Part shown: positions 1-64,000 of the stretch, in pieces | Layout of the letters: every line of letters begins with the position of its first letter | How positions within the stretch are numbered: the stretch's first letter is position 1 | Origin: Candidatus Hydrothermia bacterium | Lineage (GTDB): Bacteria > Hydrothermota > Hydrothermia > UBA1063 | Assembly: GCA_049719805.1 (NCBI GenBank) | Contig: JBNARF010000002.1 | Location: 275,495-339,494, forward strand | Reading direction: 5' to 3' | DNA: 64,000 bases | The notes under the pieces: generated by a model | Databases searched by the model: none | What the model saw: the letters and a program-made list of their open reading frames with translations, nothing else | What the model was told of the DNA's origin: nothing | Position numbers and translations under genes: made by a program

Positions 1-132
1 TACAAGAGTGAGTGATAATTCATCTCCTACGAGGGAAACATCCTTTAGAAGGCCCAATTTAAATAAGGTTTCACCCGTTAAGGGATCCTTGATTTCAGCC
101 AGTCTGGCATATATTTCCTTGAAACTCGGCAT
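1..132 (-). CDS. Partial gene (N-terminal 44 codons, continues past window start): MIP18/DUF59-like N-terminus, possibly an Mrp/ApbC-type Fe-S cluster carrier
   Basis: Not in ORF track (cut by window edge). Minus-strand ATG at 132..130 preceded by AAGGAGG (complement of 141..147); frame open to position 1; translation MPSFKEIYARLAEIKDPLTGETLFKLGLLKDVSLVGDELSLTLV resembles the DUF59-type N-terminal domain of Mrp/NBP35 proteins. Confidence 0.4.
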   Translation of the reverse strand, partial: MPSFKEIYARLAEIKDPLTGETLFKLGLLKDVSLVGDELSLTLV

Positions 133-145
133 ATTTATATCCTCC

Positions 146-1525
146 TTAAAAATTCATTTCTTCATAGAGCTGCGGTTTCATAATGTTATTGAAGCCCAGC
201 GCCTTGAGTTGTTGTGCTAGTGTATCTCTTTCATTATCTTCACCATGGGTTATCACCACGGTGCTATCTCTTTCTAAGTTTTTTGACCAATCTAATAAAA
301 TTTTCTGGTCAGCATGGGCAGAGAACCCGTTAATAGTGTATATTGAAGCCTTTACTGCAACGGTTTCCCCGTAAATTTCCACCTCTCTGGCGCCGTCAAC
401 AATTTCTCTGCCCAGTGTACCTTTGGCTTGAAAACCTACAAACACCACAGAACATTCTGGTCGCCATAAATTATGCTTTAGATGATGCTTAATACGCCCA
501 CCTGTACACATACCCGATCCCGCGATAATGATAGCTCCTTTCTTAATATTGTTTATAGCCATGGAAGCTTCTTTGCTTCTCGTAAAAAATAGGTTGGAGA
601 ATGAAAAAGGATCTTTGTGTTCTTTCACGAGTTCCCGGGTTTCATCATCAAAAACTTCCCTGTGAGCTCTGAAGATATTGGTTGCCGATATCGCAAGAGG
701 ACTGTCAAGAAAAACTTTTGTATCTTCAGGAATTTCTCCTTTTTCTTTAAACTCCCTGATATAATATAAGAGATCCTGAGCTCTTTCTATGGCAAAGGTG
801 GGAATAATGACATTTCCATGTTGGATGGTATTATTTATTGCTGCTTTAAGCTCTTCAACAGATTCTTCTACACTTTTGTGATTCCGGGAACCGTAAGTGG
901 ATTCAATAACTAAATAGTCAGCATCTTTCATTTTGATACTCTCAGGGTCCCGGATTATGGGCTTGTTCCGATTCCCGAGATCACCGGAGAAGACAATTTT
1001 TTTACCATCAACGACAATTTCTAGAAAAGAAGAGCCGAGAATATGACCTGCATCCCGAAAGGTTACCCTGAAACCTTCGAAGATCTCGTATTCAGTATCA
1101 TACTTTAAAGGAGGTGCAAAGAGGGCCATTGCTGAAACAGCATCGTCAAGAGTGTAAAGGGGTTCCGGGGTTTCAAGGCCTTTTCTCATATTTCTCTTAA
1201 GTTGAGATTCATACTCTTCTGACTGGAGTTTAGCTGCATCCATCAAAATGATTCTTGCCAGGTCCAGAGTAGCACCAGTACCTAAAACCTTGCCCTGAAA
1301 ACCATCTTTTACTAATTTTGGGAGCCTGCCTACATGATCAAGGTGTGCATGGGTAAGGATAATGTAATCAATTTCGCCGGGGTTAATGGGCAATGGTTTA
1401 TAATTTTCTTCCTCAAATTCGCCCTGAAATATTCCGCAGTCTATAAGAATATTTTTGTCCCGGTGAGACATTAAGTACATGGAACCTGTGACAGTTCCAC
1501 AGGCCCCAAGGAATTTTAAATTCAT
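146..1525 (-). CDS. beta-CASP family MBL-fold metallo-hydrolase (CPSF/RNase J-like RNA-metabolising nuclease)
   Basis: 459 aa; metallo-beta-lactamase His motif ILTHAHLDHVGRLP, further Asp/His ligands, C-terminal GFSAHAD typical of beta-CASP proteins. Confidence 0.75.
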   Translation of the reverse strand: MNLKFLGACGTVTGSMYLMSHRDKNILIDCGIFQGEFEEENYKPLPINPGEIDYIILTHAHLDHVGRLPKLVKDGFQGKVLGTGATLDLARIILMDAAKLQSEEYESQLKRNMRKGLETPEPLYTLDDAVSAMALFAPPLKYDTEYEIFEGFRVTFRDAGHILGSSFLEIVVDGKKIVFSGDLGNRNKPIIRDPESIKMKDADYLVIESTYGSRNHKSVEESVEELKAAINNTIQHGNVIIPTFAIERAQDLLYYIREFKEKGEIPEDTKVFLDSPLAISATNIFRAHREVFDDETRELVKEHKDPFSFSNLFFTRSKEASMAINNIKKGAIIIAGSGMCTGGRIKHHLKHNLWRPECSVVFVGFQAKGTLGREIVDGAREVEIYGETVAVKASIYTINGFSAHADQKILLDWSKNLERDSTVVITHGEDNERDTLAQQLKALGFNNIMKPQLYEEMNF

Positions 1526-2835
1526 CAGAATATTTCCCTTTTTATGATGTCTTCAATCTCTTTGATTTCGTGAAAGGCCTTTTCTATGTCCAGAGTTAAA
1601 AACTCACCATTTAAGTACAAAAACTTGCCCCCTACCATTACAGCCTTCACATCACTGGACTTCGCAGTGTATACAATGTGGGAGTAGGGGTCAAAAACCG
1701 GTTTCATGTGGGGGGAATCCAATGAAATAACCACAAGATCAGCCCACTTAGAAGCTTCAATGGTTCCTAATTTGTCCTGAAGTCCTAAAGCCCTGGCGCC
1801 ATTTTCAGTGGCCATTTTGAAAACTTCTCTGCTCGAGAGACTTTCGGGGTTTAAATCCTTTACCTTTTGAAGCAACGCAGCTGTTCTCATTTCTTCGATA
1901 ATATCAAGGTTATTATTAGAACATGCACCATCAGTCCCCAGGGTTACGTTGATCTGGTGCTTCAAATAAGAAGAGACGGGTGCAATACCTGAAGCCAATT
2001 TTGCGTTGCTTTCCGGGTTGTGGGAGATGTTAACATCCCGATTTCTGATAATATCAAATTCCTCCTCGGTTACCCATACAGAATGAGCTGCGATGACTCT
2101 ATTATTCAAAAATCCGATGGATTCGAGGTATGCAAAGGGGGTAAGTCCGGTGCGTTTTCTTAACTCTTCAAATTCCCATTGGGTTTCAGCGACGTGGATT
2201 AATATGGGGATTCCATATTTATCTGAAAGCTCCCGGGATTTTAGAAGGGTGTCCTTTCCCGTGGAGTAAGGCGCATGGGGAGCGACGGCCGGAAAGATAT
2301 AGCTATCATTTTCATAATTTTTATAAAAACTCTCCACAAATTTTAGAGTCTCACCGGGATTTTTGAAAGCTGGCGTGGGTCCATCTATAATTCCTTCCCC
2401 GAGAACTGCCCTCATCCCTGTTTCTTTAACGAGCTCTGCAGCAGTATCTTCGAAGAAATACATGTCTACGAAGGTAGTAATACCCGAGGATATCATTTCG
2501 GCCATGGCTAAAGGAAGGGTTTTTTTGATGAAGTATCGATTAACCAGTTTGAGCTCCGTGGGCCAGATATATTTCTCAAGCCATTCCTTTAACGGTAAAT
2601 CGTCTGCCATGCCCCTCATCCCAACCATGGCCGCGTGGGTATGGGTGTTAATGAAGCCAGGAGCGACGATGGAATCACCGAAATCGTATTGAGTGCGAAC
2701 TTCCGGGTAATTTAGTTTGTCAATTGTCCCAACATCTTCTATTATCCCGTCACGAATAACAACATAAGCGTTTTCCAGACATTCTTTATGATTTTTAATC
2801 AAAAAGCGCGCTTTTATAAGGATTTTTTCAGACAT
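1525..2835 (-). CDS. Amidohydrolase, likely 5'-methylthioadenosine/S-adenosylhomocysteine deaminase (MtaD-like)
   Basis: 436 aa; metal-binding HxH (FINTHTHAAM), HVAET and HN..S motifs typical of TRZ/ATZ-type amidohydrolases; 1-nt overlap with downstream gene. Confidence 0.6.
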   Translation of the reverse strand: MSEKILIKARFLIKNHKECLENAYVVIRDGIIEDVGTIDKLNYPEVRTQYDFGDSIVAPGFINTHTHAAMVGMRGMADDLPLKEWLEKYIWPTELKLVNRYFIKKTLPLAMAEMISSGITTFVDMYFFEDTAAELVKETGMRAVLGEGIIDGPTPAFKNPGETLKFVESFYKNYENDSYIFPAVAPHAPYSTGKDTLLKSRELSDKYGIPILIHVAETQWEFEELRKRTGLTPFAYLESIGFLNNRVIAAHSVWVTEEEFDIIRNRDVNISHNPESNAKLASGIAPVSSYLKHQINVTLGTDGACSNNNLDIIEEMRTAALLQKVKDLNPESLSSREVFKMATENGARALGLQDKLGTIEASKWADLVVISLDSPHMKPVFDPYSHIVYTAKSSDVKAVMVGGKFLYLNGEFLTLDIEKAFHEIKEIEDIIKREIF

Positions 2836-3139
2836 TGTACCCTAAATTTCTAAGTTTTTCTCTGCCTTCTTCAGTAATCATTTCGGGTGTCCATTGGGGT
2901 TCCCATGTGAGTTCAACATTTACATTACCGATTCCTTCAATCTCTTTTAATTTTTCTCTTACCTCTTCAGAAAGAGTTTGAGCCAGTGGGCATCCTGGAG
3001 CTGTGAGGGTCATTAGTATGTTAACATCTTTACCGTTAATCTCGATTCCGTATATAAGACCCAGATTATAAATGTCCACCGGAATCTCCGGGTCGTAGAT
3101 TTCCTTAAGTTTCTGAACAATTTGCTCTTTCAGATCCAT
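2828..3139 (-). CDS. DUF59/MIP18-family protein (SufT/PaaD-like Fe-S cluster assembly factor)
   Basis: 103 aa; conserved LTAPGCP motif and overall DUF59 pattern (DPEIPVDIYNLGLIY...). Confidence 0.7.
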   Translation of the reverse strand: MDLKEQIVQKLKEIYDPEIPVDIYNLGLIYGIEINGKDVNILMTLTAPGCPLAQTLSEEVREKLKEIEGIGNVNVELTWEPQWTPEMITEEGREKLRNLGYNV

Positions 3140-3223
3140 AAATACCTCCTTATACCTGTAATTATATTGTTCGACTTTTGAATTTTGAAAACTACCCTCG
3201 CCACATTAAAATTCTAAAGGAGT

Positions 3224-4171
3224 ATGAAAAGAATCCTTGACTATTATGTAAAGCTCTTTAAGACCCTGAAGGATCCTTCGCAGATAAAAAAGGGGTACGT
3301 TTTCTGGGGGAAAGAAGATTTTCTGATGGATCAAGCAGTTAACACCATATGCAGTACCATCGATGCTGAAAGGGTTGTTATTGATGGTTCTTCCAGGGAT
3401 TTTGTCGATAACGTGGGACTGAACATACAGGGAGGGTTATTTCAAAAGAAGAAACTTATAGTTGTGAAATTCATTGAAAAGCCAAAAAAAATTAGTGAGA
3501 TTTTGCCTCTGCTTTTAAAGTCTGGAGAGTATTTTGTTCTGGTTTACGGAGAACTGGAACCCACTGAAGTTCCTCAAGGTATTGAAAAAATAAAATTTCC
3601 ACCCCTTGATTATGAATCTTTAAAACACTGGATATACGATAAATTAAACAAAATGAAAAAAACGATACCCCAGGGGGATTTTCTCGATATAATCACTTTT
3701 CAGATGCCAGGGGATCTTAGATCTGCTTCCAATGAACTTAAAAAGATCGAACTTTTCAGTTTAGGGCAGAATGTTTTAAATCTCGAGCACCTTAGAGTTC
3801 TCAGCGAATACGAAAAGAGTAGTCTATATGAGATTATCAGTGATCTTCTTTCTCAAAGTAAGACTTATTTCAGGAAGTATTCGAAAGTTATTAAAGAGTT
3901 GCAGTCTCCAGTCTATGTCACAACTACTTTTGTGAATATTTTCAAGAACAATTTAAAAACGGGAGTGGATAAGAACAAACTAAAAACATCCAGTAGTTTT
4001 TACGGTTCTATGGGTTATTTTATTGGTAAACAGTTTTCTTACTCTGATGTACTTAGAATGCTCTTACTCTCAGTAAAATTTGATAGCCTTGTGAAAAGCG
4101 TAACCGTGGACAAAAATCTTATTTTGTACGAGATGGCTCTGAATTTTAAGGTCAATGCTGGCAACAATTAG
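3224..4171 (+). CDS. Possible DNA polymerase III delta subunit (HolA-like); otherwise hypothetical
   Basis: 315 aa; size and N-terminal pattern (GYVFWGKEDFLMDQAV..., later YGELEP) loosely resemble clamp-loader delta subunits; AAGGAG RBS before the ATG. Confidence 0.35.
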   Translation: MKRILDYYVKLFKTLKDPSQIKKGYVFWGKEDFLMDQAVNTICSTIDAERVVIDGSSRDFVDNVGLNIQGGLFQKKKLIVVKFIEKPKKISEILPLLLKSGEYFVLVYGELEPTEVPQGIEKIKFPPLDYESLKHWIYDKLNKMKKTIPQGDFLDIITFQMPGDLRSASNELKKIELFSLGQNVLNLEHLRVLSEYEKSSLYEIISDLLSQSKTYFRKYSKVIKELQSPVYVTTTFVNIFKNNLKTGVDKNKLKTSSSFYGSMGYFIGKQFSYSDVLRMLLLSVKFDSLVKSVTVDKNLILYEMALNFKVNAGNN

Positions 4172-5768
4172 TATTCTCTTAATTTTTGCCCAATCGACTC
4201 TGGACCTGTCCAGGGAAATGGAGCTTAATTACCTTGAGGCAGGTGGTAAATATAAAGAAGCTTTGCAGATTGCTACGCAGCTTTACGAGGAGACGGGGGA
4301 TCTTTACTATTTAAAAAAGATTTTCACTCTGGAATTGATGTTGGGGCAAAAAGGGGATGCGGTAAAAAGAGGATTGGACCTTCTTTCAAAACAATTCGAT
4401 TCCGAGGTTTTCACGAGTGTGGTATTTATGCTCAGGGAACAGGGAAAACTACAGGAAATGGTTCCCATCACCCTGAAGTGGGGTGACGAGGACTCAATCC
4501 AGGCCTACAAAGGTTACTTGTTTTACCTTTTGAATGATTTTAGAAGGGCTTATGGATTTTTTTCGAAGAGCAGTAAATATCTGACAGATAAGGGACTATT
4601 GATTTCTGCATACGCAGATGTCCTGTGGCGTTTAAATAAGACTGATGAATTAAAGGATTTTCTGCTGGAAGTTCAAGATATATCCAAAGAGATAGTTTAT
4701 CTTAAGGGTCTTTATTACCGGCTTTTAGGTGATTACAATATGGCCAGAGAAGTTTTTAGCAAGCTCCTTGGTGATTGGAATTATAAGGATTTTGGCTTTT
4801 TAAAGATTTATGTGGAAGTTCTTGACGAATCAGGGGATTATGAAAAAGCTGACTCCGTAATAGAGCTTTTGACCCAATTGTACCCTTTTTATGGAGAGTC
4901 ACATAAAGTTGCAGGTATACATTATTACAGGGCTGGAAAATTGGAAAATTCCTTTAAAGAACTATTGGTCGCCAACGCCCTCGTAGAGGGAGATGGCGAT
5001 ATTCACTACTATCTGGCAAGGGTACTTGCTGGGTTCAACTCCTTCCGGGATGCTTTAAGCGAAATAGAAATGGCACTATCCATTGCCCCTTATTCTGTGG
5101 ATTACAAATATTATAAGATTTACATCCTTCTTAATCTTGATAGTCTTTCAGCAGCTCTAAGGGAAATTTACTTGTTGGAGCTCCAGGGTGTAAAGAGTGG
5201 GTACCTATACTACCTGAAGGGGAATTGTTTTGAGAGGATGAATGAATATAAACTGGCCTCTGAGAGTTTTAGAACTGCCCTTGAAATAGACAGTTTAGAC
5301 CTAAAAAGGTATTACGATTTTTTGTACCATGCTTACTCAAGGGGTATCGGGGTAGACTTTGATTACTATTTAGATAAGGCCTTGCGACAGGCAAAGAATC
5401 AAGAAGACTCCATCTATATTTCTTATTTAGCTATGGAAATAAAGAGATACCCTTTCGCTATCAAGATTTTAGAAAATTATGTGAATCAGGATACTGTTTC
5501 CCCTGCTGTTCTCAATAATCTGGCCTTTGCTATCTGTGAAAGTGGTGCTGACCTCCATCGCGCTTTAGGCCTCGTAGATAGAGCCTTAGATCGGGAGCCT
5601 GATAATTATTATTTTCTTGATACAAAAGCGTGGATTTTATATAAGCTTGAAAGGCTTGAAGAGGCGCAGTATTACATTAAAAAAGCCGTGGAGCTGGGAG
5701 GCGAAAAAGAAGAGGAGATAAGATCCCATTGGGAACAAATTTTCAATAAAAAATGGCACGAAAAGTAA
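4155..5768 (+). CDS. TPR-repeat protein
   Basis: 537 aa; repeated ~34-aa helical units with W/L/G/Y/A/F/A/P spacing (e.g. YYLKGNCFERMNEYKLASESFRTALEIDSLD); true start may be an internal Met since the ORF overlaps the upstream gene by 17 nt. Confidence 0.6.
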   Translation: MLATISILLIFAQSTLDLSREMELNYLEAGGKYKEALQIATQLYEETGDLYYLKKIFTLELMLGQKGDAVKRGLDLLSKQFDSEVFTSVVFMLREQGKLQEMVPITLKWGDEDSIQAYKGYLFYLLNDFRRAYGFFSKSSKYLTDKGLLISAYADVLWRLNKTDELKDFLLEVQDISKEIVYLKGLYYRLLGDYNMAREVFSKLLGDWNYKDFGFLKIYVEVLDESGDYEKADSVIELLTQLYPFYGESHKVAGIHYYRAGKLENSFKELLVANALVEGDGDIHYYLARVLAGFNSFRDALSEIEMALSIAPYSVDYKYYKIYILLNLDSLSAALREIYLLELQGVKSGYLYYLKGNCFERMNEYKLASESFRTALEIDSLDLKRYYDFLYHAYSRGIGVDFDYYLDKALRQAKNQEDSIYISYLAMEIKRYPFAIKILENYVNQDTVSPAVLNNLAFAICESGADLHRALGLVDRALDREPDNYYFLDTKAWILYKLERLEEAQYYIKKAVELGGEKEEEIRSHWEQIFNKKWHEK

Positions 5769-6328
5769 TTATTGTTACAGGAAAGGCAGGTTCTGGTAAG
5801 TCCACTGCCTGTAAGTTTTTGGAAGAACTGGGGATTAAGGTAATAAATGTTGATAAAATTGCCCATGATTTGCTGGATGAGTTTAAGGAGTTAATAGTGA
5901 GGCTTTTTGGGAAGAAGGTTCTTTCTTCAGATGGTAGAATAGACAGATCTGTACTCGGGGAATTAGTTTTCAATGACCCAGTGAAGATGGAAGAGCTTGA
6001 GGGAATAGTGCACCCCCCTTTAAGGAACAGGGTGGTGGAAGAGGTATTGAGATCTCAGGGAAACGTGGTCATAGACGTTGCGATTCCTAAAAAACTTAAG
6101 CTTTACGAACTTGCAGATTTTGTTATTTTTCTCGATGTAGACAGAGATATTATTGTAAAAAGACTTAGAGAAAAGGGATGGCCTGAACAAAAAATCGAGT
6201 CTATTCTGAAAAAACAAGAAGATGAAACCCCTGAAGGTAAAGGGTATCTTATAAAAAATAACGGATCTCTCGAGGAACTCAGAAGTGAACTAATGAAAAT
6301 TTTGAAAAAAGAAGGTGTAATGCATTGA
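5753..6328 (+). CDS. coaE: Dephospho-CoA kinase
   Basis: 191 aa; P-loop VIIVTGKAGSGKST and CoaE-like layout; overlaps upstream gene. Confidence 0.85.
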   Translation: MARKVIIVTGKAGSGKSTACKFLEELGIKVINVDKIAHDLLDEFKELIVRLFGKKVLSSDGRIDRSVLGELVFNDPVKMEELEGIVHPPLRNRVVEEVLRSQGNVVIDVAIPKKLKLYELADFVIFLDVDRDIIVKRLREKGWPEQKIESILKKQEDETPEGKGYLIKNNGSLEELRSELMKILKKEGVMH

Positions 6329-7143
6329 AGATTTTTTCATTTGTTAAACTAACGCGGCCGATAAATCTTGTAATTGTGTTTTTGTCAGTTCTAGTATCTT
6401 TTTATGTTGCTGGTATTTTGAAAGATTGCTCTGTTTTACTGGTGTTTGCCATCCCCATAGTATTGCTTGCTGCATTTTCTAACGTTTTGAATGATATCAT
6501 GGATTATGAACTTGATAAAAAGGCTCATCCGCAAAGGCCTTTGCCACGGGGTGAAGTAAACCAGGTTGAAGCTTTTATTTTTCTTCTTTTAATTTTGGCG
6601 CTTTATGTAGTGAGCATTTTTTTCCTCCCTTCAATTCGTGCAAGGTTCTTTATGGTTCTGGGTATTTTTCTGGCGTTTCTTTACGACCTGTTTCTTAAAA
6701 GGCTTCCCTTCCTGGGAAATTTTGCAGTTAGCTTACTGACTTCCTTTCCATTTTTAATTGTTGCTGTTGCCTTTGACAAATTTAGCAGGTTGTGGTATCC
6801 CGTTATTTGCGCTATTTTTTACAACCTCGCTCGCGAGGCTGTTAAAGACGCTGAGGATTTTGAACATGACAGAGAATTTGGGTATAAAACTATTCCTCTT
6901 TTTTTTGGCCTTAGGGGGACGAAAATTTATGCAGCGTCTTTGTTTTTTGCCCTTTTTATTCTTACTATGATCGCCTTTAAAATGGGGTTTGGCGGGTGGT
7001 TGTTCTTTGCATATATGTCTTTAATGTGGATTTTCCTTATTTTATTACTTTTTGTGGAGAAATCCCTATCCAGATTGAGCAAAGTTTTTAAAGCCTTTAT
7101 GATATTAATTATTGCGGGTTTCTTAATTGGGGGTGTTTCATGA
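6325..7143 (+). CDS. UbiA-family prenyltransferase (integral membrane)
   Basis: 272 aa, multiple TM helices; first Asp-rich motif NDIMDYELD (NDxxDxxxD) and second motif DAEDFEHDREFG. Confidence 0.75.
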   Translation: MKIFSFVKLTRPINLVIVFLSVLVSFYVAGILKDCSVLLVFAIPIVLLAAFSNVLNDIMDYELDKKAHPQRPLPRGEVNQVEAFIFLLLILALYVVSIFFLPSIRARFFMVLGIFLAFLYDLFLKRLPFLGNFAVSLLTSFPFLIVAVAFDKFSRLWYPVICAIFYNLAREAVKDAEDFEHDREFGYKTIPLFFGLRGTKIYAASLFFALFILTMIAFKMGFGGWLFFAYMSLMWIFLILLLFVEKSLSRLSKVFKAFMILIIAGFLIGGVS

Positions 7144-7646
7144 AAATCGCATTCGTATCCGATACTCACGATCACAAAGAAAACATACAAAAAATTTTCG
7201 AGGCTCTCGAGAAGGAAGGAATAAGGAATGTGGTCCATCTTGGTGATCTAATTTCCCCTTTCAATTTTAAGTTTATAAGAGAAGTTTATTCCGGAAATCT
7301 ATATGTAATTTTTGGAAACAATGATGGAGAGAAGTTATATCTCAAAGAGCAGGCAAAGGAATATGGAGTGACTCTTCTTAGATATCCGCAGCTTCTTGAA
7401 ATAAGTGGGATAAAGTTAGTGGTTATGCACGAGCCCTTTATGGTGGAGCAGCTCGCAAAAAGTGGGGATTTTGATATAGTGGCTTATGGACACACCCACA
7501 AATTACACATTGAGAAGATTGGTAATACGCTCATTATTAATCCTGGTGAAGCCTGTGGTTACCTAACAGGAAAAGCAACTTTTGTAATAGTAGAAACTGA
7601 TACCAGGGACTCAAAAGTGCTGGAGGTTTCCTATGAACGGCGTTGA
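7140..7646 (+). CDS. Metallophosphoesterase, YfcE/MJ0936 family
   Basis: 168 aa; MKIAFVSDTHDH, GDLISP, GNNDGE, GHTHK metal-binding motifs. Confidence 0.8.
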   Translation: MKIAFVSDTHDHKENIQKIFEALEKEGIRNVVHLGDLISPFNFKFIREVYSGNLYVIFGNNDGEKLYLKEQAKEYGVTLLRYPQLLEISGIKLVVMHEPFMVEQLAKSGDFDIVAYGHTHKLHIEKIGNTLIINPGEACGYLTGKATFVIVETDTRDSKVLEVSYERR

Positions 7647-8133
7647 CATTTTTAGTATCGTATTACTCGCTATTTTTAGTTTGAGGGGATTACTGGTAGG
7701 TTTTGTTAAAGAAATTCTTTCTCTTGTAGGTTTGATAATAGCTATTTTTGTCTCCCTTAAATTCAGCGACCTTATGACATTTTACCTGAAAGGTATTAAG
7801 GACCCCTTACTCCTTAAGGTTGCAAGTATTTTAATCCTTTTCGTCCTTGTCATATTCTTGACACAACTGGTGATTTTTTTGATACGGAAGGCTTTGAAGC
7901 CGACCTTTGTGGGAGTAATAGATAAGCTGCTGGGGTTTGCTATGGGCTTTTTTGAAGGCTTCATTGTGTGTGGTACGATTCTTTACTTCGCCGGGAGGTT
8001 TGATGTGATAAAGCCCTTCCTGGACAGGAGCAAGTTTTCACATAAAATTGCTTCGTATTATGAGAGATATGCTTTGAGTTATTTTGGAGAGCTCAAAGAG
8101 TTTTTCAGCAAGTCCATGGAGGAAAAGCCATGA
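7633..8133 (+). CDS. CvpA-family membrane protein
   Basis: 166 aa; N-terminal pattern DIFSIVLLAIFSLRGLLVGFVKEILSLVGLIIA typical of CvpA; 4 predicted TM helices. Confidence 0.65.
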   Translation: MNGVDIFSIVLLAIFSLRGLLVGFVKEILSLVGLIIAIFVSLKFSDLMTFYLKGIKDPLLLKVASILILFVLVIFLTQLVIFLIRKALKPTFVGVIDKLLGFAMGFFEGFIVCGTILYFAGRFDVIKPFLDRSKFSHKIASYYERYALSYFGELKEFFSKSMEEKP

Positions 8134-8369
8134 ACGGTATAAAGGTAATATGGTATGACGGAAATAAACCTTCGGAAAGACCCAGAGCTTTAGTAATAAA
8201 TGGAGAAACCCTTGAAGTTAAAAAATGGATTCCGGTGGGGATAGTAAGGAATTTCCTGGGAAAGGAAAGAGAAGTTCATAAAGTTTATCTGGAAGATGGC
8301 TCATGTTACAGGATAGAATTCGAAAGGGAGAGGGGCGAATGTGTGGTGGAGAGGCTGAGAAGCTTGTAA
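8130..8369 (+). CDS. Hypothetical small protein
   Basis: 79 aa ORF with 4-nt start/stop overlap to the upstream gene; no recognisable motif; 3' end overlaps the cdd start. Confidence 0.3.
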   Translation: MNGIKVIWYDGNKPSERPRALVINGETLEVKKWIPVGIVRNFLGKEREVHKVYLEDGSCYRIEFERERGECVVERLRSL

Positions 8370-8734
8370 AAGAAGCCGAAAAAGCCCTGGCGAATTCCTA
8401 CGCTCCCTATTCTGGTTATAAAGTGGCTGCTGCCCTTTTGTGCGAAGATGGGAAGATTTATACAGGTGTTAATGTTGAGAATGCATCTTATGGTTTGACT
8501 GTTTGTGCGGAGAGAGTTGCTATTTTTAAAGCCGTCTCTGAGGGGTGTCGCGATTTTAAAATGATCGCCATTGTGGCTGAAAACGAGGAATTCCCCCCTT
8601 ATCCCTGCGGAGCCTGTAGGCAGGTAATGGCAGAGTTCAACAAGAACTTATTGATTGTTATTAAGGATCGGGGAAAGCTGGTTTGTGTTAAACTAAGTGA
8701 CCTTTTGCCCTATTCCTTTGATTTTAAAAAATAA
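8339..8734 (+). CDS. cdd: Cytidine deaminase
   Basis: Zinc-binding CAERVAIF and PCGACRQ motifs; ORF track starts at 8303 but the internal ATG at 8339 (MCGGEAEKLV...) gives the canonical length. Confidence 0.85.
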   Translation: MCGGEAEKLVKEAEKALANSYAPYSGYKVAAALLCEDGKIYTGVNVENASYGLTVCAERVAIFKAVSEGCRDFKMIAIVAENEEFPPYPCGACRQVMAEFNKNLLIVIKDRGKLVCVKLSDLLPYSFDFKK

Positions 8735-9744
8735 GCCAGTTGTCCGCAGGCTCCTTTGATATCCTGCCCGCGGGATTTTCTGAGGGTTACCGCTCTTTTC
8801 ACTTTTTTTCTAAGCTTTGTAAGGAAATGATTTACTTCTTCGTCAGATGGGCTTCTATAGGGGCTGTAGGGGTGAGGATTATAAGGAATTAAATTTATCT
8901 TTGATGGTATTTCGCTTGCGTAATCTGCCAGAGCATCAATATCCTCTTTGCTGTTGTTTACTCCTGGAATTAATATGTATTCAAAGGTGATCCACCTATG
9001 TTTCTTTTGGTAAAAATAAAGAAGTGCGTCTTTTAGTTCAGCAAGGTTGTATTTTTTTGCTATGGGCATAATTTTTTCCCGTTTTTCTTGTATAGCTGAG
9101 TTAAGAGAAACAGCAAGTTTGAACTGTTCGGGCTCGTCGGCTAATTTTATTATTCCGGGGACAATTCCTGCGGTGGAAATAGTGATTTTCCTTGCTCCAA
9201 TGCTGAAAGCGTGGTTGTTATTCAGTATTCTGGCACTTTCCATGACTTCCTCGTAATTAAGGAGCGGCTCACCCATTCCCATGTAAACTACATTGGTGAT
9301 TCTTTGTTTTACGTAATCTCTAACAATTCGGACCTGTTCGAGAATTTCGTGGAATTTTAAGTTTCTGGTATATCCCAGTTTTCCGGTTGCGCAAAATTCA
9401 CATTTTAGCGGGCACCCTACCTGGGAGGATACGCAGATAGTAGCCCTGTCTGCGTCAGGTATAAAGACAGATTCGACTCTGTCACCGTTTTCAAGTTCTA
9501 TCAAAAATTTTATAGAACCATCTATGGAATGGAGAATAGACAGGGGCTTGCTTCTTAATATTATGAAATTTTGTGTAAGGAAATCTCTAAGGGATTTGGG
9601 TAGGTCTGAAAATTCTTCAATGTTATTGGACCCTTTTTCCCATATCCAACGTAAAATCTGATTTCTCCTGTATAGAGGAATGTTATGTTCCTTTAAGATC
9701 TTCTCAATTTCTGAAGGCTTGAGGGCAATTAAATTGTTCGTCAT
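8710..9744 (-). CDS. rlmN: 23S rRNA (adenine2503-C2)-methyltransferase RlmN (radical SAM)
   Basis: 344 aa; radical-SAM CPLKCEFCATG motif and RlmN-like N-terminal domain. Confidence 0.9.
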   Translation of the reverse strand: MTNNLIALKPSEIEKILKEHNIPLYRRNQILRWIWEKGSNNIEEFSDLPKSLRDFLTQNFIILRSKPLSILHSIDGSIKFLIELENGDRVESVFIPDADRATICVSSQVGCPLKCEFCATGKLGYTRNLKFHEILEQVRIVRDYVKQRITNVVYMGMGEPLLNYEEVMESARILNNNHAFSIGARKITISTAGIVPGIIKLADEPEQFKLAVSLNSAIQEKREKIMPIAKKYNLAELKDALLYFYQKKHRWITFEYILIPGVNNSKEDIDALADYASEIPSKINLIPYNPHPYSPYRSPSDEEVNHFLTKLRKKVKRAVTLRKSRGQDIKGACGQLAYFLKSKE

Positions 9745-11441
9745 TCAGGAAGTTTATCGGGTTTTAACACCCACACCTCCATAGATGTTGGTAGTTCCTC
9801 TATGGTTATACGGGATTCCAGTAACTTTACTGGACATTTTGCGAGGCTTGTAAAGGCATCGACTTCTGCAAGGGGGAGGTCACAGGCATCGGTTTTGAAT
9901 CTCATGGGAATAACCACCAGAGGATCCAGCTGATAAACTACCTCCCATGCATCTTTTATGGGGAGAGTGTCATATCCACCCACTGGAATCATCAAAATAT
10001 CCACAGGTCTTCCTATCTCTCGAATCTGTTCCTTGGTTAGTATATGACCTAATGCACCAAGATGTGTAATCCTCACACCGGAAATTTCGATATTGAACAC
10101 CATGTTAGAACCTCTTACATTGCCTTCAGCGTTGTCGTGGAAAGTATGAATTCCCTTAAATCTGAGGAATGGAAACTCTGAGAAGACCTTTTCCCCTTCG
10201 ACTTCTACCAATTTAGGATTCCCTGGAATTTCTTTCCAGGCACCCTGGTCCATATGGGCATGGCTAACAGTAACGAAATCTGCTTCAATATCAATAGGTT
10301 TATATTTTATGGAATTATTAAGGGCCAGATGTTTGTAAGGGTCAGTAAGGATTTTAACTCCCCTAGATTCGATGACAAATGCGGCGTGCCCAAGATAGGT
10401 AATTGATATGGGAGTTTCTAGTTTTAAGGTTTTTCTCTCTGGTTTTTCAATTACTTCAACAGCTTCCTCAGTTTCTTTGTGTGGAATTGTAGAGGGAATA
10501 CTTTCTACATTTTGTGAGGGCGTTGTTTCAACTGCTGGCTCCTTTACTTCTATTTCTTCAACAACCCCCTCGTCTCTCGGGAAAAGATCGATGGTGGGTA
10601 TCTCAGGTTCTGGTGTTTCTGGTATTTTCTCTTCTTTCTCCATTACAGCGCTTGGTGATTCCGCGAGAATTTTGAGTTTTACTTCCAGTACCTCCAGGGC
10701 AGACTTAAGTTCTTCGATTTCTTTGAAGTATTTTTTCATTTCAAACCCCACCATTTCGGCTATTCTCTCTGAAAGAGGGGATTGTAACAGGAGCTCTTTT
10801 GAACTGGTTGCTACTATTTCTGAAATTTTGTCCTTCAGTTGATCCGTAATATATTCACTCTGGTTTTTAAGAAGTTCGAGTATTATCTTTTTGATTCCTT
10901 CTTCAGATTCGTAAAGAGCCTTTAACGTTTTTTCTATGTTTTTCTTTATATCTTTCTGGTTTTTGTCGAGGACTTCCTGGGATAACTTTTTTAGCTCTTC
11001 TTCAAAGATATGGGTTTCTTCTTCAATGAATCTTTTTATTCTCTCATCGAGGCTTTCTTTGATTTTTTCAGGATCTAATGCTTCTTTCACATGCTGGTCC
11101 AGTTGACTTTCGAATTCCTTGATGCGGGATTCAAAAGACGATATAAGATCGTTTTTTAACTTTTCGATTTCCTTTGAAATTTCATCGGTTTTTTCACTGA
11201 TTATCCGATCAACTTGCTTTCTTTGTTCTTCAATAGCGTTTCTTATAGATTCGTCAACGAGGTTCTTAATGTAATCCTCTGTTAATTTGTCGGAGTAACT
11301 TTTAACAGCTTCTTCGGCCCTGGACTTAGCTTGATTTAGGATGCCTTCTGTCTCTTCGAAGGCTTTCTGGAAGAGGCTTGATAAAGCCTCTTCCAGTTCC
11401 TTTGCTATTTTTTGCTTTAGTTCTTCCCAGTTAATTTCCAT
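9741..11441 (-). CDS. Fusion protein: N-terminal highly charged coiled-coil region (~330 aa) + C-terminal MBL-fold metallo-hydrolase domain
   Basis: 566 aa; E/K-rich heptad-like N-terminal region, Pro/Glu/Thr linker, then ITYLGHAAFVIE...SHAHMDQ metallo-beta-lactamase-fold motifs. Confidence 0.6.
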   Translation of the reverse strand: MEINWEELKQKIAKELEEALSSLFQKAFEETEGILNQAKSRAEEAVKSYSDKLTEDYIKNLVDESIRNAIEEQRKQVDRIISEKTDEISKEIEKLKNDLISSFESRIKEFESQLDQHVKEALDPEKIKESLDERIKRFIEEETHIFEEELKKLSQEVLDKNQKDIKKNIEKTLKALYESEEGIKKIILELLKNQSEYITDQLKDKISEIVATSSKELLLQSPLSERIAEMVGFEMKKYFKEIEELKSALEVLEVKLKILAESPSAVMEKEEKIPETPEPEIPTIDLFPRDEGVVEEIEVKEPAVETTPSQNVESIPSTIPHKETEEAVEVIEKPERKTLKLETPISITYLGHAAFVIESRGVKILTDPYKHLALNNSIKYKPIDIEADFVTVSHAHMDQGAWKEIPGNPKLVEVEGEKVFSEFPFLRFKGIHTFHDNAEGNVRGSNMVFNIEISGVRITHLGALGHILTKEQIREIGRPVDILMIPVGGYDTLPIKDAWEVVYQLDPLVVIPMRFKTDACDLPLAEVDAFTSLAKCPVKLLESRITIEELPTSMEVWVLKPDKLPE

Positions 11442-11444
11442 TTT

Positions 11445-12770
11445 TTATTTCTCCATCTTCCTGAAAAACTCTGAAATAATGTCCTCTAAGTCTGGCTTTC
11501 CAATTTCCTGCAATTCATATTTCACTCTTACATATGGTTTGTTGATTTTTAGTATTTTTCCGAGATTTATTGGCGTTGCAACGATTACGAGGTCTGCAGG
11601 TACTGCATTTATGGTATCTTCCAGTTCTTTAAGCTGCTTAGGTGAATATCCCATGGCCGGCAGAATTACTTCAAGTTGGGTGTATTTTTCGTAGGTTTCC
11701 TTGATGGAACCCACTGCGTAAGGCCTTGGATCCACTATTTCGGATGCGCCGTACTTCTCTGCAGCCACATAACCAGCACCATAAGCCATTTCACCGTGGG
11801 TCAATGTGGGTCCATCTTCGATTACCAGGACTCTTTTGCCTTTTATTTTTTCGTGGTCTTCCACAAATATAGGAGATGCCGCTTCTATTATGGTGGCGTG
11901 TTTGTTAGCGGATCTGGCATTCTCTCTGACTACCTGGATGTCTTCAGGATATGCTGTTTCTACCTTATTGATAATAATAACGTTGGCCATTCTTAGGTTT
12001 GTTTCACCTGGATGATATGTCACCTCATGTCCTGGCCTATGAGGGTCTGCTACTACAATATGTAGATCGGGTTTAAAGAACGGGAAGTCATTGTTTCCAC
12101 CGTCCCACAAAATTACATCAGCTTCCTGCTCTGCCTGTCTTAATATTTTCTCGTAATCAACCCCTGCGTAGACCACGTTGCCACGGTCAATGTGGGGTTC
12201 GTACTCTTCTCTTTCTTCAATGGTGCAGTTGTGTTTGTCCAGGTCTTCATGGGAAGCAAACCTCTGAACCACTTGCTTTGTAAGGTCGCCATAAGGCATA
12301 GGATGCCTGATTACCACGGTCTTTTTACCAAGTTTTTTCAGGATCTCTGCTACCTTTCTGGTAGTTTGACTTTTACCAGAGCCAGTTCTGACAGCGCAGA
12401 CAGATATTACAGGTTTTGAGGATTTGAGCATAGTGTGATCGGGACCCAGGAGCATGAAGCTGGCTCCAGCTGCCATGGCTCTTGATGCCCTATTCATTAC
12501 ATACTCATGGGAAACATCTGAATATGCAAAAACTACAAAATCAATTTTATGCTTTTTTATGAGCTCTTCGAGCTCATCCTCATGATATATGGGTATTCCG
12601 TCAGGATATAGCTTTCCTGCAAGCTCAGCAGGATATTTACGGCCAGCTATGTCCGGTATCTGTGTCGCGGTGAAGGCAACGACTTCATATTCTTCGTTAT
12701 CCCTAAAAAATACGTTGAAATTATGAAAATCTCTTCCGGCAGCCCCCATTATCAAAACTTTTTTCCTCAT
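11445..12770 (-). CDS. P-loop NTPase with N-terminal Rossmann-like domain; tentatively cyclic 2,3-diphosphoglycerate synthetase-like family (uncertain)
   Basis: 441 aa; N-terminal VLIMGAAGRDFHNF, internal MobB-like Walker A (CAVRTGSGKSQTT) followed by VVIRHP; family assignment from memory only. Confidence 0.3.
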   Translation of the reverse strand: MRKKVLIMGAAGRDFHNFNVFFRDNEEYEVVAFTATQIPDIAGRKYPAELAGKLYPDGIPIYHEDELEELIKKHKIDFVVFAYSDVSHEYVMNRASRAMAAGASFMLLGPDHTMLKSSKPVISVCAVRTGSGKSQTTRKVAEILKKLGKKTVVIRHPMPYGDLTKQVVQRFASHEDLDKHNCTIEEREEYEPHIDRGNVVYAGVDYEKILRQAEQEADVILWDGGNNDFPFFKPDLHIVVADPHRPGHEVTYHPGETNLRMANVIIINKVETAYPEDIQVVRENARSANKHATIIEAASPIFVEDHEKIKGKRVLVIEDGPTLTHGEMAYGAGYVAAEKYGASEIVDPRPYAVGSIKETYEKYTQLEVILPAMGYSPKQLKELEDTINAVPADLVIVATPINLGKILKINKPYVRVKYELQEIGKPDLEDIISEFFRKMEK

Positions 12771-12785
12771 TTAAATACCTCCTTT

Positions 12786-14105
12786 TTAGATTTTCTTCAG
12801 GACTTCCCTGAAGATTTCCAGAGCTGTGTCAATTTCCTCTTTCTTGATGGTAAGTGCCGGACACCACCTGACGGTATTTGGTCCTGCACCCAAAAGTAGT
12901 AGCCCCCTGTAAAAACATTCATCAACAATTTTGTTTCTCAACTTTGGATCTGGCGTTTTTGAAGTTTTGTCTTTAACAATTTCAACACCTATCATAAGTC
13001 CTAAACCTCGAACATCACCAATGAATTCAAACTCGTCTTTTAGTTTCATTAGTTCTCCCTTCAAGTAGCTTCCCATATTTCTTGCATTTTCAATGAGTTC
13101 TTTTTCGAGGAGTTCAATGGTTTTTAGTGCCGCAACGCAGGAAACCGGGTTCCCACCAAAGGTGCTAGCATGGGTTCCTGACTCCCAATCCATAAGTGAT
13201 TTCCTTGCAATGGTAGCACCCAGAGGAAATCCTGAGGCTATTCCTTTCGCTACCGTTACAATATCGGGTATAACGTCAAAATGCTCAATAGCAAACATTT
13301 TCCCAGTCCTCCCCATTCCTGCCTGTACTTCGTCATCAATGAGAAGGATATCATATTTCTCCGCAAGCTTTTTAAGTTTCGGGAAGAAATCCATAGGTGG
13401 GACAACGTAACCACCTTCACCCTGTACAGGTTCAAAAATGAAGGCTGCCACCTCTTCAGGAGGTGCTATTGTAGTAAAAATGTAATTTTCAATATAACTA
13501 ATTATTGCATCACTAAGTTTATCGGGCTCGACCCCCATGAAGGGTCTGTATGGATTAGGATAAGGTACATGAACAACATGAGGAACTAAGGGACTAAAGT
13601 ATCTTCTATGAATGGCCTTTGAGGCCGAAACGCTCATAGTACCAAAGGTTCTGCCATGAAAGGCCCCTAAGAATGCTATGAAGATTGGCCTTTTTGTTTT
13701 GAATCTGGCGAGTTTTAAAGCGGCTTCGTTGGCTTCTGCACCGGAGTTTGAGAAAAATACTCTTTTGTTTTTGGAACCTGGTGCGATTTCAGCTAGCTTT
13801 TCTGCCAGTTCTATCTGATACGGATAGTAAAAATCTGTCCCCGACATATGAATGAGTTTTGTAACCTGTTCCTGAACCACTTTTACGATCTCTGGATGGC
13901 AGTGCCCTGTGGTAAGAACTGCAATTCCTGCAGCCATATCAAGAAATTTGTTCCCATCGACGTCGTAAACCCAGACTCCTTCTCCACGTTCAATCACTGC
14001 AGGGTATGTCCTGGTATAAGATGGAGAAATGTATTCTTCATCTCGTTTTAAAAATTCTTTTGCTTTTGGACCTGGAAGGGACGTTCTAATTTCCGGTTTT
14101 AACAT
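12786..14105 (-). CDS. Class III (PLP-dependent) aminotransferase, GabT/ArgD-like
   Basis: 439 aa; fold-type I class III features (LIDDEVQAGMGRTGKMFA with PLP lysine region TVAKGIASGFPLG). Confidence 0.8.
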   Translation of the reverse strand: MLKPEIRTSLPGPKAKEFLKRDEEYISPSYTRTYPAVIERGEGVWVYDVDGNKFLDMAAGIAVLTTGHCHPEIVKVVQEQVTKLIHMSGTDFYYPYQIELAEKLAEIAPGSKNKRVFFSNSGAEANEAALKLARFKTKRPIFIAFLGAFHGRTFGTMSVSASKAIHRRYFSPLVPHVVHVPYPNPYRPFMGVEPDKLSDAIISYIENYIFTTIAPPEEVAAFIFEPVQGEGGYVVPPMDFFPKLKKLAEKYDILLIDDEVQAGMGRTGKMFAIEHFDVIPDIVTVAKGIASGFPLGATIARKSLMDWESGTHASTFGGNPVSCVAALKTIELLEKELIENARNMGSYLKGELMKLKDEFEFIGDVRGLGLMIGVEIVKDKTSKTPDPKLRNKIVDECFYRGLLLLGAGPNTVRWCPALTIKKEEIDTALEIFREVLKKI

Positions 14106-14131
14106 CCTAAATCCTCCTTTTTTCTTAAGTG

Positions 14132-14160
14132 ATTATAAATCAGCAAGTTTGAATAGTCAA
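14132..14160 (-). promoter_or_regulatory. Putative sigma70-type promoter for the minus-strand aminotransferase operon
   Basis: On the minus strand: -35 TTGACT (complement of 14155..14160), 17-nt spacer, -10 TATAAT (complement of 14132..14137), ~25 nt upstream of GGAGGA RBS and ATG at 14105. Confidence 0.5.
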
Positions 14161-14177
14161 AGCTAAATCTTTATTAT
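14149..14177 (+). promoter_or_regulatory. Putative sigma70-type promoter for the plus-strand YfhO-like gene
   Basis: -35 TTGAAT (14149..14154), 17-nt spacer, -10 TATTAT (14172..14177); AGGAGG RBS at 14186..14191; leader would be very short. Confidence 0.3.
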
Positions 14178-14195
14178 ATTAAGCCAGGAGGAAAT

Positions 14196-16634
14196 ATGGG
14201 AAATGATAAAAAAGTTGTGAAAAAACCCCAAAAAGAAGCAAGCATCAAAACGTTAATGTTGAAGCCATATATTGTTTTTTTAGTTTATCTGGTGCTAACT
14301 CTGTTTGTTCTTGGGCCCTTTCTGTCCCCCTCTAAGAACCTTATGGGTACAGATTGGTTTAATGGAGGATATGCTAATTGGGCCTTTATGCGCGACTACA
14401 TCAAGGAAAATGGCAGGCTTGCACTCTGGAACATTTATATTTTTTCGGGTATGCCTACCATCGGGGCATTTTTCCCCGAAATTTTGACTCTCAGATTTTT
14501 GAGCACCTTTTTGATTCCCATTCACGCGGCACACGCTCTCGGGTTTATTCTTCTCTTACTGGTTGCGAGTCTTTCCATGTATTTTCTCCTTGTTGAGCTC
14601 TACGGTGAAAATTTAAGTGCTTTTCTTGGTGGCCTTTTTTATGGTTTTTCTGCAGTTCTTGTCTCTACTGCCTATGCCGGGCACCTGGGGAGGCTTACCA
14701 GCATGGCTCTATTCCCCCTCTACGTGGGGCTTTTAAAGAAGGGCATAGATTCAGGAAAACTCAAATGGTTCATTTTAATGGGAGCCTCGGTAGGCATCTC
14801 CTTTCTCAACGGTCATCCACAGATGTCCTATTACGGCGTCCTGTTTTTAGTTGCGTTTTTCATATTTTATAACCTCAACGTGGGTAATAATCTCAAATCT
14901 CAAAAATTTTATAAATATCTCGCATTTTCAATAATTGGTGCTGTGGTAGCGGTTTTGATTTATAGCTTTTATCTTCTCCCTGTTTTTGAAAATTTACCAT
15001 ATACAGCAAGGGGGGCAGAAAGGGGTTATGAATATGCTGTTAGCTGGTCTATGCCTCCTGAAGAGATTTTAAATCTTCTAACACCCAGGTTTTCTGGAAT
15101 ACTAGATGAATACTGGGGCAGGAGTTATTTTAAGTTACATTCAGAATACATGGGGATTATAACTCTTGTGCTTGCACTTTTAAGTATTGTCTATAAGTTT
15201 AAAAATGACAGGCTGGTAAGGTTTTTGACCATATATAGTATTTTTGTGCTTCTTTACGTTTTTGGAGGATACACCCCCTTTTTCAAAGTGTACTATTACA
15301 TTCTTCCCATGGTCAAAAAGTTCAGGGCTCCTAATTTAATGTTTTTTGTGTTTAACTTTATAAACGTGCTCCTTGCCGTCTCCCTTTTAAGGGATGCAAT
15401 AAAAGGCGACCTTGATTTAAAGCGATTTAAAAGAAGCGTCCTTTACGTTCTTGGGTCTTTAGTGGGGCTTTTCCTCATTTTTGTGATTTTTAAAAGTGGA
15501 TTCATAAATCTTTTCTCGGGTCTTTTGAAACGTGCAAAAGAGGTAACAAACCCCCAGGGTAGAATGTACCTTCTTGAGGATAATTACAACAGTTTCATTT
15601 CTATGTTCTTTGTCTCTTTAATCTTTGGTAGTGTTGGAGTTCTCCTTACTTATTTTATACTTACTAAAAAAGAAGCCCGTTTGACATTGATTTCCCTGGC
15701 TCTCGTATCATTTTTAGATCTCTACCTCGTAGATAAAAATTTCGTTGTGGATGCAGGAAAATCGGTGGATGAAATGTACGGCTCTGATGAAATCATTAAT
15801 GAAATCAAAAAAGATAGTGGTTTATTTAGAGTTTTTCCTCTCATGTATCCAAGGGCGAATGATGGGACTTTAATGATCCACAGAATTCAGTCCATAGGCG
15901 GATATACCAGTTCACCTCCCAGAAGATATCAGGAATTTATAGGTGCTGGAGAAAGTGTGATGTTTAATCCCCAGAATCTTTTAGAGAAACCCTCTTTACT
16001 TAACCTTCTTGATGTAAAATACGTTATTGCTTACAATTTTGATGCCATTGACACCACCAGGTTTGACGAAAATACGAGAGCTGTTGTAAGAAAATGGAAA
16101 GAGTATTTATCTTATTTTGAGCTGTGGAAACCTCTCGGGCAGTTTGCATTGTATAAAAACAACAATAACTTTGGTCGTGTCTTCTTTGTAAATCATTACA
16201 AAGTGGTGAAAGACCCGAAAGAGGCTCTGGATCATGTTATTTCACTCCCCGTTGATTCCCTGAGAAAGATGGTGATTTTGGAAAAAGATCCAGGTGTTCT
16301 TGATTCTTTAAAATATGACTCCCTGGAAAACAATGTAAATATAGAAGTTGAGAAATATGATGCTAATGAAATTATTTTACACGTAAACCTGCCAGGCCCT
16401 GGTTTTCTTGTATTTTCAGAGAATTATCATCCTGCCTGGAAATGCTATGTAGATGGCAAAATGACAGAGGTTCTCGTTGCCAATTATGCTTTCAGGGCAT
16501 GTTATTTACCGGAAGGGTCTCATGTTGTAAAGATGAAGTTTGATTCCGTTTATCATAAGATGGGATTTATTCTCTGCTTTTTAGGCTTTCTAGTTTCGGC
16601 TACAGCCCTGGCCTTTGTTTTCAAGAAAGAATGA
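14196..16634 (+). CDS. Large polytopic membrane protein, YfhO-like (putative membrane glycosyltransferase)
   Basis: 812 aa; many N-terminal TM helices, large central soluble domain, single C-terminal TM helix (GFILCFLGFLVSATALAFVF), matching YfhO-type topology. Confidence 0.4.
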   Translation: MGNDKKVVKKPQKEASIKTLMLKPYIVFLVYLVLTLFVLGPFLSPSKNLMGTDWFNGGYANWAFMRDYIKENGRLALWNIYIFSGMPTIGAFFPEILTLRFLSTFLIPIHAAHALGFILLLLVASLSMYFLLVELYGENLSAFLGGLFYGFSAVLVSTAYAGHLGRLTSMALFPLYVGLLKKGIDSGKLKWFILMGASVGISFLNGHPQMSYYGVLFLVAFFIFYNLNVGNNLKSQKFYKYLAFSIIGAVVAVLIYSFYLLPVFENLPYTARGAERGYEYAVSWSMPPEEILNLLTPRFSGILDEYWGRSYFKLHSEYMGIITLVLALLSIVYKFKNDRLVRFLTIYSIFVLLYVFGGYTPFFKVYYYILPMVKKFRAPNLMFFVFNFINVLLAVSLLRDAIKGDLDLKRFKRSVLYVLGSLVGLFLIFVIFKSGFINLFSGLLKRAKEVTNPQGRMYLLEDNYNSFISMFFVSLIFGSVGVLLTYFILTKKEARLTLISLALVSFLDLYLVDKNFVVDAGKSVDEMYGSDEIINEIKKDSGLFRVFPLMYPRANDGTLMIHRIQSIGGYTSSPPRRYQEFIGAGESVMFNPQNLLEKPSLLNLLDVKYVIAYNFDAIDTTRFDENTRAVVRKWKEYLSYFELWKPLGQFALYKNNNNFGRVFFVNHYKVVKDPKEALDHVISLPVDSLRKMVILEKDPGVLDSLKYDSLENNVNIEVEKYDANEIILHVNLPGPGFLVFSENYHPAWKCYVDGKMTEVLVANYAFRACYLPEGSHVVKMKFDSVYHKMGFILCFLGFLVSATALAFVFKKE

Positions 16635-17548
16635 AAAAGACCCTGTCAGTATTTTTTAAGGCTTTACAGATAGTTCTCGTCTTAGCCCTTCTTATCTACG
16701 TCCTTCTTCCTCTTTTTAGAAATGCAGGTGCGTTTAAAAATACGCTTTTAACCCTTAAACCCGTCCCTTTTTTCTTTGGAGTTATTATTCTATGTCTTGT
16801 TATTTTATGTTATCCTTTTATCTGGCGAAGCATCCTTAAAAGTCTTGGTTTTGAAATTGATTCAAGAACTTCATTGACATCATGGATTTACTCAAACATA
16901 GGTAAGTACATTCCGGGAAAAATATGGCAGTTTGTGGGAAGGTCCGCTCTAACAAAAGAGGTGAGACCAGAAATTACCTTGTTTACTGTTTTCCTCGAAG
17001 TAGCTATTTCCTTTTCTGCCGCGATTATGGTTTTTTTTCTCAGATTTTTAATAGTAAAAAACCTTCCCGTACTCTGGCTTTTGTACGCTACAACGCTGTT
17101 TTTGTTACTAATTGGAATTCAGCACCCGAAAATAATTCAGTTTTGTTTACGGCTCCTATATAAAATAAGAAAACAGGATGAAAATTTTGCCAACTATTCA
17201 TTGTCTCTGAAAAATAACATGATACTTTTTGGTGTTTATTTTGTTCTCTGGATTCTTACCGGATTCTCCTTTTGGGTCATGGTACAGGGCTCGGAAATAA
17301 AGGTCAGCCTCGTGGATGCTGTAACCACATACCCTATTTCCTGGATTTTAGGTTATTTATTTTTAATTGCACCAGCGGGACTCGGTGTAAGAGAAAGTAT
17401 TCTAATGACTTTGCTTAAGGGATATTATCCAGATCATGTGGCATCGGCCTTTTCGATAATTACAAGAATTGCTCTTGTAATTTCGGATTTTTTTCTGTTT
17501 TTTGTGGTTTGGTTATTTAACAATTTTTTATGCAAAAGGGAACGATAG
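16631..17548 (+). CDS. Polytopic membrane protein, flippase-like (lysylphosphatidylglycerol-synthase TM-region-like)
   Basis: 305 aa, ~8 TM helices; 4-nt overlap with upstream YfhO-like gene. Confidence 0.35.
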   Translation: MKKTLSVFFKALQIVLVLALLIYVLLPLFRNAGAFKNTLLTLKPVPFFFGVIILCLVILCYPFIWRSILKSLGFEIDSRTSLTSWIYSNIGKYIPGKIWQFVGRSALTKEVRPEITLFTVFLEVAISFSAAIMVFFLRFLIVKNLPVLWLLYATTLFLLLIGIQHPKIIQFCLRLLYKIRKQDENFANYSLSLKNNMILFGVYFVLWILTGFSFWVMVQGSEIKVSLVDAVTTYPISWILGYLFLIAPAGLGVRESILMTLLKGYYPDHVASAFSIITRIALVISDFFLFFVVWLFNNFLCKRER

Positions 17549-18207
17549 AGAAGTTATTTGATGTTCTTTTCGAGCATTTTGGGCCTCAAAACTGGTGGCC
17601 CGGTGATTCACCCCTTGAAATAATTGTGGGAGCAGTTCTCATGCAGAATACTGCTTGGAAAAATGTTGAAAAAGCGATAACAAACTTGAAAGAAAAGGGT
17701 CTTTTAGATGTTGAAAAAATACTGGGGATTGAGGATTCTTACCTTGCTGAAATTATAAAACCCAGTGGGTTCTATAATCTTAAGGCGAAAAGGTTGAAAT
17801 CGGTGCTTAAGTTTGTAAAAAATAATCGCGGGATTGAGGTGATTTCAGGGAAAGAAAAACACGAATTACGAAGTGAGCTCCTTAAAATTCCGGGAGTGGG
17901 AAAAGAAACAGCGGATTCTATAATACTTTACGCTTTGGGTAAGCCTATTTTTGTAGTGGATGCTTATACCCGCAGGATCTTAAAGAGAATTGGTATAATA
18001 GATGACGAAAATATGAGCTACGACGAAATTCAAAAACTATTTCACGAAAACCTTCCTAATGATGAGAAACTTTTTAACGAGTTTCACGCGTTATTTGTGG
18101 CCCTCGGGAAAAAGTATTGTTTAAAGAGAAATCCGTTATGTAACCTCTGCCCTGTCAAAAGTTATTGTAAATATGGGAGGGAATTTAGTGGTTCGAACGG
18201 GAATTGA
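17530..18207 (+). CDS. HhH-GPD base-excision DNA glycosylase (endonuclease III-related) with [4Fe-4S] cluster loop
   Basis: 225 aa; VLMQNTAWKNVEKAI region, helix-hairpin-helix (LLKIPGVGKETADSIILYA), C-terminal C-x6-C-x2-C-x5-C (CLKRNPLCNLCPVKSYC). Confidence 0.7.
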   Translation: MQKGTIEKLFDVLFEHFGPQNWWPGDSPLEIIVGAVLMQNTAWKNVEKAITNLKEKGLLDVEKILGIEDSYLAEIIKPSGFYNLKAKRLKSVLKFVKNNRGIEVISGKEKHELRSELLKIPGVGKETADSIILYALGKPIFVVDAYTRRILKRIGIIDDENMSYDEIQKLFHENLPNDEKLFNEFHALFVALGKKYCLKRNPLCNLCPVKSYCKYGREFSGSNGN

Positions 18208-19360
18208 TAACATTAATAGATTTTGGCCAAAAGCGCTGAAAAGAGCTAGGATTGGCCTTCTGGCTCATTCCGCTTCGGTTAGCAGTAACTTGAAGTATTC
18301 ATGGGATGTATTGAGGGATGAAAACCTGGCAGAACTGGTGGCAATTTTTGGACCACAACATGGACTTTTTGGTGAGACCCAGGCCAATATGGTGGAGTGG
18401 GAAGGTTATAAGGATCCTGTTACAGGCTTGTACATTTACAGTCTTTACGGAAAAAACAGAAAGCCGACAAAGGAAATGCTTGAAGGAATTGATGGCATAG
18501 TTATTGATCTTCAAGATGTGGGTTCTCGCTACTATACCTACATATGGACCATGTACTTGGTTATGGAAGCTTGCCTTGAGAATAAGAAGTTTGTTGTGGT
18601 TCTTGATAGACCCAATCCAATTAGTGGCATTTCCGTTGAGGGGCCTGTCTTAAAGGAGGAATATTCTTCCTTTGTGGGTCTAAAACCCCTTCCTATAAGG
18701 CACGGAATGACCATAGGAGAAATAGCATTATACTTTAAAGAGACTTTTCTTAAAGATCTTGAACTTCATGTTATAAGAATGACGGGATGGAAGCGTGGCT
18801 TTTTCTGGTCAGATACAGGATTGGAATGGGTAAATCCTTCACCCAATATGCCTTCCGAGAAAACTGCTCTTCTATATCCCGGTATGTGCCTTCTTGAGGG
18901 CACTAATTTAAGTGAAGGAAGGGGCACTACAAGACCCTTCGAAATTTTTGGTGCACCTTTTATAGACCCCTTTAAACTTAGCGAAAAATTGAATTCCCTT
19001 AAATTAGATGGAGTTTTCTTTAGACCCCTTTACTTCATCCCGAGTTTTGACAAATTTAAAGGCGAGAGATGTGGTGGCATACAGATTCATATTCTGGATA
19101 AGAGAAAAATAAAACCCTTTAAGGTCGGAGTTGCAGTACTTATGACCGTTATGAGTATGTATCCTGAAGGTTTCAGTTGGTCTTCCGGTCCATATGAATA
19201 TGAGTTTGAAAAGAAACCGATAGACATTCTTGCGGGGACAAGTCGTTTAAGGGAAGCACTGGAAAGGGGAGAGCCTCTGAAAAAACTGGAAGAGTGGTGG
19301 AATCAAGAATCAAAGGAATTTGATGAGCGGGTAAGAAAAAAGTATCTTCTTTATGAGTGA
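18173..19360 (+). CDS. DUF1343-family protein (NamZ-like exo-beta-N-acetylmuramidase)
   Basis: 395 aa; DUF1343 signatures (GLLAHSASV, FGPQHG, DRPNP); start may be an internal Met since the ORF overlaps the upstream gene. Confidence 0.65.
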   Translation: MGGNLVVRTGIDNINRFWPKALKRARIGLLAHSASVSSNLKYSWDVLRDENLAELVAIFGPQHGLFGETQANMVEWEGYKDPVTGLYIYSLYGKNRKPTKEMLEGIDGIVIDLQDVGSRYYTYIWTMYLVMEACLENKKFVVVLDRPNPISGISVEGPVLKEEYSSFVGLKPLPIRHGMTIGEIALYFKETFLKDLELHVIRMTGWKRGFFWSDTGLEWVNPSPNMPSEKTALLYPGMCLLEGTNLSEGRGTTRPFEIFGAPFIDPFKLSEKLNSLKLDGVFFRPLYFIPSFDKFKGERCGGIQIHILDKRKIKPFKVGVAVLMTVMSMYPEGFSWSSGPYEYEFEKKPIDILAGTSRLREALERGEPLKKLEEWWNQESKEFDERVRKKYLLYE

Positions 19361-21230
19361 GCTATATATCCTTGTTTTATCCGCTGGATTCGGTGAACGC
19401 CTCAGACCTATTACTTACTCTATTCCCAAGGTTCTTTTACCTGTACTTGGCAAACCCCTCCTTATCAGGGTCCTTGATAATTTAAAAAAGTTTTTCCCGC
19501 GCTCAGAAGTTTACGTAAACTTGCACCATCTTGCTGAAAAAGTAAGCAGAAGTTTAAAGGAATTTTACCCTGAAGTTATTACCGTTTACGAGCCTCAGAT
19601 ATTAGGAACAGGTGGAGGAATTGTTAATGTTTCAAAAATCTCCCGTGGAGATAATATCCTGGTGCAAAATGGAGATATTCTAACATATTTTGATTTAAGA
19701 GGGTTTTATGAATACCATAAAAAGAATAATTTTGACATTACGCTGGCTATTAGCCAAAAAGTTTCTAAAAAAAATCTGCTGGTAAAAGGCACATTATTTC
19801 AGGGTATAAAGGAGGAAGGGCATACAGGATTTGCCGGCGTTGCTATTTATAACATGGAATTACTTCGGAACATGAGTCTGTATACTTTTGATGCTAAGGA
19901 AGTATGGGAATATTGCATAAGAAGAGGTGGACGTATTGGAGTATTTGACATTGGAGATTCCTTCTGGGTGGATGTGGGTACTCCACAAAGTTACGCCAGA
20001 TTGATACGAAATATATTGCAAAAATATGGCGAAAATGTTTTTATAAATACAACATCTTTGGATTTGCCAGTGGTGGAATTTGACGGCTTTTTCGTGATAG
20101 AAGGGGAACCTCGCCTTATTAAAGGGAGCAAATTCAGGAATGTCATTATTATCGGAGATCCTGAGGTAGAGTTCGGAATTTATGAAAACTGTCTGATTTC
20201 ACCTTCGGGTAAGACTACCTTTAGTGAGATAGAGGTTTTTGGTGGGGTGGGTAATGGGTATGAAACAGGATTTGGAGGATCTGACAGGAAGTTTATAAGG
20301 TTTTTCAAGGGCTCAGGGGAAAGATTAGTGGAATGCCATTTTGGTAATGATAGAGAAAGTTTAGAAAAACATTTAATGGCTTATAATTTACTTTTAAAAT
20401 GCGGCATCCCAGTGGCACGAATTTACAATGTGGATCATAAACGTAATGTTATTCAGATGGAAGATCTCGGAGATGTAACCCTTTATTCTTTTTTGAAGTA
20501 TCCGCCCAACAAAGTTTTTGAGAAAGAATTCTATTTTAAAGGTATTGATTATTTAGCAAGATTACATGCCTTGGGGGTTAAAGAGAAAGAATCGGAATAC
20601 TTTAGAAGGTGGCAATTTGATTACGAGTATTTTCTTTGGGAGCAAAACCATTTTTTCAACAATTTTTTGGAAAGAGTGTTGGGAGTTAAGGCAGGAAATA
20701 GTTTAAAGGAATGTTTGAGCAAAATTGCGGAGATTTCCGCGTCCTTTCCACGAGTTGTTCTGCACAGGGATTTTCAGAGTCAGAATTTAATGGTGGACAG
20801 GATGGGGGGTTTAAGAGTAATTGACTTTGTAGGAATGCGTTGGGGTCCTAAAACTTATGACCTTGTTTCTTTCCTGTTTGATCCCTACAGAGACATAGGA
20901 GAAGAACTAAGAGAGAGCTTAATCAGTTATTATATAGAGCGATATAAAGAGCTAAGTGGTAACAAACTAACTAGAGAAGAAATTGATAAGGAACTCCCTT
21001 ATATCAGGGTCCAAAGACTCCTTCAAGCTCTGGGTGCATACGGATATCTTTCCAGGGTGAAGGGTAAAACATTTTTTGAAAAGTTTTTCTTCCGAGGCGT
21101 GCAACTTCTCATTGATGTCCTAGCTCACAAAGCTTTGCGATGTAAAGAGTTAAATGAATTATTTCTGATTTTAAAAAATGCTTTTCTTGACACTAAGGAT
21201 AATATTGATTATAATATACCAATTGTTTGA
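19353..21230 (+). CDS. Bifunctional sugar-1-phosphate nucleotidyltransferase (MurU/LicC-like) / APH-fold kinase (AmgK/LicA-like)
   Basis: 625 aa; N-terminal NTP-transferase motifs (LVLSAGFGERLRP, GTGGG); C-terminal phosphotransferase Brenner motif (VVLHRDFQSQNLMV) and DFVGM metal-binding loop. Confidence 0.6.
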   Translation: MSELYILVLSAGFGERLRPITYSIPKVLLPVLGKPLLIRVLDNLKKFFPRSEVYVNLHHLAEKVSRSLKEFYPEVITVYEPQILGTGGGIVNVSKISRGDNILVQNGDILTYFDLRGFYEYHKKNNFDITLAISQKVSKKNLLVKGTLFQGIKEEGHTGFAGVAIYNMELLRNMSLYTFDAKEVWEYCIRRGGRIGVFDIGDSFWVDVGTPQSYARLIRNILQKYGENVFINTTSLDLPVVEFDGFFVIEGEPRLIKGSKFRNVIIIGDPEVEFGIYENCLISPSGKTTFSEIEVFGGVGNGYETGFGGSDRKFIRFFKGSGERLVECHFGNDRESLEKHLMAYNLLLKCGIPVARIYNVDHKRNVIQMEDLGDVTLYSFLKYPPNKVFEKEFYFKGIDYLARLHALGVKEKESEYFRRWQFDYEYFLWEQNHFFNNFLERVLGVKAGNSLKECLSKIAEISASFPRVVLHRDFQSQNLMVDRMGGLRVIDFVGMRWGPKTYDLVSFLFDPYRDIGEELRESLISYYIERYKELSGNKLTREEIDKELPYIRVQRLLQALGAYGYLSRVKGKTFFEKFFFRGVQLLIDVLAHKALRCKELNELFLILKNAFLDTKDNIDYNIPIV

Positions 21231-21250
21231 TAGGTGTAAGGTGATAAAAA

Positions 21251-23050
21251 ATGTTTAAGACAAGTGGACCAGATTTCAAAAAAATTAAGCTCGAAGCCCA
21301 AAAGCTCATTGGGCAGGGTAAATATCAGGAAGCGTTAAATAAGTTAATAGAACTAAGCAAGCAGATCAGCGACCCAGAAGTTTACAATTCTATTGGCGAC
21401 CTCTATATCAGGTTCCAGAATAATGAGCAAGCCCTTCAATATCTCGAAAAAGCATACAAAATCTACAGAGAGCAGGATTTCAGAGAGATAGCTATTTCTG
21501 TGGCTAAGAAAATTCTTCGTATCGAAAAGGATAGGCATGATATTTACATTGATTTGGTTGAAATGGAAATGGAGAACGGTAATGTGGATAAAGCCCTTGA
21601 TTGGGCATTGGAGTTTGTAAAGCTACCTAACCCTGATCCTAGCTATGTGGGTAAGCTTTTTAGATTATTAAATGATATAGCTAATGAAATTCAGGAGAAT
21701 ACAGAACAGGCGACAAAATTCGAGAGACTCTTCATTAAATTGCAAGAGCTTGCGGAGCAGCTCTCTTTAGCTACCCTTGAGTCAGGAATTGAAATTGCGG
21801 ATGCAAAGGAATTTTTTGATAAAGGAGATTTTGAAGAATACGGTGGATTTTTTGATGCGGGTCACCCAGCTGAAGAAGCGAAGATTAAGAAAACCACCAG
21901 AAAGAAGGAAGAGCAAGAACCTGTTGAAAAGATAGAATTTTTTGAACAAGAAGAGGAAGAGAAAAGTTTTATAACTGCTTCTGGATTTTCCAATTTTCTT
22001 GAAGTGGAGAAATCTGATAATATTGAAAAAACCGTTCTGGAAGAGAAACCTACATCTTCTCATAAGTCAGAAGAAAGTGTGAAATTCGAGATTTCTGAGA
22101 AAACTGAGTTTGTAGAAGAAACTGAAGAAAAATTGGATTTGTTACCCCCTGAATCCAAGAGCGTCTCGGATAAGAGGCCGCCATCTGAGCAGTTTAAAAC
22201 AGTTTTAGAGGAAGAGCTTCCAGAGGAAATCGAGGCAGAACAAAAGGTATGGGAATCATTGACATCAAAAAAAATCACCGAACAGAAGCCGGTTCCTGAA
22301 GTAACAAGCAGTAAAGAATCTTCAGCTGAAGAGGAGGAACCTGAAAAACTCAGGGTGGCTTTTGACGAGTATGTGAAACTGAAAGAAGAGGAGAAAAAAG
22401 TCACTTTTGATGAGGTTGTAAGCGAGAAATTTAAGAGTGAATCAAAGGAAGAACCGAAACTGGAGCAAAAACCGACTGAGGGGGGAGTTCTCGAAAAAGT
22501 TGTAAAAGAGTCAACAACTGAGAAATTCTCCAAGGAGTTTAAGTCTTCCGTTTTTCAGGAAAAAGAAGCAGCACCCGCTGTAGTGCAGAAACCTAGAGAA
22601 TTTAGTGAAGCTATGTCAGATTTACTAAAGATTATAAGAGATTTCAAAGAAGATCTTGTTGGTTTAGAGACGTGGCCTTACTCTTCCGATTCTCCCTTTG
22701 AAGTTGCAAAAGAATATTACGAAATGAAGCTCTATCAGCCAGCAGTCGAAGAATTCCAGAAGCTTCTAGGAGACCCCAGATACAGGCTTCAATCAATGAC
22801 TTATTTAGGAAAGATATTCTATGAAAGGGGTGAGTTAGATTTTGCCGAGGCAATACTCAGGAAGGCTATCGAAGAAGCTGGATATATGGAGAAGGAATCC
22901 ATTGAGGCTTACTATTATCTTGCCCTAACCCTTGAGGCGCTTAAGCGTTTTATGGAAGCAAAAGAATTATATTTGAGGGTGTATATATTCGATTCAAGTT
23001 TTAGGGATGTTGCTGCAAAAGTAATGACATTAAGGAGTAAAGCACTATGA
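21251..23050 (+). CDS. Hypothetical protein: TPR-like helical termini flanking a long acidic/Lys-rich low-complexity region
   Basis: 599 aa; TPR-like N- and C-terminal segments, central ~300 aa rich in E/K/S/T; stop overlaps the next gene's start (ATGA). Confidence 0.45.
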   Translation: MFKTSGPDFKKIKLEAQKLIGQGKYQEALNKLIELSKQISDPEVYNSIGDLYIRFQNNEQALQYLEKAYKIYREQDFREIAISVAKKILRIEKDRHDIYIDLVEMEMENGNVDKALDWALEFVKLPNPDPSYVGKLFRLLNDIANEIQENTEQATKFERLFIKLQELAEQLSLATLESGIEIADAKEFFDKGDFEEYGGFFDAGHPAEEAKIKKTTRKKEEQEPVEKIEFFEQEEEEKSFITASGFSNFLEVEKSDNIEKTVLEEKPTSSHKSEESVKFEISEKTEFVEETEEKLDLLPPESKSVSDKRPPSEQFKTVLEEELPEEIEAEQKVWESLTSKKITEQKPVPEVTSSKESSAEEEEPEKLRVAFDEYVKLKEEEKKVTFDEVVSEKFKSESKEEPKLEQKPTEGGVLEKVVKESTTEKFSKEFKSSVFQEKEAAPAVVQKPREFSEAMSDLLKIIRDFKEDLVGLETWPYSSDSPFEVAKEYYEMKLYQPAVEEFQKLLGDPRYRLQSMTYLGKIFYERGELDFAEAILRKAIEEAGYMEKESIEAYYYLALTLEALKRFMEAKELYLRVYIFDSSFRDVAAKVMTLRSKAL

Positions 23051-24288
23051 TGAAGAAGGATTTAAAAGTTGAAGAAAAACCTCAAGGTAAGGTTACCTTC
23101 GTGGAGCTTCTTGAAAAGAGCGGCATCATTTCCAAAGAGGCCATTAAAGCTGCCCTTGCTGAGCAATGGGAGAGAGGGGGAACTTTAGAAGAGATTCTCG
23201 TTGAAAAGGGATACTTAAACGAGGAACAATTTGTTAAATTTATACTTGATAAATTTCCTATGCTACATTATGTGAGCTTGAAAGATATAGATATTGATAC
23301 TGAAGCTGTTGAACATATCCCAGCCAGAATTGCTAAGAAGTACTTACTGATCCCGGTTAGAAAGAAGGGGAAATCCTTAGCTGTGACCATGGCAAATCCC
23401 TTAAATAAAGAAATGCTCATCGAACTGAAAAACGTTACAGATTTGAAAATTAGACCATTTGTTTCAAAGATTTCGGAGATAAAGGAAGCCATTGCTAAGT
23501 ATTACGGAGAGATTGGAGAAGCAGAGGAAATTCCAGAACCTTTCACTGCAGATAAAGTTAAGAAAGAGATTGGAGTCCTGATAGCAAAGGATAAAACCTT
23601 TGAAAATTTCGTGGTCGGGGAAACTAATAAGCATGCCTATTTGCTTTGCGCAGATATTGCAAAAACTCGAGGAGTTGGAGAGAAGCGGCTTTTCATATGG
23701 GGGCCAGAAGGTACGGGGAAAACTCATCTTCTTCAAGCTATTGCGAACTACCTTTTAGAGAATGAAGCTCTAAGGAGATTCATATACATTGATGCTATAA
23801 AGTTTGTTACAACCCTGAAGGGTTTTAAGTCAGAGCGCGAGGTGGATCGGTATTTAAAAATTCTTACAGATCTTGATTTACTTCTCTTTGATGACTTAGA
23901 CTTTCTAATAGGTAAGGATTATGCTCAAGAGGCTTTATTTTCAGTGCTTTCTGAATTAAGAATGACCGATAAACAAGTGGTAATATCCTCATCATATCCG
24001 ATGAAGGATATGCCTACTTTGAGCGTAAAAGTAAAATCTTTAATTTCTGAATTCCTTGTAGTTGGAATGGATGAGCCCTCCGTGGAGCTTAAAAGGGACA
24101 TTGTAAAAAGATTTTTGCAGGAAGAATCACTTCCCTCTGGTGTAGTTGAGTTTCTTGTAAAGAAGCCTGGTTTAACAGTTAAAAAGATTGAATCTATTGT
24201 TCGCACATTGCTCACTTACAAGAGGATAGGAGAGAAAATTGATGAAAATCTTTTAAATAAGGTGGTTTCAGGGATTATTGAAAGTTAA
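23047..24288 (+). CDS. Fusion protein: N-terminal GspE-N (T2SSE_N/MshEN-like) domain + DnaA/Hda-like AAA+ ATPase domain, no DnaA domain IV
   Basis: 413 aa; residues ~15-155 match the GspE/PilB N-terminal domain pattern; residues ~180-400 match DnaA domain III: FVVGETNKHAY, Walker A WGPEGTGKTHLL, Walker B LLLFDDLDFL. Confidence 0.6.
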   Translation: MMKKDLKVEEKPQGKVTFVELLEKSGIISKEAIKAALAEQWERGGTLEEILVEKGYLNEEQFVKFILDKFPMLHYVSLKDIDIDTEAVEHIPARIAKKYLLIPVRKKGKSLAVTMANPLNKEMLIELKNVTDLKIRPFVSKISEIKEAIAKYYGEIGEAEEIPEPFTADKVKKEIGVLIAKDKTFENFVVGETNKHAYLLCADIAKTRGVGEKRLFIWGPEGTGKTHLLQAIANYLLENEALRRFIYIDAIKFVTTLKGFKSEREVDRYLKILTDLDLLLFDDLDFLIGKDYAQEALFSVLSELRMTDKQVVISSSYPMKDMPTLSVKVKSLISEFLVVGMDEPSVELKRDIVKRFLQEESLPSGVVEFLVKKPGLTVKKIESIVRTLLTYKRIGEKIDENLLNKVVSGIIES

Positions 24289-24302
24289 AAGGGGGTTTTA
24301 AA

Positions 24303-25922
24303 ATGGCTTTGTTAGGTCAACTGGGTTTGGGAGCTAAGGGCAAAACGAAAGGGAGCATAGTAGCCCTTGATATAGGTTCAAAATATGTAAAAGCTGCGTT
24401 ATTTGAGAGAAGGAAGAACGAGTTAGTGTTTAGGGGACTAGCTGTGGAAAAGGTCCCACCCGATGTGATCCTGGGTAAAGATATAATCGACCGGCAGGTT
24501 CTGGTAGATAAGATAAGGGATGCTTACTCCAAGCTTGGCACTGAAGTTAGAGATGTGGTGGTGAACGTAGCCGGTGGTGAGGTGAAAACTAAGGCCTTCG
24601 TTATACCTGACCTAAAGAAAAAAGAAAAGATAGCGGAGGCAGTGGACTGGAAGATAAAGGATGAGTTGCACGTGGATCCTACCGAGATAGTCAGGGATTA
24701 CGAACTTCTTGGAAAAAGCGAAGTGAGTGAGTCTCTGGATATGCTTGTGGGTACTGCCAAGTTGAGTGTGGTTTATGATATCATGGATATTGTGAGGGCT
24801 GCAAGACTTGAGCCTATAATGGTTACAACCGATCTCCTGGCCCTTTGGAGAGTTATTGAGGCCCTCGATTTAAAAGACCTTCCTGGAGATAACGTATTTT
24901 TCCATCTGGGTTACGAAGTGGGACTCCTAATTCATGTTAAAGATGGCAAGATCCAACAGATGATCGAAGTCCCAGCGGGTTTAAAATCATATGTGGATAA
25001 CTTATCCAGATTCTTTGACCTAAGAGTAGAAGAGGCCGAAGAAATTGTTATAAATGGCCCTACTTCCGGTATTGATAAAGTTTCTTTTGATGAGACTGTT
25101 GATTCGCTCCATGAGAGGTTTCTTTCGCCTGAAAAATATATACCTTTACTTGGTGAGCCAGGTGTTAAATTTAATTTATACATCTCTGGTGGTGGAAGTA
25201 AATTATACGGTGTAAGTGCTTTTGTTAAGAATAAGTATGGTGTCGATCTTAAATTCATAGATGTCTCAACCTTGTTTGCAGTTGAAGAACCTGTAAAGGG
25301 TATCAAAGATTATTTAAACTTACTAACTATAGTAATTGGTGATGCACTTCATTATTTCAGGAAAGGGCACAAGATAAACTTAATGCCTCAAGAAGCAGGG
25401 ATGGAAGCAGTAGCGGTTGAGGGTGAGGTTTCTTTATTACCTCATGTGGTGGGGGCACTCTCAATATGGCTTGTAATTGTCATTGTAATTGCTGTGCTGT
25501 CCATCGGAACCTCAAGGAGGATTTCAGGGCTTAAGAATCAAATAGCCAGGTTACAGGCTGAAGAGGTGGAACTTCAGAGAAAAGCTGACGAAATCAGGGG
25601 ATTTAAACAAGAAATTGAAGACGCCAGGCGAAAATTGGATCTTATTCAGCAGCTTCAAATGGGTAGAACGGTTTATGTAAGACTTCTCGATGAAATAAAC
25701 AGGGTTCTTCCCTCCGGGTGCTGGCTCGAGTCTGTAAGAAAAAGTGGTAGTTATCTTAATGTTTCTGGAGGAGCCCTTTCAAATATTAGAATATCTCAAT
25801 TTATGTCTAATCTCAAAAAGTCAGATGTAGTTGATTCTGTATACCTCCAGTCCATTGAAGTCTCTGGGGGTAGTCAACAAGAAAGATATGCAAGGTTTGA
25901 AATTAATGTTAAACTGAAATAA
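24303..25922 (+). CDS. pilM: Type IV pilus assembly protein PilM fused to PilN-like TM/coiled-coil/periplasmic region
   Basis: 539 aa; actin-like PilM N-terminus (IVALDIGSKYVKAA), then TM helix (ALSIWLVIVIVIAVLSIG), coiled coil and periplasmic domain as in PilN. Confidence 0.65.
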   Translation: MALLGQLGLGAKGKTKGSIVALDIGSKYVKAALFERRKNELVFRGLAVEKVPPDVILGKDIIDRQVLVDKIRDAYSKLGTEVRDVVVNVAGGEVKTKAFVIPDLKKKEKIAEAVDWKIKDELHVDPTEIVRDYELLGKSEVSESLDMLVGTAKLSVVYDIMDIVRAARLEPIMVTTDLLALWRVIEALDLKDLPGDNVFFHLGYEVGLLIHVKDGKIQQMIEVPAGLKSYVDNLSRFFDLRVEEAEEIVINGPTSGIDKVSFDETVDSLHERFLSPEKYIPLLGEPGVKFNLYISGGGSKLYGVSAFVKNKYGVDLKFIDVSTLFAVEEPVKGIKDYLNLLTIVIGDALHYFRKGHKINLMPQEAGMEAVAVEGEVSLLPHVVGALSIWLVIVIVIAVLSIGTSRRISGLKNQIARLQAEEVELQRKADEIRGFKQEIEDARRKLDLIQQLQMGRTVYVRLLDEINRVLPSGCWLESVRKSGSYLNVSGGALSNIRISQFMSNLKKSDVVDSVYLQSIEVSGGSQQERYARFEINVKLK

Positions 25923-25935
25923 AGGAGGTTTAATT

Positions 25936-26385
25936 ATGAAGAGGTATTTTTACCTTATAATTGCAGTAGTCCTTGGTCTTGTGCTTTCATCCTGTGAAAA
26001 GGTGGATAAAGACGCTACACTGACAGGTCGGGTAGGGTATGCCATTGCGTATATCGATACGGTTCATCAGGAAACCACCTTTGTTTTTCAAAATGCAGCG
26101 GGTGCAAGGGTTTATTTAATGGGTGATGATGCTTCACCTAATCCTTATACAGGTCCGGTACTTGAAACCACTACTGATTCCACCGGAACTTATCAGTTTG
26201 TCGTAAATGCTGTGACTGAGCCCAGTACCTCTTTTATCCCTACTAACAATTTTGGGATTAAGATTCAGGTGTTCTACTTTGATAATATAATTGGCCCAGC
26301 CTATGGAGAACTTAGCGGATATCACTTTACGCCCGGGAAAGACGCCACACTTCCAATAATATATCTTAAGCGGCAAACTCAGTAG
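25936..26385 (+). CDS. Small lipoprotein, beta-sandwich-like (carboxypeptidase-regulatory-like); unknown function
   Basis: 149 aa; signal peptide with lipobox LVLSSC; TGTYQF-type motif; AGGAGG RBS; sits between pilMN and pilO. Confidence 0.5.
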   Translation: MKRYFYLIIAVVLGLVLSSCEKVDKDATLTGRVGYAIAYIDTVHQETTFVFQNAAGARVYLMGDDASPNPYTGPVLETTTDSTGTYQFVVNAVTEPSTSFIPTNNFGIKIQVFYFDNIIGPAYGELSGYHFTPGKDATLPIIYLKRQTQ

Positions 26386-26394
26386 GAGTGAAAA

Positions 26395-26985
26395 ATGGAA
26401 AAATTAAAATCTCCGGCAGTAATATGGCTTTTAGGAGTAATTATATACGTATTGACCTTTATGTTCCTCTGGAATTCCATGTATGCCTCCAAATCCAGGG
26501 AACTCAAGACAGTAGAAGCAAAATATAAGGAGCAATACTCTAGAGTTCAGAATCTTCGTGAATTTGTAAAGGATTATGATAGAATAATAAGAGAAAAGGA
26601 CTCTTTGCTTGCCCTGTGGGAGGAGACTCAGAGGTTTTTGCCTCAGGAAGAAAATATGGACACATGGCTTTCTCAGATTACTGGTATGGCCATTAGTTCA
26701 GGGGTTCAAATATACAGTTTTAAGCCACAGTCACCCAGACAGCAGGAATTATATCGAGAGTATCCCATTGTGATGAAGGTAAGGGGTGGCTTCCATGAGC
26801 TTGGTACATTTATAAGCTTTATAGCCAACTCAGAGAGGATAATGAGTGTGGAGAATCTTCAACTACAACGTGTATCAGGACAAGAAATAGAGAGTGGACA
26901 AACGGTTGATGCTGAATTGACGGTTATATGTTATGTTTATAGTCCAGTGCAGGGGGCCGGAAAACCATCGGGAGGTTCACGATGA
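26395..26985 (+). CDS. pilO: Type IV pilus assembly protein PilO-like
   Basis: 196 aa; N-terminal TM helix, coiled coil, periplasmic domain; position between pilMN and pilP/pilQ. Confidence 0.55.
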   Translation: MEKLKSPAVIWLLGVIIYVLTFMFLWNSMYASKSRELKTVEAKYKEQYSRVQNLREFVKDYDRIIREKDSLLALWEETQRFLPQEENMDTWLSQITGMAISSGVQIYSFKPQSPRQQELYREYPIVMKVRGGFHELGTFISFIANSERIMSVENLQLQRVSGQEIESGQTVDAELTVICYVYSPVQGAGKPSGGSR

Positions 26986-27770
26986 GAAAAATTGTATTTT
27001 TTAATTTTTTATTTATTACATTATTGCTTAGCACTTTGCGAGCCCAGAATATGATAACTTCTTATTCTGTTCAAGAATCCGATGAAGGAGTTAGCATTAT
27101 TCTCGAGTTCTCTGAAGGGGTACCTCAGTATAGAGATTTTACCCTTGCAAATCCTCCCAGGATAGTGGTAGATTTGATTAACGTGGGGTATTCCTTAGGG
27201 GGAAAGCTTTTCGTAGTGGGAAAAGGTGGAGTGGAGCGAATAAGAGGAGCTCAGTACCAGAGAGAGCCGGAACTTGTTGCAAGAATTGTTCTTGATGTAG
27301 ATGAGTTTAGAAGCTACTCCATAGTAACATCGGAGAAATCCCTTATAATAAAAGTAGGTGGTATATCCAGCGTACCCTATTCCTCTTCTGCGCCAGGCGA
27401 AGCTGCTCCAGCACCTACCGAGAAAACCACTACAGTAAAAACTGAAGAAAAACAATACAAATTGGAAGTTGGGGAGAAGTACTTCTATTCTTCAAGGGGT
27501 AAAAAAGACCCCTTTAAGCCAGAAGCATTTGGTGAAGAGGAAGAACTTTTAAATGTTAGCGAGGCAAAACTCCTTGGGATTATAAAAAGCGATGAAGGAA
27601 ATGTAGCCCTTCTTCAGGATAGAAGGGGAGTAGGCTACGTTTTGAAAGAAGGAGACAGGGTCAGAAACGGTCGGGTAGTAAAGATTGAATCCGACCGTGT
27701 AGTTTTCGCTATTGTAGATTTTGGTTTTACAAGAAGGGTTGAATTAAAATTGGAGGAAGAAAATAAATAA
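26982..27770 (+). CDS. Secreted AMIN-domain protein with C-terminal PilP-like domain
   Basis: 262 aa; signal peptide; AMIN-like motifs (PPRIVVDLINV, ARIVLDVDE); Pro/Ala/Thr linker; C-terminal KDPFKP...LLGII...VKIESDRVVF resembles PilP. Confidence 0.5.
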   Translation: MRKIVFFNFLFITLLLSTLRAQNMITSYSVQESDEGVSIILEFSEGVPQYRDFTLANPPRIVVDLINVGYSLGGKLFVVGKGGVERIRGAQYQREPELVARIVLDVDEFRSYSIVTSEKSLIIKVGGISSVPYSSSAPGEAAPAPTEKTTTVKTEEKQYKLEVGEKYFYSSRGKKDPFKPEAFGEEEELLNVSEAKLLGIIKSDEGNVALLQDRRGVGYVLKEGDRVRNGRVVKIESDRVVFAIVDFGFTRRVELKLEEENK

Positions 27771-27784
27771 AAGGAGGTTTAGTA

Positions 27785-28969
27785 ATGGGGATTTTTAGAA
27801 AAGCGCTTCTTATCCTGCTTACGGTGAGTGTAATATCTGCTCAAGAAGCCCGAATCACCATGAGTGTAGAACAGGCAGATATAAAAACCGTATTGAGAGC
27901 CTTTGCAGAAGTTGGGAGAGTTAATATAATTACAACACCGTCCGTAACTCAGAAAGTTACTTTTAACATAAAAGATGTACCCTGGAGACTGGCTCTAAAA
28001 TCCTTGCTTGATGCCTATGGGCTTGCAATGATTGAAAGTGAGGGACTCATCACCATTATGACTCAACAGGAGTTTGCAAACTTAAAAACAGCAGCGGACC
28101 TGGATATTAAAGTACTTAAAGTACGTTATGCCGATGCCCGAAAAGTTGCAGAGGTCTTAAAGTCGCAGTTATCTCCAAGAGGAGATATTAAGTTGGATGA
28201 AAGCTCTAACGCCCTTATTGTCACGGATCTCAGAGTAAACCTGTACAGAGTGGAGGATCTCCTCACCCAGGTAGATAAGCCTTACCCCCAGGTTATGATA
28301 AAAGGAAGAATAGTGGAAGTGGACTACAATGAGTCAAGAAGGCTTGGGTCAGAGCTTAAAGCAATTAGGTTTGGAAATCCCGGTTTCGAAGCCTCACCCT
28401 ATACTGCTGGAGGACTTGAACCTGAAAACGCAACTTATTTAACGGTGAATTATCTCGGACCTAATGCTGCAAGAATTGAGGCAGCTATTGATGCTCTTGA
28501 GGGCAAATCAAAAGCCAATACCATTTCTGAGCCTAAAATCATGGTCCTTGACAATGAAAAGGCATCTATATATTCGAAGATAAGGGTGCCGGTTATTTCA
28601 AGGGATATGGCCGGAAATACTGTCGTTCAGTTTGAAGAAACCGGTATAAGCCTTGAAGTAACACCTCATATTATTCCAGATGGCAAAGTGGTTCTACACA
28701 TTAAAACAGAGACTGGGGACCTCACCGGATATTCTGCTGCTGGTCAACCAATAACCTCCAAGAGAGGAGCAGAGACGAAGGTTACAGTACCTGATGGAGA
28801 AACTGTATTAATTGGTGGTGTTATCATTGACAAGGATAAGAAAGCTAATTCAGGCCTTCCTTTGCTTTTGAGAATCCCCATTTTAGGCCAGATTTTTGGT
28901 CGTCATTCTGTAGAAAAAAGTAAGGCTGAGATTTTGATATTCTTAACACCCACTGTGGTGAGAGAATGA
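27785..28969 (+). CDS. pilQ: Type IV pilus secretin PilQ (minimal form)
   Basis: 394 aa; signal peptide, secretin N-domains, C-terminal secretin signature (GETVLIGGVI...PLLLRIPILGQIFG...ILIFLTPTVV). Confidence 0.85.
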   Translation: MGIFRKALLILLTVSVISAQEARITMSVEQADIKTVLRAFAEVGRVNIITTPSVTQKVTFNIKDVPWRLALKSLLDAYGLAMIESEGLITIMTQQEFANLKTAADLDIKVLKVRYADARKVAEVLKSQLSPRGDIKLDESSNALIVTDLRVNLYRVEDLLTQVDKPYPQVMIKGRIVEVDYNESRRLGSELKAIRFGNPGFEASPYTAGGLEPENATYLTVNYLGPNAARIEAAIDALEGKSKANTISEPKIMVLDNEKASIYSKIRVPVISRDMAGNTVVQFEETGISLEVTPHIIPDGKVVLHIKTETGDLTGYSAAGQPITSKRGAETKVTVPDGETVLIGGVIIDKDKKANSGLPLLLRIPILGQIFGRHSVEKSKAEILIFLTPTVVRE

Positions 28970-29526
28970 AAATAAGATTTTTCAATCACAAGAAGGGCCT
29001 CACATTAGTTGAGGTCCTTCTTGTGATTTTTATTATCAGTATCTTAGTAGCAATACCTTTCTGGGGGGGGACTCAATATATAGCCCGCAACAGGCTAAGA
29101 AGTGAAGCGGTTAAGATTAAATCCTTTACCGAAAACGAGAGAACCAATGCTATGGCCATGACCACAAGACGTGCCATAGAGTTCAATGGGTGGGATGTAA
29201 CAATTTACGTGGAAGATCTATCGCGCCCTTTGCCTAATCTGGATTCTATTGTTGCCACTTACCCCAATTACTTTAGCTCTAAAATAAATTTCGGCGGGCT
29301 TCCGGGTGCGACGGCTCTAAGGGGAGGTTCCATTGACTCCGATGGTGTAATGTTTGGGAGTTCTCAGAATAATAACAGGTTGGTCTTCACAGCCTTTGGA
29401 CTTGTTGAGAATCCCGGAGAGCTATATATAAATGATGGACGAAATCTAATGTGTATCGCTGTTAACGGATTTGGACAAGTTAGAATATATAGATGGACAG
29501 GGGGAAGCTGGAATGAAGTTAAATAA
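28966..29526 (+). CDS. Prepilin-type minor pilin/pseudopilin (FimU/GspH-like)
   Basis: 186 aa; class III signal peptide KKG/LTLVEVLLVIFIISILVAI with Glu at +5. Confidence 0.65.
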   Translation: MKIRFFNHKKGLTLVEVLLVIFIISILVAIPFWGGTQYIARNRLRSEAVKIKSFTENERTNAMAMTTRRAIEFNGWDVTIYVEDLSRPLPNLDSIVATYPNYFSSKINFGGLPGATALRGGSIDSDGVMFGSSQNNNRLVFTAFGLVENPGELYINDGRNLMCIAVNGFGQVRIYRWTGGSWNEVK

Positions 29527-29935
29527 AAAAGGTTTTTCTCTTATTGAGCTTCTCGTGGCTCTTTCTATACTGGCTATTGGACTCCTCGGTATAATTCCCC
29601 TTGCTATCACCACTATACGCCTCAATACCTATCAGAATCAAATGCTTAATGCTAAGTATTTAGCAGAGAGGCAGGCGGAATTTTTAAGAAGTATTACGTT
29701 TACTGCACCTGAACTCGCAAATGATAACGACAACAATGACCTATACGATACCGCAAACCCTGACCACATTCTTGCTACAACCATTGAAGGGATCACATAT
29801 AATGTGATGTGGAACATTGTGGATGATTCTGCCGGGACTAGAACTATTAATATAATAGTTCAGTGGGTTACGCCACGAACTGGAGAAACAAAAAACTATA
29901 ATATTACCCTCGTAAGGAGTAGCTATGAAATTTAG
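29513..29935 (+). CDS. Prepilin-type minor pilin (PilV-like)
   Basis: Prepilin motif KKG/FSLIELLVALSILAIGLLG; chosen start ATG 29513 (MKLNKKGF...), ORF track starts at 29471; overlaps upstream gene by 14 nt. Confidence 0.65.
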   Translation: MKLNKKGFSLIELLVALSILAIGLLGIIPLAITTIRLNTYQNQMLNAKYLAERQAEFLRSITFTAPELANDNDNNDLYDTANPDHILATTIEGITYNVMWNIVDDSAGTRTINIIVQWVTPRTGETKNYNITLVRSSYEI

Positions 29936-30827
29936 AAGAGCTATAACACTCTTGGAACTTATTGTGGCTTTGGGCATATTATCTGTGCTTCTTACTAGTG
30001 TTTTTATAGTATATAGAAATCAAATGAGGACAGCCACCACTCAGCAAAGTATTTCCGTTCTCCAGACTGATATTCAGCAGGCTTTTAACATTCAAAAGTG
30101 GGATATGCTGATGAGCGGGTATGGTGTTAGTGCAAATGTTGCTCCCATATGGAGCATAAATAAGACAAATGCCCCTGATTCTTTAATATTACGGAGCACG
30201 GGTTTTCTTATTGGTGGTACCACCCGCTGGAGTTACGTTATGGATGCAATGACGGGGACTGAACTTATCGTTGGGCGCTGGAATGACGAAAGGGAAGATA
30301 TTCATGTTGGTGACGTGATTGTAATAATGACTGATAGAAAGGGTCAGATAGCTCCACCTGTTTCTGTCACAGCTCGCGAGGCGATGACTTATAACAATCA
30401 GGATGCGTACAGGCTGACCTTAAGTGGGAATGTTCAAACGGCTCAGGGTAACTTTGTCTTTGTGGTTCCTGGAGGTCAATTTCAAACTGTAGTTTATTGG
30501 GTTAGAAATGACACGCTGTTTCGGGGGAATGAGCCCTTTTTAACGGGAGTTGAAGATTTTCAGGTATCTCACTGGGTGGACTTAAATGGCAATGGGATAG
30601 AGGATGTGGGGGAGAGGGTTATGAATCCTTCTGGTGTAAGTAATTTTACGGGTTTCTTAAGGTCTACAAGGGTTAGTCTTGTGCTTTTAGGTCCTGTGGA
30701 TAGAGATTATACATTCCCTGATAATCAAATTACTGTGGAAGATCATACCTATACAATTACCGGGTCTGCGAGGAATAGAAGGCGCAGGTTTTATACCATA
30801 GAAGTAAAAGCGAGGAATATAAGATGA
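29925..30827 (+). CDS. Prepilin-type minor pilin (PilW-like), atypical Ala at -1
   Basis: 300 aa; N-terminus MKFRRA/ITLLELIVALGILSVLL with Glu at +5 but Ala instead of Gly before the cleavage site. Confidence 0.55.
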   Translation: MKFRRAITLLELIVALGILSVLLTSVFIVYRNQMRTATTQQSISVLQTDIQQAFNIQKWDMLMSGYGVSANVAPIWSINKTNAPDSLILRSTGFLIGGTTRWSYVMDAMTGTELIVGRWNDEREDIHVGDVIVIMTDRKGQIAPPVSVTAREAMTYNNQDAYRLTLSGNVQTAQGNFVFVVPGGQFQTVVYWVRNDTLFRGNEPFLTGVEDFQVSHWVDLNGNGIEDVGERVMNPSGVSNFTGFLRSTRVSLVLLGPVDRDYTFPDNQITVEDHTYTITGSARNRRRRFYTIEVKARNIR

Positions 30828-31273
30828 AAAAAGGAGTTGCTTTAATAACGGTGATTCTCGTAGTTGCGTTTCTTGTGGTTTTAGGTGGAATAACAGCCTA
30901 CATGGTCCAGAGAAGTTTGAGAATTACCGGGACCTTCAGAAGGGCTCTATCCACCTTTGAGGCTGCGGAAGGTGGTATTGAGATAGGTGTGAATGAGATA
31001 TGGTCTGCTTCAGAAGAAGGAAGATCACTGGGAACGATAACGAGGAACGTAGGACAAAGGTCAGTAACTGTAACACCATCTCGTCTTTTTGTGATGACGG
31101 AAAGGGGTGGCTCATTAGAGTTTGCTGCGGCATACGAAGGTGTTGGAAGGGGAGTAGGAGGGGGTGGTGCTGCAATATTTTATAGAATCTTATCTTTATC
31201 CCGCGGTGGACCTGAAGATAGGGTGGAACTTGAAGTTTTATATAGGAAAGTTGTAGGTATAATAGCACAATAA
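30824..31273 (+). CDS. PilX-like minor pilin / pilus assembly protein
   Basis: 149 aa; N-terminal hydrophobic helix (GVALITVILVVAFLVVLGGITAY) lacking Glu5, as in PilX. Confidence 0.5.
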   Translation: MKKGVALITVILVVAFLVVLGGITAYMVQRSLRITGTFRRALSTFEAAEGGIEIGVNEIWSASEEGRSLGTITRNVGQRSVTVTPSRLFVMTERGGSLEFAAAYEGVGRGVGGGGAAIFYRILSLSRGGPEDRVELEVLYRKVVGIIAQ

Positions 31274-31284
31274 AAGGAAAAGGG

Positions 31285-34200
31285 GTGATAATTATGTTTA
31301 AAAAAAGGTGGTTATTTGGTACATTAATGATTATAGTGGGGGCACTCATGGCTCAAACCACTGAGATGCCCTGCAACGTTCCGCCGTTTTTGGCGGAGAA
31401 AATTCCGCCGAATATCTTAGTTATTATGGACAATTCTGGTTCTATGGGTGAAATGGCATATAATGAGCCTTATAACCCTAACAAAAAATACTATGGCTAT
31501 TTTAATCCCGATGCAGTTTATCGTTATGACAACAATGAATGGGTTCCTGTAGATCAAAGTGCAAACTTTAATACCACCTGGCCTGGAAACCTCTTGAACT
31601 GGGCAATTATGTCACGTTTCAGTGTTTTAAAGAAAGTTCTTGTGGGTGGAAAGGCAACGGCACGAAGCCCCAGGGGATTTGCCCACACCCTGATTTGTGA
31701 GTCACGCAATTCCTGGGATAAATATTACACATATGGCGGAAGTAAATACCGTTTTACCGTTTCCGGTGGAAGTGCTGGATCTGCGAGTAGTATAGTAATA
31801 AGGAGATGGACAGGAAGGAATTGGGTGCAACTGCTTTCTGCAACTAATAAAGTTGCAATCGACTCAACCTTCTCCCGAGGTGTTATTCAGAAGCTTGGTG
31901 ATAAGGATATAGATGGCAGATGGGATGATGACACTCCGAGATTCTGGCTAATAATGTTTAATAGCAGAGGGAATAACAGTGAAATGGGGTCAGGTAGTAC
32001 AACCCCAGTAAATGTCAGCGGGGAACACGATGGCGGTCGTGTGGAGTCTTATTATCAGGATAACAATTCAATGAGTGATTTTGTTAATGCCATTCAGAAT
32101 GCCAAAGCAGAGACCTGGACCCCCCTCGCTGAATGTTTACTTGAGACATGCTGGTATTTTAGACAAGTTCCCACACCTCTTTTCTTCCCTAATGACTACG
32201 GGACGGACCGGCAATGGGATCCTATGGAGCCTAAGAGTGTATGGTGCCGAAAGTCTTTTGTGCTCTTTTTGACCGACGGCCAGGCAACGAGAGATAGAGA
32301 TCCCGTTTTGCATCAGCATATAGGTGATTACGATGGTGACGGAATGGAACCATCGTTTTATCAGGGTGTAGATGATCCACAGTTCAGCAGCCATTACCTT
32401 GATGATGTAGCCTTTTGGATGCATACCAACGATCTGAGACCTGATATCCCGGGGACCCAGAACCTCACCCTTTATGGTGTCTTTGTTTTTGGATATGGGC
32501 ACGATCTTTTAAAAGAAGCCTGTAAAGATGGCGGATTCATCGATTACAATGGTAACAATAGACCTGACCTTACGAGAGAGTGGGATCATAATGAAGACGG
32601 AGTTCCCGATACATATTTCGAGGCACAGGAGGGAGAGCAGATCGAAAAGGCTATTATGGATGCGATACTCTCTATTTTAGCGAGGGTAAGTTCAGCTACG
32701 GCTGCATCTGTGGTCACTCAGACCCAGAGAGGTGAAGGAACTATATATCAGGCCTTTTTCCAGCCCACTTACACTACGCCTCTGGGCGAGATAAAATGGC
32801 TTGGACAATTGGTGGGCTACTTTGTTGATAAAAATGGAAATATTAGAGAAGATAGCAATAATGATTTAAGACTCACTAGTGATGACCGTATTTTGAAATT
32901 TAAGACTGAAGGAATTGAAACCAGAGTTGAGAGATGGGCTGCCACTTCTGATGATAATCCCCTTTACAAGGTTGATGAAGTAGACCTCTGGGATGTTAAT
33001 TTCCTCTGGGATGCTGGCAAAAGATTACTGGAAAGAAGCGCTGACGAGCGGATTATAAAAGCAATAATTAAACAGAATAACACATTTGCTCTCATAGATT
33101 TCAAAACCAATAACAGGAGCCTTCTCAGCTCTTACATGGAAGGTTCTGATGCCTTCAAGGACTCTTTAATAAATTACATTAGAGGTGTTGATTATAATAA
33201 TCCCAGCTGGCGATCCAGGACATTTGAGCCGAATAAGGTCTGGAAACTTGGTGATATAGTCTACTCTACGCCGACTTTTGTTGGAAGACCGACGGAAAGG
33301 TATGATCTCATATATGATGATGTATCTTACAGGGAATTTTACAACCGGAAGAAGAACAGGCGAAACATAGTCCTTGTTGGCGCCAACGATGGAATGCTCC
33401 ATGCGTTTAATGCCGGTATTTTTGATACACTTGAAAGAAGGGTAGATGGAATGGGTAGGAGTTTGGGTGAAGAATTGTGGGCAGTTATTCCTATGAACCT
33501 CCTTCCCCATTTGAAATGGCTGAAGGATCAGCAATATTGCCATGTTTACTATGTTGACCTTAAACCAAAAGTTACAGACGTAAAGATATTTAGTGATGAT
33601 GAGGATCATCCTGAAGGCTGGGGTACTGTCGCCATCGTAGGAATGAGATTTGGAGGAACTCCAATATCCATATCCAGTGGCACGTATAGGTCTGCTTTCT
33701 TTGCTCTTGACATTTCTAACCCAGATAATCCCCGGGTGTTGTGGGAGTTTACAGATCCCAATCTTGGTTATACTATTTCCTATCCCTCTGTTTTGAAAGT
33801 TGTGGATCAGAACGGTGAAAAGTGGTTCGTTGTTTTTGGTTCTGGAACCACAACTACCCCCACAGGACACACTTCCAATCAAAATGCTTATTTCTATATC
33901 CTTGATCTTAAGACGGGAGCCCTTTTAAGAAAGATACAGATACCATATCCTTCAAATCAGACGCAAGGTGCGTTTTGTGGTAATCCCATCTCCGTGGACG
34001 TTAAGCTGGATTACAGTTGTGATATAATCTATTTACCTGTTACATATATTGAAAGATCAGGTAATACAAATATAGAAAAGGGTGCTCTTTACAGGATAGT
34101 AACTGGCAATAGTACAAATCCGCAAGCCTGGTCCCTCTCCATGGCGATAAGACTAGATAGGCCAGTAACCTCAGGGACTGCCGCTTCCATGGACGAATAT

Positions 34201-34857
34201 GGTAATTTATGGGTATTCTTTGGGAGCGGGAAGTACTTTACAGACCAGGATGAGATTGATTCAAGGACCAATTATCTTCTAGGATTTAAGGATCAGTACT
34301 GGAATGGTGGTTGGACAAGTGCTACCTCTCCAAGCTATGCCCTTTCAGATCTTCTCAATGCAACTAATATTAATGTAAGAGTTGACACTTCCACTGGCAG
34401 TGCCACTGTTGAAAACGTACAAGGCCTTCCAAATAATTTATCTTTCGAAGCCTTTGTGGATTCTGTTAATAGAAGATATAAGGGGTGGTATGTGGAGCTC
34501 CAGAGTGGTGAAAAGTCCCTTAATTTCCCATTAGTTCTTGGCGGTGCTGTATTTTTCACCACCTATAAGGTTATTGATGACCCTTGTGCTTTTGGTGGTC
34601 AGGGATGGCTCTATGTACTCTATTACAAGACTGGAACAGCATCTAAAAATGCGCCCCTGGGTTTACTACAGAACAATTACGCTGCCACCAAGGTTGAAGT
34701 ACAGGGTATGCCTGCTTCTCCTGCAGTTCACATAGGATCAAGGGATGAGGCAAGGGCGGTGGTTCAGACCTCAACTGGCGAGATTATTTCCATGCCCGTG
34801 GAACTTCCCTGGAGTCCGAAGAGCGGTGCAAGGGTCTGGAGACCCGCAAACTTTTAA
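31285..34857 (+). CDS. PilY1/PilC-like pilus tip adhesin with N-terminal vWA (MIDAS) domain
   Basis: 1190 aa; signal peptide; MIDAS motif VIMDNSGSM near the N-terminus; large C-terminal region consistent with a PilY1 beta-propeller; follows four minor pilin genes. Confidence 0.65.
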   Translation: MIIMFKKRWLFGTLMIIVGALMAQTTEMPCNVPPFLAEKIPPNILVIMDNSGSMGEMAYNEPYNPNKKYYGYFNPDAVYRYDNNEWVPVDQSANFNTTWPGNLLNWAIMSRFSVLKKVLVGGKATARSPRGFAHTLICESRNSWDKYYTYGGSKYRFTVSGGSAGSASSIVIRRWTGRNWVQLLSATNKVAIDSTFSRGVIQKLGDKDIDGRWDDDTPRFWLIMFNSRGNNSEMGSGSTTPVNVSGEHDGGRVESYYQDNNSMSDFVNAIQNAKAETWTPLAECLLETCWYFRQVPTPLFFPNDYGTDRQWDPMEPKSVWCRKSFVLFLTDGQATRDRDPVLHQHIGDYDGDGMEPSFYQGVDDPQFSSHYLDDVAFWMHTNDLRPDIPGTQNLTLYGVFVFGYGHDLLKEACKDGGFIDYNGNNRPDLTREWDHNEDGVPDTYFEAQEGEQIEKAIMDAILSILARVSSATAASVVTQTQRGEGTIYQAFFQPTYTTPLGEIKWLGQLVGYFVDKNGNIREDSNNDLRLTSDDRILKFKTEGIETRVERWAATSDDNPLYKVDEVDLWDVNFLWDAGKRLLERSADERIIKAIIKQNNTFALIDFKTNNRSLLSSYMEGSDAFKDSLINYIRGVDYNNPSWRSRTFEPNKVWKLGDIVYSTPTFVGRPTERYDLIYDDVSYREFYNRKKNRRNIVLVGANDGMLHAFNAGIFDTLERRVDGMGRSLGEELWAVIPMNLLPHLKWLKDQQYCHVYYVDLKPKVTDVKIFSDDEDHPEGWGTVAIVGMRFGGTPISISSGTYRSAFFALDISNPDNPRVLWEFTDPNLGYTISYPSVLKVVDQNGEKWFVVFGSGTTTTPTGHTSNQNAYFYILDLKTGALLRKIQIPYPSNQTQGAFCGNPISVDVKLDYSCDIIYLPVTYIERSGNTNIEKGALYRIVTGNSTNPQAWSLSMAIRLDRPVTSGTAASMDEYGNLWVFFGSGKYFTDQDEIDSRTNYLLGFKDQYWNGGWTSATSPSYALSDLLNATNINVRVDTSTGSATVENVQGLPNNLSFEAFVDSVNRRYKGWYVELQSGEKSLNFPLVLGGAVFFTTYKVIDDPCAFGGQGWLYVLYYKTGTASKNAPLGLLQNNYAATKVEVQGMPASPAVHIGSRDEARAVVQTSTGEIISMPVELPWSPKSGARVWRPANF

Positions 34858-34870
34858 AAGGGGGTAGAGC

Positions 34871-35227
34871 ATGTTTGCCTTTATAATTTTAATTTCCATC
34901 TTGACTCAATCAGGGATTCAGGTGACCCAGGGGGTGATTAGTACCCCCAGGGTCCTGCAAAAAGAATATCTAACTGATGAAGAGATGAGGGCCCTTCAAA
35001 ATACCATAGGCGGAGTTTTTATGGGGGTTTCTGATGATTCAAACTACATTTTCGTGAACGAAAAATACATAAAAATCGATAAGAGAACATTCAATTTCAA
35101 GAATTTGCCTGCTGTTGGCGAGGATGTCTTTATACGATTGGAAGAACGTGGGAAGGATAAAATCGGAGTATTCTGCTCTAATAACCTGGATGATGCTGTT
35201 TATTACAAAAAGGGACTTTTTAAATGA
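34871..35227 (+). CDS. Hypothetical small secreted/membrane-anchored protein
   Basis: 118 aa; N-terminal hydrophobic segment; no recognised motif. Confidence 0.3.
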   Translation: MFAFIILISILTQSGIQVTQGVISTPRVLQKEYLTDEEMRALQNTIGGVFMGVSDDSNYIFVNEKYIKIDKRTFNFKNLPAVGEDVFIRLEERGKDKIGVFCSNNLDDAVYYKKGLFK

Positions 35228-35778
35228 AGGGGCTTCTAATTCTTCTCATCATTCTTGTAATTTTGATTGTGGTTTTCATTTCCATCTACAATAGCCTTGT
35301 AAGATTGAGGGTCCTTGTTAAAAATGCTTTTGCTGATATTGACGTGCAGCTTAAGAAAAGACATGATCTTGTGCCTAATCTTGTGGAGACCGTAAAAGGC
35401 TACGCTGCCCACGAGAGAACCACACTGGAAAACGTAATTAAAGCAAGGCAGATGGCAGTTTCAGCTTCAACTCCCGATGACAAAATGAAATCCGAAAATA
35501 TGCTCACACAAGCTTTGAGACAGCTCTTTGCAGTCGTTGAAAATTATCCCAATCTAAAGGCTAATGAGAATTTTATGGCGCTGCAACAGGAGCTTTCCAA
35601 AATAGAAGAGTCTATTCAGAATGCACGCAGGTACTACAACGCCGTAGTCCGGGATTACAATACACGAATTATGGTTTTTCCGTCCAATATTGTTGCCAGT
35701 ATGTTTGGTTTCAGACCGGAGTCATTTTTCGAGATCGGAGAAGAGACAGAAAGAGAAGCACCCCAGGTTAAGTTCTGA
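35224..35778 (+). CDS. LemA-family membrane protein
   Basis: 184 aa; N-terminal TM helix then LemA pattern (YNSLVRLRVLVKNAFADIDVQLKKRHDLVPNLVETVKGYA). Confidence 0.8.
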   Translation: MKGLLILLIILVILIVVFISIYNSLVRLRVLVKNAFADIDVQLKKRHDLVPNLVETVKGYAAHERTTLENVIKARQMAVSASTPDDKMKSENMLTQALRQLFAVVENYPNLKANENFMALQQELSKIEESIQNARRYYNAVVRDYNTRIMVFPSNIVASMFGFRPESFFEIGEETEREAPQVKF

Positions 35779-35797
35779 ATAGGGATGAATCAAAGGA

Positions 35798-35834
35798 TGT
35801 GCGCGCCCCTTCGGGGCGCGCACAATTTTTATTT
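35798..35834 (+). terminator. Rho-independent terminator (possibly bidirectional)
   Basis: Perfect GC-rich hairpin TGTGCGCGCCCC-TTC-GGGGCGCGCACA (35798..35824) followed by AATTTTTATTT; lies between convergent LemA (+) and DUF192 (-) genes. Confidence 0.7.
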
Positions 35835-36260
35835 ACTTATCCACGGAAATATTGCGGTATCTCCGATATCAATATTGTTCCGCTTAAACCAGCCACTGTT
35901 TACCTCAAGGGCGTATTTACAGGGGGTTTTTGATGTAATTGTAGATTCATCAAAGGCTTTCATGTCGTAGATTTCCCTGATAACGCCATCTTCACTTATG
36001 TATGCTATGGAGAGTTCTATTGGGGTATTTTTCATCCAGAAGGAAAGAATTTGCGATTCCGGGAAAACAAAGAGCATACCCTCGGAATCGGGCAAATAAC
36101 TTGTATACATGAGCCCCCTTTCCCATTCCTGGGGACTCGTAGCCAATCTCACATAAAGTGTCTTATCCTTAACCTTGATCTCTTTTAAAAAACCTGTGGA
36201 TTTTATTTTTTCTTTACCACAAGCTAAGAAAGCGAGGAGTACAAGGCTATATTTTTTCAC
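35829..36260 (-). CDS. DUF192-family protein (secreted/lipoprotein)
   Basis: 143 aa; N-terminal signal peptide ([10 protein letters not shown]); DUF192-like core ([21 protein letters not shown]...[10 protein letters not shown]). Confidence 0.55.
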
Positions 36261-36618
36261 GTATTCTGGCAGCTTTACCCTTACGCTCTCTGATGTAGTA
36301 GATCCTGGCTCTTCTTACTCTACCCCTTCTGAGCACCTCTATTTTTTCTATTACAGGAGAGTGAACGGGAAATATCTTTTCGATCCCGATCCCCTGAGTA
36401 ACTTTTCTTACGGTAAAAGTTTCGGAAAGACCACTACCTCTTCTTCTTATAACCACACCTTCAAATGGTTGTACTCTAACTTTTTCCACAAGCTGTTTTG
36501 TCTTTGGGTCTTCTTTTAATTCTTTTATTTTAACGTGCACCCTTATGGTATCGCCTGGGCCAAAGTCGGGAATATCATTTCTCATAAATTCTTTTTCGAT
36601 TTCTCTTATGTCAACCAT
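36247..36618 (-). CDS. rplS: 50S ribosomal protein L19
   Basis: 123 aa; canonical L19 sequence ([17 protein letters not shown]...[16 protein letters not shown]). Confidence 0.95.
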
Positions 36619-37336
36619 TTTTAGCCTCCTTCTCTATTTCTTTAATTAACTCCAGATCTTCTGCTGTAAGATTCGCCTTATATAAAAGATCTGGCCGCCT
36701 TAAAATCGTGTTTCTAATACTTTCCTTTCGCGCCCACTTCAATACCTTTGAATGGTCTCCTGATACTAATACATCAGGAACCGTTTCACCCAGGTATTCC
36801 CTGGGGCGCGTATAATAAGGTGCATCAAGTATACTGGAAATTATAGAATCAGTCAAACAAGAGTCCTTATCTCCAAGTGCCCCGTCCTTTAGTCTTGATA
36901 TAGCATCAAGGAGTATGAGTGCCATAATTTCACCGCCTGAAAGAATATAATCGCCACAGGAAAGCTCCAAATCCACAAATTTATTAATTCTATTATCTAT
37001 TCCCTTGTATCTTCCGCATAGGATGGTAAGGCTCTGCTCTTTTGAGAGTTCTTCTACTATTTTCTGATTTAAAATCTTCCCCTGGGGTGTAGGTAAAATG
37101 ACTTTGCCTTTATCCTGTATACTCTCCAATATTTTATGAATGGGCTCAATCTTGAGGACCATCCCCGCAAAACCGCCGAAGGGGTAATCGTCCACCTCTT
37201 TGGGAGAGTCAGCGTAGTCTCTTGGATTGTATATATTAACTTCGATGTGCCCAAGTTCAATGGCTTTTTTCAAAGGTCCTATATTGAGATATGGTTTAAA
37301 CACTTCGGGGAAAAGGGTGATGATGTAAAACTTCAT
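36611..37336 (-). CDS. trmD: tRNA (guanine37-N1)-methyltransferase
   Basis: 241 aa; TrmD motifs ([29 protein letters not shown]). Confidence 0.95.
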
Positions 37337-37857
37337 GGATTGAGGTTTTTTAGTTCGTCGAATCCGGTTATTTTTATTGTTTTCTTCGAAATGTCCACAG
37401 CTTTTACGTACCTTTTAACGAAGGGGATGAATACCTCCCTCTCATCCTGGGAGATTACCACGAGACTCCCTGAAAGCCCCTGGTTTAAATAGTCTACAAC
37501 CTGCCCAAGATTTTTATCATCTTCAAATATGGAACAACCGATTAAATCTTTGATATAAAACTCTTCTTCCTGGGTTTCGGGTAATTCTTCTTCGTATACT
37601 AATAACTTAAACCCTTTTAATTTTTCGGCCATTTCCCTGGAGTCTATTTCTTTAAATTTAACGATCAAGCTATCTCCAGCACCTCTTCGGATGGACTCCA
37701 CAGTAAGGTGTTTCTTCCCACCTTTCTGACTTATAACGAGGAATTTATTGAAGAGAAGAAAGTCCTCTAAAAAAACTTCGGGGTGAACCTTCAGTTCACC
37801 CCGAAGTCCGAATGCTTTGACTATTTTACCTACTTCTACAAGATTATCCTTATTCAA
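37333..37857 (-). CDS. rimM: Ribosome maturation factor RimM
   Basis: 174 aa; RimM N-terminal motif VGKIVKAFGLRGELKV. Confidence 0.9.
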   Translation of the reverse strand: MNKDNLVEVGKIVKAFGLRGELKVHPEVFLEDFLLFNKFLVISQKGGKKHLTVESIRRGAGDSLIVKFKEIDSREMAEKLKGFKLLVYEEELPETQEEEFYIKDLIGCSIFEDDKNLGQVVDYLNQGLSGSLVVISQDEREVFIPFVKRYVKAVDISKKTIKITGFDELKNLNP

Positions 37858-38089
37858 GGATCTCTATATGGGCCCTCTTGCCCCTCCTCATAGCGGCAGC
37901 CTGGATAATCTGCCTAATTGCCTTTGCAGTCCTTCCTTCCCTGCCAATTACCTTTCCGAGGTCGCCTGGACCTACTCTCAGTTCGAAGATTACCGTCTTT
38001 TCGCCGGGTATCTCTTTTACAGATACCGAACTTTCATCATCTACCAGCTGTTTTACCACGTATTCGAGTAGTTCTTTCAGTTCAGCCAT
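37850..38089 (-). CDS. KH-domain RNA-binding protein (YlqC/UPF0109 family)
   Basis: 79 aa; KH motif VIGREGRTAKAIRQI; conserved position between rpsP and rimM. Confidence 0.85.
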   Translation of the reverse strand: MAELKELLEYVVKQLVDDESSVSVKEIPGEKTVIFELRVGPGDLGKVIGREGRTAKAIRQIIQAAAMRRGKRAHIEILE

Positions 38090-38101
38090 CTTTGTACCTC
38101 C

Positions 38102-38353
38102 TTATTGCATACTTACCTGTTTTGTTTTTTTGTAAAATTTGTAGAGTTTGACCACCCTGGGGGTCATTTGTGCCCCCTGAGAAATCCACTTCTCAAGGAG
38201 TTCGGTGTTTATTTCCGTTATGTCCTTAATGGGATCGTAATATCCAATTATGTCAATAACTTTTCCATCTCTATGAACCCTTGAGTCCTGAACAACAATT
38301 CTATAAAGAGGTCTTCCGGTTTTCCCCATTCGCTGTAACCTGATTTTTACCAC
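38102..38353 (-). CDS. rpsP: 30S ribosomal protein S16
   Basis: 83 aa; MVKIRLQRMGKTGRPLYRIVVQDSR canonical S16 N-terminus. Confidence 0.95.
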   Translation of the reverse strand: MVKIRLQRMGKTGRPLYRIVVQDSRVHRDGKVIDIIGYYDPIKDITEINTELLEKWISQGAQMTPRVVKLYKFYKKTKQVSMQ

Positions 38354-38388
38354 AGTAACCTCCTATTTCAGTTTCGGTTAATTATATA

Positions 38389-39030
38389 TCAAAGTCGGAG
38401 TTCTTTCAACTTCTCAATGGTATCTTTTCTATTTTTCGAAGAAAAGATGTATTGTGCAGAAACTATGATATCCACATAAGGGGCCACCAGTTTTGCGGTT
38501 TCCTCATTTATTCCACCATCCACTTCTATAAGGTATGGAAAGTTTTTGGTATCCTTTAATTCTTTGAGCTTCTCGAGTTTTGGTAGAACCTGGGGCATAA
38601 ATTTTTGACCGTAAAACCCTGGATTAACAGACATCACCAGAATTAGATCTAAGTATTCGAAATAAGGTAAGAGGTTTCTTATTGGAGTTTCGGGATTCAG
38701 CGAAATTCCCGCTTTAATGCCTTTACTTTTAATTTTTTTTATGGTCTTGAGGGGATCCGCTTTAGATTCTATGTGAAAGATTATGACGTCCGAACCTGCA
38801 TCGGCAAATGCATCAATATACTTGTATGGATCAATGATCATTAGGTGGGATTCCAAAGGGATCTCTGTGAGTCTATTAATGGTCTCCACGAGGAAAGGTC
38901 CAAAAGTAATGTTAGGAACAAACACTCCGTCCATGATGTCGAGGTGAAGGAAGTCGGCATTTTCAACGCTTTTAAGCTCTTCTTCAAGGTGCGCCCAATC
39001 ACAGGCGAGGATGGATGGAGAAACCTTCAT
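38389..39030 (-). CDS. rpe: Ribulose-phosphate 3-epimerase
   Basis: 213 aa; SILACDWAHLEEE, LHLDIMDG, DGG motifs. Confidence 0.9.
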   Translation of the reverse strand: MKVSPSILACDWAHLEEELKSVENADFLHLDIMDGVFVPNITFGPFLVETINRLTEIPLESHLMIIDPYKYIDAFADAGSDVIIFHIESKADPLKTIKKIKSKGIKAGISLNPETPIRNLLPYFEYLDLILVMSVNPGFYGQKFMPQVLPKLEKLKELKDTKNFPYLIEVDGGINEETAKLVAPYVDIIVSAQYIFSSKNRKDTIEKLKELRL

Positions 39031-39629
39031 TTTTCTCTCCTTTTCTTAAGGGTTTCGATAAGCTCAGAAAAAAATGGTACCTGTTTTATAAACTCATAGT
39101 TTTTGTCTTCGTTAAAGAAGCTTTCAAGATTCCTGTGCCCGGTTTTTTCGTATAAATAGGCTTGAATCAAAAGGTCCACCTTATCGGCGGCTCTAACGAT
39201 TTTTGCTTCTACTGTTTCGCCATTCTCAAATTCTTTGTAAAGGTCTAAAAGCTCATTTTTGACTTCTTCCGGTAGTTTTGAGACAAGATCATGGAAGGCT
39301 CTGTGTTCCACTGATTCAATGCTTTTTCCTATATATCTCCTTGCCTCAAGGTGTATGTCACCAATCAGAGCTTCTCCGAGTTCATGTATAACAGCCATTT
39401 TTATCGCCTTTTCTACATCCAATTTTTCGCCCTGTTTTAAAAGCAGTTTTGCGGTGATATAGGTTATCAGCGAGACACCAAAAATATGCTCTGCTACACT
39501 TTCCGGGTTTTCCACTCCATAATACCAGAAGCCAGCCCTGGGGGTCCTCTTGAGCCTGTAAGCCTCCTCTAAGAAATCCAGAAAGTTCTGCATGGTAATA
39601 TATCTTAAAGATTGGGTAAGGTTTATCAA
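39027..39629 (-). CDS. HD-domain phosphohydrolase (YfbR/HDDC2-like 5'-deoxynucleotidase family)
   Basis: 200 aa; HD motif (ESVAEHIFGV...VIHELGEALIGD); true start may be the internal Met (MQNFLDFLE...). Confidence 0.7.
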   Translation of the reverse strand: MINLTQSLRYITMQNFLDFLEEAYRLKRTPRAGFWYYGVENPESVAEHIFGVSLITYITAKLLLKQGEKLDVEKAIKMAVIHELGEALIGDIHLEARRYIGKSIESVEHRAFHDLVSKLPEEVKNELLDLYKEFENGETVEAKIVRAADKVDLLIQAYLYEKTGHRNLESFFNEDKNYEFIKQVPFFSELIETLKKRREK

Positions 39630-39632
39630 AAT

Positions 39633-40640
39633 TTACTTTAGCATTTCAATAAAATTGCCTATAAACTTCTCTTCAGTGAATAAATGTGCGGTTTTAGCTG
39701 CGTTTTGTGAAATTATATTCCATTTCTGGGTATCGTGGGAGAGGGATTTGATAATGCGCACTGCATCATCAACGCTTTTGGCCAAGAATCCGTTATACTC
39801 GTTTATTATATATTCCGCTGGACCTGTTTTTGTAAAGACAATGGGAACCACCCCCCGGGACATGGCTTCAAGGGGAGGAAGACCAAAGCCTTCTCTTAGC
39901 GACGGTAGGATAAAAAATCTGGCTCTATCAAGGATTTCAATAAGCTCCTTTGTTTTTAAGTATCCAAGATAAAATTTTCGGGAATCTAAAGCTCCTGGCG
40001 AGTCTCCTATTATGTAGAATGTGAAGTCTTTAAGACCATTGTGCTTTAAAAGTTCCATGGATATACCCGCGCCCTTTCTCTTTTTTAGTCTCACAAAGAT
40101 AACGATGGCGTTTTCTTTTCCATGGGTGTTCAAAGGCTGACTCAGGAAATCACGGGACAGAGGGGGATGTATTATGGGACCTTTTGAGAGAGTCCCCCTC
40201 ATTACCCATCTTGAGACTGCTGGCCTGTAATCTTGAGGAAGAAAATATGAAAGATATGCCAGAAGGGAAAAAGGGAATGGATAAAAATATTGTTCTGCAT
40301 CCTGCCTCAGGTAGGTAATCCTGGCGCTTTTAAAAAGTTTGGCAAAAAAAGCCGGATAAAAGGTGGGAAAAAAACTAACAACTACGTAAGAATGTGGTGG
40401 TATATTTCTGTAAAGTTGAAAGAGGATGGATAGCAGGCTTAAAGGATCTTTACCCTGCCTTTTGCTCTCTACGAATTTAATATTGACCTTATCGTTTAAA
40501 CTGTAAAAATCCTCAAAGCGGTTTTTAGGCACAATTAGGGTTACTTTGAATCCTTTTTCAGCAAGACCGTTCATTAAAATTGCAAGAACTCTTACTCCTC
40601 CGTGTTTCTTAAAAGAAAGGAGGGGAAAAACAAAATTCAT
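39633..40640 (-). CDS. Glycosyltransferase family 4 (GT-B, group 1)
   Basis: 335 aa; C-terminal GT4 signature FFILPSLREGFGLPPLEAMSRGVVPIV (E-x7-E). Confidence 0.8.
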   Translation of the reverse strand: MNFVFPLLSFKKHGGVRVLAILMNGLAEKGFKVTLIVPKNRFEDFYSLNDKVNIKFVESKRQGKDPLSLLSILFQLYRNIPPHSYVVVSFFPTFYPAFFAKLFKSARITYLRQDAEQYFYPFPFSLLAYLSYFLPQDYRPAVSRWVMRGTLSKGPIIHPPLSRDFLSQPLNTHGKENAIVIFVRLKKRKGAGISMELLKHNGLKDFTFYIIGDSPGALDSRKFYLGYLKTKELIEILDRARFFILPSLREGFGLPPLEAMSRGVVPIVFTKTGPAEYIINEYNGFLAKSVDDAVRIIKSLSHDTQKWNIISQNAAKTAHLFTEEKFIGNFIEMLK

Positions 40641-41080
40641 CTGTTTTTCTGTTCGTAGTTCTCGATCTTGGTTAATCTACGCTGATGTCTTCCTCCCTCA
40701 AATTGAGTTTCAAGAAAAGCTATAACTGCACTTAGTGCCTCGTCTTCTTTTATAAATCCGCCAGGTAGGCAGATGATGTTGGCGTTATTGTGCTTTCTTG
40801 ACATAATGGCATATCTTTCATCTACCACATGCGCAGCTCTTATGCCTTTAACTTTGTTAGCAGCTATTGACATCCCTATTCCTGTATAACAGATGAGGAT
40901 TCCGAAGTTGAACTCTCCCCGAGCTACTCCCTCGGCAAGGGGTATGGCAACATCTGGATAGTCTGCCTGCTCATCAGAGTAAACGCCGAAATCTACAACT
41001 TCATGGGCGATGGAAAGTTTTTCTTTTAAGAACTCTTTGAGTTTAAATCCCCTGTGATCTGAACCGATGGCCAGCTTCAT
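40637..41080 (-). CDS. rpiB: Ribose-5-phosphate isomerase B
   Basis: 147 aa; RpiB/LacAB family (MKLAIGSDHRGFKLKE, ICYTGIGMSIAANK). Confidence 0.85.
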   Translation of the reverse strand: MKLAIGSDHRGFKLKEFLKEKLSIAHEVVDFGVYSDEQADYPDVAIPLAEGVARGEFNFGILICYTGIGMSIAANKVKGIRAAHVVDERYAIMSRKHNNANIICLPGGFIKEDEALSAVIAFLETQFEGGRHQRRLTKIENYEQKNR

Positions 41081-41081
41081 T

Positions 41082-42008
41082 TTACTTTACCCATGTGAAA
41101 TAATGTTCGTATTTTTCGTCGGCATCCTCTATGATCCTGAAGAATTCCTGCTGAAGTTTCTTGGTTATAGGACCTATTTTTCCTTCTCCTATCTGAATTT
41201 TGTCCACGGACCTTATCGGGGTAATCTCAGCTGCAGTCCCTGTGAAGAAGATTTCGTCGGCAATGTAAAGCATTTCTCGAGGAATTCTTGTCTCAATAAC
41301 TTCAAATCCCATGTTTCTTGCAATCTCCATCACCGTTAATCTTGTGATACCCGGAAGTATCATGGAGTCAAGGCTTGGGGTGAAGATTTTACCATCTTTT
41401 ACGACGAAAATGTTTTCCCCTGAACCCTCGGAAACTGTGCCATCGGGGTTTAATGCAATCCCCTCAGCAAAACCGTATAGCACTGCCTCCATTTTTATGA
41501 GCTGAGCATTTGCATAATTTGCTGTAGCCTTTGCCATGGCTGGGAATGTGTTGGGTGCCATCCTATTCCAGCTTGAAATCATAACATCAACCCCTTTTTC
41601 CAGGGCTTCAGGTCCCAGATATTTACCCCATTTCCATGCGGCAATGGATACCTCTACCGGACATTCCATAGGGTTTACGCCGAGGTTATAGTAGCCTCTA
41701 TAAATCAGGGGTCTTATATAGCATTCGTCAAGTTCATTGGCTTTTATAAGTTCCACGGTGGCGTTGATAAGTTCTTCGAGAGAAAACGGAGATTCCATCC
41801 TGTAAATCTTTGCTGAATCTATGAGCCTTTTCAAATGCTCTTTCAGGCGGAAAACCGCTGTTCCTCTTTTTGTCTTATAAGCGCGTATACCTTCAAAGAC
41901 TGCGGAACCGTAGTGCAAAGCATGGGTTAGAACATGGACTTTTGCATCCTTCCATGGGACCAATTTTCCAGACATCCATATATAATTAGCTTCGTTGATT
42001 CCAGCCAT
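41082..42008 (-). CDS. ilvE: Branched-chain amino acid aminotransferase (PLP fold type IV)
   Basis: 308 aa; IlvE-like N-terminus (YIWMSGKLVPWKDAKVHV) and EGSGENIF motif. Confidence 0.85.
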   Translation of the reverse strand: MAGINEANYIWMSGKLVPWKDAKVHVLTHALHYGSAVFEGIRAYKTKRGTAVFRLKEHLKRLIDSAKIYRMESPFSLEELINATVELIKANELDECYIRPLIYRGYYNLGVNPMECPVEVSIAAWKWGKYLGPEALEKGVDVMISSWNRMAPNTFPAMAKATANYANAQLIKMEAVLYGFAEGIALNPDGTVSEGSGENIFVVKDGKIFTPSLDSMILPGITRLTVMEIARNMGFEVIETRIPREMLYIADEIFFTGTAAEITPIRSVDKIQIGEGKIGPITKKLQQEFFRIIEDADEKYEHYFTWVK

Positions 42009-42019
42009 AATGCCCTCCT

Positions 42020-42862
42020 TTAAAATACAATTTTGGCGATTCTATTTGCAGAACAGTTGAAGGCTACTGCAACGGGGAGCTGGGCTATATGGGTAGGGTA
42101 AACTTCCACCCTGACGTCGAGGGCATAAAACCTTCCCCCAAGCCCCCCGGGTCCAACTCCCAGGCTGTTAATTTCTTTGAGTAATTCCTTTTCCAGATTT
42201 GAATAAAATAGGTCAGGGTGTCTTACTCCCCAGGGCCTTAATAGGGCCTTTTTGGCCAGAAAAGTAACATAATCGAAGTTTCCACCAATTCCAACTCCAA
42301 TGGTTACTGGTGGACAGGGGTTTGGACCCGCTGCTTTGACTGTATCGATAACAAATCTTTTGATTCCATCTAAACCCTCATGAGGAGCCAGCATTTTCAA
42401 TTGGCACATCTGTTCACTTCCTCCACCTTTCGGGACAATATAAATGGTAAGATTTTCACCTTCCACAAGCTCGAAGTGAAAGACTGCCGGTGTGTTGTCC
42501 TGGGTGTTGATTCTATTTATAGGGTCTTTGACCACCGAGGCTCTCAGATAATTTTCTCTGTATGCTTCTTTTACAGCCTCGTTGAGAACCTCTTTTAAAT
42601 TAGCTCCTTCAAGTATTACATTTTGTCCAATTTCAATGTAAAAATTTACCATTCCGGTGTCCTGACAGATAGGAATTCTTTCCTTTTTTGCAATTTCTGC
42701 ATTATCAATAAGGTCTTTCAGGACTTGCCTTCCAGGAGGGAATAATTCAGAATTGTAAGCCTCTTTCAGCAGTCCGTAATATTCTTCATCAAATTCAAAG
42801 TTAATTCTGCTCAGGATTTCTTTAACTTTTTCTTTAATTTCTGCGGTATTAATGACTTTCAT
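42020..42862 (-). CDS. Class I (Fe-S) fumarate hydratase / L(+)-tartrate dehydratase alpha-subunit family
   Basis: 280 aa; fumarate hydratase alpha-type catalytic-domain pattern with conserved Cys ([17 protein letters not shown]); no beta subunit adjacent. Confidence 0.7.
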
Positions 42863-44192
42863 GGAAATAGTTTTTTATGATCCCTTTTTGTTCCAAAAAA
42901 TCCTGGAGTTTTCGCGTTCTCAGAATAATCTCTGTTGCAGTTTTAAGTTCTTCCTCGTAGCTTAAAGGTTTACGTGCAACACCTTCTTTTGAAGCTTCAT
43001 GGGCAGCCCTTGCGGCAATTTTAGGGTAAAGTTCCCATTCATCCATCCTGGGAATTATATATTCCTCGTTTATCCCTTTTTCTTCTGCAAATTTGGCAAT
43101 TTCTTCGGCGACCCCCACACACATGCTATCCGTTATGGTTTTTGCGGAAACATCAAGTACCCCTCTAAAGATTCCTGGGAATACTAAGGAATTATTAACC
43201 TGATTGGGAAAATCTGAACGTCCGGTTGCTACGACCTTAGCCCCTGCCTCCCTGGCTTCCCATGGCCAGATTTCTGGCACTGGATTGGCACAGGCAAAGA
43301 CTATAGGGTCGTTTGCCATGGTTTTAACGTCATCTTTAGATATTACACCGGGGCCAGGGGTTGAGAGGGCAATTAGGACATCGGCTCCTCTTATTGCCTT
43401 TCTGTAATCCCCTTTAATTTTTTCTCCGTTGGTTTTTTTCAATAACTCAGCATTTATTCCAAACTTTTCTTCGAGATCTTCACGGTCAGGGTGAATGGTG
43501 CCCTTTCTATCTGCCAGGATAATTAATTCTGGTTTTGCACCGGCTATGAGAAGTAATTTCAGGGTGGCAACTCCAGCCGCTCCCGCGCCTAATATAAATA
43601 TTTTTATCTCGCCCATATTTTTGTTTACAATTTTCAATGCATTTATAAGCCCTGCCAGTATCACTGTTGCTGTCCCTTGCTGGTCATCATGCCATACAGG
43701 AATACTCATTTCGTTTCTAAGCTTCTCAAGAATGTAAAAACACTTAGGTTTTTCAATATCTTCCAGGTTAATCCCCCCAAAGGATGGTTCCATTGCTTTG
43801 ACAATTTCAACGATTCTGTCGGGGTCTTTTTCTTTCAGGCATAAAGGAAAAGCATCTACACCGCCCAAATACTTGAATAGAAGCGCTTTACCTTCCATGA
43901 CAGGAAGGCCTGCCTCTGGTCCGATGTTTCCGAGTCCTAACACCCTTGTCCCGTCAGAGACTACAGCCACTGTGTTCCAGCGTGATGTGAAGGAGAAGGA
44001 AAGTTCAGGATTTTCTAATATTTTTTTGCAGGCAGCGGCAACACCTGGAGTGTACCAGATAGCGAAATACTCGAGTCTCGAAGTAGGTACCCTGGGTATT
44101 ATCTCGATTTTCCCTCTATACTTGGGGTGAAGCTCTTCTGAAATTTTAAGAGGTTCTTCAGCTTTTTTCTTCAAAATATTATCATCTTGCAT
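42849..44192 (-). CDS. NAD(P)-dependent malic enzyme
   Basis: 447 aa; malic-enzyme N-terminal domain and NAD(P)-binding Rossmann motif (IFILGAGAAGVA). Confidence 0.85.
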   Translation of the reverse strand: MQDDNILKKKAEEPLKISEELHPKYRGKIEIIPRVPTSRLEYFAIWYTPGVAAACKKILENPELSFSFTSRWNTVAVVSDGTRVLGLGNIGPEAGLPVMEGKALLFKYLGGVDAFPLCLKEKDPDRIVEIVKAMEPSFGGINLEDIEKPKCFYILEKLRNEMSIPVWHDDQQGTATVILAGLINALKIVNKNMGEIKIFILGAGAAGVATLKLLLIAGAKPELIILADRKGTIHPDREDLEEKFGINAELLKKTNGEKIKGDYRKAIRGADVLIALSTPGPGVISKDDVKTMANDPIVFACANPVPEIWPWEAREAGAKVVATGRSDFPNQVNNSLVFPGIFRGVLDVSAKTITDSMCVGVAEEIAKFAEEKGINEEYIIPRMDEWELYPKIAARAAHEASKEGVARKPLSYEEELKTATEIILRTRKLQDFLEQKGIIKNYFHESH

Positions 44193-44220
44193 TGTATCTT
44201 ATTATAGACCTATTTTCTCG

Positions 44221-44811
44221 TTAAAAAAATTCCTCAATTTTCCCGATATTTTCCCATTTTGGAGTTATACCGAGTATTTTCAGGTCCTCGTAAATGTATT
44301 CAATGGGGATTCCAACAACGTTATAATAAGAACCTTCGATTTTCTCGATGAAAAGGCCGGCAATGCCCTGAATTCCATAGGCCCCTGCTTTATCGAAAGC
44401 GTTTCCGTATTGTATAAGTATTTCCATTTCTTCGTCATCTAATCTTTTGAACTTTACTCGCGTTTTTACCAATTTTTTCTTTTCTAAAGAGCCTGCTAAA
44501 ATGGCATACCCCGTGTATACCTCGTGCCATCTACCCGATAACATTTTTAAAAAGGTTTTTGCCTCGTGATAATTTTTGGGTTTTCCCAAAATTTTATCCT
44601 TTATAACTACTATTGTGTCGCAGGCCAGTATTACTCTATTCGCGATATCCAGGCTTCTGGCTTTCTCTTCTGCTAATTTTAATGCATCCTGAATTTCTTT
44701 TGGCTCTTCGTTAATTCCTTTCGGGGGAATTACATCAAAATCGTAGCCGAATTTTTGAAGTATAAATCTTCTTCTGGGGGATGTGGATGCAAGAATGAGT
44801 TTGTTATTCAT
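44221..44811 (-). CDS. maf: Maf-like nucleoside triphosphate pyrophosphatase
   Basis: 196 aa; LILASTSPRRRFILQ N-terminal motif. Confidence 0.9.
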   Translation of the reverse strand: MNNKLILASTSPRRRFILQKFGYDFDVIPPKGINEEPKEIQDALKLAEEKARSLDIANRVILACDTIVVIKDKILGKPKNYHEAKTFLKMLSGRWHEVYTGYAILAGSLEKKKLVKTRVKFKRLDDEEMEILIQYGNAFDKAGAYGIQGIAGLFIEKIEGSYYNVVGIPIEYIYEDLKILGITPKWENIGKIEEFF

Positions 44812-45532
44812 TATAGTATTTCCATAAGCCGGAGATTCTCAGGTAATTATCTATAGTTAAGGGAACCACCCGGTATAGAATTCTAACAACCCCTTTTGCT
44901 AATTCCCGCATCTCCCATTGAGCTTTGGGACTCAAGCGCTGTTCCAGGAAATTCATGAGGCTTCTCATATTTATGGTCCAGTAGAGGGAAGTTCTAAGTC
45001 CGGCGGGAAGGACTGTCCTTGCCGCTTCTTTCCTAAGGCCTGCCTCCACTAGTTTTTGATAAAGCTCAATGGATTTTTTTACGTGAGAAATAATCTCTTT
45101 CAAGAGTTCCTCTTTCTGCTCAATATGGGATTCTCTGAGGTTGAAAAATTCCGGCGGGATATGAACAATCTTATTTAGACCCTCGGGTGAATATTCAATG
45201 GATGTACCTTTATCCGGGCTTGTGTATCTAAAAGAACGTTTTAATGGGCTTGCAATTCTGTGCCTTAAGAGCTGTTCTCCAATATACATGGGAATACCTT
45301 CAATTTTGAATCTGAATACCTGCTGTTCGAAGGGTGAAAAATGTCCCATCTCTAATAGCTTAACGAGAAGTCTCTTATTGGCTTCTTCATCGCCTTCTGA
45401 TAGATAAGAGATTCTTGCAACGCGAGCTGGAGTGAGATCATCGCCCAACATTTCCTCGAGTAAAACCCTTCCTCCTCCAAGTATTTCCTCTGTAATGGGT
45501 GGATCGAAAACTGGCATGAAAAAATTATACAA
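44804..45532 (-). CDS. thyX: Flavin-dependent thymidylate synthase ThyX
   Basis: 242 aa; ThyX signature RHRIASPLKRS (RHR-x7-S). Confidence 0.85.
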   Translation of the reverse strand: MYNFFMPVFDPPITEEILGGGRVLLEEMLGDDLTPARVARISYLSEGDEEANKRLLVKLLEMGHFSPFEQQVFRFKIEGIPMYIGEQLLRHRIASPLKRSFRYTSPDKGTSIEYSPEGLNKIVHIPPEFFNLRESHIEQKEELLKEIISHVKKSIELYQKLVEAGLRKEAARTVLPAGLRTSLYWTINMRSLMNFLEQRLSPKAQWEMRELAKGVVRILYRVVPLTIDNYLRISGLWKYYNE

Positions 45533-45630
45533 ACATCAAGATGAAATGGGAAATTTTAGACAAATTATTCTGCCTGGTACTTTAATTTTGAGTTTATTTG
45601 CTGATTAAGTTCAGTATGTGATAACGAAAT

Positions 45631-45659
45631 TTGAATTTACATCGGCCAGACTTTATCAT
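45631..45659 (+). promoter_or_regulatory. Putative sigma70-type promoter for the tRNA-Arg/tRNA-Trp/rpmG cluster
   Basis: -35 TTGAAT (45631..45636), 17-nt spacer, -10 TATCAT (45654..45659), 11 nt upstream of the tRNA 5' end. Confidence 0.4.
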
Positions 45660-45670
45660 TAACTTTGCCT

Positions 45671-45744
45671 GCCCCCGTAGCTCAGTAGGATAGAGCGGCG
45701 GTTTCCTAAACCGCAGGCCAGAGGTTCGAATCCTCTCGGGGGCA
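45671..45744 (+). tRNA. tRNA-Arg (anticodon CCT)
   Basis: Hand-folded cloverleaf: acceptor GCCCCCG/CGGGGGC, D-stem GCTC/GAGC, anticodon stem GCGGT/ACCGC with loop TTCCTAA, T-arm AGAGG-TTCGAAT-CCTCT, discriminator A; no encoded CCA. Confidence 0.9.
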
Positions 45745-45791
45745 TTGTTTGACTGTTTTATTTTTTAGATTTATAATTTACAAACTTTCAC

Positions 45792-45866
45792 AGGCCTGTA
45801 GCTCAATTCGGCTAGAGCGCTGGATTCCAAATCCAGTGGTTGGGGGTTCAAGTCCCTCCAGGCCTG
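45792..45866 (+). tRNA. tRNA-Trp (anticodon CCA)
   Basis: Hand-folded cloverleaf: acceptor AGGCCTG/CAGGCCT, D-stem GCTC/GAGC, anticodon stem CTGGA/TCCAG with loop TTCCAAA, T-arm GGGGG-TTCAAGT-CCCTC, discriminator G; no encoded CCA. Confidence 0.9.
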
Positions 45867-45882
45867 TATAAGGAGGGAAGTT

Positions 45883-46032
45883 ATGAGGATAAAAATTGCC
45901 CTTGTATGTTCAGAGTGTAAAAGGAAAAATTATTACACTACTAAAAACAAAGACAAAAAAGACAAGTTAGAGATCAAAAAATATTGTAAGTTTTGCAATA
46001 AGCACACGGTGCATAAGGAGTCCAAGGTATGA
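45883..46032 (+). CDS. rpmG: 50S ribosomal protein L33 (Cys4 zinc-ribbon form)
   Basis: 49-aa ORF below the ORF-track cutoff: [49 protein letters not shown]; GGAGGG RBS; stop overlaps secE start (ATGA). Confidence 0.85.
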
Positions 46033-46211
46033 GAAAAATTGTGGACTTTCTTAAGGAGTCTTATCAAGAATTTATGAAGATGACCTGGCCTACTAAGGAA
46101 AGCTTGTGGGGAGGAACACTGGGAGTTATATTAATTTCGCTTTTCTTCATTCTCTTTATGTTTTTAATTGATTTTATCGTTTCTAAGCTTATTCAGCTCA
46201 TTTTGGGGTGA
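46029..46211 (+). CDS. secE: Preprotein translocase subunit SecE
   Basis: 60 aa; single C-terminal TM helix, SecE-like N-terminus ([20 protein letters not shown]); position between rpmG and nusG. Confidence 0.85.
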
Positions 46212-46215
46212 TAGG

Positions 46216-46812
46216 ATGATTGAAACAACGCAGGAAAAGAAGTGGCTTATATTTCAAACTTTTTCCGGGAAGGAAAAGAAAGCATTAAGTGCCGCACAAA
46301 AAGTTATTAAAGAACATGGTCTTGAGGATCTTGTGGAGCCCATTCTTCCTACGGAGTTTGTTTCTAAGGTAGTTACCCGTGGGAGGGGTCCCAACAGGGA
46401 AAGGGTCAGGGTTAATATTGAAAAGCCTATCTACCGAGGATATCTCTTTGTGGGTGTGTCCGGTGGCCGGGAAGTCCTGGACAAAGTGGTTAATTTGCTC
46501 ACTGAGACGAGGCTCATGAGAGCCCTTACCAAGAAAGACGAGAAGACGGGAGAACCTATCTATGTTTTCCTTAGCCAGGAAGAGGTTAACGAGTTAAAGC
46601 AGAAGATGGAAATAGAGCAGCAGAAGAAAGAGCAAAAAGTCCCATTCCTGGAGGGCGAAAGGGTTAAAATTTTAATGGGCAATTTTGAGGGTGTTATAGG
46701 TACCGTAGAGGAAGTTTATCCGCAAAAGAGAAAATTAAAGGTTTTAGTTAATTTAATGAACAGAACCACTCCAATTGTTATTGACTTTGATGGAGTGGAG
46801 AAGGCGGATTAA
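46216..46812 (+). CDS. nusG: Transcription termination/antitermination factor NusG
   Basis: NGN and KOW domains (KWLIFQTFSGKEKK...; GERVKILMGNFEGVIGTVEEV); start taken at internal ATG 46216 (ORF track starts 46168). Confidence 0.95.
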   Translation: MIETTQEKKWLIFQTFSGKEKKALSAAQKVIKEHGLEDLVEPILPTEFVSKVVTRGRGPNRERVRVNIEKPIYRGYLFVGVSGGREVLDKVVNLLTETRLMRALTKKDEKTGEPIYVFLSQEEVNELKQKMEIEQQKKEQKVPFLEGERVKILMGNFEGVIGTVEEVYPQKRKLKVLVNLMNRTTPIVIDFDGVEKAD

Positions 46813-46824
46813 AAGGAGGACAAG

Positions 46825-47262
46825 ATGCCCCCGAAAAAGAAAGAAATAGTAGCTCAAGTTAGATTGCAGTTACCTGCTGGCCAGGCGACGCCCGCTCCCC
46901 CTGTAGGTCCAGCTCTTGGTCAACATGGCGTAAATTTGATGCAGTTTGTAAAAGAGTTTAATGATAAGACAAGGGATAAACAGGGATTGGTTGTTCCTGT
47001 TATTGTGACAGTTTATAAAGATAGGTCTTTCACTTTTGAGGTAAAAACCCCTCTTGCGTCGGAACTCCTAAAACGTGCAGCCGGCATCGTGAAAGGTTCA
47101 GGGGAACCCAATAAAGTAAAGGTGGGTAAGGTAAAGAGGTCTGACATTCGAAAGATTGCTGAAATGAAGATGCAGGATCTGAATGCCAATGACATTGAGG
47201 CTGCTATGAGAATAATAGAGGGCACTGCCAGGAGCATGGGCATCGAAATAGTGGAGGGATAA
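46825..47262 (+). CDS. rplK: 50S ribosomal protein L11
   Basis: 145 aa; canonical L11 ([26 protein letters not shown]). Confidence 0.95.
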
Positions 47263-47263
47263 A

Positions 47264-47974
47264 ATGGCAAAACATGGTAAAAGATATTTGATGTTACTGG
47301 AGAAAGTGGACAAAAATAAGGAATACAATCTTGATGAGGCGATTAACAAGATAAAAGAGCTTGCTTCAGCTAAATTTGATGAAACTGTTGAAATTGCTGT
47401 AAAACTTGGCGTGGATCCGAGAAAGGCAGATCAAATGGTGCGCGGTTCTGCTGTATTGCCTGCAGGCCTTGGAAAGACTGTTAGAGTAGCAGTTATCACT
47501 AGGGGTGACGAGGAGAAGGAGGCATTAGAAGCCGGCGCCGATTATGTAGGTTATCAGGATTTAATTGAGAAGATAAAGAATGGATGGCTCGAGTTTGATG
47601 CTTTAGTTGCGACTCCTGATGTAATGCCGGAGCTGGCAAAGCTCGGTAAGATTCTGGGTCCCAGAGGATTGATGCCTTCTCCCAAGACCGGGACTGTCAC
47701 AAAGGAAGTAGGAAAGGTGGTGAAAGAATTAAAGATGGGAAGAGTTGAATTTAAAGTTGATAAGACTGGAAATGTACACGTCCCGGTGGGTAAAGTTTCT
47801 TTCTCGGGAGAAGCACTGAAAGAAAATATTCTTTCCTTCTTCCGTGAACTGATAAACGCTAAACCTAAGACCATGAAGGGTACTTATATTAAACAGGCCT
47901 ATATGACCACTACCATGGGGCCAAGTATAAAATTGAATGTAAATGACATTCTATCGCAGGTGGAGAGGGTATAG
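47264..47974 (+). CDS. rplA: 50S ribosomal protein L1
   Basis: 236 aa; canonical L1 (DETVEIAVKLGVDPRKADQMVRG). Confidence 0.95.
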   Translation: MAKHGKRYLMLLEKVDKNKEYNLDEAINKIKELASAKFDETVEIAVKLGVDPRKADQMVRGSAVLPAGLGKTVRVAVITRGDEEKEALEAGADYVGYQDLIEKIKNGWLEFDALVATPDVMPELAKLGKILGPRGLMPSPKTGTVTKEVGKVVKELKMGRVEFKVDKTGNVHVPVGKVSFSGEALKENILSFFRELINAKPKTMKGTYIKQAYMTTTMGPSIKLNVNDILSQVERV

Positions 47975-47976
47975 CC

Positions 47977-48501
47977 ATGGTTAAACCAGAGAAAATTCAG
48001 TTAGTAAAAGAAATCAAGGAAGATTTGTCCAAGGCCAGGGCCTTCTATTTGTGTGACTTTAGTAAACTTACAGTGGCCGAGATTACCGAACTCAGGAGAA
48101 AGCTCAGAGAAAAAGGTGCAAAGCTAAAAGTTGTAAAGAATACGGCGCTTTACTTTGCTCTTAAAGAGATGAATTACAACGGTATGGAAAATTACCTTGC
48201 AGGACCCACAGCAGTCCTGTATGCCCATCAGGATGAAATAGAACCCTTTAAGGTCGCTTATGAATATTCAAAAGAGATATCAAAACTATCATTCAAAGCT
48301 GGATGGCTTGAAGGAAAGGTTTATGACAATAAGGAACTTGCCCTTCTTGCCACGATGCCGGGCAAGAAAGAACTTCAGGCAAAATTGGTAGGGACATTGA
48401 ATGCCCCTATTTATAAGCTTGTATATGCTTTGAACTGGCCTATACAAGCCCTTGTTTTAACCCTTGAGCAAATTAGAAAACAAAAAGAGGAGGTTATGTA
48501 A
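47977..48501 (+). CDS. rplJ: 50S ribosomal protein L10
   Basis: 174 aa; L10 pattern and conserved position before rplL. Confidence 0.95.
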
Positions 48502-48502
48502 A

Positions 48503-48895
48503 ATGGCAGAGAAGAAAAGTGTTGCTGAAATTGTTGAGATGATCGAATCTCTATCCGTTCTCGAATTGGCTGAACTGGTGAAGGAACTTGAGAATAAGTT
48601 CGGTGTGTCTGCTGCTATGCCCGTTATGGCTGCTGGTATTGCTGCGCCTGGTGCAGCTCCTGCTGCCGCTGCTGTGGAAGAAAAGACAGAATTTGACGTT
48701 ATACTTGTTGATGCTGGTCAGGATAGAATCAATGTTTTGAAAGAAGTAAGAGCTTTAACTGGTCTTGGGCTAAAAGAGGCGAAAGATTTCGTCGATAATT
48801 TACCTAAACCCCTGAAGGAAGGAGTTTCAAAAGAGGAAGCAGAAAAGATCAAACAGCAATTTGAAAAGCTCGGTGCAAAAGTGGAAATAAAATAA
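48503..48895 (+). CDS. rplL: 50S ribosomal protein L7/L12
   Basis: Ala-rich hinge and conserved C-terminal domain ([44 protein letters not shown]); start at ATG 48503 after GAGGAGG (ORF track starts 48464). Confidence 0.95.
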
Positions 48896-48945
48896 CCTAA
48901 GATAGTCAGAGATTGTTCTCGGCTCAAAAAATAAAGGCTAAAATT

Positions 48946-48959
48946 GGGGCATTTGCCCC
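48946..48959 (+). terminator. Short GC hairpin in the rplL-rpoB spacer, possible attenuator/weak terminator
   Basis: GGGGC-ATTT-GCCCC stem-loop followed by GTTTAGCCATTTT in the only sizeable gap (48896..48997) of the ribosomal/RNAP cluster. Confidence 0.3.
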
Positions 48960-48997
48960 GTTTAGCCATTTTATGAGAAATTTTAAGGAGGTGGGTT

Positions 48998-51900
48998 TTG
49001 TCTATTATGGACAAAATAGTTAGAAAAGGCTATAAGCCTGAAAGATACGAGATGCCCAATCTCCTCTATATTCAGCTGGACTCCTTCAAGAGACTTCTGT
49101 CCGAAGGGGTCCCTAAAGAGGAGAGGCCTCTCGGAAGCCTGGAATATATATTCAAAGAATTTTTCCCGGTAAAGGACAAAAATGAGAAATATCTTCTGGA
49201 ATACATTGATTACTCCATAGTTAAGCCGAGGTTAAACCCCGAAGAATGTAAAGAAAAAAGTTTGACGTATTCTGCTTCCCTTAAGGCTACTTTGAGACTT
49301 TCAAAAAAGGATCCGGTCACAAAAAAGTTTGAAGAGAGTATCGTCCAGGAGGTATATTTAGGCGAAATCCCGTTCATGACAGATAGAGGGACTTTCGTAA
49401 TAAATGGTGTAGAAAGGGTTCTTGTTAGCCAGATCCACAGGTCGCCGGGAGTTTACTATGAAACCGAGGAAAAGGGTACTCTGACTTACAGGGCTCTTCT
49501 TGTTCCTTATCGGGGGCCCTGGGTGGAGTTTAACATTGATGGAAACAAAAATCTAACGGTTACCGTTTCAAAGAGGAGAAAAATACCAGTAACCAGGCTT
49601 CTACGTGTACTTACGGGATGGTCTATCGTTGAAGTTTTTAGACATCTTCTGCCACATGCGGAAATTTCTCTGAGTGAGATTAATGAAAAAGACAGGTATA
49701 TTCTTGCAAAAGATGTGGTAGATTCTAAAACAGGGGAAGTGATTGCTGAGGCTCTCGACGAGCTGGATTCTTCGACAATTAAGAAACTGAAAGAGTTTAA
49801 TGTGAGTCGGGTTAAAGTTTTTGACTTGAATATTCCGGAGGTTAGCATTCTATATACCACGTACAGGCAGGATCGTCTTAAGAATGAGAACATGGCCATT
49901 GAAAATGTTTACAGGAATCTGAAGTATACCACTCCGCCCAGTCTTGAGGAGGCTAAAATCTTCGTTCGTAACTTTTTTATGAGTGAAGCCAGCTTTTATC
50001 TTGGCGAGGTTGGTAGATTTAAACTGAATTTGAGGCTCTATGAAGATCCTGGAAAGAGGTCCGAGCTAAGCTTAACAATAGATGATATTTTAATGATAGT
50101 CAGGAGACTGATAAATCTTTACAAGGGTGAAGAAAAGGAAGATGATGTTGATGATCTTGCCAATAGAAGAGTAAGGAGTGTGGGTGAACTTCTATATGAG
50201 CAAATCAGGTTGGCTTTCCAGAGGCTTCAGAGGAATATTTCGGAAAAGATGCTTTCTATCACAGATGAATCAAGAATCATTCCTAAGAATTTAATTGATC
50301 CAAAGGTTGTAACGAGTACTCTTGTTAATTATTTCACCCGTGAGAGACTCTCTCAGTTTCTTGATCAGACCAACCCCCTTTCAGAACTCACCCATAAGAG
50401 AAGGATATCAGCACTTGGAAAGGGTGGACTCACTAGAGAGACGGCAGGCTTTGAAGTTCGTGACGTACATCCATCGCATTATGGCAGACTTTGCCCTATC
50501 GAAACCCCAGAGGGTCAGAATGTAGGTCTCATTAATTCCCTTACGACTTATGCTATGGTTGACAGCCTTGGCTTTATAAGAACTCCTTTAAGAGTGGTTA
50601 GAGATGGTTATGTGACTCCAGAGATTGTGGAAGTTAGTCCTATTGAGGAGGAGAATGCTTATATTGCATCTGCTGACACCGAATATGATCCTGAAACAGG
50701 CTTAATTAAAGATGAAAAGGTCTGGGTTAGAGCTAAGAATGGCTATCCTTTGGTCAGAAGGGAAGAAGTAAACTATATTGACGTGTCCCCAAGACAGGTG
50801 GTTTCCCCGTCTGCTTCCTTAATTCCTTTCTTAGAACACGACGACGCTCTTAGAGCTTTAATGGGTTGTAACATGCAGAGACAGGCTGTACCCCTTATTG
50901 ATCCAGAACCTCCTATTGTAGGTACTGGTATGGAAGGAAAGATAGCAAGAGATTCTGGAGCTCTGCTCCTTGCAAGAAGTAACGGTACTGTTGTTTATGT
51001 AGATGCAAACAGAATAGTCATAAGGGTTGCGAAGCGGGGCAAGAAAATTTCCAAGTTTGAGGAAGAGCTTGATGAGTACGATCTTGTGAAGTTTAGAAGG
51101 TCTAATCAGAATACTCTTATTAATATGAGGCCGATAGTTAAGGTAGGCGATAAAGTGAAAGCCGGCGATGTTATTGCAGACGCCTCTGCCACCAAAAATG
51201 GCGAGCTTGCGTTGGGGAAAAATGTACTTGTGGCGTTTGTTCCCTGGTATGGTTATAACTACGAAGATGCCATTGTGGTTTCAGAGAACATCTTGAAGGA
51301 CGATACTTTTACATCTATCCATATTCTCGAATATGAAGTGGAAGTTAGGGAAACAGCTTTGGGGCCTGAGGAAGTTACGGTGGATATTCCTGGTGTAAGA
51401 GACGAGGATATTAAAAATCTCGACCACTTCGGGATTATCAGGATTGGTTCTGAGGTAAAACCCAAAGATATCCTCGTTGGAAAAGTGACTCCTAAGGGTG
51501 AAGAAGAAGAAGCATCCCCGGAGAAGAAGCTTTTAATGGCCATTACTGGAAGGAAATGGGATGTAAGGGACACATCAAAGCGAGTTCCACCCGGGGTTTC
51601 TGGTTACGTTGTTGACGTGGTGATTTTGACAAGAACGAAGAATGATCCTCTTTCTCTTAGTGTTATAAAAGAAAGAAAGGAAAAAGCCGAAAGAAGAGCT
51701 GAAGAGGAAAAGAGGATGGTGAGAAATAGGCTTAGAGAGTTTATTGCAGAAGCGTTAATAGGCCACACACTCCTTGATGACCTGAGGACAAAGGATGGAA
51801 AGATTGTACTTGAAAAAGGAACGGTAATTACTGAGGAAATTCTAAGGGATTTGGTGGTTAATAAAGGTATTGATATATCCAGGCTTGACTACGAAAAACC

Positions 51901-52801
51901 GGTTGTAGAGGCTGAAATTCAAGAAAAGATTAATAATCTCATAGCTGATGCTCAAAGAAGGGAGAAGGAAATAAATGAAAGGCTTATGCAAAAATTTGAA
52001 GAAATCGAGAGGGGCGACGAATTACCTCCAGGAGTGAATCAGCTAATTAAAGTGTATCTTGCTCAGAAAAGGAAACTTCAGGTGGGTGATAAGATTACTG
52101 GAAGGCATGGAAATAAAGGTGTGGTGGCTAAGATTGCTCCCGTAGAAGATATGCCTTTCCTCGAGGATGGAACACCTATTGACATTGTTTTGAGTCCACT
52201 TGGTGTCCCCTCTCGTATGAATGTTGGTCAAATTCTTGAGACTATTCTGGGATGGGCAGGTAAGGTCAAAGGCGAATATTATGCCTGTCCTGTGTTCGAA
52301 GGTATGACTATTGAAGAAATTGAAGAAGAAATGAGGTCTGCAGGACTTACATTTCCAGGAAAGGTTAAACTAAGAGACGGTCATACAGGCGAATACTTCG
52401 ATTATCCGGTAACTGTTGGCTATATGTACATAATTAAACTCATTCACATGGTAGACGACAAGGTCCATGCAAGATCAATAGGACCATACTCATCGATTAC
52501 TCAACAACCTGTTGGTGGAAAATCTCATTTTGGTGGTCAAAGATTTGGCGAAATGGAGGTCTGGGCTCTTGAAGCTCATGGCGCAGCGTATACTCTGCAG
52601 GAAATTCTAACTATTAAGTCAGACGATATAGAGGGAAGAAACGTGCTTTATAAAGATTTACAATACGGACGCAGGCCCAAAGAACCGGGTTTGCCAGCTT
52701 CCTTCGATGTGCTGGTGAATCACCTAAGGGGACTTTGCCTTGATGTGGAGCTTAAAACATATGAGGGAAAACCAAAACAAATTTTAACAGAAAAACAGTA
52801 A
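48998..52801 (+). CDS. rpoB: DNA-directed RNA polymerase subunit beta
   Basis: 1267 aa; canonical RpoB motifs; apparent TTG start at 48998, 6 nt after AAGGAGGTG (alternative ATG at 49007). Confidence 0.97.
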   Translation: MSIMDKIVRKGYKPERYEMPNLLYIQLDSFKRLLSEGVPKEERPLGSLEYIFKEFFPVKDKNEKYLLEYIDYSIVKPRLNPEECKEKSLTYSASLKATLRLSKKDPVTKKFEESIVQEVYLGEIPFMTDRGTFVINGVERVLVSQIHRSPGVYYETEEKGTLTYRALLVPYRGPWVEFNIDGNKNLTVTVSKRRKIPVTRLLRVLTGWSIVEVFRHLLPHAEISLSEINEKDRYILAKDVVDSKTGEVIAEALDELDSSTIKKLKEFNVSRVKVFDLNIPEVSILYTTYRQDRLKNENMAIENVYRNLKYTTPPSLEEAKIFVRNFFMSEASFYLGEVGRFKLNLRLYEDPGKRSELSLTIDDILMIVRRLINLYKGEEKEDDVDDLANRRVRSVGELLYEQIRLAFQRLQRNISEKMLSITDESRIIPKNLIDPKVVTSTLVNYFTRERLSQFLDQTNPLSELTHKRRISALGKGGLTRETAGFEVRDVHPSHYGRLCPIETPEGQNVGLINSLTTYAMVDSLGFIRTPLRVVRDGYVTPEIVEVSPIEEENAYIASADTEYDPETGLIKDEKVWVRAKNGYPLVRREEVNYIDVSPRQVVSPSASLIPFLEHDDALRALMGCNMQRQAVPLIDPEPPIVGTGMEGKIARDSGALLLARSNGTVVYVDANRIVIRVAKRGKKISKFEEELDEYDLVKFRRSNQNTLINMRPIVKVGDKVKAGDVIADASATKNGELALGKNVLVAFVPWYGYNYEDAIVVSENILKDDTFTSIHILEYEVEVRETALGPEEVTVDIPGVRDEDIKNLDHFGIIRIGSEVKPKDILVGKVTPKGEEEEASPEKKLLMAITGRKWDVRDTSKRVPPGVSGYVVDVVILTRTKNDPLSLSVIKERKEKAERRAEEEKRMVRNRLREFIAEALIGHTLLDDLRTKDGKIVLEKGTVITEEILRDLVVNKGIDISRLDYEKPVVEAEIQEKINNLIADAQRREKEINERLMQKFEEIERGDELPPGVNQLIKVYLAQKRKLQVGDKITGRHGNKGVVAKIAPVEDMPFLEDGTPIDIVLSPLGVPSRMNVGQILETILGWAGKVKGEYYACPVFEGMTIEEIEEEMRSAGLTFPGKVKLRDGHTGEYFDYPVTVGYMYIIKLIHMVDDKVHARSIGPYSSITQQPVGGKSHFGGQRFGEMEVWALEAHGAAYTLQEILTIKSDDIEGRNVLYKDLQYGRRPKEPGLPASFDVLVNHLRGLCLDVELKTYEGKPKQILTEKQ

Positions 52802-52811
52802 GAGGGAGAAT

Positions 52812-55800
52812 ATGGCAAGACTTTCACCAAAAGATTTATATTCCATAAAAATAAGAATAGCTTCACCTGAGGCCATAAGAAGCTGGTCTCATGGTGAAGT
52901 AAAAAGTCCTGAGACCATTAATTACAGGACTCAAAGACCTGAACCAGGCGGACTCTTCTGCGAGAGAATTTTCGGACCGATACAGGACTACAAGTGTGCA
53001 TGTGGAAGATATTCTGGCAGGAAGTTCAAAGGAACGAAGTGCCCTCATTGTGGTGTGGAAGTACTACCCAAGAAGGTTAGAAGGGAACGCATGGGCCATA
53101 TTGAGCTTGCTGTACCTGTAGGTCACATCTGGTTTTACAAGGCTACTCCATCCCCTATTGGAATTCTTTTAGATCTGAGCGTAAAGGATCTTGAAAGAGT
53201 TGTCTATTATGATGCTTATATTGTTACTAAGGTCTCTGAGGATGTTGCTAAGAAGGAAAAAGACCTTCGCGTAGGCAAAGTACTGAGCGTTTCAGAATAC
53301 ATTCACTTCAAGGAAATTTACGGGAATCAGTTTGAAGCTGAAATGGGTGCCCCTGGCCTTAAGAAGATTCTTGCGAGCTTAAATCTTGAAGACCTGAGAA
53401 ACGAGTTAAGGGTCAAAATTAAGGCTGAACAATCACCTATTAAGAGAGCTAAATTCCTCAAGAAATATAAAATTGTTGAGGCTCTCTTAAATTCAAAAAC
53501 AAGGCCAGAGTGGATGATATTAGAGGTTCTTCCTGTTATTCCCCCGGATCTACGTCCCATAGTTTTCCTTGAAAATGGGCAGATTGCTACTACCGAAATA
53601 AATCAGCTTTACCGAAGAGTAATAATGAGGAACAACAGGTTAAAACTCCTTAAAGAGCAAGGTGCTCCTGAAATCCTTATAAATAACGAAAAAAGGATGT
53701 TACAGGAAGCTGTTGAGGCACTTCTGGACAACTCTAAGAGGAGACGTCCGGTAACCTCACAGAAAGGAGGTAGGAAGCTTAAGTCTATATCCGATGTTTT
53801 GAGAGGCAAAAAAGGCCTTCTGAGAAGGAATCTTCTGGGAAAAAGAGTTGACTATTCAGGCCGCTCTGTTATTGTAGTGGCTCCCGAACTTAAACTCAAT
53901 CAAGTTGCTTTGCCTAAAGAGATGGCTCTTGAACTCTTCAGGCCCATGGTGGAACATGAACTTAAAGAGTCCGGAATTGCAAGTACCCTGAAAGAAGCCG
54001 AGGCTAAATTGAGACAAAGGGATCCAGCTATATGGGACATGTTGGAGAGGATTATCAAGGATCATCCTGTACTTTTAAACCGTGCACCCACCTTACACAG
54101 GGTATCTATTCAAGCTTTTGAACCTGTCCTTTGGGATAACAAGGCCATAGGGTTACATCCCCTCGTTTGTTCGGCGTACAATGCTGACTTTGATGGAGAT
54201 ACCATGAGTGTTTATGTTCCTATTTCTTACGAGGCACAGCTTGAAAGCTACGCACTGTTGATTTCAATTAACAACATCCTCTCCCCAGCTCATGGTGGAC
54301 CTCTTGCTGCTCCAACTAGAGATATAGTTCTTGGCATTAATTACCTAACCAAATTTTTGCCAGGTGAAAAAGGTGAGGGTAAAATTTTTAGCTCTACTTC
54401 TGAAGCCGTTTTGGCCTTCGAGAACGGAATCGTTGGATTAAGGGCTAAGATCAAAGTACTTCTTAACAATGAATTAGTAGATACATCTGTAGGAAGGATT
54501 ATATTTAACGAAGTGCTTCCTGAGGAGCTTAGATTTATTAACAAAGAAATGAAAAAGAACGAGCTTTCGGACATTGTTTTGCAGGTACATTACAAATATG
54601 GACCGGCTAAAACTGCGGAGCTTCTGGATGCTCTTAAAGAACTCGGTTTCCGTTACTCTACGATTTCCGGTATAACTTTTGGTTTAGATGACATGGTTAT
54701 TCCGGAGAAGAAAAAAGAAATTGTGGAAAGAGCGAAAAAAGACGCTGAAAGGTTTGAGAAAGCCTTTGAGAGAGGAATAATGTCAGCAAGAGAGAAGTAT
54801 CAGAATGTACTTGATATCTGGACCTGGGCTACAGAAAGAGTTAAGAGAGAAATGCTGGATTTAATGTCAAAGGACAAAGACGGATTTAATCCCATTTATT
54901 TGATGCTTACTTCTGGTGCAAGGGGAAATGAAGACCAGGTGAAACAGCTTGCGGGAATGAGAGGACTGATGGCTAGGCCGGGTAAGGGAAAAGAGGCTGG
55001 TGAGTTGATCGAAAATCCTATTATTTCTAATTTTAAGGAAGGTTTGAGAGTATTAGAATACTTTATATCAACCCACGGCTCTAGAAAAGGGCTTTCAGAT
55101 ACTGCTTTGAAGACTGCCGATGCTGGTTACCTCACGAGAAGATTGGTGGATGTGGCTCACAATATCGTGATTAAAGAAGAGGATTGTGGTACTTTAACGG
55201 GTAGAAAATTAACGGCTCTAACGGATGGTGAAAAGGTCATAAAGCCCCTCTCTGAAAGAATTGTTGGCAGAATAGCCGTAAATGATATATATCATCCTCT
55301 TACAGGTGAACTTTTAGTTGAAGAAGGAAAGGAAATAACCGAAGAGATGGCTAAGAGAATCGAAGAGAGCGGAATTGCTGAGGTAGAAGTTCGTTCAGTG
55401 TTAAGATGTAGATCAAAGAAAGGCGTATGTGCTAAATGTTATGGTCGCAATCTTGCAACGGGTAAACTTGTGGAAGTAGGAGAGGCCGTAGGAGTTATGG
55501 CAGCGCAATCTATTGGAGAACCAGGTACTCAGCTGACCTTAAGAACTTTCCATACAGGTGGCACTGCGGAAAGGATTACTGAAGCATCTTACTATGAAGC
55601 ACCTTTTGATGGCATCATAATTTACGATAATGTGAAAACTGTTGAAAATCCACATGAAGGCCTGATAAATGTAAGTAGGAAGGCTAATTTGATCCTTAGA
55701 ACTGTCGATGGAAACTATGAGAGAAAATACTCGGTACCATATGGTGCTAAATTGGTGGTTAAGGATACCGCTGGGAATGTCATTGGGGCTACAACAAATG

Positions 55801-56918
55801 GAATTGAGGTTAGGAGAGGGTATCGTTTCTGCGAGTGGGAACCTTACAGCTTGCCGATATTGTCAACTTCAAGAGGAAAAGTACAATTCATTGATCTTGT
55901 GCCTGATATTACTTTGAAAGAAGTAATTCTCGCAACGGGTAAGATTGAAAGAGTAGTTGAGCTGGACAGAGATAGGAAATTATTCCCAAGGCTGAGGGTT
56001 GTAGATCCCGAAAGTGGTGAAGTTATTGAAGAAATAATGCTTGTAAAAGAATCTACCCTGATTGTATATGACGGTGATCAAGTTGAGCCTGGTACGGTTT
56101 TGGCTAAGGTTCCAAAAAGCTCTGTCAAGACGAGAGATATTACCGGTGGTCTTCCTCAGGTAGAAGACTATTTTGAAGCAAGAGTTCCAAAGGACAAAGC
56201 ATTACTTGCTGAAATCAGCGGGACTGTCGAGGTAAAATTCGTGATGGAAGGCAGAGAAAAAGGTATAAGGATCATAATTCACGCTGATTCGGGTGATAAG
56301 AGAGAATATATGGTGCCATACGGAAAGTATCTCCATGTTGGAGATGGAGATAGAATTGAAGCCGGCGAACCTATTACTGAAGGCCCTATCGATCCTCATG
56401 ACATTTTAAGAATTAAAGGTATAGACGCAGTACAAGAATTCCTCTTAGATAAAATTCTTGAGGTATACAGATTATCGGGTGTAAAAATAGACGACAAACA
56501 TGTTGAAATTATCGTCAGGCAGATGTTGAGAAAGGTTAAGATTAAAGATGCAGGTGACACAAGAAATCTTGTTGAGGGTGATATAGTTGATATCAGTGTT
56601 GTAGAAGAAGAGAATCAAGCGGTAAGAGAAAAAGGTGGAAGACCGGCTACTTACGAATTCCAGCTTCTCGGCATTACCAGGGCTGCCCTTGCTGCTGAAA
56701 GCTTCCTGTCCGCCGCATCGTTCCAGGAAACTACTAAAGTGCTAACAGAAGCCGCTATTGCTGGTCGTGAAGATAGGCTTGAAGGTCTAAAAGAGAATGT
56801 TATCATTGGTAACCTTATCCCTACAGGTACAGGCTTCAAAAAGTATAGAAACATTGTAGTTGAGGGTGAAATTGAGACAGTTGAAAGCGAAGAGGAGGAA
56901 GAATCTTCAGAAGCATAA
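52812..56918 (+). CDS. rpoC: DNA-directed RNA polymerase subunit beta'
   Basis: 1368 aa; zinc-binding CxxC motifs near the N-terminus, catalytic NADFDGD motif. Confidence 0.97.
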   Translation: MARLSPKDLYSIKIRIASPEAIRSWSHGEVKSPETINYRTQRPEPGGLFCERIFGPIQDYKCACGRYSGRKFKGTKCPHCGVEVLPKKVRRERMGHIELAVPVGHIWFYKATPSPIGILLDLSVKDLERVVYYDAYIVTKVSEDVAKKEKDLRVGKVLSVSEYIHFKEIYGNQFEAEMGAPGLKKILASLNLEDLRNELRVKIKAEQSPIKRAKFLKKYKIVEALLNSKTRPEWMILEVLPVIPPDLRPIVFLENGQIATTEINQLYRRVIMRNNRLKLLKEQGAPEILINNEKRMLQEAVEALLDNSKRRRPVTSQKGGRKLKSISDVLRGKKGLLRRNLLGKRVDYSGRSVIVVAPELKLNQVALPKEMALELFRPMVEHELKESGIASTLKEAEAKLRQRDPAIWDMLERIIKDHPVLLNRAPTLHRVSIQAFEPVLWDNKAIGLHPLVCSAYNADFDGDTMSVYVPISYEAQLESYALLISINNILSPAHGGPLAAPTRDIVLGINYLTKFLPGEKGEGKIFSSTSEAVLAFENGIVGLRAKIKVLLNNELVDTSVGRIIFNEVLPEELRFINKEMKKNELSDIVLQVHYKYGPAKTAELLDALKELGFRYSTISGITFGLDDMVIPEKKKEIVERAKKDAERFEKAFERGIMSAREKYQNVLDIWTWATERVKREMLDLMSKDKDGFNPIYLMLTSGARGNEDQVKQLAGMRGLMARPGKGKEAGELIENPIISNFKEGLRVLEYFISTHGSRKGLSDTALKTADAGYLTRRLVDVAHNIVIKEEDCGTLTGRKLTALTDGEKVIKPLSERIVGRIAVNDIYHPLTGELLVEEGKEITEEMAKRIEESGIAEVEVRSVLRCRSKKGVCAKCYGRNLATGKLVEVGEAVGVMAAQSIGEPGTQLTLRTFHTGGTAERITEASYYEAPFDGIIIYDNVKTVENPHEGLINVSRKANLILRTVDGNYERKYSVPYGAKLVVKDTAGNVIGATTNGIEVRRGYRFCEWEPYSLPILSTSRGKVQFIDLVPDITLKEVILATGKIERVVELDRDRKLFPRLRVVDPESGEVIEEIMLVKESTLIVYDGDQVEPGTVLAKVPKSSVKTRDITGGLPQVEDYFEARVPKDKALLAEISGTVEVKFVMEGREKGIRIIIHADSGDKREYMVPYGKYLHVGDGDRIEAGEPITEGPIDPHDILRIKGIDAVQEFLLDKILEVYRLSGVKIDDKHVEIIVRQMLRKVKIKDAGDTRNLVEGDIVDISVVEEENQAVREKGGRPATYEFQLLGITRAALAAESFLSAASFQETTKVLTEAAIAGREDRLEGLKENVIIGNLIPTGTGFKKYRNIVVEGEIETVESEEEEESSEA

Positions 56919-56945
56919 ATTTTTATAATAAGAATTCAATAAATA

Positions 56946-56974
56946 TTGAACGTTTAATAAGTTTGCTGTAAAAT
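56946..56974 (+). promoter_or_regulatory. Putative sigma70-type promoter upstream of rpsL
   Basis: -35 TTGAAC (56946..56951), 17-nt spacer, -10 TAAAAT (56969..56974), ~30 nt upstream of the rpsL ATG with a G-rich RBS (AAAGGGGGAAG) between. Confidence 0.45.
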
Positions 56975-57005
56975 TTCCTACTGATTTTTTAAAGGGGGAA
57001 GTATT

Positions 57006-57380
57006 ATGCCAACAATTAATCAACTTGTTAAAAATGAGAGAAAGCCGAAAAGAAAAAAGTCCAAAGCGCCGGCTTTGGATAGTTGCCCTCAAAAAAGAGG
57101 TGTTTGTATCAGGGTGTACACAACTACGCCCAAAAAACCTAACTCGGCTTTAAGAAAGGTGGCTAAAGTTCGTTTATCTAATGGAAAAGAGGTTATTGCA
57201 TATATTCCTGGCGAAGGACATAATCTGCAGGAACACTCCATAGTACTCGTGAGAGGTGGAAGAGTTAAGGACCTTCCTGGTGTTAAATATCACATTATTA
57301 GAGGAAAATATGATGCTGCCGGTGTTGAGGGAAGGAAGAACTCTAGGTCTCTTTACGGTACTAAAAAGCCAAAGAAATAA
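57006..57380 (+). CDS. rpsL: 30S ribosomal protein S12
   Basis: 124 aa; canonical S12 (PTINQLVK..., [12 protein letters not shown]). Confidence 0.97.
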
Positions 57381-57389
57381 TGGAGGTAG

Positions 57390-57863
<474 letters not shown>

Positions 57864-57866
57864 ACT

Positions 57867-59912
57867 ATGGATAACGTGTATAATAACATCGCCAACCTGA
57901 GGAATATAGGTTTTGCAGCTCACATAGACGCTGGTAAAACTACTACTACTGAAAGGATTTTATACTATACCAAGAAAATTCACAGGCTTGGCGATGTTGA
58001 TGAGGGGACTGCCACAACAGATTATTTAATACAAGAAAAAGAGAGAGGTATTACCATAACCAGTGCTGCTGTAAGTTGTTACTGGAAAGATCACAGGATT
58101 AACATCATAGATACGCCAGGTCATGTGGATTTTACCGTAGAAGTAGAGAGGTCTCTCAGGGTTTTGGATGGTTTGATAGTGATTTTCTGTGGAGTAGCCG
58201 GAGTTCAACCTCAGTCTGAGACGGTATGGCTCCAAGCAGATAGGTATAAAGTTCCAAGGATTGTGTTTATCAATAAGCTTGACAGAATAGGTGCGGACCC
58301 GGAGCGGGTTATTAAGGAGATAGAGGAGAAATTCAACAAAGTCGTTCTTCCTATTCAGCTTCCTGTAGGGCTTGAGGATAAGTTTGTGGGAGTTATAGAT
58401 CTTGTCGGGTTAAAAAGATATATATGGGATATTGACGAGACTGGAGAACAGTATAGAATGGAAGATGTCCCAGTTGAAGAAGTTATAAAGGAACGTGAAA
58501 AACTTGTTGACAGGCTGGCGGAAGTGGATGAGGAGGTCATTCAATACGTTCTGGATGGAAAGGATATTACAGGAGAAATTTTAGATCGGGCGATTCGAAG
58601 AGCCACAATTTCCATGAAAGCAGTCCCGGTATTTTTAGGTTCTGCGTTAAAAAATAAGGGAATTCAGCCTCTTCTTGATGGAATCATTAAGTATCTTCCA
58701 TCCCCTCTTGACAAGGGAGAAGTCTTGGGAATTGAACCCCAAACCGGAGAAAAAAGGATTAGAAAGCCACTTTATGATGAACCTTTCTCTTCTGTAGTTT
58801 TTAAAATTCAAAATGATCCCCATGCAGGAAATATTTTATATACCAGAGTTTACTCGGGTAGTATATCAGTTAATCAGAAAGTTTTGAACTCTGCAACGGG
58901 AAAGATTGAGAGAGTTTTGAGAATATACTTGCTACACGCAGATAAGAAAGAGCAAATCAAGGAGGCAAAGGCTGGGGAGATTGTTGGACTAGTGGGCGTT
59001 AGAGAAGTCAAAACAGGGGATACCCTTTGTGACCCCGGAGATCCAATTTTCTTCGAAGGGATGCATTTTCCTGATCCCCTTATTTCTATTGCTATAGAGC
59101 CCAGGTCCTCAAAGGACGAAGACAAGCTAAAGGAAGTTCTTAACATTCTTCAGATTGAAGATCCCACTTTCAGGGTGGGTAAAGATCGAGAAACCGGGCA
59201 ACTTTTAATTAGCGGTATGGGTGAACTACATCTTGAGATAATAGTGGATCGTATCGTTAGGGAGTTTAGAGTCCCTGTTAGGACCGGAAAACCACAAGTA
59301 GCTTATAGAGAAACCATTACGGAAGAGAGAGAAGTAGAAGAGCTATTTGAGAAGGAAGTGGGAAATATTAAAGAGAAAGGATTTGCTAAAGTCCGTCTCG
59401 TGCCCCGTGATCAGGGTGAAGGTAACCGGATAACCATAGGGATTGAGATTAGTCATCAATTAAGAGAGCAGTATATTAATGTCATTTCAGAGTCTCTTTC
59501 CTTCGGGCCGATCCTTGGTTACCCGGTAACTGACGTAGAGGTGATCCTAACCGCCCTAGGCGATGAGAGCATCTATACCCATCTGGGGAACGAACTTGCT
59601 TTGAGAAGAGCCATTCAAAAGGGGCTTCAAATGGCAAAGCCAGTGCTCCTTGAACCAGTGGTTGTACTCGAGGTAATTTGTCCCACAGAGTATGTAGGTA
59701 ATGTAGTAAGTGACCTTGGCCATAGGGGAGGGGAGCTGGATAAAATTGAGAGTATAAGTGAAAAAATTCAAAAAATTAGGGCTTTTGCCCCTTTGACAAA
59801 GCTCCTGGGCTATGTGACTGATTTAAGGTCTCTAACCCAGGGAAAAGCAAGCTTTTGGATGAAATTGAATCATTATGCACCAATAAAAAATGAAAAAACT
59901 GTAATAATATAA
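57867..59912 (+). CDS. fusA: Elongation factor G
   Basis: 681 aa; G1 motif [29 protein letters not shown] domains II-V. Confidence 0.95.
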
Positions 59913-59928
59913 ATGGAGGTAAGTGCAA

Positions 59929-61131
59929 ATGGCTAAGGAAAAATTTGTGAGAACTAAGCCACACGTAAACGTTGGTACCATTGGTCATGTAGACCACGGA
60001 AAGAGCACATTGACAGCTGCTATTACTAAATATCTATCTCTTAAGGGATTTGCTCAGTATGTTCCTTATGATCAGATCGATAAGGCTCCTGAAGAAAGGG
60101 CTCGTGGAATTACTATTCAGCTGGCTCATATTGAGTACGAAACTGAAAAGAGACATTATGCACACATTGACTGCCCAGGACATGCAGACTACGTTAAGAA
60201 CATGATTACGGGAGCTGCCCAAATGGATGGTGCTATTCTCGTAGTTTCTGCTGCTGATGGTGTTCAGCCACAGACTAGAGAGCACGTGCTTCTTGCAAGA
60301 CAGGTGAACGTTCCTTATATTGTGGTATTTATGAACAAAATTGATATGCTTGACGACCCAGAGCTTCAGGAATTGGTGGAACTTGAAGTTAGAGACCTTC
60401 TTAATAAGTACGAATTCCCTGGTGATGAGGTCCCGGTAATAAAGGGTTCTGCCCTTAAAGTAATTGAAGAATGTGGCGAAGACGTTAATTGTAATTGGTA
60501 TAAATCAATTCAGGAGCTTCTTGACGCTCTTGATAACTACATTCCTGAACCAGTGAGAGCAGTAGATAAGCCATTCTTGATGGCCATTGAGGATATTTTC
60601 TCCATTACAGGTCGTGGAACGGTGGTTACCGGGAGAATAGAGCGTGGTAGGATAACTCCTGGTGAGGAAGTGGAGATTGTTGGCTTTAGAGATGAGCCTC
60701 TAAAGACTACGGTAACATCCATTGAAATGTTCAGGAAGGAACTTGACGAAGGATTACCTGGTGATAATGTCGGACTTCTCCTTCGTGGTGTGAAAAAAGA
60801 GGATGTAGAAAGGGGTATGGTGGTGGCAAAGCCCGGTTCAATTAAGCCTCACAAAAAGTTTAGAGCACAAGTTTACGTCCTTACAAAAGAAGAGGGTGGA
60901 AGGCATACTCCGTTCATGACGGGTTATAGACCGCAATTCTATTTTAGAACTACAGACGTTACCGGATCCATAAAACTTCCAGAGGGTCGCGAAATGGTAA
61001 TGCCTGGTGACCATGTGAACCTTGAAGTGGAACTAATGTATCCAGTTGCTATTGAAAAGGAATTGAGATTTGCTATTCGTGAGGGTGGAAGAACTGTAGG
61101 CGCTGGTGTGGTAACTGATATCGCAGAGTAA
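59929..61131 (+). CDS. tuf: Elongation factor Tu
   Basis: Canonical EF-Tu ([27 protein letters not shown]); start taken at ATG 59929 (MAKEKF...), 9 nt after GGAGG; ORF track starts at GTG 59923. Confidence 0.97.
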
Positions 61132-61136
61132 TAATC

Positions 61137-61451
61137 ATGGTTATCGAAGCGAAGATTAGAATAAAACTCAGGTCTTTTGATCCCGCGCTCCTGGACCGTT
61201 CAGCTCAAAGCATTGCACATACAGCCCGATCCAGTGGTGCAGAGGTTGCAGGTCCTATACCTCTTCCTTCTAAGAGAACACTGTATTCGGTAATAAGGTC
61301 ACCCCATATAGATAAAGGGTCTCAGGAGCAGTTTGAGTTAAAAATTCATAAAAGACTTATAGAGATAAGAAAGCCAACTCCCGAAACGATAGAAAAACTC
61401 TCAAGGCTGGATCTTCCCCCGGGAGTGGATGTGGAAATAAAAATGATGTGA
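61137..61451 (+). CDS. rpsJ: 30S ribosomal protein S10
   Basis: 104 aa; canonical S10 (IRIKLRSFDPALLDRS...GPIPLP). Confidence 0.95.
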   Translation: MVIEAKIRIKLRSFDPALLDRSAQSIAHTARSSGAEVAGPIPLPSKRTLYSVIRSPHIDKGSQEQFELKIHKRLIEIRKPTPETIEKLSRLDLPPGVDVEIKMM

Positions 61452-61459
61452 GGTGAATT

Positions 61460-62107
61460 ATGACAGGACTTATCGGTAGAAAGCTGGGTATGACCCAGAT
61501 CCCTACCAAAGACGGCTCGATGACCGCTGTTACGGTCATTGAAGCCGGCCCCTGTACAATATTACAGGGGAAGACTATTGAGAGGGACGGGTACACAGCC
61601 ATAAAACTTGGATTTGGCGAGGTTGCAGCAAAGAAGCTGTCAAAACCTCAGCTTGGAGAACTTAAGAAAGTTCTGGGAGAAAGGGATAAATATCCAGCAC
61701 TGGTGATAAAGGAATTTCGAGTTGAAGATCCATCAAAGTTCATGGTCGGAAAAGAGATCACTGTTACTGAGCTCTTCACAGAGGGCGAGAAGATCGACGT
61801 CACCGGCATTTCTAAGGGTAAAGGATTTCAAGGTGTTGTTAAGAGATGGGGATTTTCGGGTGGTCCTAAGAGTCACGGTTCAAAATTCCATGATAGGCCT
61901 GGATCCATCGGACAGCACACAGAACCAGCGAGAGTTTATAAGGGCAAGAAGCTTGCGGGTCATGATGGGCTTAAGAGAATTACGGTAAAGAATATAGAGA
62001 TAATTAAAATAATGCCGGAGAAGAATGTGATCCTGGTAAGGGGAGCAATACCTGGACCAACGGGTGGAATAGTCCTTATAGAGAAAGCTAAGGAGAGGCA
62101 GAAATGA
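61460..62107 (+). CDS. rplC: 50S ribosomal protein L3
   Basis: 215 aa; canonical L3 (GLIGRKLGMTQI). Confidence 0.95.
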   Translation: MTGLIGRKLGMTQIPTKDGSMTAVTVIEAGPCTILQGKTIERDGYTAIKLGFGEVAAKKLSKPQLGELKKVLGERDKYPALVIKEFRVEDPSKFMVGKEITVTELFTEGEKIDVTGISKGKGFQGVVKRWGFSGGPKSHGSKFHDRPGSIGQHTEPARVYKGKKLAGHDGLKRITVKNIEIIKIMPEKNVILVRGAIPGPTGGIVLIEKAKERQK

Positions 62108-62730
62108 AAGCACCTTTATATAGCGCAACTGGTGAATTAATTGGCGAAATTGAACTTAATGCCGAAATCTTCGGCGTGAAGCCAGAGAAGCATTTACTCT
62201 GGGAGATTTCAAAGATGTATCTCGATAACCAGAGGCAAGGAACTCATAAGGCTAAAACTCGTGCTGAAGTAAATGCGTCTGGTAGGAAGCTATGGCCTCA
62301 AAAGGGGCTAGGACGTTCACGCCACGGTGACATTAAAGCACCAATTTTTGTAGGCGGTGGTAAATCCCATGGACCCAGGCCCAGGGACTATTACCATGAT
62401 ATTCCTGTGAAAATCAGAAGAATGGCCCTAATTCATACATTATCAGATAAAGCGAGGGATAACAAGGTTCTTGTCATAGAAAAATTTGATTTTTCAGAGC
62501 CAAAGACCAGGAAGATGGCGGAGCTTTTGAGTAAAATGGGTCTCCGAGGTTCTAAGACATTAATACTCACTTCCGACTATAGCAAATATGTTTATCTTTC
62601 TGGTAGAAACATTCCAACTTGTGATGTAATTCCTGCAAAGGATGTGAATGCGCTTCATGTTTTAAATTCTAAATACGTTGTAATTGAAAAAGATGGGCTT
62701 TCTAAAATAGAGGAGAGGCTGCAATCATGA
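62104..62730 (+). CDS. rplD: 50S ribosomal protein L4
   Basis: 208 aa; L4 pattern; 4-nt overlap with rplC. Confidence 0.95.
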   Translation: MKAPLYSATGELIGEIELNAEIFGVKPEKHLLWEISKMYLDNQRQGTHKAKTRAEVNASGRKLWPQKGLGRSRHGDIKAPIFVGGGKSHGPRPRDYYHDIPVKIRRMALIHTLSDKARDNKVLVIEKFDFSEPKTRKMAELLSKMGLRGSKTLILTSDYSKYVYLSGRNIPTCDVIPAKDVNALHVLNSKYVVIEKDGLSKIEERLQS

Positions 62731-63014
62731 AAGATCCAAGAGATGTTGTTATAAGGCCAATTATCACTGAAAAAACTGCCTTGCTCAGGGAATATGGACA
62801 GTTTGTATTTGAGGTTGCTCCGAATTCCAACAAAATCGAAATTAAAAAAGCTGTCGAGGAGTTGTTTAAGGTTCATGTGGAGAAGGTAAGGGTTATAAAC
62901 GTGAAACCGAAACCTAAAAGGGTTAGACTCGCGCCAGGTTATACAAGGGGCTGGAAAAAAGCCATTGTAACATTGAGAAAGGGCGAATCTATACCATTCT
63001 TTGAAGGAGTATAA
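62727..63014 (+). CDS. rplW: 50S ribosomal protein L23
   Basis: 95 aa; L23 pattern ([10 protein letters not shown]); 4-nt overlap with rplD. Confidence 0.95.
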
Positions 63015-63016
63015 AG

Positions 63017-63838
63017 ATGGGCGTTAAGAAATATAAACCTTATACCCCCTCCAGACGATTTATGACAGTCTCCGATTTTTCGGAGATTACAAAAGAAGAA
63101 CCAGAAAAATCTTTAATTGTTCCTCTGAAAAAGTCTGGAGGCAGGAATAATACTGGAAGGATTACTGTAAGGTTCAGAGGCGGTGGTCACAAGCGTCACT
63201 ATAGAATTATCGATTTTAAAAGGGATAAACATGGCGTACCGGGAAAGGTGATATCCATTGAATATGACCCCAACAGAACTGCCAGAATCGCCCTGATTCA
63301 ATATGCCGATGGTGAGAAGAGGTACATTATTGCACCCCACGAACTGAAAGTTGGTGATACCATTATGTCTGGTCCGAATGCAGAAGTTAAGGTCGGAAAT
63401 GCCCTTCCCCTGGCTAATATTCCTGAGGGGATTCCCATCCACAATATTGAACTTGTTCCTGGCAAGGGTGGTCAGCTTGTTAGGGCTGCCGGATCCAGCG
63501 CAGTTATCTTGTCCAAAGAAGGGAATTATGCTTATGTTCAGCTTCCTTCGGGTGAAGTAAGGATGATAAATCTGAAGTGCTACGCCACAATTGGTCAGGT
63601 TTCTAACATTGATCATGAAAATGTTATAATCGGAAAAGCTGGTAGAACGAGATGGCTTGGTAGAAGACCCCACGTCAGGGGCATGGTTATGAATCCAGTG
63701 GATCATCCTCTTGGGGGTGGCGAGGGAAGATCGAAGTCAGGAAGGCATCCATGTAGTCCTACAGGTGTTGTTGATGGCAAGAAGACCAGGAAGAAGAGGA
63801 AACCGGGTAGTAGATTTATTGTAAGGAGGCGGAAATAA
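63017..63838 (+). CDS. rplB: 50S ribosomal protein L2
   Basis: 273 aa; canonical L2 ([37 protein letters not shown]). Confidence 0.97.
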
Positions 63839-64000
63839 TGGGCAGATCTTCTAAAAAGGGACCTTTTGTAAACGAAAAGTTACTCAAGAAGATTTTAGAA
63901 ATGAACGAAAAGGGTGAAAAGAAAGTTATAAAGACATACTCCAGAGCCTCTACTATAACCCCCGATTTCGTGGGACATACCATTGCAGTTCATAATGGCA
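63838..64000 (+). CDS. rpsS: 30S ribosomal protein S19 (3'-partial, continues past window end)
   Basis: Not in ORF track (truncated). ATG at 63838 overlaps the rplB stop (TAATG); translation [54 protein letters not shown] matches S19. Confidence 0.9.

Follow-up and report, generated by a model that had tools for sequence, protein, structure and literature searches.

The genes for type IVa pili (T4aP) are normally split over several loci, for example in Pseudomonas aeruginosa. The P. aeruginosa and Myxococcus xanthus machines (3JC8) contain PilM, PilN, PilO, PilP, PilQ, four core minor pilins, and PilY1, and the same set is found in the locus described here. The E. coli HofQ and Haemophilus ComE secretins are about 400 aa long and have an N0-N1-secretin layout. 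Accessory AAA+ ATPases with a TPR or other partner are encoded, next to the true motor, within the type IV filament operons of Vibrio MSHA (MshM/MshN) and of type II secretion systems (T2SSs; GspA(ExeA)/GspB). In the MSHA operon, MshN is the TPR protein, MshM the AAA+ ATPase, and MshI is PilM/N-like. ExeA has both a membrane anchor and a domain that binds peptidoglycan. To our knowledge, neither pair carries an MshEN domain.

The window, a stretch of 64 kb, contains between positions 21251 and 35778 a group of 14 closely spaced genes, all on the + strand. The locus likely represents the envelope-spanning half of a functional T4aP machine of WOR-3 (Caldifarciminota, 'Ca. Hydrothermia'), with the motor genes located elsewhere and a DnaA-type ATPase serving as adaptor or switch at PilM. 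The features are as follows.

21187–21215, + strand: predicted sigma-70 operon promoter, TTGACA-17 nt-TATAAT
21251–23050, + strand: acidic cytoplasmic TPR protein, 599 aa (Pfam TPR_12/16/19, aa 15–74 and 493–576)
23047–24288, + strand: MshEN + DnaA-domain-III AAA+ ATPase, 413 aa (Pfam MshEN 60 bits, Bac_DnaA 117 bits)
24303–25922, + strand: fused PilM-PilN, 539 aa (Pfam PilM_2 aa 22–251, PilN aa 460–538)
25936–26385, + strand: lipoprotein, 149 aa, lipobox LSS↓C (from sequence; predicted all-beta)
26395–26985, + strand: PilO, 196 aa, N-terminal transmembrane anchor (Pfam PilO 88 bits)
26982–27770, + strand: AMIN-PilP fusion, 262 aa, signal peptide (Pfam AMIN aa 31–124)
27785–28969, + strand: PilQ secretin, short form, 394 aa (Pfam Secretin 151 bits, Secretin_N, N0/STN)
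28966–29526, + strand: minor pilin 1, GspH/FimU/PpdA-like, 186 aa, HKKG↓LTLVEV (N_methyl, motif scan)
29513–29935, + strand: minor pilin 2, PilV/GspI-like, 140 aa, MKLNKKG↓FSLIEL (N_methyl 36 bits)
29925–30827, + strand: minor pilin 3, PilW/GspJ-like, 300 aa (weak Pfam PilW, aa 199–298; N_methyl)
30824–31273, + strand: minor pilin 4, PilX/GspK-like, 149 aa, no Glu5 (weak Pfam PilX_N, weak NCBIfam GspK)
31285–34857, + strand: PilY1-like tip protein, 1190 aa from GTG (Pfam T4P_PilY1 74 bits, aa 655–1011)
34871–35227, + strand: 118-aa ORF with hydrophobic N-terminus, putative member of the pilus module
35224–35778, + strand: LemA-family membrane protein, 184 aa (Pfam LemA 212 bits)
35798–35824, both strands: bidirectional intrinsic terminator, 12-bp stem with 10 G-C pairs, T-runs on both strands

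A preliminary description of this DNA had reported 14 co-directional, packed genes and a strong terminator after LemA. All 14 ORFs and the terminator hairpin are present, and the domain labels given to them (TPR, GspE_N-DnaA-like ATPase, PilM-PilN, PilO, AMIN-PilP, PilQ, prepilins, PilY1, LemA) agree with Pfam, NCBIfam, or ortholog-profile matches. The one correction concerns the second prepilin gene, which starts at 29513, as in the NCBI gene call, instead of at the TTG further upstream (29471). The intergenic gaps, which range from -56 to +14 nt with the original start, therefore include an overlap of -14 nt instead of -56 nt at this position. The promoter lies 36 nt 5' of the first start codon, within the 3' end of murU-amgK, and is the only 12/12 consensus match between 18000 and 37000. 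It is kept as CTTGACA[CT]-N17-TATAAT in four related loci (L002, L003, L004, and L006) despite diverged flanks. The terminator closes both the operon and a convergent DUF192 gene. From these signals, the 14 genes are predicted to be a single transcription unit under a conserved sigma-70 promoter.

The operon would supply the alignment subcomplex through the fused PilM-PilN, PilO, and PilP. In the fusion (TIGR01175 pilM, 82 bits), a cytoplasmic actin-like PilM is followed by one transmembrane helix (about aa 385–410) and a periplasmic PilN. The two proteins are separate in the Pseudomonas and Myxococcus systems, whereas the fusion is kept in all related loci. Another difference is the additional lipoprotein encoded between pilMN and pilO, with orthologues in the equivalent position in L002–L004, L006–L010, and L025. 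A search for a PDB relative of this lipoprotein found none, a faint CarboxypepD_reg signal is seen in only two of six orthologues, and the single-sequence AF2 model (pLDDT 42) is unusable. PilP has a signal peptide instead of a lipobox, and the AMIN domain is located on PilP, not on PilQ. Both halves match the Myxococcus chains directly: positions 18–145 of the ortholog profile match the PilQ AMIN domains (3jc8_Qa, 66 bits), and positions 161–241 match PilP (3jc8_Pa, E 2.5e-7), this last match being the sole confirmation of the PilP half. The AMIN domain is predicted to bind peptidoglycan and the PilP half to form the beta-domain.

The outer-membrane secretin would be the PilQ of the operon. 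This protein had been called minimal, and it does consist of a signal peptide, N0, a single N1, and the secretin domain, with AMIN absent. It is short because AMIN, the peptidoglycan anchor usual on PilQ, sits on PilP here. Among the NCBIfam models, PilQ (253 bits) ranks above GspD (207), HofQ (175), and MshL (103). The HofQ model aligns over the full length, but the score is far below the HofQ cutoff and, unlike for HofQ and ComE, a complete PilMNOP set and PilY1 are encoded alongside this secretin.

The priming and tip complex would be formed by the four minor pilins and PilY1. Minor pilin 1 matches PRK10506, ComGD, and GspH, all weakly and only at the N-terminus, and minor pilin 2 matches TIGR02523 PilV (35.5 bits) and also GspI. 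The L025 orthologue of minor pilin 3 has PilW and N_methyl on record. These matches, mostly N-terminal, weakly suggest a GspH/I/J/K order. The prepilin motif G↓xTLxE is kept in relatives. The PilY1-like protein (1187 aa from ATG 31294 according to NCBI) has a signal peptide, an N-terminal vWA with the MIDAS motif DNSGS, and a C-terminal beta-propeller; PilY1_homolog_dom is on record, and the protein also matches the Neisseria tip adhesin PilC weakly. In the Pseudomonas and Myxococcus systems the alignment and minor-pilin operons are separate, whereas here they are merged into one predicted transcription unit.

Also in contrast to those systems, the first two genes of the operon encode a TPR protein and a DnaA-type ATPase. 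The TPR protein has a pI of 4.76, 22% D+E, and no signal peptide, and its repeats lie at both ends around a variable, acidic, low-complexity middle of ~300 aa. In the distant loci L005, L007–L010, and L012, conservation is confined to the N- and C-terminal parts. The TPR gene stop overlaps the ATPase gene start (ATGA; gap -4), by which the two genes are predicted to be translationally coupled. The two proteins are a lineage-specific pair, and the ATPase is the new and unusual element of the locus.

The ATPase consists of a PilB-type GSPII/MshEN N-terminal domain (aa ~17–156; Pfam MshEN aa 74–156), a disordered linker (157–174), and DnaA domain III with the lid (175–411; Pfam Bac_DnaA AAA+ aa 181–337). 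NCBIfam matches are to positions 3–143 of PilB (its N-terminus) and 100–339 of DnaA, and PDB profile matches are to the PilF/PilB/MshE N-terminal domains and DnaA domain III. The N-terminal domain has the same fold as those of MshE (5HTL), PilB, and Thermus PilF and is built on the same 53-residue tandem motif scaffold, but it is joined to a DnaA-type AAA+ module and not to a PilT/GspE-class core. The AF2 model (pLDDT 80.5) has the AAA+ initiator-clade fold and lid of DnaA domain III and Hda (2Z4R, 8BV3, 3BOS), with a Foldseek TM of 0.85 against 8bv3 and 2z4r. Walker A (GxGKTHL) and Walker B (LLxDD) are invariant in the family alignment and the basic sensor-II residue is conserved, whereas Leu/Phe/Ile stands in place of the box VII arginine finger throughout the WOR-3 clade and the SDRPP box is altered. 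L011 and other members of the family retain the arginine finger. Fusions of this kind are rare, with about 35 clusters in WOR-3 and about 25–30 representative clusters overall, and the family co-occurs with true PilB. The preliminary description had listed this protein without recognising it as the unusual part.

The ATPase could be a c-di-GMP receptor in which the messenger on the N-terminal domain toggles pilus assembly, as for MshE and PilB/PilF. The protein passes the NCBIfam model NF053729 'c-di-GMP_motif' (42.7 bits against a cutoff of 38), and all of the hydrophobic positions of the motif, together with G10 and Q24, are present and invariant across the family. Textbook RLG...Q motifs in the wider-family members P0341, P0342, P0402, and P0468 suggest that the ancestor of the fusion family was probably a c-di-GMP binder. 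In the window clade, however, motif positions 1 and 3 are Thr/Ser and Val/Ala/Glu in both half-sites, residues that do not fit the motif of Wang et al. (PMC5013675) even in its relaxed form. The equivalent substitutions in Thermus PilF GSPII-A abolished c-di-GMP binding (Ser at position 1) or cut the affinity 10–30-fold (Ala at position 3) (PMC12002112). The non-binding GSPII-A (9G1W) likewise deviates at positions 1 and 3, though in one half-site and not in both. A receptor role is therefore doubtful for this clade. With the arginine finger and the c-di-GMP-contacting Arg/Gly lost and the ATP motifs kept, the window-clade protein probably does not act as a DnaA-style oligomeric hydrolase or as a canonical c-di-GMP receptor.

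Judged by the order of the genes and the homology of its domains, the ATPase most likely serves the PilM platform as a nucleotide-dependent adaptor or regulator. The homologous N-terminal domain of GspE docks on GspL, and we infer that the MshEN-fold domain would dock the ATPase at the cytoplasmic PilM platform. The DnaA-derived module would be an ATP-bound/ADP-bound switch or a scaffold acting with the TPR partner. The ATPase would tune assembly or PilB access and would not power the pilus.

The absence of PilB/PilT, PilC, the prepilin peptidase, and a major pilin from the window, noted earlier, is borne out by three approaches. None was found by Pfam in the large ORFs (at least 110 aa) outside the rpoBC/ribosomal block at 46–59 kb, and a six-frame prepilin-motif scan of the window found no major pilin. 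With the relatives' PilB/T/C/D, pilin, and PilS/R as queries, tblastn against all frames of the whole 64 kb detected no motor, platform, peptidase, or pilin; the sole match was of the PilB N-terminal domain onto the MshEN domain (23092–23556). A 10 kb extension to the left of the window contains only housekeeping genes. Since T4aP genes are normally divided among loci, the missing motor is unremarkable.

The missing genes could also mean that the operon is an orphan or a remnant in decay, in a clade that makes no pilus after losing its major pilin, PilB, PilC, and PilD. The species' own PilB is not among the best 120 matches listed per PilB-seeded search, and no PilB match is listed on the known contigs of the species. 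PilB, PilC, PilD, and the major pilin of GCA_049722865.1 were likewise not located among the matches, contigs, and clusters listed, and the adjacent pilD, kept in more distant relatives, has been lost from the operon in this clade. Against this, none of the 12 pilus genes is disrupted in the window or in the recovered portions of four syntenic genomes, and conservation extends to the promoter and to the prepilin cleavage/Glu5 motifs. Lists of 120 matches are too short for the missing PilB to count as a negative result. The dN/dS is about 0.1 (0.08–0.18 where computable), with synonymous sites saturated. The pilus genes evolve slower than the neighbouring housekeeping gene, with dN of 0.09–0.34 for the assembly and pilin genes and 0.29–0.39 for the TPR gene compared to 0.39–0.55 for the adjacent murU-amgK. 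The operon is thus, as estimated from these substitution rates, under strong purifying selection, and a remnant is very unlikely.

A functional pilus with its motor encoded elsewhere is more consistent with the relatives. The module gene order is the same across WOR-3, down to 34–45% identity. In the WOR-3 scaffold L025, the identical module is divergent from pilB-pilT-pilC (followed by HK), with pilD directly upstream of the TPR, ATPase, and PilMN genes. In L011, PilB-PilT-PilC-pilin-PilD-TPR-MshEN-...-ATPase-PilMN-PilO-PilP-PilQ are contiguous, and L013 has PilB-T-C-S-R-pilin-PilD-TPR-ATPase homologue-PilMN. PilB is annotated in many WOR-3/Hydrothermae MAGs, and EM of the cultured WOR-3 isolate sy37 has shown pili (PMC12285271). 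It had been claimed that the motor and fibre genes must be encoded elsewhere. Synteny in the relatives, purifying selection, and the conserved promoter support this claim well, though short of proof for this genome; PilB, PilT, PilC, PilD, and the major pilin would be encoded at one or several further loci, a layout shared with many T4aP organisms, Pseudomonas among them.

The MSHA operon likewise combines a TPR protein, an AAA+ ATPase, and a PilM/N-like protein, and PilO, PilP, and the minor pilins give weak matches to GspM, GspC, and GspH/I/K, respectively. The system could accordingly be a T2SS or an MSHA-type pilus with counterparts of MshN/MshM or GspA/ExeA. Profile scores have already largely ruled this out. 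PilM/N/O/P and PilY1 are T4aP components by Pfam and ortholog profiles, profile searches of the locus proteins found no T2SS-, MSHA-, or Tad-specific proteins, and the type IV pilus assignment made at the outset stands, with no gene reassigned to a T2SS or Tad system. The secretin scores higher as PilQ than as GspD or MshL, the PilY1 propeller is encoded in the operon, and relatives encode the retraction ATPase PilT and PilS/PilR beside the module. Judged from Pfam scores and general knowledge, MshM and ExeA belong to the AAA_22/ExeA family and the ATPase to the DnaA clade; its AAA_22 score (18.6 bits) is under the cutoff, and it has neither a membrane anchor nor a peptidoglycan-binding domain. 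The resemblance to MshM/MshN and GspA/GspB is an analogy only, and a T2SS or MSHA identity is highly improbable.

A replication regulator (an Hda/DnaA paralogue) in the pilus operon by chance is just as improbable: aa 175–411 do match DnaA domain III and Hda best in sequence and fold, and NCBI names the family 'DnaA/Hda family protein' or 'chromosomal replication initiator protein DnaA', but DnaA domains I and IV are absent, the scores are far under the curated cutoffs (DnaA 160 vs 344 bits, Hda 74 vs 195 bits), the arginine finger needed by Hda and DnaA is lost, a PilB-type N-terminal domain is present, the gene is predicted to be coupled to the TPR gene here, its context is a pilus operon and not dnaA-dnaN, and in every locus recovered (100% down to 31% identity) it lies between a TPR gene and pilMN.

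At the 3' end of the operon, the 118-aa ORF gave zero matches to Pfam and NCBIfam. The LemA gene overlaps this ORF by 4 nt, which indicates that it is co-transcribed, but it is probably not pilus-specific.

The fourteen forward-strand open reading frames (ORFs) that the preliminary description assigned to a compact type IV pilus operon were found at the coordinates claimed for them, with spacings of -56 to +14 nt, and profile searches have upheld nearly all of its gene calls. The genes of the operon are as follows.

21251-23050, +, acidic TPR protein (pI 4.76, 22% Asp+Glu), with TPR repeats at its two ends only
23047-24288, +, ATPase of 413 aa, with Pfam MshEN at aa 74-156 and the Bac_DnaA AAA+ domain at aa 181-337
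24303-25922, +, fusion of PilM_2 and PilN (Pfam)
25936-26385, +, lipoprotein of 149 aa, with the lipobox LSS|C and no family match
26395-26985, +, PilO (Pfam)
26982-27770, +, AMIN-domain protein (AMIN-PilP)
27785-28969, +, secretin of 394 aa, with N0, one N1 and the secretin domain
28966-31273, +, four prepilin-type proteins
31285-34857, +, PilY1-propeller protein of 1190 aa, with an N-terminal vWA MIDAS motif
34871-35227, +, ORF of 118 aa
35224-35778, +, LemA

The true start of the second prepilin gene is at 29513 (MKLNKKG|FSLIEL), which is the same as in the NCBI gene call, and the odd 56-nt overlap therefore disappears. The lipoprotein has no sequence relative in the PDB, its Pfam signal is faint, and its single-sequence AF2 model has a pLDDT of 42. 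Downstream of pilY1, a metagenome scan for relatives gave one distant locus, which is arranged differently.

A perfect promoter, TTGACA-17-TATAAT, is located at 21187-21215, 36 nt 5' of the TPR start codon. It is the sole such match in 19 kb and has been kept in four relatives despite their diverged flanks. The strong terminator that had been described after LemA is real and is located at 35798-35824, where a 12-bp stem with 10 G-C pairs has T-runs on both strands. As a result of the perfect promoter and the strong terminator, the transcription unit is well delimited. No Rfam matches have been found inside the operon. A 19-bp hairpin followed by a T-run is present at 28984-29028 (+), inside the first prepilin gene directly after pilQ; it overlaps the codons of the prepilin signal peptide, and the value for a 100-nt segment is about -39 kcal/mol. 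This hairpin could serve as an attenuator, limiting how much transcription passes from the assembly genes to those of the minor pilins. A conserved attenuator has been rejected, since the hairpin is not conserved in six relatives (-10 to -22 kcal/mol).

The PilM-PilN-PilO-PilP alignment subcomplex is recognized by Pfam PilM_2, PilN and PilO and by TIGR01175. The PilP half of the AMIN protein has no Pfam hit; in a profile built from nine orthologues, positions 18-145 match the AMIN domains of PilQ and positions 161-241 match Myxococcus PilP (3jc8_Pa, E = 2.5e-7). The AMIN peptidoglycan-binding domain normally forms the N-terminus of PilQ. The 394-aa PilQ, which had been described as minimal, looks so because this domain has moved to PilP in this lineage. 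The best model for the secretin is TIGR02515 (PilQ) with 253 bits, followed by GspD (207), HofQ (175) and MshL (103). With a curated cutoff of 284, the PilQ score falls slightly short, a deficit that the missing AMIN region probably explains. Three of the four minor pilins have the N_methyl motif and the fourth has PilX_N (class III signal peptides). Their order is GspH/FimU, PilV/GspI, PilW/GspJ and PilX/GspK, with weak subtype matches. The PilY1 propeller (74 bits) is present together with the vWA MIDAS motif.

A profile reassignment of these genes to a type II secretion system (T2SS) or a Tad system was the check that the preliminary description had proposed against itself, and when it was run, no T2SS-, MSHA- or Tad-specific proteins were found in the operon. 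For a T2SS, the GspD score of 207 bits is under the cutoff of 351, the hits to GspM and GspC are weak, and PilY1 and PilM/N are present instead. The MSHA reading, in which the TPR protein is MshN and the ATPase is MshM, is rejected by the profile scores; with a cutoff of 250, TIGR02519 (MshL) reaches 103 bits, fewer than PilQ, and the window has no T2SSE or T2SSF gene. For a Tad/type IVc system (RcpA secretin, TadZ, CpaF and Flp pilin), the operon proteins gave zero Pfam or NCBIfam hits. PilM/N/O/P and PilY1 are type IVa components, and the profile matches support the assignment of the operon to a type IVa pilus (T4aP).

Candidatus Hydrothermia corresponds to candidate division WOR-3, now class Caldifarciminia of the phylum Caldifarciminota. 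The alignment of the ATPase family contains eleven loci from GTDB species genomes, all of them WOR-3/Hydrothermota MAGs. The gene order TPR, ATPase, PilMN, lipoprotein, PilO, AMIN-PilP, PilQ, four prepilins and PilY1 is kept down to 34-45% identity. The upstream housekeeping block is also common to the four closest relatives, and in more distant relatives the gene immediately upstream of the TPR gene encodes a prepilin peptidase. Relatives share the prepilin cleavage motif and Glu5. In the window clade, synonymous sites are saturated and the operon dN/dS is 0.08-0.18 where computable, with dN values of 0.09-0.34 for the assembly and pilin genes (0.29-0.39 for the TPR gene), below the 0.39-0.55 of the adjacent murU-amgK. 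The operon in this clade is under strong purifying selection. Pili have been seen by electron microscopy, with no motility, in strain sy37, the only cultured WOR-3 bacterium (PMC12285271). The window organism is not sy37, which has 2.39 Mb and 60.6% G+C compared with ~40% here.

PilB, PilT, PilC, PilD and a major pilin had been reported as absent from the window, and this was verified by Pfam, a motif scan and tblastn. The Pfam scan took in the large ORFs on either side of the rpoBC/ribosomal-protein block at 46-59 kb, and those beyond the operon are all housekeeping. A six-frame prepilin-motif scan of the window returned two operon pilins only. When the PilB, PilT, PilC, PilD, major pilins, PilS and PilR of relatives were compared by tblastn with the whole window in all frames, including the rpoBC block, only the MshEN domain of the ATPase was matched. 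The 10 kb further left of the window contain only housekeeping genes and no motor genes. Among the matches listed, PilB searches with the PilB of the distant locus L011 and the Hydrothermota PilB P0162 as queries reached loci in other assemblies.

Three loci of relatives place the module next to its motor genes. In L025, a 63-kb WOR-3 scaffold, the identical module is preceded by pilD and is divergent from pilB-pilT-pilC-histidine kinase. L011 has a single block, pilB-pilT-pilC-pilin-pilD-TPR-MshEN-...-ATPase-pilMN-pilO-AMIN-pilP-pilQ-prepilin. In L013, from a third lineage, pilB-T-C-S-R-pilin-pilD-TPR comes before an ATPase homologue of 460 aa (31% identity, E = 4e-39), after which pilMN follows. 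In all three loci, PilT adjoins pilB. These gene orders indicate that the module is part of a complete T4aP machine. They also show a genuine PilB alongside the DnaA-type ATPase, and the idea that the ATPase is a substitute for PilB is therefore rejected. Many WOR-3 MAGs also have an annotated PilB. The interpretation of the preliminary description that the motor is encoded elsewhere is supported by these comparisons, and for the window genome itself we infer the same. It is normal for a T4aP system to be spread over several loci, and the missing motor is therefore unremarkable.

The 90%-identity cluster of the PilB protein P0158 contains, in addition to WOR-3/Hydrothermae PilB, near-identical entries labelled “Thermococci archaeon” and “Deltaproteobacteria bacterium”. 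These oddly labelled entries are all on ~3.3 kb contigs, and the cluster also includes 50-aa Microcoleus fragments. Contigs binned wrongly in public MAGs, together with artefacts of clustering, are the probable cause of the mixture.

The ATPase is a fusion of two parts. For residues ~17-156, the matches are to the GSPII/MshEN domains at the N-termini of PilF, PilB and MshE, which are extension ATPases (PF05157, 60 bits; NF053729, 42.7 bits, cutoff 38; 5htl, 60 bits), and the MshEN/GSPII fold and the scaffold of the tandem 24-residue motif are both found in this N-terminus. Residues 175-411 are DnaA domain III with its lid (Bac_DnaA, 117 bits; 2z4r, 158 bits). The AF2 model has a pLDDT of 80.5 and a Foldseek TM of 0.85 to DnaA domain III. 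A disordered linker joins the two halves, and DnaA domains I and IV are absent. In a column-by-column comparison, the window clade keeps Walker A (GxGKTH), Walker B (LLFDD) and the basic sensor-II residue. The box VII arginine finger (the Arg of RLxSRF) is replaced with Leu, Phe or Ile in 33 of 33 WOR-3 members and is retained in L011 and several distant family members.

Public annotation labels the family “DnaA/Hda family protein” or “chromosomal replication initiator protein DnaA”. Domain IV (PF08299), which is carried by all true DnaA hits, is absent from the ATPase, and its scores against the curated models are 160 bits for TIGR00362 (cutoff 344) and 74 for TIGR03420 Hda (cutoff 195). Its lack of domain IV, its scores, which are well short of both cutoffs, and its loss of the arginine finger argue that the ATPase is not a replication protein. 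In tblastn and BLASTP, real PilBs align with its N-terminal domain only; the T2SSE core (PF00437) of the PilB/GspE ATPases is lacking, and for this reason the ATPase is not a motor. It is also not a homologue of GspA/ExeA or MshM, since AAA_22 gives 18.6 bits against a cutoff of 27, and it has no transmembrane or peptidoglycan-binding domain.

The homology search found the fusion in ~35 clusters, all from WOR-3, below which the score falls from 325 to 121 bits and ordinary DnaA with domain IV follows. When 1.84 billion representatives were searched exhaustively with a profile, ~25-30 clusters were matched end to end, and the same search returned four giant proteins with MshEN and two DnaA-type modules. 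The giants, P0341 (1876 aa), P0342 (1990 aa), P0363 and P0370, have an N-terminal MshEN with perfect c-di-GMP motifs, and long spacers separate their DnaA-type modules. Textbook c-di-GMP motifs (RLG...Q twice) and/or the RLxSRF arginine finger and sensor II occur in P0341, P0342, a further family member (P0402) and the AAA+ half of L011. The family comparison, read at the level of motifs, shows an evolutionary gradient in the c-di-GMP and DnaA motifs. Nothing relevant on a DnaA-type ATPase in pili or on an MshEN-DnaA fusion was found in the searchable literature.

Two of the distant loci have features of their own. L011, the most distant relative, encodes an ATPase at 7977-9215 with near-canonical DnaA motifs (YNPLFIYGGVGLGKTHLL, SDRPP, LTSRF, SNVRTL) and, two genes upstream of it at 7005-7436, a free-standing MshEN protein of 143 aa, in which motif position 1 is Arg. 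The L013 homologue (19526-20908), again between the TPR gene and pilMN, has an extra C-terminal domain of ~100 aa, and its AAA+ half is too diverged for a precomputed Pfam Bac_DnaA hit.

The c-di-GMP half-sites of the window ATPase read TFV and TLE and thus differ from RLG at the Arg of position 1 and the Gly of position 3. Throughout the window clade, both half-sites have Thr or Ser at position 1 and Val, Ala or Glu at position 3, which is incompatible even with [RKPN]hG, the relaxed form of the motif in Wang et al. 2016 (PMC5013675). In the GSPII-A domain of Thermus PilF, c-di-GMP is no longer bound with Ser at position 1, and with Ala at position 3 the affinity drops 10-30-fold (PMC12002112). 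Based on the failed relaxed motif and these PilF equivalents, canonical c-di-GMP binding by the window ATPase appears more likely to have been lost than kept, despite its passing the NF053729 “c-di-GMP motif” model.

The genes of the ATPase and the cytoplasmic TPR protein overlap in an ATGA, are translationally coupled, and always precede pilMN. The N-terminal domain of GspE docks on the PilM-like GspL. By homology with this arrangement, the MshEN-fold domain would most likely tether the ATPase to the cytoplasmic PilM domain. The DnaA-derived module may then act with its TPR partner as an ATP-dependent switch or scaffold, modulating assembly or the access of PilB. We tentatively suggest, as a possible but rather unlikely reading, that the pair is an undescribed nucleotide-switch module of type IVa pili, in which a replication-derived AAA+ domain is tethered via a PilB-like domain at PilM and gates motor access or initiation. 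This module would be ancestrally c-di-GMP-responsive and independent of it in this WOR-3 clade; the responders would be the ancestral or other members with perfect RLG motifs and an arginine finger. In a bolder variant, since DnaA domain III is a binder of single-stranded DNA and the secretin resembles HofQ, the module might help a competence pilus to import DNA.

As a pilus locus, the operon is of a well-known kind and is a well-resolved example from a barely cultured phylum. Its distinctive features are the PilM-PilN fusion, the AMIN anchor transferred from PilQ to PilP and the extra lipoprotein, which show how a T4aP can be rearranged, together with the conserved pair of TPR protein and MshEN-DnaA-III ATPase, the most significant feature among these four. 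Of more interest than the operon itself is the recruitment of a DnaA-derived AAA+ domain as a conserved component of a pilus operon. The DnaA/Hda label of this family is misleading and could distort the replication-gene inventories of these MAGs. Should the ATPase prove to regulate assembly, it would represent a T4P accessory ATPase of a new class, and the family would offer a natural series of progressive loss of c-di-GMP binding and arginine-finger catalysis, useful for tracing the repurposing of MshEN domains and initiator-clade ATPases.

At 18173-21230 (+), immediately before the operon, are genes for NamZ (an exo-beta-N-acetylmuramidase) and a 625-aa nucleotidyltransferase/APH-type phosphotransferase protein, and this block is syntenic in four relatives. 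From its domains, the 625-aa protein looks like a MurU-AmgK fusion, and with NamZ the pair looks like MurNAc salvage. Two other ORFs, 3224-4171 (+, 315 aa) and 11445-12770 (-, 441 aa), are without a Pfam match at E <= 0.001. Rfam matches in the window are limited to two tRNA genes at 45671-45744 and 45792-45866 (+), which sit between the thyX/maf block and short forward-strand ORFs, upstream of ORFs of rpoB/rpoC size.

Follow-up and report, generated by a model that had tools for sequence, protein, structure and literature searches.

One reading frame in the 64,000-nucleotide stretch of DNA analysed here (the window), from a Candidatus Hydrothermia bacterium, raised the question of whether PilM and PilN are made in this organism as one covalent chain and, if so, what has become of the short PilN peptide through which the two proteins otherwise meet.

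A single frame for PilM and PilN

We examined if the frame is uninterrupted and if both halves of its product are what they had been named. It is listed among the ORFs of the window as one ATG-initiated frame of 539 aa without an internal stop (Table 1), and its product is 100% identical to an NCBI record entitled [quoted passage not shown]. Pfam profile PF11104 (PilM_2) matched aa 22–251 with 65.0 bits (cut-off 27), and PF05137 (PilN) matched aa 460–538 with 66.1 bits (cut-off 22.8), the latter over its full length (1–78 of 78). The proposal of a single fused polypeptide, made in a first-pass annotation of the sequence, was thus borne out by the uninterrupted frame and by two profile matches above cut-off; the strings by which that annotation had recognised the parts, IVALDIGSKYVKAALFE (aa 19–35), ALSIWLVIVIVIAVLSIG (aa 385–402) and LKNQIARLQ...RRKLDL (aa 410–447), were found in the translation.

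Table 1. Features of the pilMN locus, with positions counted from the first nucleotide of the window.
Feature	Position	Strand	Basis
TPR protein	21251–23050	+	co-oriented operon
MshEN (c-di-GMP-binding) + DnaA-type AAA+ protein	23047..24288	+	Pfam, NCBIfam; conserved synteny
pilMN, fused PilM-PilN	24303..25922	+	ORF list; Pfam PilM_2 and PilN
predicted cytoplasmic PilM actin-like (FtsA-like) domain, aa 16–354	24348..25364	+	TIGR01175, PDB matches, AF2, Foldseek
INLMP motif, aa 358–362, conserved PilM-binding PilN motif, now internal	25374..25388	+	DNA read; alignments
predicted single transmembrane helix, aa 383–401	25449..25505	+	hydropathy maximum 2.93 at aa 383; inside AF2 helix 379–467
predicted periplasmic coiled-coil helix, aa 402–467	25506..25703	+	AF2 continuous helix 379–467
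PilN periplasmic alpha/beta core, aa 460–538	25680..25916	+	Pfam PilN, AF2, 3jc8_Na
predicted lipoprotein, 149 aa, between pilMN and pilO	25936..26385	+	
pilO	26395..26985	+	Pfam PilO, 88 bits
AMIN + weak PilP-like C-terminus, in PilP position	26982..27770	+	Pfam AMIN 38.9 bits; PilP E 0.011, below cut-off
pilQ secretin, short, 394 aa	27785..28969	+	Pfam Secretin 150.8 bits + Secretin_N
four pilin-like genes (N_methyl, PilW-like, PilX_N-like)	28966–31273	+	Pfam N_methyl, PilW, PilX_N
PilY1	31285–34857	+	Pfam T4P_PilY1

The N-terminal half was aligned by NCBIfam model TIGR01175 (pilM) over aa 16–327 with 82.4 bits, below the strict cut-off of 133. Sequence searches of the PDB matched it to M. 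xanthus PilM (3jc8_Ma; E 4e-18, aa 15–320), and also to T. thermophilus PilM (2ych) and P. aeruginosa PilM. An AF2 model of aa 1–377 had pLDDT 80.5 and pTM 0.80. In a Foldseek comparison with the PDB, 5eou, 3jc8_Ma and 2ych ranked at the top (TM 0.78–0.79) with FtsA structures behind at about 0.6, and the best match was 5eou, the PilM:PilN1–12 of P. aeruginosa (E 4.6e-24, TM 0.78). The modelled half therefore has an actin/FtsA-like two-lobed fold that lies nearest to the solved PilM structures. Motifs of the nucleotide-binding type, DIGS (23–26) and SGGG (295–298), are invariant in the relatives (D23, G25, S26 and G296–298 among the close ones); where T. thermophilus PilM has its phosphate-2 Asp, however, an invariant His (H201) stands in the alignment, so that nucleotide binding by this half may differ from that of T. 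thermophilus PilM.

The C-terminal half was likewise matched by sequence to M. xanthus PilN (3jc8_Na; E 4.9e-6, aa 413–504). A full-chain AF2 model made from a 10-sequence alignment (pLDDT 73) comprised an actin-like domain (19–354), a linker (358–382), a continuous helix (379–467) and a core (473–538). The core elements, E473–481, E484–491, H494–505, E510–521 and E529–538, were modelled with pLDDT above 80, and this beta-beta-alpha-beta-beta arrangement after a long helix is what we take to be the published PilN/PilO fold. The order that had been proposed from the letters alone, PilM first, then a transmembrane helix, a coiled coil and the periplasmic domain of PilN, agrees with the profiles, the hydropathy plot and the model; the first-pass annotation had staked its claim on the C-terminal half matching PilN profiles, and it does.

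The source is a metagenome-assembled genome, and the gap between pilM and pilN in canonical operons is only a few bases (17 nt in a split Desulfobacterales operon considered below), so that one sequencing or assembly error, by erasing the pilM stop or shifting the frame, could merge two genes that are truly separate. Against such an error, the fused length recurs in at least ten clusters at 69–94% identity from independent sources and assemblies: nine further 90%-identity cluster representatives, drawn from NCBI, JGI, Logan and ENA assemblies, are 535–548 aa long and carry both Pfam domains. A 548-aa homologue is intact in two JGI metagenome contigs (95 and 276 kb) where the locus is fully syntenic; at 42% identity there is a cluster, of 539 aa, whose 16 members stem from many samples and bear the names WOR-3, Hydrothermae or Hydrothermota; and in each of five WOR-3/Hydrothermota species-representative genomes the match is encoded in one contiguous stretch. 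Across these relatives, down to 42% identity, the length of the fused frame stays within 531–548 aa. When the 10-sequence alignment was run as a profile against a word-indexed protein database, only the same 10 proteins were found. Moreover K354, N359, L360, P362 and E364, in the linker, are invariant among the close relatives at the protein level, which is unexpected for a non-coding spacer that is merely read through. A frameshift or an error of assembly can be excluded as the origin of the single frame, because the fused frame recurs in independent assemblies and within a syntenic operon; the comparison with relatives that had been suggested as a check on the fusion thereby came out in its favour.

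The PilN motif inside the fused chain

The fused chain keeps, as INLMP, the motif by which PilN is bound by PilM. INLMP starts three residues (G355–K357) past the last PilM helix, the junction reading ...GDALHYFRKG-HK-INLMP-QE, and the transmembrane helix begins 25 residues past the motif; the corresponding spacing is 13–26 in stand-alone PilN and 15–27 in other fused proteins. An exhaustive HMMER search returned 38 matches of PilN size, three of them PilM fragments and 35 genuine stand-alone PilN (about 180–210 aa), whose residue 3–4 aligns to residues 357–358 of the query. In 29 of the 35 the sequence opens M-x-[RK]-[IV]NLLP, which places the motif at residue 4. Because the stand-alone proteins align from their residue 3–4 at this point, the join lies exactly at the native N-terminus of PilN. 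A scan of genomes with the closer alignment recovered only WOR-3/Hydrothermota fused genes and two Desulfobacterota loci, of which the one inspected was a split pilM and pilN. This Desulfobacterales operon has the ancestral type of layout: 17 nt separate the end of pilM (...GLAIRSTNI*) from the beginning of pilN (MIQINLLPVRQ). The window reads ...GDALHYFRKGHKINLMP at the corresponding junction. The comparison suggests that the stop codon of pilM was most likely lost and the short spacer between pilM and pilN then read through in frame, giving the fusion.

A free PilN could be made in addition to the fused chain if translation also started within the frame, at M361 or M367. An AG-rich stretch, AGGAAAGGG (25359–25367), does lie upstream of the ATG at 25383 (M361), but its distance from that ATG, about 15 nt, is long for a ribosome-binding site, and translation from M361 would leave out the INL of the motif. 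In most relatives the residue at 361 is Leu or Ile, and position 367 varies as well; hence there is no conserved internal start, and we regard a second, free PilN as very improbable.

The motif was conserved well beyond the close family. Among 26 fused proteins with 19–42% identity to the query, only six columns are invariant (M1, D23, G203, G296, L360 and G489), and one of these, L360, lies in the motif; in the same set, the conservation of N359 and P362 is 90% or higher. Beyond the close family, 29–30 of the 53 representatives of fused clusters have a motif of the form [IVL]N[LFIM][LMIVF]P 15–27 residues ahead of the transmembrane helix, the count varying with the position window applied. 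Since the motif is conserved across such divergent fused proteins, its docking contact seems not to have been made redundant by the fusion, and non-covalent docking of PilN on PilM is evidently still selected. That PilM binds the N-terminal peptide of a separate PilN, as the first-pass annotation supposed, accords with the literature (PMC6916266 among others), where this binding is documented for T. thermophilus and P. aeruginosa. It had been supposed further that a covalent fusion fixes the interaction. This holds insofar as the two proteins are now one chain, but the peptide contact has not been replaced, INLMP being retained and conserved; the alignments point to the fusion as a tether added to that contact and not as a substitute for it. 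The fusion would impose 1:1 stoichiometry and permanent proximity, with docking of the motif in the PilM groove probably still in use.

Where the motif docks is less clear from the models. In the AF2 monomer models, both full length and aa 1–377, which were built from an alignment of 10 close sequences, residues 358–377/382 had pLDDT below 50 and the motif was not confidently docked in cis; with so shallow an alignment and monomers only, this counts little against docking in cis. Searches of PDB sequences with a 58-aa junction peptide and with a 45-aa PilN N-terminus, aimed at the place of the PilN peptide in the 5EOU chimera, gave no match. INLMP, three residues past the last PilM helix and undocked in cis by AlphaFold, is perhaps unable to reach the groove of its own chain and could bind the PilM domain of a neighbouring protomer instead; the cytoplasmic ring would then be a covalently tethered, domain-swapped daisy chain. 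We hold the daisy chain to be rather unlikely. If it did form, nature would offer in fused PilMN proteins the constructs with which to fix and count the stoichiometry of the PilM ring, and they could be used to ask if the switch between extension and retraction needs release of PilN from PilM.

Operon context and proposed role

The genes around pilMN are co-oriented with it, and the order TPR, MshEN-DnaA-like AAA+, PilMN, lipoprotein, PilO, AMIN-PilP, PilQ, minor pilins and PilY1 is syntenic in relatives; both syntenic JGI contigs have the same set of minor pilins and PilY1. The lipoprotein between pilMN and pilO had no match in Pfam and belongs to no known family; its counterpart in these two contigs is 148 aa. 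As far as sequence can tell, the gene content of the operon is that of a type IVa pilus, and the organism is a diderm. PilB, PilC, PilT and PilD were not found among ten other large ORFs of the window and would thus lie elsewhere in the genome.

The layout of the protein also suits readings other than a pilus PilMN: it could belong, in the manner of GspL, to a type II secretion system (T2SS), or act in division as an FtsA-like protein whose coiled coil resembles that of DivIC/FtsL. GspL likewise has a cytoplasmic actin-like domain, a transmembrane helix and a periplasmic ferredoxin-like domain; FtsA structures were the secondary fold matches; DivIC- and FtsL-type coiled coils were matched weakly (E 0.012–0.023) across the transmembrane and coiled-coil region; and the neighbouring PilO matches T2SSM_b and GspM weakly. 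However, it is PilM_2 and PilN that pass their cut-offs, with no GspL/T2SSL family profile found at E ≤ 0.1 in Pfam or NCBIfam, and PilM structures rank above FtsA in the Foldseek comparison. The secretin scored 253 bits with TIGR02515 (PilQ; cut-off 284.35) against 207 with GspD (cut-off 351.35), both being below cut-off. The INLLP motif is a hallmark of PilN, and the PilW-like and PilX_N-like pilins and PilY1 of the operon are markers of type IVa pili. A T2SS context (GspC/E/F/M and pseudopilins GspG–K) was not what surrounded the gene, the neighbours being PilO, the AMIN/PilP-like protein, the PilQ-type secretin, the PilW-/PilX_N-like pilins and PilY1. We judge a GspL- or FtsA-type identity to be very improbable.

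We consider it very probable that the product of pilMN is a true single-chain PilM-PilN subunit, which in a diderm WOR-3/Hydrothermota bacterium belongs to the alignment/assembly subcomplex in the inner membrane of a type IVa pilus machine. PilM is established as forming a ring in the cytoplasm, in contact with the platform protein and with the ATPases for extension and retraction. The actin-like PilM domain of the fused chain would lie in the cytoplasm and would form such a ring, touching the ATPases and the platform protein; from there the chain would continue with the retained INLMP, cross the membrane in one helix and run on as a coiled coil to the PilN alpha/beta core. Two genes downstream lies pilO, whose product would be the partner of this core, and the AMIN-PilP-like protein would link the core to the PilQ secretin.

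The gene ahead of pilMN, which ends 14 nt before it, encodes an MshEN domain joined to a DnaA-like AAA+ domain. This architecture was found only in WOR-3/Hydrothermota and, where the context is visible, always adjoining pilMN. It is the most unusual feature of the locus, more so than pilMN; from its domains and position, this lineage-specific protein might act in pilus assembly as a new factor that responds to c-di-GMP.

Distribution of the fusion and comparison with known systems

The exhaustive HMMER search gave 4111 homologues at E ≤ 1e-3. Among the best 150 representatives at 50% identity, 54 were at least 480 aa long and nearly all of these aligned over both halves; the ranking favours fused proteins, in which both halves of the query are matched, and the figure therefore shows abundance and not frequency. 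One of the 54 belongs to the close family, leaving at least 53 fused clusters outside it, of which one comes from a Bradymonadia MAG. When each PilM domain was paired with its nearest neighbour, fused proteins fell next to fused ones in 38 cases and next to unfused ones in 12, and unfused proteins fell next to fused ones in 17 and to unfused ones in 39, a test that is crude at 20–25% identity and that was applied to a top-150 sample biased to fused matches. The fused and split forms thus seem partly interspersed, which is compatible with repeated fusion or fission.

The first-pass annotation had set the fusion against most systems, in which PilN is a separate protein. PilM and PilN are usually separate, but the arrangement seen here occurs in many other bacteria: dozens of unrelated 50%-identity clusters are fused, C. 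difficile offers a precedent and GspL has the same layout. PilM-PilN fusion is a known architectural variant and is not rare, and WOR-3/Hydrothermota, a diderm candidate-phylum lineage, is a new addition to those that encode PilM and PilN in one chain. As an ordinary variant the fusion matters little alone. Its most useful by-product is the constraint on INLLP in fused chains, since strong selection on the PilN docking motif after fusion supports the view that the contact of peptide and groove is structurally or allosterically important and not a mere anchor. Fused PilMN proteins could also serve structural work on the inner-membrane platform of the pilus, as handy single-chain targets.

The fused protein shares its domains, fold, motif and transmembrane spacing with the separate PilM and PilN of T. 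thermophilus (2YCH), P. aeruginosa (5EOX) and M. xanthus (3JC8), and pilO-pilP-pilQ follow downstream in those systems in the same order as in the window. There, however, two polypeptides are joined only by the PilN peptide in the groove of PilM, whereas here they are one chain. The engineered P. aeruginosa chimera PilM:PilN(1–12), 5EOU, is covalent like the window protein and was its top structural match; this crystallised chimera is artificial and soluble and holds only 12 residues of PilN, unlike the full chain described here.

Published accounts equate the PilM-PilN complex with T2SS GspL (PMC4471445; PMC3724824). Like the window protein, GspL carries in one chain a PilM-like cytoplasmic domain, a transmembrane helix and, as the partner of GspM/PilO, a periplasmic domain of the PilN kind. 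The window protein differs in that it matched no GspL profile and stands in the operon context of a type IVa pilus, not of a T2SS. To our knowledge, GspL also lacks part of the actin fold and the INLLP motif. A further likeness is to the NCBIfam family NF045709, “PilM-like pilus complex protein”, a long PilM-type model (608 positions) named after Amuc_1101 of Akkermansia, which is called PilM in the literature. To this model aa 292–479 aligned at positions 288–472 (E 2.6e-18), the alignment covering the end of PilM, the transmembrane helix and the coiled coil; with 66 bits against a cut-off of 650, the window protein is not a member.

A published parallel in layout is the PilMN of C. difficile, encoded in its primary type IV pilus cluster. 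The review by Pelicic (2019; PMC6916266) gives PilM and PilN as fused in this organism, citing Melville & Craig (2013), and uses the fusion as support for an interaction between the two proteins; as in the window, there is one polypeptide and pilO follows. C. difficile is a monoderm without PilP or PilQ, whereas the window holds a diderm operon with a secretin, the two being likened here by published description. The contact of PilM and PilN in monoderms uses a different motif (Pelicic 2019, PMC6916266); the window protein, in contrast, keeps the INLLP motif of the diderm type.

The head of the pilus string and the genes before it

The string of pilus genes opens with the gene of a TPR protein, whose repeats lie at its N- and C-terminal ends and flank a long, highly charged, Glu/Lys-rich middle of low complexity; a 581-aa counterpart is kept in relatives. 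Upstream lies the gene of NamZ, followed by that of a 625-aa chain in which a nucleotidyltransferase domain is joined to an APH-type kinase domain. This fusion resembles MurU and AmgK in a single chain, presumably a module for cell-wall sugar recycling. The arrangement was also found in the two JGI metagenome contigs (L001 and L002) that carry the syntenic operon.

Features of the pilus string and its surroundings
Feature	Position	Strand	Basis
NamZ exo-beta-N-acetylmuramidase gene, then nucleotidyltransferase/APH-type kinase fusion gene	18173-21230	+	profile matches
TPR protein, 599 aa	21251-23050	+	ORF listing, Pfam
Fusion of MshEN and DnaA-type AAA+ domain III, 413 aa	23047-24288	+	Pfam, NCBIfam
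PilMN residue H201 codon	24903-24905	+	alignment to T. thermophilus PilM
Predicted lipoprotein, 149 aa	25936-26385	+	signal peptide with LSSC end
PilP-position protein with AMIN domain, then PilQ	26982-28969	+	Pfam

An MshEN-DnaA-like protein beside PilMN

The gene preceding pilMN shares 4 nt with the TPR gene and ends 14 nt before pilMN. The match to Pfam MshEN, a c-di-GMP-binding domain, covers aa 74-156 of its product, which also passes the NCBIfam c-di-GMP motif model (42.7 bits; cut-off 38), and by Pfam and NCBIfam profiles both the DnaA N-terminal domain and the DNA-binding domain IV are absent. About 35 clusters with this architecture were found, at identities down to 42%, and those with a named source were all WOR-3/Hydrothermota; the next matches beyond them were ordinary DnaA. 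The gene adjoins pilMN in L001 and L002, and the two are neighbours in a Hydrothermota MAG (DRQ03_02850 and 02855). A literature search found no relevant report of MshEN combined with DnaA. The protein may be a c-di-GMP-responsive pilus factor.

The gene of the predicted lipoprotein sits between pilMN and pilO; its product had no family match in Pfam or NCBIfam, and a 148-aa counterpart is kept in the 69%-identity relatives.

Differences from known pilus systems

Where T. thermophilus PilM has its phosphate-2 Asp (in DIGAE), the aligned residue of PilMN is H201. This His is invariant (HLGYE or HMGYE) in the close relatives as well as in the WOR-3/Hydrothermota cluster at 42% identity, and M. 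xanthus PilM has Asn here. Nucleotide handling by PilMN may differ.

The PilP-position protein combines an AMIN domain (aa 31-124) with a weak PilP-like match (aa 191-241), and PilQ is short (394 aa), with N0, Secretin_N and Secretin domains only; L001 and L002 have the same layout. In Pseudomonas and Myxococcus AMIN is carried by the secretin, whereas here it is on the PilP-position protein.

Follow-up and report, generated by a model that had tools for sequence, protein, structure and literature searches.

The pil cluster analysed here raises the question of which protein would tie a type IVa pilus secretin to the cell wall when the secretin itself carries no wall-binding domain. The AMIN domains of PilQ bind peptidoglycan, as for P. 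aeruginosa PilQ, and are needed for the polar or septal recruitment of PilMNOP, via PilP (PMC5285504). A preliminary description of a 64-kb stretch of a Candidatus Hydrothermia bacterium contig (the window) had placed an AMIN domain on a 262-aa PilP-like protein, next to a 394-aa PilQ that lacks one, and had suggested that the anchoring module moved from the secretin to its partner. We refer to the 262-aa protein as AMIN-PilP.

The genes in the window run in the order pilMN, a lipoprotein gene, pilO, AMIN-pilP, pilQ, minor pilins and pilY1 (Table 1), and the PilM-PilN fusion recurs in one related locus, L016. The 149-aa lipoprotein is conserved and lineage-specific; it has no sequence match in the PDB, and its single-sequence AF2 model has a pLDDT of 42, too low to be of use. 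A 19-bp hairpin after pilQ (28984-29028) was considered as a regulatory element and dropped because it is not conserved in two related loci, L002 and L004.

Table 1. Features of the pil cluster, in window coordinates (/, signal peptide cleavage site).
Feature	Position	Strand	Details and basis
PilM-PilN fusion	24303..25922	+	539 aa; Pfam PilM_2 residues 22-251, PilN residues 460-538
PilO	26395..26985	+	196 aa; Pfam PF04350, 88.1 bits
RBS of AMIN-PilP	26971..26975	+	GGAGG, 6 nt upstream of ATG; read from sequence
AMIN-PilP gene	26982..27770	+	262 aa including signal peptide; stop TAA 27768-27770; ORF, Pfam, family profile, structure
Signal peptide of AMIN-PilP	26982..27044	+	Residues 1-21, MRKIVFFNFLFITLLLSTLRA/QN; sequence, AF2 helix 2-17
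AMIN domain	27048..27365	+	Residues 23-128; RxxxD strands R60-D64 and R101-D105; Pfam PF11741, Foldseek AmiC 4bin, conservation
Linker, disordered	27366..27470	+	Residues 129-163; Pro/Ala/Thr/Ser/Lys/Glu-rich; AF2 pLDDT
Conserved motif	27471..27521	+	Residues 164-180, GEKYFYSSRGKKDPFKP; conservation, alignment to 3jc8_Pa
PilP homology-region (HR) beta-sandwich	27549..27749	+	Residues 190-256; Foldseek, Pfam PilP, family profile
RBS of pilQ	27773..27777	+	GGAGG; read from sequence
PilQ secretin, AMIN-less	27785..28969	+	394 aa; signal peptide, N0 28-89, N1/Secretin_N 109-169, secretin 237-393; Pfam
Minor pilins (GspH/FimU-like, PilV-like, PilW, PilX) and PilY1	28966..34857	+	Pfam N_methyl, GspH, PilW, PilX_N, T4P_PilY1

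Domain make-up of AMIN-PilP

The AMIN-PilP reading frame begins with an ATG whose ATGA context (26982-26985) overlaps the pilO stop, a translational coupling, and its product is 100% identical to an NCBI entry named 'AMIN domain-containing protein [Candidatus Hydrothermia bacterium]'. Two confident beta domains are seen in the AF2 model, at residues 23-128 and 190-256 (block pLDDT ~82-91). The first is a genuine AMIN domain, as the preliminary description had claimed. Pfam AMIN (PF11741) matches residues 31-124 with 38.9 bits (E=9.5e-10; curated cut-off 20.5), and within the family it also matches 18 of 19 close members and 33 of 45 distant ones. The domain adopts the eight-strand beta fold of the AmiC N-terminal domain (4bin; rmsd 1.9 Å over 114 columns by Foldseek of the AF2 model). 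The Rxxx[D/E] signature defined for AMIN domains by de Souza et al. 2008 (PMC2572700) lies on alternate strands as R60IVVD64 and R101IVLD105. In an alignment of 142 family sequences, R101 is invariant and R60, D64, V103 and D105 are at least 90% conserved.

A profile built from 19 family members matches the AMIN region of M. xanthus PilQ (E=4.5e-18), and the window AMIN domain is closest to PilQ-type AMIN (52-57 bits, compared with 37 bits for an amidase), a ranking drawn from fetched proteins that form a biased sample. Transfer of the domain from PilQ to PilP is an evolutionary reading of these sequences, and it is this higher similarity that suggests it.

The second beta domain is a PilP homology region. 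With the single protein as query, Pfam PilP (PF04351) reaches 16.1 bits over residues 191-241 (E=0.011), below its cut-off of 25.6, so that of the two domains proposed, AMIN stood in the Pfam search and PilP fell short. Pfam PilP touches all 19 close members at E<=1 (best E=1.5e-7) and reaches E<=0.01 in 6 of the 45 distant ones, a subset of the 142-sequence alignment. Since the single-protein score is sub-threshold, what identifies the domain as PilP is instead the profile of its family, together with fold prediction and gene position. Positions 154-243 of the 19-member profile align to M. xanthus PilP (3jc8_Pa; E=1.9e-9), and a profile of the broad family also matches this protein (E=2.6e-5). 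The modelled domain superimposes on P. aeruginosa PilP 2y4y as an HR beta-sandwich (rmsd 1.9-2.1 Å, 70-71 columns, TM-target 0.71-0.73), with further Foldseek matches to N. meningitidis PilP 2ivw, to 2lc4, to 3jc8_Pa and to the HR domain of GspC (3oss_C). In the window and 13 further loci, the gene occupies the slot between pilO and pilQ of a pilMNOPQ operon.

AMIN-PilP is an exported protein with a signal-peptide-like N-terminus (TLRA/QN), and an AxA/QN-like cleavage site is also found in orthologues. PilP is usually an inner-membrane lipoprotein with a lipobox cysteine after its signal peptide, and in P. aeruginosa the lipid is attached at Cys18 (PMC11525922); the full 262 residues of AMIN-PilP contain no cysteine and no lipobox, and a lipobox-like site occurs in only 5 of 189 family members. 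Judged from the sequence, the AMIN domain sits where the usual lipid anchor of PilP would be, a point that the preliminary description did not raise. Between the two domains, residues 133-174 and 180-186 have a pLDDT below 50, and the family linker is A/P/K/S/T/E-rich with a median length of 250 aa (10th-90th percentiles 29-336 aa; 189 members). M. xanthus PilP has a counterpart (YSYVYNPVGKRDPFRSP) of the conserved motif GEKYFYSSRGKKDPFKP that precedes the HR domain. Across 142 sequences D176 and P177 of the motif do not vary and Y169 and F178 reach at least 90% conservation, and [RK][DN]PF is present in 176 of 189 members. We regard this motif as a candidate PilN/PilO-contacting segment.

An AMIN-less secretin and a recurrent gene pair

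Canonical PilQ carries several AMIN copies: two in P. aeruginosa, three in M. xanthus and two in Neisseria. In the window PilQ, Pfam finds N0, Secretin_N and Secretin and no AMIN, and its frame scores 1.5 bits with a family-derived AMIN HMM, which bears out the earlier claim of a PilQ without AMIN. The protein starts straight away with N0, as do HofQ-type secretins and other PilQ proteins without AMIN, and its alignment to N. meningitidis PilQ covers residues 323-736, the part that follows AMIN. Its best PDB match is M. xanthus PilQ (E=6.2e-49). The PilQ model TIGR02515 gives 253.4 bits, below its cut-off of 284.35, presumably because the AMIN/N-terminal part of the model is missing here; the GspD model gives 207 bits. 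When all six frames of the window were scanned with AMIN and PilP HMMs derived from the family, each HMM had one significant match, in both cases in ORF 26982-27770, and no further copy of either domain was present in the 64 kb.

The same pairing of AMIN-PilP with an AMIN-less PilQ was found in related genomes, a comparison that the preliminary description had proposed. The order pilO, AMIN-pilP, AMIN-less pilQ recurs in 13 of 13 further loci of WOR-3/Hydrothermota and Zixibacteria types. In all 14 loci (the window, L002, L004, L016, L006/7, L008, L009 (Zixibacteria), L010-L015 and the P0234 locus), which amount to fewer than 14 fully independent lineages because many share flanking genes, the adjoining secretin is short (394-457 aa) and without AMIN. 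In each of 12 fetched loci, too, lineage-specific HMMs detected a single AMIN and a single PilP domain, both in the AMIN-PilP ORF. AMIN-PilP and AMIN-less PilQ co-occur strictly across lineages.

An exhaustive profile search returned 282 cluster representatives (50% identity) at E<=1e-30, and the two-domain architecture is present in about 141 of the best 150 of these. It was found in 233 of 277 fetched proteins and in 189 of 231 in a smaller set. The taxa named in the profile searches are WOR-3/Hydrothermota and Zixibacteria only. By these sequence counts, AMIN on PilP is a lineage-wide architecture and is not peculiar to the Candidatus Hydrothermia genome.

A probable wall anchor in trans and its alternatives

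PilP HR domains bind the N0 domain of PilQ (PMC11525922). We consider it likely that AMIN-PilP is a type IVa PilP with an AMIN domain in place of the lipid anchor, that its HR domain docks on N0 of the AMIN-less PilQ, and that the wall anchor of the secretin is thereby supplied in trans. The N-terminal lipid anchor would be replaced by a predicted peptidoglycan-binding AMIN domain, which would extend on its flexible linker into the cell wall. The HR beta-sandwich would dock on the secretin encoded directly downstream, and the Y..Y....G[KR][KR]DPF.P segment before it would contact the alignment subcomplex at PilN/PilO. AMIN-linker-HR docked on N0-N1-secretin would therefore reconstitute in trans the canonical in-cis layout of PilQ (AMIN-linker-N0-N1-secretin), and the rebuilt unit would anchor the secretin and the alignment complex to the wall and probably also target them to septum or pole.

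A further step, which we offer tentatively and hold to be rather unlikely, is that PilP instead of the secretin is the wall-targeted nucleator. With AMIN on PilP and no lipid anchor, the assembly logic would be altered: PilP would first attach to peptidoglycan at the septum or pole and only afterwards recruit PilQ monomers by way of the HR-N0 contact, a 'wall-first', inside-out order. The very long Pro/Ala/Lys-rich linkers (median 250 aa) would then join the wall to the machine in the manner of a spring or adjustable tether.

An alternative that keeps the protein as PilP is that its AMIN domain is a protein-protein or ring-forming module, contacting for example the 149-aa lipoprotein, the outer membrane or the pilus, while another factor anchors the complex to the wall. 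AMIN domains do occur in very diverse architectures (PMC2572700), and the operon does encode a conserved lineage-specific lipoprotein that could be such a partner. However, Zixibacteria-type loci have AMIN-PilP without this lipoprotein, the RxxxD strands typical of peptidoglycan-binding AMIN are invariant or nearly so across the 142 sequences, and the fold is that of the AmiC AMIN domain. The reciprocal absence of AMIN in PilQ, seen in all 14 loci, moreover argues for functional substitution. We regard a non-anchoring AMIN domain as improbable.

Could the cluster instead be a type II secretion system (T2SS), with AMIN-PilP as a GspC/GspB-type scaffold? The PilM-PilN fusion looks like GspL, PilO also matches T2SSM_b and GspM, and OutB is an HR protein with a peptidoglycan-binding tail. 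AMIN-PilP itself matches NCBIfam GspC_delta with 16.2 bits, but the cut-off of that model is 150, and Pfam T2SSB matches are weak and confined to 5 of 19 members at E<=1. Against these stand Pfam matches above threshold to PilM_2, PilN and PilO, a secretin that scores best as PilQ in both model and PDB searches, and a PDB ranking of PilP above GspC by sequence and by fold. The cluster continues downstream with PilW, PilX and a 1190-aa PilY1, and because of the minor-pilin set and PilY1 we assign it to type IVa pili. On this context and these scores we rejected the T2SS reading as very unlikely.

It is equally hard to credit that AMIN-PilP is an extra accessory paralogue and that the actual work falls to a canonical, lipoprotein-type PilP from another locus. 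Our inspection covered 64 kb of the genome, outside which such a PilP or an AMIN-bearing secretin could lie, and with the low sensitivity of Pfam PilP in this lineage further copies could go unnoticed. Yet in all 14 loci the gene stands exactly where pilP belongs, after pilO and before pilQ, and in the window it is translationally coupled to pilO, and the lineage-specific HMM found no second PilP-like domain in the window or in the 12 loci.

The chance that AMIN-PilP and PilQ are one larger gene split by an assembly or sequencing artefact, as their adjacency on the same strand might suggest, is negligible: the genes lie in different frames, are separated by TAA plus 14 nt, and each has its own RBS and signal-peptide-like N-terminus (VISA/QE in PilQ), so that a fused product would hold an internal signal peptide. 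The two also stay apart in all 14 loci; as distinct ORFs they are 47-71% identical in WOR-3/Hydrothermota genomes and are conserved even in much more distant loci that were assembled independently. The frameshift or split-gene explanation was therefore rejected, in agreement with the preliminary description.

Relation to known systems and meaning of the architecture

Compared with canonical type IVa PilP (P. aeruginosa, N. meningitidis, M. xanthus; PF04351), AMIN-PilP shares the gene position between pilO and pilQ, a disordered region before the HR domain, the HR beta-sandwich itself (~2 Å to 2y4y) and, with M. xanthus PilP, the Y..Y....GKRDPF segment. It differs in having an SPase-I-type signal peptide followed by a folded AMIN domain and linker, no lipobox, and a sub-threshold Pfam PilP score. 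Compared with canonical PilQ, it shares an N-terminal AMIN domain of the same fold and signature, joined by a flexible linker to the module of the N0/HR interface; here AMIN is on the partner protein, with one copy per chain.

The closest functional precedent for an HR domain and a wall anchor in a single chain is GspB/OutB of the Dickeya dadantii T2SS, in which the HR domain binds secretin N0 and the protein also attaches the secretin to peptidoglycan (PMC9239104). Unlike AMIN-PilP, GspB/OutB has an N-terminal transmembrane anchor, a C-terminal peptidoglycan-binding extension that is not AMIN, and a coexisting GspC, and the two have no detectable specific sequence relationship. By analogy, the LysM-containing TsaP of type IVa pili is also a separate protein that gives the secretin a peptidoglycan-binding module in trans, but TsaP uses LysM, binds the secretin periphery in place of N0 and does not belong to the alignment subcomplex. 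The pil cluster of the window showed no TsaP-like gene. We found no description of AMIN-PilP in the open-access papers searched, and a PilP fusion is absent from the architectures listed in the original AMIN survey (PMC2572700).

The locus can be read as a natural 'Rosetta-stone' experiment, in which the same wall-binding module is found on either of two mutually binding proteins. The occurrence of AMIN on either PilP or PilQ lends independent support to the PilP HR-PilQ N0 interface, and also to the view that it is the tethering of AMIN close to the N0/HR ring that counts, whichever chain bears it. Loss of the lipid anchor also raises a testable question, namely how the alignment subcomplex holds together.

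The proteins are named 'AMIN domain-containing' or 'hypothetical' by NCBI and Pfam PilP finds only 6 of 45 diverse members, and as a result the pilus operons of WOR-3, Hydrothermota and Zixibacteria seem to have no pilP. Whether or not PilQ carries AMIN has served as a rationale for polar as against peritrichous pili (PMC10653833). By that criterion, lineages in which PilP bears the domain would be taken for 'AMIN-less', and if the wall-first order of assembly were true, surveys of pilus placement that rely on PilQ AMIN would misclassify whole phyla.

AMIN-PilP and its gene

AMIN-PilP contains an N-terminal AMIN domain (Pfam, residues 31–124; 38.9 bits against a cut-off of 20.5). It carries the two RxxxD strands that belong to the definition of the domain (PMC2572700), R60–D64 and R101–D105, whose signature positions are invariant or ≥90% conserved across a 142-sequence alignment. 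For the C-terminal segment, described as PilP-like in the preliminary description, the Pfam PilP model scores 16.1 bits over residues 191–241, under its cut-off of 25.6, so by the criterion set there one sequence alone does not secure the PilP half. At family level, a profile of 19 members (A1) recovers Myxococcus xanthus PilP (3jc8_Pa) with E=1.9e-9, its positions 154–243 aligning in a stretch that includes the motif Y.Y....GKRDPF; M. xanthus PilQ is matched as well, through its first AMIN domain (E=4.5e-18). Pfam PilP matches all 19 A1 members at E≤1 (best E 1.5e-7).

AlphaFold2, run with A1, predicts two confident beta domains (23–128 and 190–256), with the linker unmodelled (133–174 and 180–186, pLDDT below 50). 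Foldseek comparison with the PDB matches the predicted C-terminal domain to Pseudomonas aeruginosa PilP 2y4y (rmsd 1.9–2.1 Å, TM-target 0.71–0.73), as well as to Neisseria meningitidis PilP and the GspC homology-region (HR) domain, and the N-terminal domain to the AMIN domain of AmiC, 4bin (rmsd 1.9 Å, 114 columns). The predicted fold fits both assignments; the PilP-like reading stands on family profile, predicted fold and gene position, not on the single-protein Pfam match.

A GGAGG lies 6 nt 5′ of the AMIN-PilP start, which overlaps the pilO stop codon as ATGA (26982–26985), suggesting that the two genes may be translationally coupled. The AMIN-PilP N-terminus (MRKIVFFNFLFITLLLSTLRA/QN) resembles a signal peptide of the SPase-I type, and the protein has no cysteine and therefore cannot be a lipoprotein. 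NCBI has a 100% identical entry, ‘AMIN domain-containing protein [Candidatus Hydrothermia bacterium]’, from a MAG contig of 580 kb. TAA plus 14 nt separate it from pilQ, which is a separate gene, as first proposed, in another frame with its own ribosome-binding site and signal peptide.

Positions of features in the pilus region of the window
Feature	Positions	Strand	Remarks
Peptidoglycan-recycling genes	18173–21230	+	directly 5′ of pilus operon
Exo-beta-N-acetylmuramidase NamZ	18173–19360	+	
Nucleotidyltransferase + APH-kinase fusion	19353–21230	+	AmgK/MurU-like
Sigma-70 consensus	21187–21215	+	TTGACA-17-TATAAT, 12/12
Promoter and TPR protein gene	21187–23050	+	599 aa
MshEN/DnaA-type gene	23047–24288	+	413 aa
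pilM-pilN fusion	24303–25922	+	539 aa
Predicted lipoprotein	25936–26385	+	149 aa, lipobox LSSC
AMIN-PilP	26982–27770	+	262 aa, ATG start
pilQ ribosome-binding site	27773–27777	+	GGAGG, read from sequence
Hairpin	28984–29028	+	19-bp perfect stem, then T-rich tract

The AMIN-less PilQ and its gene cluster

The 394-aa PilQ comprises N0 (28–89), Secretin_N (109–169) and Secretin (237–393) and no further Pfam domain. Its closest solved relative is M. xanthus PilQ (E=6.2e-49), and its alignment to N. meningitidis PilQ begins at residue 323, past the AMIN/B domains there. AMIN-half and PilP-half HMMs made from A1 each gave one significant match across the six frames of the window, both inside the AMIN-PilP ORF, and the AMIN HMM reached 1.5 bits on the PilQ frame, bearing out the proposal that this short secretin lacks AMIN. 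The gene order is PilM-PilN fusion, small lipoprotein, PilO, AMIN-PilP, PilQ, four prepilin-like genes (GspH/FimU-like, PilV-like, PilW and PilX) and a 1190-aa PilY1, a set by which this is classed as a type IVa pilus cluster and not as a type II secretion system (T2SS).

Several neighbouring elements were also observed. The fusion protein (PilM_2 22–251, a transmembrane segment, PilN 460–538) has a GspL-like arrangement; it recurs in L016, a locus from another genome, with ORFs of equal size in loci L002 and L004, while pilM and pilN are separate in Zixibacteria-type loci. The lipoprotein between pilMN and pilO keeps its position in L002 and L004 (148 aa) and in L016 (161 aa), and Zixibacteria-type loci lack it. 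Neither Pfam nor PDB sequences yield a match, and its single-sequence AlphaFold2 model (pLDDT 42) is too poor for use; with PilP lacking a lipid anchor, the protein could serve as a pilotin or membrane tether specific to this lineage. Directly 5′ of pilMN, and overlapping the preceding TPR gene, lies a gene joining MshEN (74–156), the c-di-GMP-binding N-domain type of MshE/PilB ATPases, to a DnaA-type AAA+ ATPase domain (181–337). The same Pfam pair occupies the equivalent position in L016, and the product is possibly a pilus regulator of unusual architecture. The TPR protein, whose N- and C-terminal repeats flank a long, acidic central part rich in Glu, Lys and Ser, follows a perfect promoter consensus, and its gene is likely the first of the operon. 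The hairpin, 15 nt past the pilQ stop, lies inside the first minor-pilin gene, at its 5′ end; neither L002 nor L004 conserves it, so it is probably in part a by-product of coding for the prepilin N-terminus.

Recurrence in other genomes

Five WOR-3/Hydrothermota MAG loci bear the AMIN-PilP gene (48–69% identity), and L002 and L004 have matching ORF series, in which an AMIN-PilP of 261–263 aa precedes a secretin of 398 aa. When 1.84 billion representatives were searched exhaustively by HMMER with A1, 282 proteins reached E≤1e-30; of the top-ranking 150, about 141 pair an N-terminal AMIN with a C-terminal PilP stretch, at lengths of about 200–700 aa. With the two local HMMs, the architecture was found in 233 of 277 fetched proteins (189 of 231 in a smaller earlier set). 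Within the 189, the linker varies greatly in length (median 250 aa, 10th–90th percentiles 29–336 aa) and is rich in A/P/K/S/T/E, [RK][DN]PF is kept in 176, and a lipobox-like site occurs in only five. Zixibacteria-type linkers span 250–400 aa (for example L008, 6001–7980, and L009, 5001–6653), and about 15% of the family (28/189) has a tail of >25 aa beyond PilP. The same search returned other AMIN architectures (P0082, P0083, P0157, P0069): PilQ secretins of 877 and 1064 aa whose AMIN domains are separated by TPR repeats, a 687-aa protein with four AMIN domains plus SPOR, and a 1551-aa protein in which three AMIN domains accompany cadherin, fn3 and Calx-beta domains.

All ten distant members examined lie in the context pilM-pilN-pilO-[AMIN...PilP]-pilQ. 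Their adjoining secretins (427–457 aa; 396 aa in L016) contain N0/STN, Secretin_N and Secretin, and none of the ten has AMIN. The sole AMIN and sole PilP domain share one ORF in 12/12 scanned loci, and the pattern holds in 14/14 with the window counted, which are not 14 independent lineages since flanking genes (Peptidase_S8, Big_1/Invasin, AMP-binding) are common to many Zixibacteria-type loci. This recurrence of separate ORFs, anticipated as a comparison with related genomes, rules out a split gene or assembly artefact. Where sources name the organism, only WOR-3, Hydrothermia/Hydrothermota and Zixibacteria appear; the variant is widespread at least in WOR-3/Hydrothermota and Zixibacteria.

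Proposed role, origin and significance

PilQ AMIN domains bind peptidoglycan and are needed for PilQ, and via PilP also PilMNO, to reach the septal and polar wall (PMC5285504; PMC10653833). The PilP HR domain binds N0 of PilQ, and in P. aeruginosa PilP carries its lipid on Cys18, its largely unstructured N-terminal part touching the PilN-PilO coiled coil (PMC11525922). Canonical PilQ holds AMIN-linker-N0 in one chain, whereas here AMIN-linker-(RDPF segment)-HR would sit on the N0 of a separate chain; in both arrangements AMIN, tethered N-terminally, would lie beside the N0/HR ring just under the wall. The best explanation is that AMIN-PilP, if its AMIN domain binds peptidoglycan and it contacts N0 and PilN/PilO as presumed, equips the secretin and alignment complex, in trans, with a wall anchor or targeting module, swapping an inner-membrane lipid tether for a wall tether.

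Among the fetched proteins, a biased sample, the window AMIN domain scores 52–57 bits against PilQ-secretin AMIN and 37 bits against an amidase, a hint that AMIN moved from PilQ to PilP. Three of the five multi-AMIN proteins in the top 150 of the exhaustive HMMER search are PilQ secretins. Had pilP and pilQ simply fused by read-through and then separated again, the order would be PilP-AMIN; we therefore infer that the domain was inserted into pilP at its 5′ end.

In function, the nearest parallel is a Dickeya T2SS protein, GspB/OutB, whose HR domain binds secretin N0 and whose C-terminal extension binds peptidoglycan (PMC9239104); unlike AMIN-PilP, it has a transmembrane anchor and no AMIN domain, in a different system. 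TsaP provides LysM to the secretin in trans (PMC11525922) but lies outside the alignment subcomplex. AMIN-less PilQ-type secretins are known (HofQ-like proteins, Synechocystis, Moraxella, B. cepacia; PMC10653833 for part), and PilP is in none of the ten architectures of the original AMIN survey (PMC2572700). We found no description of an AMIN-PilP protein in open-access full-text literature, which is absence of evidence. Automated annotation caught each half separately, NCBI using ‘AMIN domain-containing protein’ and JGI, for some close homologues, ‘Tfp pilus assembly protein PilP’. With the Pfam PilP model, just 6 of 45 diverse members are picked up, and these operons would thus often seem to lack pilP.

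The initial observation is confirmed and its interpretation supported, with refinements: this is a new variant of the type IVa pilus, with the AMIN module on PilP and the PilP lipid anchor absent. Migration of a targeting domain between binding partners is unsurprising in principle, and AMIN-PilP offers a clean natural experiment. It bears on predicting pilus placement from AMIN presence, and its recognition closes an annotation gap.

Follow-up and report, generated by a model that had tools for sequence, protein, structure and literature searches.

A very probable type IVa pilus PilY1 protein with an N-terminal von Willebrand factor A domain in a Candidatus Hydrothermia bacterium

The genome of a Candidatus Hydrothermia (WOR-3-related) bacterium contains a very long open reading frame (ORF) directly downstream of a set of minor pilin-like genes, which was described in a first-pass annotation as the likely pilus tip adhesin. 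This raises the question of what kind of protein the gene encodes, and whether it serves adhesion, pilus assembly or surface sensing. The analysis presented here covers a window of 64,000 nucleotides, i.e., the whole stretch of DNA around the gene, together with 94 homologues of the protein, profile searches and a predicted structure. The gene is very likely the PilY1 of a type IVa pilus system, encoding a three-part protein that would act in a complex at the pilus tip. By profile matches and the structural model, these parts are a von Willebrand factor A (vWA) N-terminal part, a beta-rich/helical connector and a PilY1-type propeller, preceded by an N-terminus that resembles a signal peptide.

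The ORF (31285..34857, +) is uninterrupted and intact. It had been described as 1190 aa long, which holds for the ORF counted from GTG 31285; ATG 31294, giving 1187 aa, is the likelier start because AAGGGGTGA precedes it at Shine-Dalgarno distance and because the 1187-aa GenBank model uses the same codon. This GenBank entry, 'pilus assembly protein [Candidatus Hydrothermia bacterium]', originates from a MAG and is 100% identical. Within the window, its length is exceeded only by two ORFs of RNA polymerase subunit size (1267 and 1368 aa), in agreement with the earlier remark that the protein is the largest of the locus after these subunits. A putative Sec-type signal peptide (MFKKRWLFGTLMIIVGALMA; 31294..31353, +) was recognized by inspection of the translation, in which n-, h- and c-regions are visible at the N-terminus MFKKRWLFGTLMIIVGALMA/QT, and the model places a low-confidence helix at aa 5-23. 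The PilY1 N-terminus carries no prepilin leader motif (GFxxxE), and a lipoprotein N-terminus was rejected, as C30 has no preceding lipobox.

The gene belongs to a tightly packed string of pilus genes with spacings of -14 to +20 nt. Its upstream part (24303..28969, +), assigned by Pfam matches and the annotation in relatives, comprises a pilM-pilN fusion, a small lipoprotein-like ORF, a gene in the PilO position, a gene in the PilP position (AMIN-like in relatives) and the secretin gene pilQ. The four minor pilins reported upstream of PilY1 were recovered as prepilin-type genes that fill 28966-31273, with ends overlapping or nearly so. The first (FimU/GspH-like; 28966..29526, +) has an N_methyl match above cut-off (27.8 bits) and a weak GspH match. 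The second (PilV/GspI-like; 29513..29935, +) matches N_methyl with 35.8 bits and TIGR02523 PilV with 35 bits, the latter below cut-off; in the ORF list its start codon is TTG 29471, and ATG 29513 gives MKLNKKGFSLIELL. The third (PilW/GspJ-like; 29925..30827, +) matches N_methyl (22.1 bits) and, slightly under cut-off, PF16074 PilW (22.6 bits), and the same family is recorded at this position in relatives. The fourth (PilX/GspK-like; 30824..31273, +) matches PF14341 PilX_N slightly under cut-off (23.2 bits) and GspK weakly. Since the PilV, PilW and PilX scores fall just under their cut-offs, the assignment of each name draws in part on gene order.

Downstream, a small ORF of 118 aa (34871..35227, +) starts 13 nt 3' of pilY1 and has no Pfam or NCBIfam match. 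The order of minor pilins, PilY1 and small ORF is shared by relatives of 45% and 37% identity. Positional counterparts in distant relatives (143 and 102 aa) were considered as a small-ORF family; at 23-26% identity in a gapped three-sequence alignment, this was kept as a positional observation only. The gene string ends at a strong, bidirectional terminator-like hairpin (35798..35824; 12 bp stem, 10 GC pairs) located 3' of a LemA gene (35224-35778). No genes for a major pilin, PilB, PilT or PilC were found within the window, so that a complete retractile machine is not seen there. The combination of a secretin and an alignment complex in a string without major pilin or retraction ATPase, along with weak matches of the minor pilins to the type II secretion system pseudopilins GspH/I/K, is what could be expected if the protein were mainly an assembly or priming factor, acting as an anti-retraction element or machine plug of a pilus or of a pseudopilus-like secretion apparatus, rather than an adhesin. 

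The C-terminal half is a PilY1-type beta-propeller according to both sequence and model (33220..34800, +; aa ~646-1172), as had been anticipated. Pfam PF05567 (T4P_PilY1) matches aa 655-1011 with E = 1.2e-20 and 74.2 bits, against a gathering cut-off of 28.1. The C-terminal domain of Pseudomonas aeruginosa PilY1 (PA4554; 3hx6) is the sole sequence relative in the PDB (E = 6e-24 with the single sequence, 1.6e-50 with the family profile), and it ranks first in a Foldseek search with the full model (E = 2.9e-23, TM 0.69 on target), whose pLDDT is 90. The two propellers are homologous in sequence and fold, yet only about 22% identical. Apart from 3hx6, the only PDB sequences hit by the family profile were designed 'Cake' propellers, which share a blade motif of 16 residues (aa 691-706); this match was set aside as uninformative on the N-terminal domain. 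The Neisseria PilC equivalog NF040838 matches aa 824-1101 only (E = 2e-11), and its 42.7 bits stay far below the equivalog cut-off of 350; the C-terminal propeller region is homologous to that of PilC1/PilC2, and the N-terminal domains of Neisseria PilC are reported to be dissimilar to PilY1 ones (PMC11331964). Relatives are named 'PilC/PilY family type IV pilus protein' or 'type IV pilus assembly protein PilY1' in the databases. The propeller, and coding beside the core minor pilins of a type IVa pilus, support membership of the PilY1/PilC family. Between propeller and N-terminal domain lies a region predicted to form long beta-hairpins and then helices (32698..33204, +; aa ~472-640), with a loop D515-KNGNI-R521-E522-D523 whose D, G, R, E and D do not vary among the homologues.

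The N-terminal part is supported by sequence conservation and by the model as a vWA domain (31402..32694, +; aa ~40-470) with a complete, conserved predicted MIDAS site. It shows an alpha/beta Rossmann-like fold with a central sheet and flanking helices, and its core is interrupted by insertions of ~250 residues in total, among which a beta-rich arm lies downstream of the first MIDAS loop (31462..31869, +; aa ~60-195). This loop, which had been placed about 45 residues from the N-terminus, is D49-N-S51-G-S53 (31429..31443, +), contained in VIMDNSGSMGEM (aa 46-57) and immediately following strand beta1 (aa 43-48); the three ligand positions are conserved in 92 (D49), 90 (S51) and 88 (S53) of the 94 homologues. 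The MIDAS threonine T279 (32119..32121, +) lies in a W-T-P-L-A-E motif preceding helix 281-292 and is T in 89/94, and the aspartate D331 (32275..32277, +) lies in a T-D-G motif right after strand 324-330 and is D in 93/94, followed by a G332 kept in all 94. Taken as a whole, the DxSxS...T...D set is conserved at 88-93/94 per position and sits on the loops expected for vWA in the secondary structure of the model. On its own, DxSxS does not exceed chance, with 0.45 occurrences expected in a shuffled sequence of the same composition; it is meaningful here only through its near-invariance in the homologues and its position right after strand beta1 of a vWA fold. A motif lying outside such a fold would have spoken against the first-pass annotation, and the model places it inside.

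Profile searches, which that annotation had proposed for both halves of the protein, recovered the propeller through PF05567 and left the vWA half without a match to Pfam VWA families (none at E <= 0.1 with the full protein as query, and none at E <= 1 with aa 26-652, i.e., the N-terminal 627 aa). The only hit there, to Tsi3 (E = 0.02-0.05), was sub-threshold and taken as noise. A family newer than the Pfam copy used for these scans, PF28373 (PilY1_homolog_dom), has precomputed matches in the identical GenBank protein (P0001) and in almost every homologue; since homologues that lack the first ~180 residues also lack a PF28373 match, the sequences suggest that it covers the N-terminal part. Foldseek with the N-terminal model returned nothing below E = 0.01 (best E = 0.014), and the top matches were vWA-type proteins, with tip or surface adhesins from three other pilus types among the nearest structural relatives.

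It is this similarity to adhesins, and the architecture of a ligand-binding vWA adhesin formed by a fully conserved MIDAS with adjacent inserted arms, that weigh against a role mainly in assembly, under which the MIDAS would serve an internal contact, e.g., with a minor pilin or the secretin, instead of an external ligand. P. aeruginosa and Neisseria do need PilY1/PilC for piliation itself (PMC13190605), but priming and adhesion are compatible in the systems studied, and a protein that is mainly an assembly factor is considered unlikely here. The preferred reading, a PilY1 of the tip complex, would combine both. Inferring from P. aeruginosa and Myxococcus xanthus, PilY1 would be exported via Sec, and its propeller would dock on the minor-pilin complex; PilY1 and minor pilins would then prime assembly of the pilus and finally sit at the fiber tip, with the vWA domain outermost. 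A divalent cation, expected at the MIDAS by analogy, would complete its coordination through a ligand group that is acidic or bears oxygen (the ligand being a surface, a polymer or another cell), giving metal-dependent adhesion, and pilus retraction would load the MIDAS-ligand contact. For P. aeruginosa PilY1, vWA/MIDAS, tip position and adhesion force have been described (PMC8806160); in M. xanthus, the complex of PilY1 and minor pilins serves both to prime the pilus and as its tip (PMC13190605, which also reviews PilY1/minor-pilin priming, tip complexes and calcium motifs). Tip location, adhesion and mechanosensing may be extended by analogy to the protein studied here.

A further proposal, made for P. 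aeruginosa PA14 on the basis of vWA cysteines, is that PilY1 is primarily a mechanosensor relaying surface contact to a second messenger. The protein has ten cysteines, six of them in the N-terminal domain, where C321 is invariant among the homologues, and a gene with an MshEN domain heads the pilus gene string. MshEN domains are c-di-GMP-binding modules. The domain architecture is moreover the same as that of P. aeruginosa PilY1, but the signaling cysteines of PA14, C147 and C152, vary even within P. aeruginosa (PMC8806160). In addition, the window yielded neither a Pil-Chp nor a diguanylate cyclase partner. A primarily sensory role therefore appears highly improbable, and the tip-complex reading is retained.

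Comparison with known systems places the protein close to P. aeruginosa PilY1, which has the same plan of signal peptide, vWA domain with a DxSxS...T...D MIDAS and propeller, is of similar length (about 1160 aa versus 1187 aa) and is likewise encoded downstream of fimU-pilVWX-type minor pilins. The likeness of the N-terminal half is known from architecture, the solved structure being that of the C-terminal domain only. Unlike P. aeruginosa, the locus lacks a pilE-like fifth minor pilin downstream, and the protein lacks the RGD integrin-binding motif. M. xanthus PilY1.1-1.3 are likewise encoded in clusters of four minor pilins and one PilY1, sometimes with an extra small accessory gene; two of the three carry an N-terminal DUF4114 instead of vWA, and no counterpart of the accessory protein TfcP (cytochrome c) was detected here, where the 118-aa ORF is without family match. 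Streptococcus sanguinis PilB (7b7p) is itself a type IV pilin that combines an N-terminal pilin module with a grafted vWA module and has no propeller (16% identity), whereas the vWA domain of the query is fused to a PilY1 propeller and preceded by the putative Sec signal peptide. The PilB vWA module is reported to act in adhesion (bioRxiv 10.1101/2021.01.27.428410). The vWA tip adhesins PitA (7w6b), SpaC (6m48), RrgA (2ww8) and GBS104 (3txa) of sortase pili and Mfa5 (6tnj) of type V pili depend on unrelated assembly pathways and have no PilY1 propeller, and their homology to the query is limited to the vWA core.

The propeller departs from expectation in its calcium site. A calcium-binding loop had been predicted there, and the profile alignment onto the P. 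aeruginosa loop DNNSDGVAD instead revealed a degenerate counterpart, D905-V-K907-L-D909-Y-S-C-D913 (33997..34023, +), which retains three Asp and has Lys in place of the Asn ligand at position 3 (N853 to K) and Tyr at position 6 (G856 to Y). The canonical motif Dx(D/N)xDGxxD is absent from the query propeller; among the homologues, its strict form occurs in the propeller of 1/94, and four acidic or amide ligands stand at the aligned positions in 49/94. This propeller site is typical of P. aeruginosa PilY1 and Neisseria PilC and is missing in many family members. The departure does not exclude PilY1/PilC membership, because whole PilY1 clades without calcium motifs are on record (PMC13190605). 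K/R/M at position 3 is confined to the 13 closest sequences (12 relatives and the query), with D/N/G elsewhere.

EF-hand-like loops are found in the N-terminal part instead. One, DKDIDGRWD (31900..31926, +; aa 206-214), belongs to an insertion present in 38/94 homologues. Two others, DYNGNNRPD and DHNEDGVPD, lie in tandem within the vWA domain (32542..32610, +; aa 420-442), flanked by helix 406-417 and strand 444-447; all homologues keep D420 and D442, and N422, P427, D434 and P441 are at least 90% conserved. By chance, the strict pattern Dx[DN]xDGxxD would turn up 0.004 times in a shuffled sequence. The protein contains no strict calcium motif 2 (DxDxNxxxD). A motif-3 string at 523, a loose pattern expected 0.1 times per shuffle, was given no weight. 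With Lys as the third ligand in the clade and conserved EF-hand-like loops in the vWA domain instead, a Pseudomonas-type propeller calcium switch probably does not work in the same way here. The Lys/Arg/Met at the N853-equivalent position of the query and its 12 closest relatives recalls the engineered Pseudomonas D859K 'calcium-bound mimic'. One speculative extension, given only a rather small chance, is that in the Hydrothermia clade the propeller switch was replaced by a built-in positive charge and that calcium dependence moved to the adhesin head, i.e., to the loops at aa 420-442 and the clade-variable aa 206-214.

In sum, the protein is an ordinary, well-preserved member of the PilY1 family, and the combination of vWA/MIDAS, propeller and four minor pilins is already well described. 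The analysis adds little that is new, because the architecture is known, the exact protein is deposited and named, and public data contain about 2000 cluster representatives of the N-terminal domain family. The value for annotation lies in the full type IVa pilus tip-complex gene set in an uncultured hot-spring/hydrothermal lineage (Candidatus Hydrothermia/WOR-3). The confident full-length model is useful, as PilY1 N-terminal domains lack experimental structures (PMC11331964), consistent with the PDB sequence search performed here. The degenerate propeller calcium site and the EF-hand-like loops of the vWA domain are minor leads, open to testing, on differences in calcium control between family members; if the proposed shift were true, a large PilY1 subfamily would use calcium to regulate adhesion rather than extension and retraction.

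The gene at 31285..34857 (+) is an uninterrupted open reading frame that encodes 1190 aa when read from GTG (ORF list), as the first-pass annotation had claimed. ATG 31294 is probably the true start rather than GTG 31285, since it is preceded by AAGGGGTGA and an identical deposited protein starts there (1187 aa, 100% identity, entered in GenBank as 'MAG: pilus assembly protein [Candidatus Hydrothermia bacterium]'). By inspection, the N-terminus, MFKKRWLFGTLMIIVGALMA followed across the presumed cut by QT, has the look of a signal peptide of the Sec type. Two ORFs in the window are longer (1267 and 1368 aa), and they fit the size and position given for the RNA polymerase subunits, so that the description of the product as the largest protein apart from these subunits is consistent.

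The C-terminal region is a PilY1-type beta-propeller. Residues 655-1011 match Pfam PF05567 (PilY1 beta-propeller) at E = 1.2e-20 (74 bits, cut-off 28), and the sole solved sequence relative is 3hx6, the C-terminal domain of Pseudomonas aeruginosa PilY1, found with E = 6e-24 from the single sequence and E = 1.6e-50 when a 94-homologue profile was used. From the alignment of these 94 homologues, AlphaFold2 gave a confident model of the full-length protein (pLDDT 90.4, pTM 0.80). With this model, Foldseek ranked 3hx6 first (E = 2.9e-23, TM 0.69 normalised on 3hx6), with generic propellers far below.

Of the two domains named in the first-pass annotation, profile searching recovered the propeller but not the vWA domain: Pfam VWA profiles gave no match to the whole protein or the isolated N-terminal region (E <= 1), and the vWA claim therefore required a test of the fold. 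The DxSxS motif lies in VIMDNSGSMGEM (aa 46-57; DNSGS at nt 31429-31443); on its own it is statistically unremarkable, with 0.45 occurrences expected per shuffle of the protein, so that conservation and structural context were needed to judge it. In the model, D49, S51 and S53 (kept in 92, 90 and 88 of the 94 sequences, respectively) directly follow strand 43-48, T279 of W-T-P-L-A-E (89/94) precedes helix 281-292, and D331 of T-D-G (93/94) directly follows strand 324-330. All three parts of the MIDAS are thus present, conserved and on the correct loops of the predicted fold, and the proposed placement of DxSxS within a vWA fold is supported. The best Foldseek match of the N-terminal model was not significant (E = 0.014), the top matches being also of vWA type; this is likely due to about 250 residues of insertions that divide the vWA core.

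The gene is linked in operon-like fashion to four core minor pilins and pilMNOPQ genes, within a string of twelve genes (24303-35778, intergenic spacing -14 to +20 nt) closed by a strong terminator-like hairpin at 35798-35824 (12 bp, GC-rich, bidirectional). According to Pfam and NCBIfam profile matches, the string contains a PilM-PilN fusion (24303-25922, +, 539 aa; PilM_2 aa 22-251, PilN aa 460-538), of which L001, the locus of a relative, carries the identical type (553 aa). A small lipoprotein-like ORF follows between pilMN and the pilO-position gene (25936-26385, +, 149 aa, N-terminus …LVLSSC…); it has no family match, and a 172-aa ORF without Pfam match takes its place in L001. Next come the PilO-position gene, the PilP-position gene and the secretin. 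Directly before the large ORF stand the four minor pilins previously noted, with matches to N_methyl and weakly GspH, N_methyl and PilV, N_methyl and PilW, and PilX_N and weakly GspK, respectively. An ORF of 118 aa, hydrophobic at its N-terminus (34871-35227, +), starts 13 nt past pilY1; it is without Pfam or NCBIfam match, and its position is reminiscent of P. aeruginosa pilY2. Distant relatives have 143- and 102-aa ORFs there, with just 23-26% identity. The order of four minor pilins, PilY1 and small ORF recurs in L001 (45% identity) and in L003, from a complete WOR-3 genome (37%). The last gene, of the LemA family (35224-35778, +), shares 4 nt with the end of the small ORF; L001 has such a gene behind pilY1, and L003 does not. 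The major pilin, PilB, PilT and PilC were not found within the 64-kb window.

Directly 5' of the pilM-pilN fusion, 23047-24288 (+) encodes a 413-aa protein in which MshEN (PF05157, E = 2e-16) is joined to an AAA+ ATPase domain of DnaA type (PF00308, E = 2e-33), and the same fusion occupies the same place in L001 (1-505). MshEN is a c-di-GMP-binding module, hence this protein could regulate either the pilus genes or the pilus machine. Just 5' of it, a 599-aa TPR-repeat protein (21251-23050, +) could be pilus-associated, with a PilF/Tgl-like role.

The calcium loop of the propeller is the single departure from the textbook example, Pseudomonas PilY1. In the profile alignment to 3hx6, D851-N-N853-S-D855-G-V-A-D859 corresponds to D905-V-K907-L-D909-Y-S-C-D913 (33997-34023, +), in which three Asp ligands are retained, Asn is replaced by Lys and Gly by Tyr; the expected propeller is confirmed, but its loop (DVKLDYSCD) is degenerate. 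At position 907 of the 94-sequence alignment, Lys, Arg or Met is confined to this protein and its 12 closest relatives (at least 55% identity), all others having D, N or G. PilY1 clades lacking propeller calcium motifs are already on record (PMC13190605), and the degenerate loop is therefore variation within the family and no bar to membership. The strict motif, Dx(D/N)xDGxxD (PMC13190605), occurs inside the propeller in 1 of the 94 homologues and inside the N-terminal part in 82. Here, the vWA domain contains DHNEDGVPD (434-442) and, next to it, DYNGNNRPD (420-428), D420 and D442 being invariant across the alignment, as is the connector loop D515-x-x-G-x-x-R-E-D; DKDIDGRWD (206-214) is an insertion that varies by clade. 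As the strict motif has an expectation of 0.004 per shuffle, these EF-hand-like loops are real features and candidate calcium-binding sites. The PilW-like minor pilin (29925-30827, +) also has an EF-hand-like DxNxNxxxD loop, DLNGNGIED, near aa 219-227, and may be a further calcium binder in the tip complex.

The closest characterised system is FimU-PilVWXY1 of P. aeruginosa, with an identical plan; minor-pilin/PilY1 clusters of M. xanthus follow the same logic, and the vWA head resembles those of tip adhesins from unrelated pilus types. The Neisseria PilC equivalog was rejected (42.7 bits, cut-off 350). The sources of related proteins label them as PilC/PilY family or as PilY1, and nearly all homologues contain the newer Pfam family PF28373 'PilY1_homolog_dom'. 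A search with the N-terminal domain returned 2021 cluster representatives among 1.84 billion (E <= 1e-3), most of which are about 1000-1700 aa long.

The analysis shows the domain architecture, a conserved MIDAS and a propeller homologous to that of P. aeruginosa PilY1. By analogy with accounts of P. aeruginosa and M. xanthus (PMC8806160, PMC13190605) and of S. sanguinis PilB, the protein would be exported by Sec, its propeller would enter the minor-pilin complex that primes pilus assembly, and this complex would remain at the pilus tip with the vWA domain outermost, where a cation at the MIDAS would mediate surface or ligand binding. A role in assembly alone and a mechanosensory role are both ranked lower than adhesion, with which either is compatible. 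The reading of the gene as a PilY1 with an N-terminal vWA/MIDAS and a C-terminal propeller is supported. The protein, already deposited in GenBank, joins a known type, and the sole non-routine lead is the clade-specific cationic change in the calcium loop of the propeller, taken with the EF-hand-like loops that are conserved in the vWA domain.
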